This document shows positions 1 through 26,828 of a stretch of DNA of 26,828 bases, one piece after another. This stretch comes from Selaginella moellendorffii (taxonomy: Eukaryota; Plantae; Lycopodiophyta). Where the stretch lies: contig NW_003314382.1 of NCBI RefSeq assembly GCF_000143415.4, forward strand, positions 432,438 through 459,265, given 5' to 3'. The notes below the pieces were generated by a model that saw only the letters and a program-made list of their open reading frames with translations, was not told the DNA's origin and did not search any database. The position numbers and the translations under genes are program-made. The stretch's first letter is position 1; each line of letters begins with the position of its first letter.

Positions 1-3000
1 GCATGGTCATTATTAGATCCCGCAGTTTCTCCCGTGTGATTAATGTGAATCTGTCTCTTTTGACCAACTTGCGACCGCAGGCTTTGGAGGGTGCAGTGAC
101 ATTCGAGGACGAGCCACGCTCATGGGAGAAAAGGACACCGTTCAGATCAAAAACGATACAGTACTTTCGCCGTGACTCTGAAATGAAATGCGTCAGCATA
201 AAAAATGGTACAAGTCAATTTTACCATCTACAATATTAGCGAATGGTGCTCCCGATGGTCGTTCAGAGGGTTTTGGTCGAGGAAACGTGAAGGGCGGAAA
301 TACTCTCCTCTGCAATGTGGGGTCAATCGCATCCGATGGCGTGTGGGCACATGCCATTTCAGCTGTAGACTCTGGTACAACTGGCTCAACAGTGGCATGG
401 GGTGGTTCCGATGGCGTGTGATCACACGCCATTTCAGCTGGTGCCTCCGTTGGCAAAGTGGACATGACCGAACAGGCAGCAGGGGCGGTGTAGGGAGGTT
501 CCAACGGCGCGTAGTCAGACGATTGGGCACACGTTGGAAATGAGGATACGACCGGCTCGGCGGTTGGGGCGGCCTCATGCGGGTCCAATGGCGCCTGGTC
601 ACCGTCAGTTGGATACGTGGACAAGATTGACTCAGTGGTATGGGCAGCATCAAGTGGAGCGTGGTCAGCTTGCTTGGCGTTGATATGGATAGTAGCCTCC
701 ACCAGCTCTGATGACTCTTGCAGGCAAGTAGAGTCCACTGGCGGATCCATATGCATGTCCAAATATCTCCCTTTGATTGAGATGGTATCCTCCCGTGCTA
801 CTAAAAACAAACTCATTAGCACATTGAATCGACTATACTGTATTTACCATCAACTGCTATTGAGGAACTAGGACCGATATCACTTGGGCGCACTGCTGAT
901 TCTGAAGGATTGGACATACGTTTCGACCCTTGCTTGGCACTATCCTTCCTCGACACTAAAGGCTAGAGTTTGTATCTTAATTCAACTGAATAATCTCTAC
1001 TTACCATTTCTTCTGCGACCTACATGGACAATGTTAGAAATGGTAAAAGGTTAGGAATGGATGTACTATTATTTACCTGATGGTTTGTCTTGTATGACCT
1101 TCCTCCGCTGCTCTTTGGCCACCTCAAGCTGGCCATCATCGTCATCATCGTCATCGTCGTTATTGTGATCGTCACCATTGTGAGGACCATCCAAGTCCTC
1201 TTCGTCCTCCTCTTCTTCGTCCTCCTCTTCTTCGTCCTCCTCTTCGTCCTTCTGCTCTTCCTGCTCATTATCTTTCTCTGGCTCCTCATCCCCCTCTTGC
1301 ATTTCTTCCATAGGCTGCTCAGGCTGGATTGCTTGTTTTTCCAGGACCATCTTGGAAAAATCATCTGGCCGAGTCTCCATCTCAAAATACAAGACATCCA
1401 TAGCCTGTTTTAGTGCGTGACCTAGGACCGTATCCTCACCCGACTGTCTTAACATGGTTTCTGCACGTTCTTGCACCCTTCGAAGACGACGAGATGAGAA
1501 AAACGTGGCCCTGACTTGAAAAGCATCCCTCATCCATTGTACCTCTCCATTGAGATTGGGGAAGGGGAGTCCGCCATAGGAATCTGAGTCAGAAGGTGGT
1601 GACTGGCTCCTTTCACTCAGCCCTTGATCTGCAATGAATGGCATGAGCACACACGCCATAACCGCGAGGCATTACCTATCATCTTTTCGTTGCCCTTCTT
1701 CCTTTTCGAATCAAACGCCTCTGATCCCGACGACTGTCCAACGTGCTTTCGCTTTTTATGACCACTGTCAGTTTGAGCTTGGCTGGTGCTTGCCTGTTTT
1801 GCCTTTGAAGAAGTGTCTCCTGCAAGGAATGGCATGAGACCACACGCCATTGCAAATATAATTTGTACCTCCTTTTTTCCTATTGCTTGTCTGTTTGTCC
1901 TTCTTCGACGCGCCACCAGTGCGCTTTTCAGTCCTCGTGTCTGAATATTCACAACGATCTATAATCAAAATGGCGTGAGGCCTCACGTGACCTTACCTTG
2001 TGCAGGTTGTGACCTCGGCCTAACATCAGTAGCTGTTAACGCCGTTTCAGCATCTGGGGGTGGCCACGCTCCTGCATACAGAGCTTGTGAGATAACATTT
2101 AAACTTAAAGTGCGTACTCACCAGGTTCGTAGAGAAGATACTGTTTTTCTTTGGCAACTGTAATTATATGCTCCATTGAAGTCACCTCTTCAATGGAGTT
2201 TGTCACCGCAACACACGGGACACCCTTGAGTAGTGCGGCTCGAAAGAATAGTCCGCCGCAGTTGTACTCGACAACGCATTTGCCCTTGGAGTCACCCGCT
2301 ATTGCGTTGAAGACCCAGTTGAGCATTTCCCATGCTGCACCTGGAGCTTTCTTTGGATTCGAAAGCTCCATAGCCGTCTTCAGTTCCTCAGGCACGGGTA
2401 AATTGACCTCCCTCAGATCAATTCGATCGGCTTTGTTGAACGAAGCTGGGAAGTCACTCCAGTCCCACTCTGCTGCAGGACCAATAACAAGGGCGAGTGT
2501 GAAGATGCGGACATTCGTCGGTATCTTCTTCTTAGCCATTATCCCATGGATCTCCCGCATCTCCTTGCCTTTCAACCGAGCCTTCACCTCGTTCAAGGCC
2601 TTCCAGAACTTGTGATAGGATTCGGAGTCGTAGATCATATAGTGGACTGAAGATTCCACCTCCGCAAGTCCCACCATTAAGTCAATGATGGAGCTGACTT
2701 CGTCTGCATGAGTGATCTCCTCGTTTGTGAAGTCCATCACACAAAAGATGTTCTTGACCTGCTCATCTCCGCGGGAAACGATGCTCCTCCACCTTTGATC
2801 CTCATCCGAATTCACGTATACCCGGTAAGGTTCTTGATAGGCCTCTGCTGCGGGGTCGAGCTGTTTCTGAAGCCGGCGGTCGACATCCCTCTTAATGAAA
2901 TTTGGATACTGATCCAACTTCTCAGCTTTACTTTTCGTGGCATCCCGCAGCAGATCGATGAACTTGGGGGCCCCCTTCACGTACTCGTCGATGTCTTCAT

Positions 3001-4905
3001 TTGACAAGTCCAGCTCTTCCATCATCTCTTGCGTGGTGTCGATGCTCACCCTCGCCACGGCCACTTGCTCGAAGATCCAATCCTTCAATAGCGCACGAGC
3101 TCTCAGAGTCGTGCACAAGTCCTCGTATGTCACAATATGGCCGGGAGTCATTTTGGTCTTGTTGAAGACTACCTCACCAAGTAGAAGAGCATTAGCCACT
3201 GTCAGAAGGTCGTCGTCGTCTAGAGACCGCGAGAAACGCAAGGCGTTGAGCTTCAAATCATTGGGCTTCCGGCCGTCCTCCACACCCATTGAGTTTAGCA
3301 ACTCCCCGTCATGGTACCTCCTTAGCACATCTACCCATTTGTCAAAAACAACTTTTGTTGCGAGTAGAATGTTATGGATGCTGAGTGTGTCATTGACCCC
3401 CAGTGTTTTCGAGAGAAGACTCGAGAATTCCTGCAATGGAAATGGCGTGAGGCCACATGCTATGCCACATGCAACGAGGCTTACCTGCCAGGCGCTAGTT
3501 GCTAGTGCACGTCCTTGTCCTGGTTTTTGTGGCTTCTTCAGTTGAACCCAGAGCTTCCGTGTTCGTGCCAATGTCTCGTGCAGACCCGATTTGTAGCACG
3601 TTTCTTGCTTGACATTCTGCGCGTGGGAGATGTATATGATAGGTCGGAGGGGCGAGTTGCCTTTTATCAGGCGGACAACTCTTGTCTTGAAGACTTTCTT
3701 CACCTCCTCGCCCACCATAATATCCACAACTATCTGTTGCATCGCCAAGCTAGAATGCTGCCCGGAGACGGCATAGAACCGGATGTTCTGATCGTCCAAC
3801 ACCTTCCTATTGATCAAGTCTGGAAACCTCGTCTCGCCCTTCATTGTTCGGTAGTAGGGGATCACGTCTGCGATGTCGGGTGTTACTGGACTTGCCAGCA
3901 TCTTCTGCTTCAGTTTCTCCACCCACTCATCAGATACTAGCCTGTGGTTGTATTTGCTTTGGATCTCGATACGGCTCACGTCGATTGTATATACTTTGTT
4001 GGAATAGTAACAAGTACTATTATCTGCGACGATTTTTGCTGCCTCTTCTTGCTCTTTCTGCTCTTTGCGGCTCTTCTTTTTGGTGGGTGTAGTGTTCGAA
4101 CCCGAGGCAATGGCATCACCGAGTAGCTTCTTTTTTGGAGCAGCAGAGTCGGACGTCGGCTTGAGCTTGACCACCCTTTTCTGCTTCGGGGTAGTTTCCA
4201 GATCGACCCCCTTCCCCTTCGCTTCGCAAACTGGAGGCACTCTCAACGGCTCAATGTTGGAATATAGTTTTTGAACATCGCCGTAGGTGAGGTCCGTGGA
4301 TTCCATGTGATCTTCATAGACCCGCAGCGTCTTTGAAATTGTGGGCGTCCTGGACAACCTCTCCCTAGCTCCCTCTAGGAATTCCTCATAGCCGCTGCCC
4401 CCCTCCGGGAAGCCGCTAGGATGTGCAAGGTGGATCTTGAAGGCGGACGCTGTCTCTACCACAAGTGCCAGTCCATATTCTTGCATGGAACTGCATGGAG
4501 TGTCTGTCACTTGGATGAGGATCCCCATGCATTCTTTTCTCCCACCATCTGTGTTGTACAGCATCAGATCCTCGCCTTCCATCCCGAAAGTCCAACTGGT
4601 GAGCTCCTCCCCCTTCTCTGCATCCACATTGACAGTGGCTGGAAGAAGAACGCAATTCCTCGCCTGTTCAAAAATGCACAACAATTAGAGCTGACAGATG
4701 AAAAGCTAGCAGCTGGAAATAACGTGAGGCCACACGCCATTCACCACTGCATCAGATGTCTTGAGGCTGCATCCTAAGATGGCGTGAGGCTACACGCCAT
4801 CTGTAACCGGACTGCACTCGAGAGCCCAATCGGTGCATGTCAATGTTGCTACTGAATGGCATGTGGCCTCATGCCATTTTCTACTTGGTCTAAAAGACTT
4901 ACCAT
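1..4905 (-). CDS. Multi-exon gene, >1400 aa, 3' end off-window: ParB/Srx-like domain, degenerate N4C/N6A MTase-like domain, low-complexity/acidic linker, HAD (FCP1/NIF-like) domain
   Basis: Reconstructed exons (minus strand): 4903-4905 (ATG), 3485-4663, 2122-3430, 1997-2071, 1869-1940, 1676-1819, 1077-1628, 1005-1019, 848-955, 225-800, <1-177. All introns are GT-AG (239, 54, 50, 56, 49, 47, 57, 49, 47, 47 nt). The frame stays open throughout and links the provided ORFs 2105..4684, 1617..1952, 1069..1659 and 193..822. Motifs: NHRLVSDEWVEKL...FYAVSGQHSSLA...SHAQN (ParB-like); GKCVVEYNCGGLFFRAALLKGVPCVAV (MTase motif I-like); KYCIVFDLNGVL (HAD motif I). Confidence 0.75.
330..680 (-). repeat. Degenerate intragenic tandem repeats (about 66-93 bp) encoding Pro/Thr-rich peptide repeats
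   Basis: Peptide units DHAPLD / DQAPLD / DYAPLE / EMACDHTPSE / EMACAHTPSD. The last two are 75 bp apart and each contains the 22-bp palindrome. Confidence 0.75.
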
Positions 4906-5113
4906 TTGAAGCCGAATGGAGGCCGTGACAATCGAGGCCGGACTCGCTGGCGAATGTGCACTGTGTGTGCAGTGGATCGTAGCAGCAAGGCTACTCTGCC
5001 ACTTACAGTTGGAGAGTGGTGCTGAAATCTCCCGGGACGCCAAGTGGGCTGCGTGTGGGTGGTGGAGTGGGTGGCGGAGTTGGCGGCGAAGTTACAAACT
5101 GGGTGTGTCTTGA

Positions 5114-5341
5114 AGTGGACGCCGATGCACACGAGCGCGATGCGAGCGCGAGTGTGATGCAAGCGCGAGTGGACGCCGATGCACACGAGCGCGATGCGAG
5201 CGCGAGTGTGATGCAAGCGCGAGTGGACGCCGATGCACACGAGAAACCTGTAGAGAAGTGAGCGTGATCGCGAGTGGGAGCGCGATGCGAGCGGGAGCGC
5301 GAGTGTGATGCGAGCGCGAGCGCGAGTGTGCGAGCGCGAGT
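5114..5341. repeat. 54-bp tandem repeat (about 2.4 copies) followed by a GCGAGC-rich tract; likely 5' UTR region of the minus-strand gene
   Basis: AGTGGACGCCGATGCACACGAG... recurs at 5114, 5168 and 5222. Very CpG-rich. Confidence 0.85.
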
Positions 5342-5405
5342 ACAAAGCAAAATGCAAAACCTAACCTCACACGCGCGAAATGTCACAACGGTTGGTAATC
5401 CCGCC

Positions 5406-5538
5406 ACGTCATCATTCCTCGGACTTGGGCGCCACCATTAATTTCTGGATTGCCGCGCGCATGCAAGCACGCAAAATCCAAAAGAAATCCGCAACGTCAT
5501 CATTCCTCGGACTGCATGCACGCGAAATCCAAAAGAAA
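5406..5538. promoter_or_regulatory. Duplicated motifs upstream of the minus-strand gene (candidate promoter elements)
   Basis: ACGTCATCATTCCTCGGACT at 5406 and 5494 contains a TGACGT bZIP-type core on the minus strand. GCACGCRAAATCCAAAAGAAA occurs twice. Function is inferred from position only. Confidence 0.35.
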
Positions 5539-5686
5539 GATCATGATTGGGATATCATTTAATACCCTCGCTATATTTATACCATGCATGATTGGATATT
5601 CCAAAGCATCTTGTATTTCCAAAAATGGCAGATGTTCAGCTAAATAAAGAAATTCTATCTGTTTCTATTTTTCTCTCAAATCAATA

Positions 5687-7055
5687 TTATAGCGTGTGGG
5701 CTCATGCAATTTTGAACCAAAGAAACCCAAAAAACGTTGGACCCAAAATATTTTGAAAAAACCCAAAAAACCCTAAACATTTTAAACCCAAAAATCCAGG
5801 CGTCCTGTGGCGTTATTCCTTGAATGGCGTGTGGGCGCATGCCATTTTCAGGGCCAAATGCTGAATGGAGAAAAATTCCCTTTCAGTGCAAATGCTGCAA
5901 GAGGCAGATGCCGAGCACAAAGGACTGTAACTACCTCACATGACACAGATAAACTTTTCTCTATTTGGCAAAGATAAACTTTATAGCGTGTGGGCTTATG
6001 CAATTTTGAACCCAAAAAATGCACCAAAAAATTCTCGGCGTCATCTGGCATTATCTCTTGAATGGCGTGGGGCCGCATGCCATTTTCAGGGGCACATAGG
6101 AGTATATTCCTAGGATATTCTGACACGCGCGAGATTTTTTTGAGTTTTCTGGAGATCCAACCGTTAGATCGCAACTAGATTTTACAGAATGGTATACAAT
6201 GTCTTTCTTGATGACCCTGCAAAGAAGCATCTCAATCGGACACCACATGAGACCACACGAGCCTTACAATGTTTCAGGGGCATTTGCCATAGATCCGACC
6301 GTTATTTTGCTCCAAGATTTCACAGTTTGGTGTGCATTGACCTTTCCATCGAAACTGCAAAGGGACATCACAATCAGATGCGGGATCACAAGAAACTAAC
6401 TTCACTAACTCTGGTTTCACCAAGATCTACGTAAGGAGTTATGAAATGAAAGGACCCTCTCTATTGAAATGTGTTTATGGTCCTAGGGGCATTGTGACAT
6501 ATCAAAGGATTTTGCATCAAGTTCTGTATTTGCATGTTTATCAAGCTACTGAATTGCTAAACCCTAAACCCTAAACCCTAAACCCTAAACATGTGGCAAA
6601 TGCTGCGTGAAGAAAGATGCCCTTTCTGGGCAAATGCTGTAAGAGGCAGATGCCGAGCAGATGTATCTTAGGCTAGCGAAGGGGACGAACGAAAGCTAGC
6701 TATAAACATGACGGGATGCAAATAGATTACTAGGCTGGTCCTACGAAAATCAAAAACCATAATTGAAAACATTGAAAATGCAAAAAGAAAGGTTTATAAT
6801 ATTTTTGAATTTTAGGCAACCAAAGGAATGTAAGTAGGGCATGTGTTTGTAAGTTTAAAAATGCCTCAACCACTTAAATTCCCAAGTAAATAAAGCTGTT
6901 TCTATTTTTGGTACAGGTAAACTTTATAGCGTGTGGGCTCATGCAATTTTGAACCCAAAAATGCACCAAAAAATGCTCGACTAGCATTATTCTTTGAATG
7001 GCGTGTGGCCTTATGTCGAGCATTATTCTTTGAATGGCGTGTGGCCTTATATTGC
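5687..7055. repeat. Three copies of a two-palindrome module in the intergenic region
   Basis: TTATAGCGTGTGGGCTYATGCAATTTTGAACC-(A-rich)-TTGAATGGCGTG... at about 5687-5853, 5981-6093 and 6924-7020. The third is followed by a 36-bp tandem duplication. GCAAATGCTGYAAGAGGCAGATGCCGAGCA occurs at about 5889 and 6630. Confidence 0.85.
6557..6590 (+). repeat. Interstitial plant telomere-like repeat (CCCTAAA)4
   Basis: CTAAA CCCTAAA CCCTAAA CCCTAAA CCCTAAA C. Confidence 0.9.
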
Positions 7056-7481
7056 CATAAATGGACGTACACACACAGCGTAATTATTCCTTTACACGGC
7101 GAATAATCTTGGCGCGGATCGCTGACATGGCATGGCAAAGTTCGAATCACTGACATGGCACAGCTGGATCGAGGCAAGGACATGATGTGACAAAGTTCAA
7201 CCTCCGACAGCAAAGTCTAGAAGCTACTCAGTTTGAAATTTGTCAGAGGAATCATAAGATCTGGTTTGTCAGAGGATTTGATGTGACGTTCAAGCGTGTG
7301 TTATTTTTGAATTCTCGAACTCATTCCTAGGTCTATCATTTTTGTGCGCCGTGTTCTTGGTTCCGCTGAGCGCAGTGAGCGCTGCTTGTGTAAGCGGCGT
7401 TGTGGGCTGTGGTTTATGCGTCTACGAGCGGTTGCGGCATTGCGGCCATTGCGAGCGGCAGTTTATGCGAGTGGCAGTTTG

Positions 7482-7551
7482 TGCGAGCGGCGCTACGAGC
7501 AGTTGCGGCGTTGCGAGTGGCGCTACGAGTAGTTGCGATGTTGCGAGCGGC
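7482..7551. repeat. 30-bp CpG-rich tandem repeat (about 2.3 copies); likely 5' UTR of the transposase gene
   Basis: TGCGAGYGGCGCTACGAGYAGTTGCG.. at 7482, 7512 and 7542. Confidence 0.75.
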
Positions 7552-7781
7552 ACTGTCTTTGGTGTGGCTACCGCTTCCTCTTGATATTCGGCACTTGTGC
7601 TTCCTGGTATGTTCACCATGGAATGGCTTAGGACCACATTTAGAAATGGCATGAGGCCACATGCCATCTTGGGCCCTTGCAATTTCATGGCTAGCGTATT
7701 GTCATGTATGTTTTTACTTGCCTGCAGCTGTGTGTATATCAAGATGGCATGAGGCCTCCCTGCAGCTGTGTGTATACCAAA

Positions 7782-8009
7782 ATGGCATGAGGCCTCATGC
7801 CATCTTTGGCCCCTGCTAGCCTTTTGCCATATTCCTTATGCCTTGCTGCAATTGTATATATTTTTGTATGGGTGACTAGTCACGCACACAAAAATATATA
7901 CAGTTGCAGTAAGGCAAAAGGAATATAGCAACAGGCTAGCAGGGGCCAAAGATAGCGTGAGGCCTCATCCCATTAGTGGTACCACTAATGGCATGAGGGC
8001 TCATGCCAA
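7782..8009. repeat. Two overlapping spacerless inverted repeats (192 bp and 58 bp)
   Basis: 7782-7973 folds about GTGACT|AGTCAC (centre 7877/7878). 7952-8009 folds about GGT|ACC (centre 7980/7981). Both are capped by 22-bp palindromes. Confidence 0.92.
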
Positions 8010-8161
8010 TTTTGTGAATGCGAAATTTCACGTGGGTGTCAATAGCATGTTTGAATAATGGCATGTGGCCTCATGCTATTGAGGTTGTTTGGTATGTTAT
8101 GATTTAGGCCATTCTCCAATCATTTTTTGTATGGTCTTAACTTCTTTTCTGCACTTTCAGA

Positions 8162-11100
8162 ATGGCCTTCAGGGTTGGGGAAAAGGTTTACATTTTGAAT
8201 GGTGGGAAGAGAGTTGCAAAAGGGACCCTTGTGTCTATGGATCGGAACTTTGTTATACACTGTCAAAGGCAAGGCAATGCTGCTGTATCAGTAGAGACTG
8301 TCTTCGATGGGAATGTGGTCGCTATTGAACGAGGAGAGATGGTCGTCGGGGTAAATGTTGTTGTTGCCTTGAAAAATCTTCAAAAGAAAGCAGATGTTGG
8401 GGACAGCGCAAGTGCGACGCATGTTCCCTCTGTGGATCTTAAGAACCGTGCTACATGGATTCAGGCAAAAGTGTTTCTAAACAACCCCGAGGGGGAGGTG
8501 GTAGCTGAGGGCTTAGCCACAGTTGTCGATCCAAGAGATGCGGTTGCTAATCAAGAATTGGGCTGGGATGATATTGGAGTTGCGATTTTAGAGGTTGTTG
8601 ACACAGAAGAAAACAGTCTGACTATTGGAAGCATTGTGCGGTGGAAATTGAGGCACTTAGTGTTTGAGAATGTGAAGGATTCACAATCAAACACCACTAC
8701 AACTGATGACAGAACATCTCTTCATGGGAAAAGAAAGTACACCTTCCTAAAGCGCAGCCAAAGGGATCTGAGCAACGAACCGAAAAGGCAGAAAATGGCG
8801 ATGGAGGTTCGAATGGTCTCGACAGTTGCTTGTTGCAAGAGGAGGTGCTGTCAACATGCTGATTGGGATGCTATTGAAGAGGAGAGAGCAAGATACAAGA
8901 CATTGTCCTGGAAGGCAGCTCGCAATTTTGTGTATGAGGCATTACGGTCATCTGTTGATGCTTCAGAACATCAGGTGGGGGGCATGGTCTTCCAGAGGGG
9001 TTTGGTCTGCATGAAGGCATGGAGAATCATTTATGGAGTCCCTCGAACCACATTCTACAGAATCAAAACTGAGTTCGAGGAACAAAGGGTTCAACAGGCA
9101 GTCCATGGGAACGACGGTACGCACAAAACCAGGGGTCATGTTGTATATGGAGAGGCAATCTTCAAGAGGTTTGTCGAGACATGTAGCGAGCAGCAACCAC
9201 ATAAAACCCGCCTCTTGGAAGATGGAACACGAGACACCCAACGAGTTCTCCCTTCCATGTATACCAAGGGGGCCATATTGGAAGATGTGAATCGGGAACT
9301 CCAGAGTAATGGCTACAGGAAGCTGAGCCAATCTAGATTTAGTAGATTGTGGAGCAACAGGTTCAGGGATGTGAGTATAGGAAAGTACTCCAGCTTTTCA
9401 AAGTGTGACGAGTGCACTGCTATCAAAATGGCTTTGTCGAAGAATTCTTGCAGCGCTCAAGAGCGAGAGACGTTGGTTAGAAGGCGGCTCGACCACAACA
9501 TCGAGCAGAGAAGCTGCAGGACTGCATATTATCATAACAGGATTCTCTCCATGGAGAGACCTGACTCTTACCTCTGCATCATCCACGACAAAATGGACCA
9601 GAAAAAGACGTGCTTACCTCGACTCAATCCTGCCCCCAAGGCAATCTCTTCATCCATGCAGCTGCCTGTGTCTCTGTTTGGCATAATCGCTCATGGGCAT
9701 GGTGCCCAGAACTATGGGAACTTCTTTGTACCTCTATGGGGTGGCAGGGGTGCAAACATGATGATTGCGTCCCTAGCAAAACACTTAAGGTCTCTGCAAA
9801 GTGCGCAGACTGAGCTGAACGGCCAACCCTTGCATAAGGCCCTTGTCGATCGAACCCCATACAGGGTTCAGCTGGAGGAGGAGCAAAGGCTTGCAGTATC
9901 GCGTGGGGCCCCATGCCATCCCAGTGAATATGTTGGCCGTCAGATTGTAGGGTTATCACGTGAGGCCTCATGCCATTCCGACGAGGCTGGTCGCCCGGTG
10001 AATGCACAGCCTCATCCAAACGAAGCAGAATCTCAAGGAAGTTCTTGCGGCCGATGTGGCCTTCCACCCCATCTTCTGCTCCAAACAGACAATGCTGGCA
10101 GTGAGAACAAAAACATGTACGTCTTCGCGTACTTGGCGATGCTTGTTGCCAAAGGCATATTTGAAACGGTTACACTTGGCTTTCTCATGGTTGGGCACAC
10201 TCATGAAGACGTCGATGCCATGTTCAGTCACCTGGCAGAGTCCCTCCGGCGATCCAATGTCCTCACCCTCCCACAACTCTACGATGAATTCCAAAATTGC
10301 ATCAAAGGCACTGTTGAAGCTGCACTTCTGACAGAGGTTCCAGACTTTAAGGGGTTTGTAAGAGGCTACATCAGGGATGGATCCGAAACGCTGATTGGCC
10401 ACTCCAAGCCTCTTCAGTTTCATTTCAGCATGTGTGACGGTGCTCCAGTGATGAGGTACAAGATGAGAGAATGGGACACAGTGTGGCTGCCAGTGGACGG
10501 CATTGAACTCTTCAAGAGAGATCCCATAACTGGGGAACCTATGATTCCTCAGGGTTCCCCACGGCCGATGCACCCGGATGGACTCAAAGACCAGGAAAGT
10601 ATAGTGGCCGGGATTAGACAGCATATTGCCTTCTGGAAGAGGGGGTTGGTGTTTGGTGGAGAATCCTATTTTCAGAGGTGCAAGCCTTTGCTCGAATACT
10701 GGGAGAAGATTATATCTGCTATCCAAAATGGGCCGGTTGTATATGAAGAATTGGAAGAGTCCTTTTGGCCAGAACCCAGAGCACCAGATAGTAGCGGAAC
10801 AATGTCCTCTGGAAATGCAGTGACAGATAACGATGTTGAGGATCACTATTGTGGGCCGAGGAACAAGAAGCCGGATTCAGCATTCAATCCAGTACAGGTC
10901 TGCAAAGGAATGGTCGTGCTTGTCAGACCCAGTAATAAAAAACAAATGATATGGGTGGGGCGCTGCATCACTGATGCAGAGGAGGACGCGGAAACTAACT
11001 CCTTCAATGTAACTGTGGAGTGGTTCAAGCCAAGTTCCGGATATACGAAGGATTGCCTAGAAAAGAGATGGGTGCTGAATCCAAGGGATCCCAGCATGAG

Positions 11101-11297
11101 CATATCGGTGGATAATGTTGTGCATGGTTGGATGCGGAAGCAGAGTGCCACCATCACCTTGCCAGACCATGCAAGAGATGCAGCAAGAGCATTCATAACT
11201 CGGGTTCAAGGTGAGATTCATTAATATTCCTTTACAAAGTTTCTAATGTATTTTATTTCAAGGTGAACAATCCGAATCTGAATCAGAGGAGGCTTGA
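8162..11297 (+). CDS. Sola1-like (DUF7869-type) DDD transposase with N-terminal tandem Tnp1/En-Spm-like SH3 domains and a C-terminal BAH/Tudor-like domain, about 1027 aa
   Basis: 1020-aa ORF with CCKRRC..C and KCDEC cysteine clusters, IIHDKMDQKK, LLLQTDNAGSENKN and FLMVGHTHEDVDAMFS. These motifs are typical of this transposase group. A splice acceptor (..CTTTCAG, 8160) lies just before the ATG. A probable last intron at 11211-11262 (52 nt) adds GEQSESESEEA* ending at 11297. Confidence 0.8.
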
Positions 11298-11512
11298 TAT
11301 AGTGTGTGAGGTAAAACAAAGATGATGTGACATATGCATTTACCAATCACACGTGCATAAATCTAATAATATGGCGTGTGGCCCATATTAATGGCACATA
11401 AACCCATATTGTGGGCTTACGTGCTTTATGTACCATCATTCCCTTGCAGCGTGTGTGTTGGTTTCCTTTTATAACACAACGAACTCCATATTTTAGGGTG
11501 AAGAGCGTTCTC

Positions 11513-11770
11513 ATGGCAAGCACAAAATCTGTAAGTGAGGCAGAAAAGGAGACGGAGAAGGAGATAGGTGAAGATGTAGAATATATAAGTCTTCCAAACT
11601 CCCCGTACTATACTCCAGGTGATCATTTTTCTGAACAAACGGCAACATTAACAACTATCGAGAATGCCCCAGTAACGTCAGAGACAACAATCCAAAGCAA
11701 AACAACTGACCCGGAGAAGGATGATAGTACCGTTGAGAGTACCAAAAAGGAGGTGTCCACTAGCGCTTAG
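11513..11770 (+). CDS. Possible small acidic Ser/Thr-rich ORF or alternative 3' exon of the transposase transcript (85 aa)
   Basis: ATG at 11513 follows a TTTTAG acceptor at about 11496, with a donor-like GAG|GTAAAA at 11311. Biased E/T/S/K composition and no recognisable domain. Confidence 0.3.
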   Translation: MASTKSVSEAEKETEKEIGEDVEYISLPNSPYYTPGDHFSEQTATLTTIENAPVTSETTIQSKTTDPEKDDSTVESTKKEVSTSA

Positions 11771-12706
11771 GCTTATAATGGCGTGTGCCCTCATGCCATT
11801 TACTTGATCACCAAATACTTTTTTCCCTTTGCACTAGTATATCTTAATACCGGTCTGAGAAATAGAATGGCATGTGCCCTCAGGCCTTTTACTAAATCAC
11901 CTTTGAAAGAAATGCAAGCCTCTATGTCGTAAAAAAAAGGTACTAGAGAAATTCCTTAATAATATGAATGTTATTTAGTTTCATGAAAATACACTAAGGG
12001 TCAAATGAGTTAAATGACTTCTCCAGACTAGCAATGCCTCTTGCTACACCTTCACAATTAGATTCGTTAGAAAAAGATAACATTGAATAATATCTAAATG
12101 TTCTCACCATTAAGTTATATGTCTGGCTAATAGGAATGATGTTCATCTTGGAAAGCTCACCACACGCTCAATGAACAAACAAATAGTGTGTGCGCGCATG
12201 CCATCGCTCTTCTTTAGCTTCAGATTCGGCTTGTTCACCTTGACAATGAGATTTATTATACAACTAGATGGACTCAGTCTGGACATAAGGTCACCGCGCT
12301 AGTCACCATGCCCCAGATATGTCTAGCCCCTGGACAAAAAACATATAATTTCACGTCATTTTCAAATACTTGAAAATTTGTACCTAGTCCCATTTTACTG
12401 AATAAATCCCACTTTAACGAAATAGAGCTTACTACAAGGAAATATAAACCACATTATAGTGGTAGGATATGCTAGAGCATTTTTATTAATAGTGACAGTG
12501 ATCTCTATATTTTCGAATGGGTAATAAAGATTAAGAGTGTAAATTGTGGAAGTGAAGGTACTTATATGTTTTAATATTTTAAAGTTCATCAAAACCTTCA
12601 TTTCTTCAATTTAAATTTCTTATATAAAACTTTTAGTTGATTGCATTAACTTACATTGACTTATGTTAGATTGAGCTCAACTTAATTTTGAACCATCCCC
12701 CCCCCC

Positions 12707-12921
12707 TGTTATGATCCGGCGCAAAAAGACAGAGATCTAGTCGCCCTATACTATGCTATGCCACCTCTTGAGGTTCCTCACCACCCAACCACCCCCGAGC
12801 TACCTCAAAAGCTCCACTGCGCCGCTGTTCCACTGTAGTCCCTTACCCTAACATGCCTTAATATACCCTTGAGCCTCCCTTTGACCGATGTTGACCACGT
12901 AGTCAAAGCTGGCGCCTAACA
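12707..12921 (-). repeat. 3' LTR of the outer Gypsy element (215 bp)
   Basis: TGTTATGATCCGG...CCTAACA; matches 24794-25008. Confidence 0.95.
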
Positions 12922-12934
12922 ATTCTTCCCCCCC
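12922..12934 (-). other. Polypurine tract of the outer Gypsy element
   Basis: GGGGGGGAAGAAT on the minus strand, abutting the 3' LTR. Confidence 0.9.
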
Positions 12935-12995
12935 AACAAAGTCCTTGTCCCAAGGACGAGTTGTACCGGTGATGACCCTTTCTGGGGAACCCTGC

Positions 12996-13672
12996 TCAAG
13001 CTCCTGGTCCATCTTCCATAGCCGTGTACATCAAGGAGGCATTGGGCCCGTCACTCCAAGATAGTACACCTTTCAACTGGCTGACATAAAATACCGGATG
13101 AATTTTCACCCCAGTTGGCAGCCGCACCTGATAAGCCGCTTTACCAATGCGCTCCAGCACTTCATATGGACCAGCATATCGATGACTCTTCCCTGTCCGT
13201 AAAGGCACCAAGGTGTTCCGCCGCTCACTTGACGGAAAGATCACTCGCACAAAGACGAGATCACCCACTTTATATTCCCGGAATTGGCGATGCTCATTAG
13301 CAAACTTCTCCGCTTTATCCTGAGCTGCTTGCAAATTCCATTTGCACACCACCAAAATCTCATCAAGTTCTGTGGCCAAATCAGTCGCCCCGGAATCAAG
13401 CTTATCTTGAATGTCCTTACTCAAATGCAAACCCAACTCCACCGCTGTTCGAGGATGCATTCCAAACATGGCAAAATAAGGACTTAGCTTGGTTCCACTG
13501 TGTTGGCTATTGTTGTAAGCAAACTGCACCAACGGAAGATATAGATCCCACTGTCCTTGCCTTTGACCAATGCTACAACGTAGCATATCCTCCACCACCT
13601 GATTCACGTGCTCGGTTTGCCCATCCGTCTGAGGATGATCTCCACTCGAGAGTTTCAAAGTCACTTGCATAG
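12996..13672 (-). pseudogene. Integrase C-terminal half (core E motif and GPY/F module) of the outer element
   Basis: LSSGDHPQTDGQTEHVNQVVEDMLR, VQFAYNNS, YAGPYEVLERIGKAAYQVRLP, HPVFYVSQLK. No intact chromodomain seen. Confidence 0.92.
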
Positions 13673-15383
13673 TGTGAGACACAAAATCCCTAAGCCCCAA
13701 AGTGGAGCCGGAAGGGCGCCACATGGTAGTTGCCAAAGCGAGAGCCAAACGAGCGTAACACGTTTGGACCAAAAGCTCCGACTTGAAAAGTCAAGAGCGG
13801 GAGTGGAACTCCCAACGAAGTGCTCGAGGAACGAGCACGAAGCGAGCAAAAGGCAAGGCTCCAAAAAGGGACCCAAAAGGACCAACACATGACACGTGGG
13901 AGTGTCCGAGATGGACTCGAGTTGGAGTCCGAAGTGGAGTCCGAGATGGACCCGAGTTGGAGTCCGAAGTGGAGTCCGAGATGGACCCGAGTTGGAGTCC
14001 GAAGTGGAGTCCGAAGTGGAGTCCGAGGTGGACCCGAGATGGACCCGAGTTGGAGTCCGAAGTGGAGTCCGAGATGGACCCGAGATGGAGTCCGAGATGG
14101 AGTCCGAGATGGAGTCCAAGATGGAGTCCGAGATGGACCCGAGATGGAGTTCGAGATGGAGTCCGAGATGGACCCGAGATGGAGTCCGAGATGGAGTCCG
14201 AGATGGAGTCCGAAGTCGAGACCGAGACCGGGACCGAGACCGAGACTGAGACCGAGATCGGGACCGAGACCGAGACCGAGGCCGAGGCCGAGGCCGAGAC
14301 TGAGCCCGAGCCCGAGTCCGAGTCCGAATCCGAGTCCGAGTCCGAGTCCGAGTCCGAGTCCGAGTCCGAGTCCGAGTCCGGAGCCTGAGAGGGTGAAAGC
14401 CCAAAGCGTTCGTCTCCCAAACCCTAGGGGGTTTGGTGAGCTCCGAAAGTATAGTAGGGGGAGGACTGCAGTGGAGCCAGTTTGGCCAGGAAAGGCCAGT
14501 TTGGCCCAGGAAGGCCGGACCCAGTGTTGGGTGATGAGCTGCCCACTGGGAAGTCCAAGATTAGAGTGAACACAGACCGACAAGCAGGGTAGCTTGGTGA
14601 AGTGTTCAAGAGCCGGCTCTAGTTCCCCCGGGAGATCGACTGGCCGATGCTCCCAGTCCAAGTGTGGGTGGCACTACCTACTTGGATACCTGGTGTGGCT
14701 CAACGAAACCCTCTCTAAGCCCATGGCTAGAGCACCCAAGGGCAGAAGGCGAGGAGAGTACCCAGGTGGCTCGCGTAAGGCCACGGTGTTCCGAAATGTT
14801 GTCCCAAAGGCCCAGACTGTGGAAAGGAAGAGGAGCAGTCCTCTGGGGTAGTGACCAAGGACACAGTCGTGTGGTGAGGAAGTCCCAGAGGACCGTGGGA
14901 CTTAGTGGTCGGGCCTGTGGGTCTCGATCCAGTGGCAGTGTTGGCAAACACGGCCAGGGGCAGAAAGGGACTTAGTGGGGACTGACAGAGGGATATTGGG
15001 GAAGGCTATTCCCCTTGTCGGTGGGCATCCTAAGGATGCTAAGGAGTGGATCTGAGATGACCACTCACGGATGGTTTGCTTAGTCTTGGAGAGCCAAGAC
15101 GGTGATGCAAGTGGTATTGGACTACCAGTGTGGCAAAGGTGATTGGGCATGGCCTTAGCGTAACGGGCTGCTATGTCGGTGGTACCTTTGAGTGTCGATC
15201 ATGGGATCGGACACGTGGTGCACTTGGACCAAGTGCAAATGTTGAGTGGCATGGATGCCATTCTCGGGGCTAGCAAGTCCCAAGTCCTGGATTGGACTTA
15301 TGGAGGTTGTGAATGAGACTCTTCCAAGTGGTCAGAGGTGTGGTTAAGTGACTAAAGTAGAATGGAAAATTTAGTCCCTTACA
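13673..15383 (+). repeat. 5' LTR of the nested element (1711 bp)
   Basis: TGTGAGACAC...GTCCCTTACA; near-identical to 19484-21101. Confidence 0.95.
13904..14380. repeat. Compound minisatellite/microsatellite in the LTR (GGAGTCCGAGAT / GGACCCGAGAT 11-12-mers grading into CCGAGA/CCGAGG/CCGAGT hexamers)
   Basis: Read directly from the sequence; explains the stop-free low-complexity ORFs in this interval. Confidence 0.95.
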
Positions 15384-15386
15384 ATT

Positions 15387-15398
15387 TGGTATCGGAGC
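15387..15398 (+). other. Primer-binding site (tRNA-iMet-like) of the nested element
   Basis: TGGTATCGGAGC, 3 nt after the LTR; one mismatch to canonical TGGTATCAGAGC. Confidence 0.9.
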
Positions 15399-18300
15399 TG
15401 TTCCTTAGTCCGACTTTTATTGGTGCTCAAGTATATCACCACTGGTGTTGGCAACGGAAGGTCCGAGAAGTGGGCTTATCCTTGAGGAGTAGCAGGTCGG
15501 GAAGATATGGCTCTCCATTACAGTTCATGTGTGAACTTGTAGACAAGATGGTGGATAGAAAAGGGCCAATAATGGAACGACTTTGGGATCTTGGGAACAG
15601 TATATGGTTTTCCTCAAAGAGTTGAGGATGTGATCCAGATGAGCATTTGACTTAGCAAACTGGCTAATGTAGTTGTGGTAAACAACTACAGTTGGGATCA
15701 CGGGAAAGATAAAGACTCCAAAGCAATAAAGGAGTCACAAGATTTTCCTCATATAGTTGAGGTTGGTGCTCATGAATGTGAGACCAGAAGTAATGACCGT
15801 GGGAGGTCAAATACGGAAGAGGACTCAAGTCCTTGAAATGGTAGCCGGGGCTACCTCTAATAAATGCCGGAACAACCCAAGGAGTTGGGGGTGTATTAAG
15901 CGGATGAGTTGGTGTTCTCATCACATGGACAAGTAGTCCTAAGGGGCAAAGGTTGCCCCCAGAGAACAAAATCAAGTGTCGGAGTAACACTTGTGAAAAT
16001 AGTCCTTTTGAGTAGGACAGGAATGCAAGAAGTGTATTCCAATGAGGTAGTGCCTCACAAGTGGGACCTTATGGGTCTGTGGATTAACCAAGTCCAAAAC
16101 TGCTGAATGACTCAAGTAGAGTCAACGGATGGTCCTAAAAGGACTGATGGAAGCATTTGGACTGAGGTATGTTGTACCCCACAAAGGATGGGGGGGGATC
16201 ATAGGATCCAAGGATGAGAACAAAGGGTATCTCATCGATGGCAAAATGTGCCATGCTAAAGTTATGGGAAAGGTGTTCCCAGAAGAAAACAACTTTGACA
16301 TAAAGTTGTGTGTGACCTCTATGGTGCAGTGCTAACGGATGGTTGGCATGAGAAAGAGCGGTGTTGGTCTTGGCAAAGACTTAGACACGAAGGGGAAATA
16401 TCATAGAGGTAGACTCGTGGAGCTGATGGTGTGGAGACACCAAATGTGCCAAGGTGTGATACCTTGAGGCTATGTTGGTGGGTTCATGAGAACCCCTTGC
16501 CAAAGGAATCCCAATGGAAATGGGAATAGCATAGCCTAAGCTGCAGAGCATGCAGTTGGAGTATGGTGACCCAGATAATGATGGAGGTGTGAAAGCACCA
16601 AGCAATGAGTTGTAGGACTTGACAACTATGAGGCAACTAAGCAAGAGATGCAAAATAACTGGTTAAACGGGTAGAAGGTAGCTACCCAAGACTTCTTAAT
16701 AGCATAGGGAAGTTGGATATACCCTTACGGGGGATAAGTTGCTTGTGTTGCGATATAGTAAGTCAATGTCATAAAAGGAAATACTCATTGTCAAGAAAGC
16801 CATCATTGGGACACCCGAACACTCTAGAACACTAGAAGGTGGTGTTTGATGTCGCGAGGGCAATGGATAAAGCCCAAGGGACTAAGTCCCTAGCGAATGA
16901 TGAATAGAAGGTGCTATCCAAATGTCCAAGGTTGCGGAGACAGGAGAGGACTGTCTACCCGAGTTGGACAAAGCCAAAAATGAAATTTTGGCAAGGCTAG
17001 TGATGGGCATGTAAAGGCCCATAAGCAACAATGTAATCCCAGTGTGTGGGATTATAAGGTGAGCATACCCGGATTGAGGAACCACTCCCTAGGCTATTGG
17101 GTAGGTTCATCCCTAAGAATACTTGCTAAAGCATGATAGAAAGTGCAAAGCTATCCTCCTGGTCTGGAGGAGAATGACCAAAGGAAAGGTGTGAAGCCAA
17201 AAAGCAAGAAGTAAGGGGATAAAACTGAACCGTAGGAATTAAAGGGCATAACCAAGGTTGGTTATGCCAGCTGGGAGTGGAGAATCAAGTGGGGGCTTGA
17301 GGGTGTTGCCGCTAGCAACCGTGATGCCATGGAGAGTCTAAAATATGGAATTGTCCATGTTAGACTATGTGGCATTTGGAAGGCTTGCAAAAAGGGAGGC
17401 CTTAGCAAGCTGAGGGACAAAGTTCCTTCAAGGTTCCCAAAGACGATTCTAGGTAGCTTAGTACCTAGAAAGGCCAAGTGTAAATGGTTTATGGAACGCG
17501 CGAAATCAGAGTGGCGCAGCAGAAGCGTGGTCTTGAAGCTTGCCATGAGGCAAGGCTATCAAGGTTAGGGAAGTAGTTCCCAAGTGTTCAAGGAGAGGGC
17601 TTTGAACGAAAGTCGATGGTCAAGGACTTTCACGCTTATGCAGGAACCATGTTACAGTGGTCGGAGGACTTGCCAAGCGAGATTGGCACGTCGGGGGAAC
17701 AAATACCCTAGTTGAAGGTGATAACTTCAAAAAGGGTGGGCCATGGGGCCGAGCATGGAGGAGTCCATGCATGATCACAGACATGTCAAGTGAGAGGACT
17801 TGGCAGTGTGGAGGAACTAGGTTCCTAAGCTGTGATCTGTAGCACGCTTTAAAAATAAGTTGGTGCACCGGCGTGGGGAGTCACGCCAGGCATCTTGTGT
17901 GATGCCGTCTGTAGATGCATATACGGAGGTTGGGTTCGAGTCCCAACCCTCTAGTGCTTGGGTTCGAGTCCCAAATCACTAGGGCGTGGTGATGGTTTGG
18001 AATATGAGGACACTCATATTTCGGTGGTCATGGACTCTCAGTGGGGAGACTGGTTTGGGCACACCGCCAAGCGAGGGATGCCTCGGAGTCGTGATGCACG
18101 GTTAGATTGCTTAGTGTGAAAGCTCAGCATATCTAACTTGAACGCTTTGGTGCAAGTGGCACCAAGGTCGTGGTGAGTGAGATGGGGACACCTAATCTCA
18201 GTTGCTATGAACCCTTGGCCGTAAAGGCTGGCTTGGGTGCACCGCCAAGTGTGGGGGATGCCCCCGGGGTTATAGTCAACAACTTGGAGGTCTAGAAGAC

Positions 18301-19470
18301 CAAGTACCTCTTGGCAACTCTGTTAAGGTGCCAGGGTGAGATCACTAGGTGATCTTATGGCCAGATAAGGACAAGGTCCTTGGTTGGCTAAGGAATGAAG
18401 TTCTTAGTTCAAAATGTTGAAATTGAACTGTTTAAGGTGGTGTGGCTTGGTCGTGATGACCAAGTGGGAAGAGCACCTAAGGGAAATAAACTATGTCCGT
18501 GCGATGGCATAGTGAGTCCGAGGAAAGTAGTCTCTATAAAAGACCCATGGGAGGGTCACGAAGTTGGGCCGTGGATAGAGCCTATAGCAGAAGATGCTAA
18601 AGAGACGTACTAGGGGTGAACATCCTCCGGACTTGGCAAAGAAGAGTCTTTGCTATGGAACCGAAACAATACCTCAAGGAGGGAGGTAGAGATTCGATGT
18701 TGCTTGGTGCAACAATCAACGGATAGGAGCAAAAGATGAGTGGCCAAGATAGGGCCGTGGAATCCCTTGGAAGGAATCCAAGTGACAAAGTTAGGCGAGG
18801 AACACTAATGTGTTGGACGCTAACAAGTTGCGGAAAAGGAAGTGTGTTTCCAAGGAGGGATTCCGAAATGCTCCGATTTGGCGAAAGTGGAAGCTCCAAG
18901 GGAGGGAGCGGTAAGGTAGCCAAATGATAGGGCCATGAACAGCCCTAGCACAAAGTATGATAACTGGAACTTTGGCACGAAATAAAAGAGAGGATGATGG
19001 TGCCCTCGAGTAGAGAACTTCCTAGGATGGGAAGTGGAGTTGCACAAAAGGTGCAAGGCAAGGTGTCAGAGACACCTAGGAAATTGACTCCAAGAAGTCA
19101 AAATTCAAAATTCCAAAGTGCAAAGGTTATATCGATGGAAATTGAGACTACTCGAGAAGGAGTAGTGGGATTGACTTAGAGAAGGGTCTCTAAGAGGTTT
19201 AGCGAGAACTAAACCAATAAAAGGAGAGAACCACTATATGTGGTCCAATCAATCTCTAAGTTGGAAAGACTACCCTCCTTAGAGGATATGCAAAAGGCAT
19301 GGTGAGCCTTCAATGTCCAACCATTGACGAATATGGAGAAGGCATGGTGAGCCTTCAATGTCACACCATTGACAAATATTGGCTACGCGCCAAGGATGGA
19401 AATGGTAACACATGCGGGTGTTACTTTATAAAATGGTTCACCGTTCGATGAGGACATCGAACTTCGTCTA
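15399..19470 (+). pseudogene. Non-coding internal region, possibly a heavily eroded pol remnant
   Basis: Only short ORFs. Faint similarity to the Gypsy pre-RT region (EVYSNEVVPHKWDL at about 16030) and a Gypsy-like tail before the PPT. Confidence 0.4.
19294..19374. repeat. Short direct duplication near the 3' end of the internal region
   Basis: AAGGCATGGTGAGCCTTCAATGTC..ACCATTGAC occurs twice. Confidence 0.85.
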
Positions 19471-19483
19471 TGGGTGGTGGAGT
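19471..19483 (+). other. Polypurine tract of the nested element
   Basis: TGGGTGGTGGAGT immediately before the 3' LTR. Confidence 0.75.
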
Positions 19484-21101
19484 TGTGAGACACAAAATCC
19501 CTAGGCCCCAAAGTGGAGCCGGAAGGGCGCCACATGGTAGTGGCCGAAGCGAGAGCCAAACGAGCGTAACACGTTTGGACCAAAAGCTCTGACTTGAAAA
19601 GTCAAGAGCGGGAGTGGAACTCCCAACGAAGTGCTCGAGGAACGAGCACGAAGCGAGCAAAAAGCAAGGCTCCAAAAAGGGACCCAAAAGGACCAACACA
19701 TGACACGTGGGAGTGTCCGAGATGGACTCGAGTTGGAGTCCGAAGTGGAGTCCGAGATGGACCCAAGTTGGAGTCCGAAGTGGAGTCCGAGATGGACCCG
19801 AGTTGGAGTCCGAAGTGGAGTCCGAGACGGACCCGAGATGGAGTCCGAGATGGAGTCCGAAGTGGAGTTCGAGGTGGACCCGAGATGGACCCGAGTTGGA
19901 GTCCGAAGTGGAGTCCGAGACCGGGACCGAGACCGAAACTGAGACCGAGATCGGGACCGAGACCGAGACCGAGGCCGAGGCCGAGGCCAAGACTGAGCCC
20001 GAGCCCGAGTCCGAGTCCGAATCCGAGTCCGAGTCCGAGTCCGAGTCCGAGTCCGAGTCCGAGTCCGAGTCCGAGTCCGGAGCCTGAGAGGGTGAAAGCC
20101 CAAAGCGTTCGTCTCCCAGACCCTGGGGGGTTTGGTGAGCTCCAAAAGTATAGTAGGGGGAGGACTGCAGTGGAGCCAGTTTGGCCAGGAAAGGCTAGTT
20201 TGGCCAGGAAAGGCCAGTTTGGCCCAGGAAGGCCGGACCCAGTGTTGGGTGATGAGCTGCCCACTGGGAAGTCCAAGACTAGAGTGAACACAGACCGACA
20301 AGCAGGGTAGCTTGGTGAAGTGTTCAAGAGCCGGCTCTAGTTCCCCCGGGAGATCGACTGGCCGATGCTCCCAGTCCAAGTGTGGGTGGCACTACCTACT
20401 TGGATACCTGATGTGGCTCAACGGAACCCGCTCTAAGCCCATGGCTAGAGCACCCAAGGGCAGAAGGCGAGGAGAGTACCCAGGTGGCTCGCGTAAGGCC
20501 ACGGTGTTCCGAAATGTTGTCCCAAAGGCCCAGACTGTGGAAAGGAAGAGGAGTAGTCCTCTGGGGTAGTGACCAAGGACACAGTCGTGTGGTGAGGAAG
20601 TCCCAGAGGACCGTGGGACTTAGTGGTCGGGCCTGTGGGTCTCGATCCAATGGCAGTGTTGGCAAACACGGCCAGGGGCAGAAAGGGACTTAGTGGGGAC
20701 TGACAGAGGGATATTGGGGAAGGCTATTCCCCTTGTCGGTGGGCATCCTAAGGATGCTAAGGAGTGGATCTGAGATGACCACTCACGGATGGTTTGCCTA
20801 GTCTTGGAGAGCCAAGACGGTGATGCAAGTGGTATTGGACTACCAGTGTGGCAAAGGTGATTGGGCATGGCCTTAGCGTAACGGGCTGCTATGTCGGTGG
20901 TACCTTTGAGTGTCGGTCATGGGATCGGACACGTGGTGCACTTGGACCAAGTGCAAATGTTGAGTGGCATGGATGCCATTCTCGGGGCTAGCAAGTCCCA
21001 AGTCCTGGATTGGACTTATGGAGGTTGTGAATGAGACTCTTCCAAGTGGTCAGAGGTGTGGTTAAGTGACTAAAGTAGAATGGAAAATTTAGTCCCTTAC
21101 A
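19484..21101 (+). repeat. 3' LTR of the nested element (1618 bp), with a shorter satellite array at about 19715-20079
   Basis: Copy of 13673-15383 with about 112 bp less array and one extra 19-bp unit. Confidence 0.95.
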
Positions 21102-24100
21102 CATAGCCTTTGCAAAGCTTTTCCAAAATCCACTAGTGAACTTTGAATCTCGATCACTAATGATATCCTCCGGCAAACCAAAATCAGGAAAAACCTTCTC
21201 CAAGTAAACCGCAGCCAAGTCTGAGGCAATGACAGTCTTCCGAAGAGCCAACAACCGCACATACTTCATCAACCGATCCACTATGACCCATACTTGCTCC
21301 TTTTGCCTCTGTGTTTGTGGCAAACAAGTGATGAAGTCCATAGAGATACTACACCAACGGCTCTAAGGAATAGGTAAAGGTTGCAAAAGTCCCCTCGGCT
21401 TCTCCTGTGGCACATTAACCCGCTGACAAAGCTCACATGATTTACAATACTTGAGGATATCAGCCTTTATATTCCTTCAATAAAAGTTGCGCTTAATCAA
21501 CTCATACGTCTTCTTCCCCCCAAAATGACCGGCCTCTAGACGATCGTGATAGTGGAATAAAACTTAAGTAATTAACGCATCCACCCGTGGCAAATATACA
21601 CGGCCATTGTAATAGAGAATCCCATCCACCAATGAGAAAGGAGCTTCCATTTGGTCTTGCAAAGAGGCCACCTCAGCATCCTGAGCCTGAGCATGCTCAA
21701 CCAACTGCCCAAACTCGTTAACCACCTTACTCAAATGATGACAAAATCATGTTTGTAACGTCGTCACATGATGAACACGAGATAACGCATCTGCCACCAC
21801 ATTTGATTTTCCTGGACGATGCTCAATAGGAAACTCCCCAAACTCCATGAGTTTGACCATCCAACGAGCTTGCCTAGTGTTCAACTCCTTCTGTGTGAAA
21901 AGATACACAAGTGGTTTGTGATCTGTCAACACCACGAACACTGCACCATAAAGATAGTGCCACCACGTCCGCAAAGCATAAACAATAGAGAGTAACTCTT
22001 GCTCATATGTGGAATAGCGTTGCTCAGCGGAATTCAAAGTTCGACTCTCATATGCAATAGGCTGTCCCTCTTGCATGAGAACTCCTCCCAGTGCATAACC
22101 ATTCGCATCGCATGTCACCTTGTAAGGTTTCGATGGATTAGCAATGCGAAGCACTGGAGTCTCGCTCAACAATCGCTTCAGCGCCACAAAACTCTCCTCT
22201 TGTGGCTTCTTTCATTCGAATGGCATATTCTTGCGTAACAACCGCGTCAAAGGAATAGCCACCTCTGCAAACTTATGCTGGAAACATCGGTAGTAACTAG
22301 CCATACCAAGAAAACTACACAACTCGGCCACCGTAGTCGGTGTAGGCTAGTTTTCCACCACAGCCACCTTCCTTGGATCTGTCTTGACACCCTTAGATGT
22401 CACAATATGGCCTAGATATTCCACCTTCGACTTTGCAAATTCACATTTGCTCTTCTTCGCATAAAGTTTGCTGTCCCGGAGTAACAAAAGAACCTTGCGC
22501 AAATGCACCCTATGCTCCTCCATATTCTTGCTAAAAACAAGAATATTGTCCAAGAAAATCTCCACAAACTCATAAAGATAATGCCCAAATACCTCTGTCA
22601 TCAACCGAGTAAATGTGGCCGGTGCATTCGTCAAACCAAACGGCATAACTGTAAACTCAAAATGTTCGAAGCTTGTATTGAATGCCTAGATGAGATAGAT
22701 GCATCATCCATTGCAATCTGATGATATCCACTCCGCAGATCAATCTTGGTAAACACTCGTGCTTCACCAAGCTTGTCCAAGATATCATCCACACGTGGCA
22801 TCGGCATCTTATCCTTCACTGTCTTCTTGTTCAAAGTGCGGTAGTCAATACACATCCGCATTGAACCATTCTTCTTCTTCACAAGCAAGACTGGAGCACC
22901 AAACGGAGACTTACTTGGCTGAATGAATCCAAATTTAAATAACTCCTTGACTTGTCGTTGAACTTCTTGCTCCTCCGCATAACTTAACTGAAATGGACGC
23001 CGGTAAATTGGTCGCGTCCCCGGCTCCAATGTAATCCCATGCTCCACACCTCATAACGGAGGCAATCCATGAGGAAGTTCAGATGGAAAAACATCAGAAA
23101 ACTCGTCCAGTACATCCCATACTGCTGCTTCTCCCCCACACGTGCCTTGGTCCCCCAAGTCATGAACAAACAGCAAGTAACTCGAAAGTGCTTTTCCATT
23201 ATGACAAGTCCGCTTCAAAGATGTAGCAGAGAGCATAACAACTGGTGGTTGAACGCCCTCGCCAAACCACCCATCTTTAACGCCACCATACTCCAGCGAG
23301 ATACGCTTAATACTCCACTTTATCTCTGGATCCACCTTCACCAACCATGGCATCCCGAGAATGAGATCCACACGATGGATATCTGCGAGATAAAAAGTCT
23401 CCACAAGTGTGGTTTTGCCAACCAACACTTCCAGCCCCTCGACACAAGCATCGAAATGCTAAGTAGAGGTAACTGCACCTTCCACTGTGTATGGAAGAAC
23501 GCCGCGTGTGACCAGGCCATGCTCTGCAACAAACTTTGCCGAAACAAAGTTGTCATCGCTCCCACTATCCAGTAAAATCCGCCCTGGATCGCCACGGAAC
23601 ACGCCCTCCAGCATTAAAGCTGATTCACGCGTATCCTCGAGCTCCATCTTGTTCCACACACAGTTGAGCTGACGAGCAACGATCGAAAGTCGCTTCCTCC
23701 GACTGGAATGGTTGTTCTCCTCATCCTCACGCTGCAAAGTTTGCAACTTTTTAGTATCTGACTTACCGTGAGAAGAAGATTGACCATTCTTCTTGTCCTG
23801 CTGCTTGTTCTTCAACTGCGGACAATCAGCCTTGTAGTGTCCAAGTTCGCCACAATGATGACAACCCTGTCTATAATTCTTCACAAAGAACTTCTGCTTC
23901 TTGGACCCCTTTGCATCTAAAGTAGTCACCACCGACTTCAACTTGTGATGCTTGTTCCCATCCTTGTGTCCACGGCGATCATCACGACGATTCTCGACAG
24001 AAGGACTCCGCGAACGCTTGCGAGACTTGTGCTTGTCATTGTCAAGTCGACGAGCTGCATCAAAGAGCTCCTCCAAACTCTTTGTAGGCTGAGAATGACG

Positions 24101-24769
24101 CAAGTGTTGTCGCATGCTCTCACTATGTAGGCCATCAATGAAGTAGGACTTGTTTTGATCTGGATCCTTCGTTAGAACACGACTAATCAAGCGAGTAAGC
24201 TTCTCAATATAGTCCCCGAGCGTCATTTTCCCTTGCTGAAAATGTCGAAGTTCCGTACGAGCATTCTCCACATCGTAATGAGGGGCAAAACATAAACGGA
24301 AAGTAGCCTTAAATTCATCCATGGTAGACACTGGTGGTTTCTTATCCGCAACACGGGACTCCTCAAGCCAATTCCACCATCGAAGACCCACATCACGCAA
24401 AACCATCGGAATAGCCACTAAAGCCTCTGCATCTGGAGTTCCTCTAGTAGCCAAGAACTTCTTCACATTGGCTAGCCAAGCGAGACACTCGTCCACACCA
24501 CTATCACTGGAAAAAGTTGGAATCTTGAGTCGATCTACCAAAGAAGGCTTACTTGGAGTGCTACCCCGTCCAGCCTCGAGTGCCTCAACACGCCCACGCA
24601 TGGTGTCCATCATGCCATGCATCTCGTCTTGCATCTCTTGCTGATTTTTATTAAGGGCTCACAGCTCATGAACCACATCTTGAATGGTCCAAATCTCCGC
24701 AGCTTCGTCGGCACCATCGTCGGCACCACCATCGACAATAGGATTCCAGCGTTTAGCTTGGTCGGCCAT
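21102..24769 (-). pseudogene. gag-pol of the outer Gypsy element (gag, CCHC knuckle, protease, RT, RNase H, integrase N-terminal part), with stops and frameshifts
   Basis: ATG at 24769. Motifs [69 protein letters not shown] (YLDD degenerated), VTCDANGYALGGVL, SMDFIT and IISDRDSKFTS. In-frame stops at e.g. 23459, 23051, 22347; frameshift near 22690. Confidence 0.95.
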
Positions 24770-24781
24770 CGCAACCAACTC

Positions 24782-24792
24782 CTCTGATACCA
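24782..24792 (-). other. Primer-binding site (tRNA-iMet) of the outer element
   Basis: TGGTATCAGAG on the minus strand, 1 nt from the 5' LTR. Confidence 0.93.
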
Positions 24793-24793
24793 A

Positions 24794-25008
24794 TGTTATG
24801 ATCCGGCGCAAAAAGACAGAGATTTAGTCACCCTAGACTATGCTACGCCACCTCTTGAGGTTCCTCACCACCCAACCACCCCCAAGCTACCTCAAAAGCT
24901 ACTATGAGCCCTAAGGTAGGTTAAGTCCCTTACCCTAACATGCCTTAATATACCCTTGAGCCTCCCTTTGACTGACGTTGACCACGTAGTCAAAGCTGGC
25001 ACCTAACA
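24794..25008 (-). repeat. 5' LTR of the outer Gypsy element (215 bp)
   Basis: Matches 12707-12921 with 8 scattered substitutions plus one 23-nt divergent block. Confidence 0.95.
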
Positions 25009-25772
25009 CCCCCCCCCATGAAAGGATACATGTGAGGCCCACAATCTCTCAAACACTAACCTATATACTACCAACACTATCATCTTCCATAACTATGATC
25101 TACTTAGGTCTTAGTTATAGATGCCTGATTGAAGATACCTTTGAGCATCATTGAAGATCCTCTATGCCATTTGGCCACCTTATCACATACCTTTAAACCA
25201 TATAGCACAAGTTTTAATTATTTCCCAACTTTTGGCAACACAAGCTAGACTAGTTGAATGGCTTTATTTGCCTCCATCTACAATGCTATATCCTTGTTGA
25301 GATGGAAGCTAACTTAGAGGAGGGATGAATATGCTTTAAGAATGCTAGTTGGTGGAGGTTTATAGACACTTCCAATTAACAAAATCTAGGAAGGATACAA
25401 ATCAAATCTAGGGTTAGTAGGAATCTAGTGTTCTTTTCGTTCTAACAAGGTGTAAAGCACAAGGAGTATTCATTAAGATCTCCTTATTGAACTATCTACT
25501 TTTAATATTTATCAATCAAAAAACATTATTAATCATTGAATAAACTCTAAACCTAAACTCTAAACTGGTATTATTATATAGATACAAACAAGAATAACAC
25601 TATTATTATAAATATAAGCCCAAAACAATATCATTTATCTTGTGTTATAGAGTTTATTGAAATTCTTGAAATTCTTCTCTTAATTTTTAATATATTTTAC
25701 TTATTTCTTATAATATTTAGCCTATTTATTTTTTTAATTTCTTATATATTATTTCTTGTTTCTTCTTCTGAA

Positions 25773-26171
25773 ATGTCTTATAAGAAAATTTATCTTCAAT
25801 TTTTTCTTGTATTAAGTTACTTCAGTTATTGTTATAATCAGAAATTTGATTGTAACTCTGATGACCCAGAACCACTTATGAAATGTATTTTAAATTGGTA
25901 TAGTGCTAAACATGGAGGAGATGTTAATATTTTTATTTATAGATCATCACAAAGTTTTAAATTTTCAAGTGATCCAAACCCTCAATTAGAAAATATAGAC
26001 TTTACAATTAATGATTATGATTATAAAGTGATAGTATTTGAAGGTTCAGCAAAATATGAATCTGAAGGATGGTATGGCTGGCATTTATGGTCATTTCAAG
26101 GTTGTTATAAACATGAAAAACACACTCTTGTTGAATTTTTTGAGATTAAGCCTCAATGCATTATACCTTAA
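25773..26171 (+). CDS. Small secreted protein, YvgO-like (132 aa, intronless)
   Basis: Open 132-codon frame in very AT-rich DNA, with an N-terminal signal-peptide-like segment. C-terminal YKVIVFEGSAKYESEGWYGWHLWSFQGCYKHEKHTLVEF resembles the YxVxVFxxGxFxNxGDGGWINWAFxG..VxF pattern I recall for YvgO-like proteins. Confidence 0.65.
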   Translation: MSYKKIYLQFFLVLSYFSYCYNQKFDCNSDDPEPLMKCILNWYSAKHGGDVNIFIYRSSQSFKFSSDPNPQLENIDFTINDYDYKVIVFEGSAKYESEGWYGWHLWSFQGCYKHEKHTLVEFFEIKPQCIIP

Positions 26172-26828
26172 AATATTAAGAAAAATTCTATTATATATTT
26201 TTATTTCTAAATTAATTCAGGTTTTAAATAATATTTTTTATATAATGATTTGATACTAATATTTATATTTTTTAATTTATTAAAAATTTCTAAATAGTTT
26301 TGTATTGTAATTTTATTAGTATTATAAGTTCTAAAGCAATATTAGTTAAAAACTGTTACAATTCCATAAACTTAACTAGAATATATTATTTTTATTTCAT
26401 GTTTCTTTGTAAATAGAAATTAGTTCTTTATCTCCTAGAACAAATATGGAAAACTTACCTCGATGAAACCAGCAAGACAACTTCACATTCGAGGAACGTA
26501 CTTTGTTCTATTGAGTGCAAAGTGGCACTTTAGTAACAAGATTGGGGTTTAAGTTAGTTGTGTCGCCACTCTAAAAATTTAGTGTGTTTTAAAGTTGTAC
26601 ATATGTTATATAACACTATTGTTTAAACTCTTGGCATCTATAGTAGCATATACAAAGATTTTAACTTGTTTACCCTGTTTTCTTTCTATTAATTTTTAAT
26701 AAATATTTTTTATACAATATTTAACTTTCTTTTCAATATTAAACCTCAAGATATAAGGAATGCATCTAGTGACATATAGATACTAAAACATTGGTGGGTA
26801 ATTGGTTGATTTTCCATACCAATATTTT

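What the first reader, a model, noticed from the sequence alone, without database searches (positions are those of the whole stretch)
1629..4902. Palindromes sit inside tiny introns at a near-fixed position
Five of the ten predicted introns carry the 22-mer (4664-4902 has three copies; 3431-3484, 1941-1996, 1820-1868 and 1629-1675 have one each). In three of these 47-54 nt introns it fills almost half the intron and ends 9-11 nt before the exon (...GCCATT..TTGCAG). Either introns let the element place binding sites through a gene at no coding cost, or the palindrome units are Introner-like intron generators, or the hairpin regulates splicing.
Basis: partly seen in the sequence, partly recalled or inferred. 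Interest (0 to 1): 0.78.

Follow-up and report, generated by a model that had tools for sequence, protein, structure and literature searches.

The report
Transposon palindromes doubling as intron branch-points
A plant jumping gene is dotted with one 22-letter mirror-image DNA word, likely a docking site for a protein that it encodes; in three tiny predicted introns of that protein's own gene one arm of the word sits exactly where the splicing branch point is expected, which likely explains its fixed position and argues against these words creating new introns.

Summary
Observation confirmed: 7 copies of the 22-mer lie in 5 of 10 predicted introns, and three end 9, 9 and 11 nt before the exon. 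The gene is the accessory gene of a DUF7869 (Sola-like) DNA transposon, probably of a spikemoss. It has a ParB/Noc-fold domain and a likely degenerate methyltransferase-like domain. The motif is element-wide: 27 copies (7 intronic, 16 other non-coding, 4 coding in variable loops). New here: in the three fixed-position introns the motif's CTCAY arm is the only branch-point-like word at the right distance (A at -16, -16, -18). Motif-free introns carry theirs at -15 to -17. The Introner reading fails: intron 3431-3484 has the same position in relatives at about 25% identity, and the introns are not similar end to end. The arms do not covary (0 compensatory changes, 29 one-sided), which favours a protein-read DNA site over a selected hairpin. 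Splicing was not seen in RNA (almost no reads), and binding is untested. Precedents: VANC21 sites in VANDAL introns; ParB accessory genes of algal transposons. The scan noted the same element type in other plant genomes and intron palindromes in fungal transposons; the branch-point overlap was not found there or in print.

The parts
1..4905 (-). Accessory gene of the transposon. Predicted ATG at 4905-4903, 10 predicted GT-AG introns, about 1403 aa up to the window edge, 3' end outside the window
3485..4054 (-). ParB/Noc/sulfiredoxin-fold domain (conserved SGQHS motif) in exon 2
   Evidence: alignment of 12, model pLDDT 77, Foldseek best hit Noc 7ol9 E=9.9e-5, then ParB chains
2123..2830 (-). 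Likely degenerate N4/N6 amino-methyltransferase-like domain (lead only)
   Evidence: ESM Atlas 0.87-0.89 to PF01555 clusters; VIA Z 4.5-5.2 to MboIIA, N4CMT, CcrM on a low-confidence model, tied with unrelated folds; no Pfam or PDB sequence hit
4664..4902 (-). Intron 1 (239 nt, phase 0, directly after the ATG); three palindromes (4719-4740, 4779-4800, 4856-4877); own branch-point-like CTAAT at -22
3431..3484 (-). Intron 2 (54 nt, phase 0, in frame); palindrome 3442-3463 whose CTCAC arm puts A at -18; position shared with distant homologs
1941..1996 (-). Intron 4 (56 nt); palindrome 1970-1991 beside the donor, left arm eroded; separate TTGAT at -25
1820..1868 (-). Intron 5 (49 nt); palindrome 1829-1850 whose CTCAT arm puts A at -16; predicted hairpin z=-2.5
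1629..1675 (-). Intron 6 (47 nt); palindrome 1638-1659 whose CTCAT arm puts A at -16; 15 of 17 positions (-20..-4) identical to intron 5; predicted hairpin z=-1.7
178..2121 (-). Span holding the motif-free small introns 2072-2121, 1020-1076, 956-1004, 801-847 and 178-224; YTNAY A at -17, -15, none, -16, -16
336..432 (.). Two palindromes inside a coding exon (336-357, 411-432), in a 75-nt repeated Pro/Ala-rich stretch
5689..8079 (.). Array of 13 palindromes (PWM score at least 10) between the two divergent genes; six of them lie in a candidate 5'-UTR intron of the transposase (7607-8160, unverified)
8162..11298 (+). DUF7869 transposase gene (HDKMDQ, QTDN, GHTHEDVD motifs) with a predicted motif-free 52-nt intron 11211-11262 (CTAAT, A at -17)
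9898..9976 (.). Two palindromes in the transposase coding sequence, in the least conserved loop (aa 571-630, mean identity 0.07-0.09 to 14 homologs)
11778..12204 (.). Three palindromes downstream of the transposase; no copy scores 10 or more beyond 12204

Best explanation
The 22-mer is an element-wide two-armed DNA motif of a DUF7869 (Sola-like) transposon, likely bound by a dimer of the element's own ParB-fold accessory protein, and in three tiny predicted introns of that protein's gene its CTCAY arm likely also serves as the splicing branch point, which would pin it 9-11 nt before the exon. Shown: motif distribution, avoidance of conserved coding sequence, ParB fold, old position of intron 2, and coincidence of the arm with the branch-point distance of the motif-free introns. 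Inferred: that the introns are spliced; that the accessory protein rather than the transposase binds; that CTCAY is the branch point used. A 47-54 nt intron has little room for a 22-bp site beside donor, branch point and acceptor, so copies survive best where one arm replaces the branch point. The shared 3' ends of introns 5 and 6 likely come from duplication or conversion of pre-existing introns inside the element, not from insertion of new introns.
For: Branch-point match: A of CTCAY at -18, -16, -16 and no other YTNAY between -10 and -45 in those three introns. Motif-free small introns have YTNAY at -17, -15, -16, -16 and -17 (transposase) in 5 of 6; one of them (2072-2121) uses CTCAC itself. 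Random placement and orientation gives this in 3 or more of 4 introns with P=0.002-0.016. The plant branch-point consensus is CURAY (PMC12746065, passages); CTCAY matches 4 of 5. DNA site rather than hairpin: no covariation between arms (R6/Y17 p=0.64; W9/W14 paired in 8, mismatched in 14 of the 22 copies with A/T at both), 0 compensatory against 29 one-sided departures, and C5 kept (CA 26 arms vs TG 1 of 52), although CpG decay should give both alike. Coding avoidance: 0.55 vs 3.7-10.1 per kb; transposase copies in its most variable loop. Binder candidate: ParB/Noc fold. Precedents: VANC21 binds a motif in introns, intergenic and terminal regions of its own transposon (PMC5735166, passages); ParB accessory genes lie next to inverted-repeat arrays in red-algal Plavaka elements (10.1101/2025.02.11.637652, passages); ParB plus methyltransferase gene opposite the transposase in Sola1-1_Ec32 (PMC12477816, passages).
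Against: No spliced read was seen; the two raw RNA runs (about 12% of each read) had almost no reads on the gene, and the few in intron 1 were unspliced. The branch-point statistic is post hoc, rests on n=4, and the three cases are not independent (introns 5 and 6 share 15 of 17 nt); without the orientation term P is 0.02-0.14. CTCAY is not the CURAY optimum, and intron 956-1004 has no YTNAY at all. The fourth small motif intron and the three copies in intron 1 do not overlap a branch point. The arm statistics use copies picked by a consensus drawn from them and related by duplication. Differences to close copies are neutral-like (8 synonymous, 21 non-synonymous; 0.22 synonymous expected), so current selection on this copy is not shown. 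No DNA-reading helix-turn-helix was identified. The transposase is an equally available binder.
Confidence: 0.6

Rival explanations
1. The palindrome folds in the pre-mRNA into a hairpin that hides the branch point and 3' splice site, and this is selected to damp or switch splicing of the accessory gene.
For: Introns 1820-1868 and 1629-1675 fold better than shuffles (z=-2.5 and -1.7), with stems that extend past the 22-mer onto the acceptor; predicted branch A unpaired probability 0.00 in both. Their 6/17 pair is G-T on the sense strand, which can pair in RNA.
Against: Introns 3431-3484 and 1941-1996 fold no better than shuffles (z=+0.45, -0.22). Motif-free intron 2072-2121 also has its branch A paired (0.01). 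No covariation or compensatory change between arms, and the three fixed-position copies carry a T/T mismatch at 9/14. Most copies are outside introns.
Confidence: 0.13
2. Same DNA-site and branch-point logic, but the reader is the DUF7869 transposase (internal or subterminal-like sites for synapsis or self-regulation), not the accessory protein.
For: Copies run through the whole element, including downstream of the transposase. A 2026 preprint reports transposases as sequence-specific regulators of their own copies (10.64898/2026.08.24.746577, abstract only).
Against: Two-fold symmetric sites of this size fit ParB/Noc-type dimers (established knowledge, recalled). Copies are densest around the divergent promoters and first introns, not at the one element end in view.
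Confidence: 0.15
3. The palindrome plus pyrimidine-CAG tail is an Introner-like unit that inserts into exons and creates new introns.
For: Introns 5 and 6 share 15 of 17 nt before the acceptor. Several non-intronic copies are followed by TT(T)CAG (336, 411, 5824, 6062), so the unit carries branch-point- and acceptor-like words. Introns 4-6 lie in a linker where no homolog aligns, so their age is untested.
Against: Intron 3431-3484 is old. Of 14 representative homologs at 22-31% identity, 3 span the site without the 18 intron-encoded residues, 8 end at or soon after a (W/F)x-V at that point, 2 begin just after it, and 1 ends before it; a RefSeq spikemoss model reads WQ|EF exactly. The 5' parts of introns 2, 5 and 6 are unrelated (p=0.13-0.93), and junction repeats are only 2-5 nt of splice-site letters. 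Introner calls require similarity reaching both ends (PMC9860276, passages). The close copies laid keep the introns that they cover.
Confidence: 0.06
4. The motif is a functionless repeat spread by local duplication and conversion, kept in introns only because exons purge it.
For: Many copies lie in local repeats. Intron enrichment over other non-coding DNA is weak. Spacing is no more even than random (P=0.71).
Against: The flanks of most copies are unrelated while the 22-mer is kept, C5 is held against CpG decay, and copies appear in a coding loop of the transposase.
Confidence: 0.06

Closest known systems
Sola1-1_Ec32 of Ectocarpus (PMC12477816; outline and passages read; supplements not read)
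   Same: Transposase with a gene on the opposite strand encoding a ParB-like domain plus a predicted N4/N6 methyltransferase domain, proposed to bind and modify its own element.
   Different: Here a land plant; methyltransferase similarity is weak and its catalytic motifs look eroded by eye (motifs recalled). The word 'palindrom' does not occur in that paper's main text.
VANDAL21/VANC21 anti-silencing system of Arabidopsis (PMC5735166; passages read)
   Same: A transposon accessory protein whose motif accumulates in introns, intergenic and terminal non-coding regions of its own element, including introns of its own gene, and spreads by repeat formation.
   Different: Mutator-like element, 9-bp non-palindromic motif in same-orientation arrays, unrelated protein; binding shown there, untested here. 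The passages read mention no branch-point overlap.
Plavaka PAG3 of Bostrychia (10.1101/2025.02.11.637652; passages read)
   Same: ParB-like accessory protein with arrays of inverted repeats, proposed as its parS-like binding sites.
   Different: Plavaka superfamily, 2OG-oxygenase partner domain, arrays adjacent to the gene rather than inside its introns.
Introners (PMC9860276 and PMC12130899; passages read)
   Same: Short introns sharing sequence, with an internal inverted repeat.
   Different: No end-to-end similarity, no TSD, one intron position ancient, motif mostly outside introns. 'Selaginella' does not occur in either main text, and 'Sola' not in PMC12130899 (not searched in the other).
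Bacterial ParB-parS and Noc-NBS (structures hit; binding mode recalled)
   Same: Predicted fold of the N-terminal domain; two-fold symmetric sites.
   Different: 11-14% identity; CTP binding, clamp sliding and the DNA-reading domain are untested.

Membership tests
Sola superfamily | DDD-type transposase | tested here: met
   DUF7869 E=3.6e-42; acidic motifs HDKMDQ, QxDN, GHTHED(I/V)D kept in the window and in 14 of 15 homologs, the exception being a frameshifted 98% copy. Reading them as the Sola triad is recalled and follows earlier notes; no Sola reference sequence was compared.
Sola superfamily | 4-bp TSD and terminal inverted repeats (PMC10741241, passage) | not testable with these tools
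   The left end lies outside the window and no genome is held.
ParB-methyltransferase accessory gene (Sola1-1_Ec32 type) | Gene on the strand opposite the transposase | tested here: met
ParB-methyltransferase accessory gene (Sola1-1_Ec32 type) | ParB-like domain | tested here: met
   Foldseek Noc E=9.9e-5, ParB E=0.003, probability 1.0, TM about 0.4; Atlas lead
ParB-methyltransferase accessory gene (Sola1-1_Ec32 type) | N4/N6 methyltransferase domain with catalytic motifs | tested here: inconclusive
   Atlas 0.89, VIA Z up to 5.2 on a region of pLDDT under 50; no Pfam or PDB sequence hit
Introner | Intron-intron similarity reaching both splice boundaries in four or more introns | tested here: not met
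   5' parts unrelated; only the 3' parts of two or three introns alike
Introner | Recent gain: intron absent at the same position in relatives | tested here: not met
   Not met for 3431-3484; untestable for introns 4-6, where no homolog aligns
Introner | TSD or TIR at the intron ends (present in many, not all, families) | tested here: not met
   Junction repeats 2-5 nt, made of splice-site letters; the palindrome is internal
VANDAL/VANC | Mutator-like transposase and VANC domains (DUF1985, DUF287) | tested here: not met
   The transposase is DUF7869; no such Pfam hit in the accessory-gene frames scanned
VANDAL/VANC | Element-specific motif enriched in non-coding parts including the accessory gene's introns (works-like feature) | tested here: met
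   no copy scoring 10 or more in the 14.4 kb beyond position 12400
VANDAL/VANC | Accessory protein binds the motif and lifts silencing | not testable with these tools
   Needs EMSA, ChIP or DAP-seq and methylome data

The most novel reading that the evidence does not exclude
One sequence does two jobs on purpose: the ParB-type protein's DNA site is also the branch point (and a masking hairpin) of introns in its own gene. The site then cannot be lost without breaking the gene, and occupancy of the site or folding of the RNA would set the splicing of the binder's own mRNA: a self-regulating loop and a lock that couples binder and site during their co-evolution.
Probability: 0.15. Interest if true: 0.78.

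Novelty: new variant of a known kind. Interest (0 to 1): 0.47.

Why it matters
Transposons that store their own protein-binding motifs in introns are known (VANC21), and ParB-type accessory genes with inverted repeats are described in algae. This locus extends the design to a land-plant element and gives a concrete reason why sites sit at a fixed place in tiny introns: overlap with the branch point. If confirmed, it is a compact, easily tested case of one sequence read as a DNA site and as a splicing signal. It shows how a binder and its sites can be genetically locked together, and it warns that shared intron 3' ends with an internal palindrome can mimic Introners. It also offers a 22-bp candidate target for the untested claim that these ParB-domain proteins bind their own elements.

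Tried and rejected
No whole genome is held, so paralogous copies could not be compared. No RNA holder was listed for the gene. Word-based protein searches with the 859-aa frame found nothing at near or shorter lengths (longer lengths not searched). Scans of metagenome contigs with the motif and the protein, and of viral contigs with the alignment, gave no locus. From the 17 hits I dropped P0036, P0039 and P0051 as repeat-driven matches, leaving 14. Foldseek of the exon-3 model gave no hit at E 0.001 or better; a PDB sequence search gave none. Rfam gave only sub-threshold miRNA-hairpin matches to the long inverted repeat at 7781-7974. Even spacing of sites: not supported (P=0.71). Exon-exon homology around introns 4-6, which tandem duplication would predict: not detected (19 comparisons, best p=0.02). 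Purifying selection among close copies: not detected. PMC9803359 (passages) and PMC4738411 (passages) added nothing on this motif. Literature searches that found no description of a transposon palindrome overlapping a branch point, or of this element in Selaginella, judged from listings only. Supplements of PMC12477816 and of the Introner papers were not read and may list related families; preprint supplements are closed.
Full report
CONTEXT. The first 12.3 kb of the window is part of a eukaryotic DNA transposon. A 1027-aa frame at 8141-11224 (+) matches DUF7869 (E=3.6e-42). It has 34 homologs, most at 30-45% identity, and keeps three acidic motifs with them. A second gene runs the other way from an ATG at 4905 off the left edge. 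An LTR retrotransposon fills about 12707-25009. No genome is held. The best homolog of the second gene is a Selaginella moellendorffii protein at about 27% identity, and earlier notes on this genome name a spikemoss. The host is therefore probably Selaginella; I did not show this directly.

OBSERVATION. The five named segments are GT-AG introns on the minus strand with the stated copies. With five more introns (2072-2121, 1020-1076, 956-1004, 801-847, 178-224) they give one open frame of 1465 codons stop to stop. Retaining any of introns 3-10 shortens it; intron 2 (3431-3484) is in frame and stop-free. The motif ATGGCRTGWGNNCWCAYGCCAT has 24 matches at up to 3 mismatches against 0.02 expected. 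A weight matrix finds 27 copies at score 10 or more: 7 in these introns, 16 in other non-coding DNA, 2 in an exon of this gene, 2 in the transposase, and none beyond 12204. Densities are 10.1, 3.7 and 0.55 per kb for introns, other non-coding and coding DNA. Intron against exon is p=3e-5; intron against other non-coding is p=0.03, and p=0.12 for small introns alone. If a candidate 5'-UTR intron of the transposase (7607-8160) is counted, 13 of 22 non-coding copies are intronic (p=0.001), but that intron is unverified.

IS IT SPLICED? Not shown. Two raw RNA runs (about 12% of each read), one contig set of guessed RNA and one of unstated kind were laid on 1-6400. Of 198 and 124 RNA reads laid, nearly all fit only a 40-nt piece at 4970-5009 and run on into other sequence. 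Depth on the gene was about 1-1.6 at 4495-4922 in one run, unspliced, and near zero elsewhere. No joint matched a predicted intron. Contigs at about 99% identity kept the introns they covered. Their differences are neutral-like (8 synonymous, 21 non-synonymous; 32 of the 40 rows shown were classed, those inside the gene, and the tool withheld 6 more). The element looks silent in these samples, so the test is inconclusive. Support for splicing comes from the reading frame and, for intron 2, from homologs.

INTRON 2 IS OLD. The HMMER search gave 17 hits; 3 were dropped as repeat-driven. Of the 14 left, 3 span the site and lack the 18 residues that the intron would add. Eight end at or soon after a (W/F)x-V at that point, as frames reading into a phase-0 GT would. 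Two begin just after it, and one ends before it. A RefSeq spikemoss model reads WQ|EF, the same junction as here, while another model in the same cluster adds two residues there. Named spanning homologs come from Selaginella, Calypogeia and Riccia. So this intron position predates the present family, and its palindrome was gained in an existing intron (inference). The 5' parts of introns 2, 5 and 6 are unrelated and there are no TSDs, so the Introner criterion of end-to-end similarity (PMC9860276) is not met. Introns 4-6 lie in a linker without alignable homologs, so their age is open.

WHY THE POSITION IS FIXED. On the sense strand the three fixed-position copies all end in CTCAYGCCAT. The A of CTCAY lies at -18, -16 and -16 from the acceptor, and no other YTNAY lies between -10 and -45 in those introns. 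Five of the six motif-free small introns (including one in the transposase) have CTAAC, CTAAT, CTGAC or CTCAC with A at -15 to -17; one has none. The two motif-bearing introns whose copies lie elsewhere have a separate word at -22 and -25. The plant consensus is CURAY (PMC12746065). Random placement and orientation gives three or more of four such hits with P=0.002-0.016, or 0.02-0.14 if orientation is ignored. This is post hoc, and introns 5 and 6 share 15 of 17 nt before the acceptor, so they probably have one origin. I take it as a likely, not proven, explanation.

DNA SITE OR RNA HAIRPIN? Introns 5 and 6 fold better than shuffles (z=-2.5, -1.7) and bury the predicted branch A. Introns 2 and 4 do not (z=+0.45, -0.22), and a motif-free intron also buries its A. 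Across 26 copies the arms do not covary: 0 compensatory against 29 one-sided departures, and W9/W14 is mismatched more often than paired. C5 is kept (26 CA against 1 TG arm), although CpG decay should hit both strands alike (copies were chosen by their own consensus and are related, so this is suggestive). The two transposase copies sit in its least conserved loop. This is the pattern of a protein-read site with two half-sites.

THE LIKELY BINDER. The exon-2 domain folds like Noc and ParB (pLDDT 77; best E=9.9e-5). The end of exon 3 resembles N4/N6 methyltransferases only weakly (negative), and its catalytic motifs look eroded by eye against recalled motifs. ParB-family dimers read two-fold symmetric sites (recalled). 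I commit to the accessory protein as binder; the transposase is the main alternative.

COMPARISON AND NOVELTY. It works like VANC21/VANDAL21, where an accessory protein binds a motif in introns and other non-coding parts of its own element (PMC5735166), but it is not a member. Its layout matches Sola1-1_Ec32 (PMC12477816), and ParB genes with inverted-repeat arrays are reported in Plavaka elements. Earlier scan notes describe the same element type in other plant genomes and intron-borne palindromes in fungal and springtail transposons; these are unchecked leads. I found no report of the branch-point overlap (listings only).

VERDICT. Real feature, new variant of a known kind. Binding sites stored in introns: likely. 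Branch-point overlap: likely and apparently new. Introner: unlikely. Regulatory hairpin: possible for two introns. Interest 0.47.

Noticed in passing
window 178-2121 (-): Introns 3-10 are all phase 1 and the seven exons between them are multiples of 3 (75, 72, 144, 552, 15, 108, 576 nt), including a 15-nt micro-exon at 1005-1019. This is unlikely under usual phase frequencies (recalled) and suggests symmetric-exon expansion or tolerated skipping in the linker; exon-exon homology was not detected.
   Followed up: partly
window 4970-5009: A 40-nt piece in the gene's 5' leader is matched by hundreds of RNA reads that continue into other sequence on both sides. It looks like the 3' end of large-subunit rRNA (recalled; not among the Rfam matches).
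   Followed up: no
window 7781-7974: 194-nt inverted repeat (90% complementary, no spacer) with a palindrome copy at each end, inside the candidate 5'-UTR intron 7607-8160 of the transposase; only sub-threshold miRNA-hairpin matches. Possible small-RNA source.
   Followed up: partly
window 12219-12258: Inverted 40-nt copy (85%) of the transposase's last intron-exon junction at 11244-11282; possibly the remnant of a related element in the opposite orientation.
   Followed up: no
window 1-177 (-): The last exon in view begins with a 'CIVFDLNGVL' stretch like HAD/FCP1-type phosphatase motifs (recalled); no Pfam hit on 58 aa. It could be a third domain of the accessory protein.
   Followed up: partly
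window 225-800 (-): Exon built partly from 75-84 nt repeats; the two 3'-most units carry near-perfect palindromes in frame, and upstream units carry decayed ones. Indels seen in other copies here are 9 and 3 nt.
   Followed up: partly
window 12707-25009: Ty3/gypsy-like element (gag, zinc knuckle, protease; minus strand) with LTRs 92% alike, flanked by C runs, and a second long direct-repeat pair (from about 13673 and 19484, 98% alike) nested inside.
   Followed up: no
window 25480-26828: Abrupt drop in GC (0.29 in 25001-26000) with an intron-less 204-codon stop-to-stop frame at 25557-26171 (+), unlike the rest of the window; possibly foreign DNA or an assembly join.
   Followed up: no
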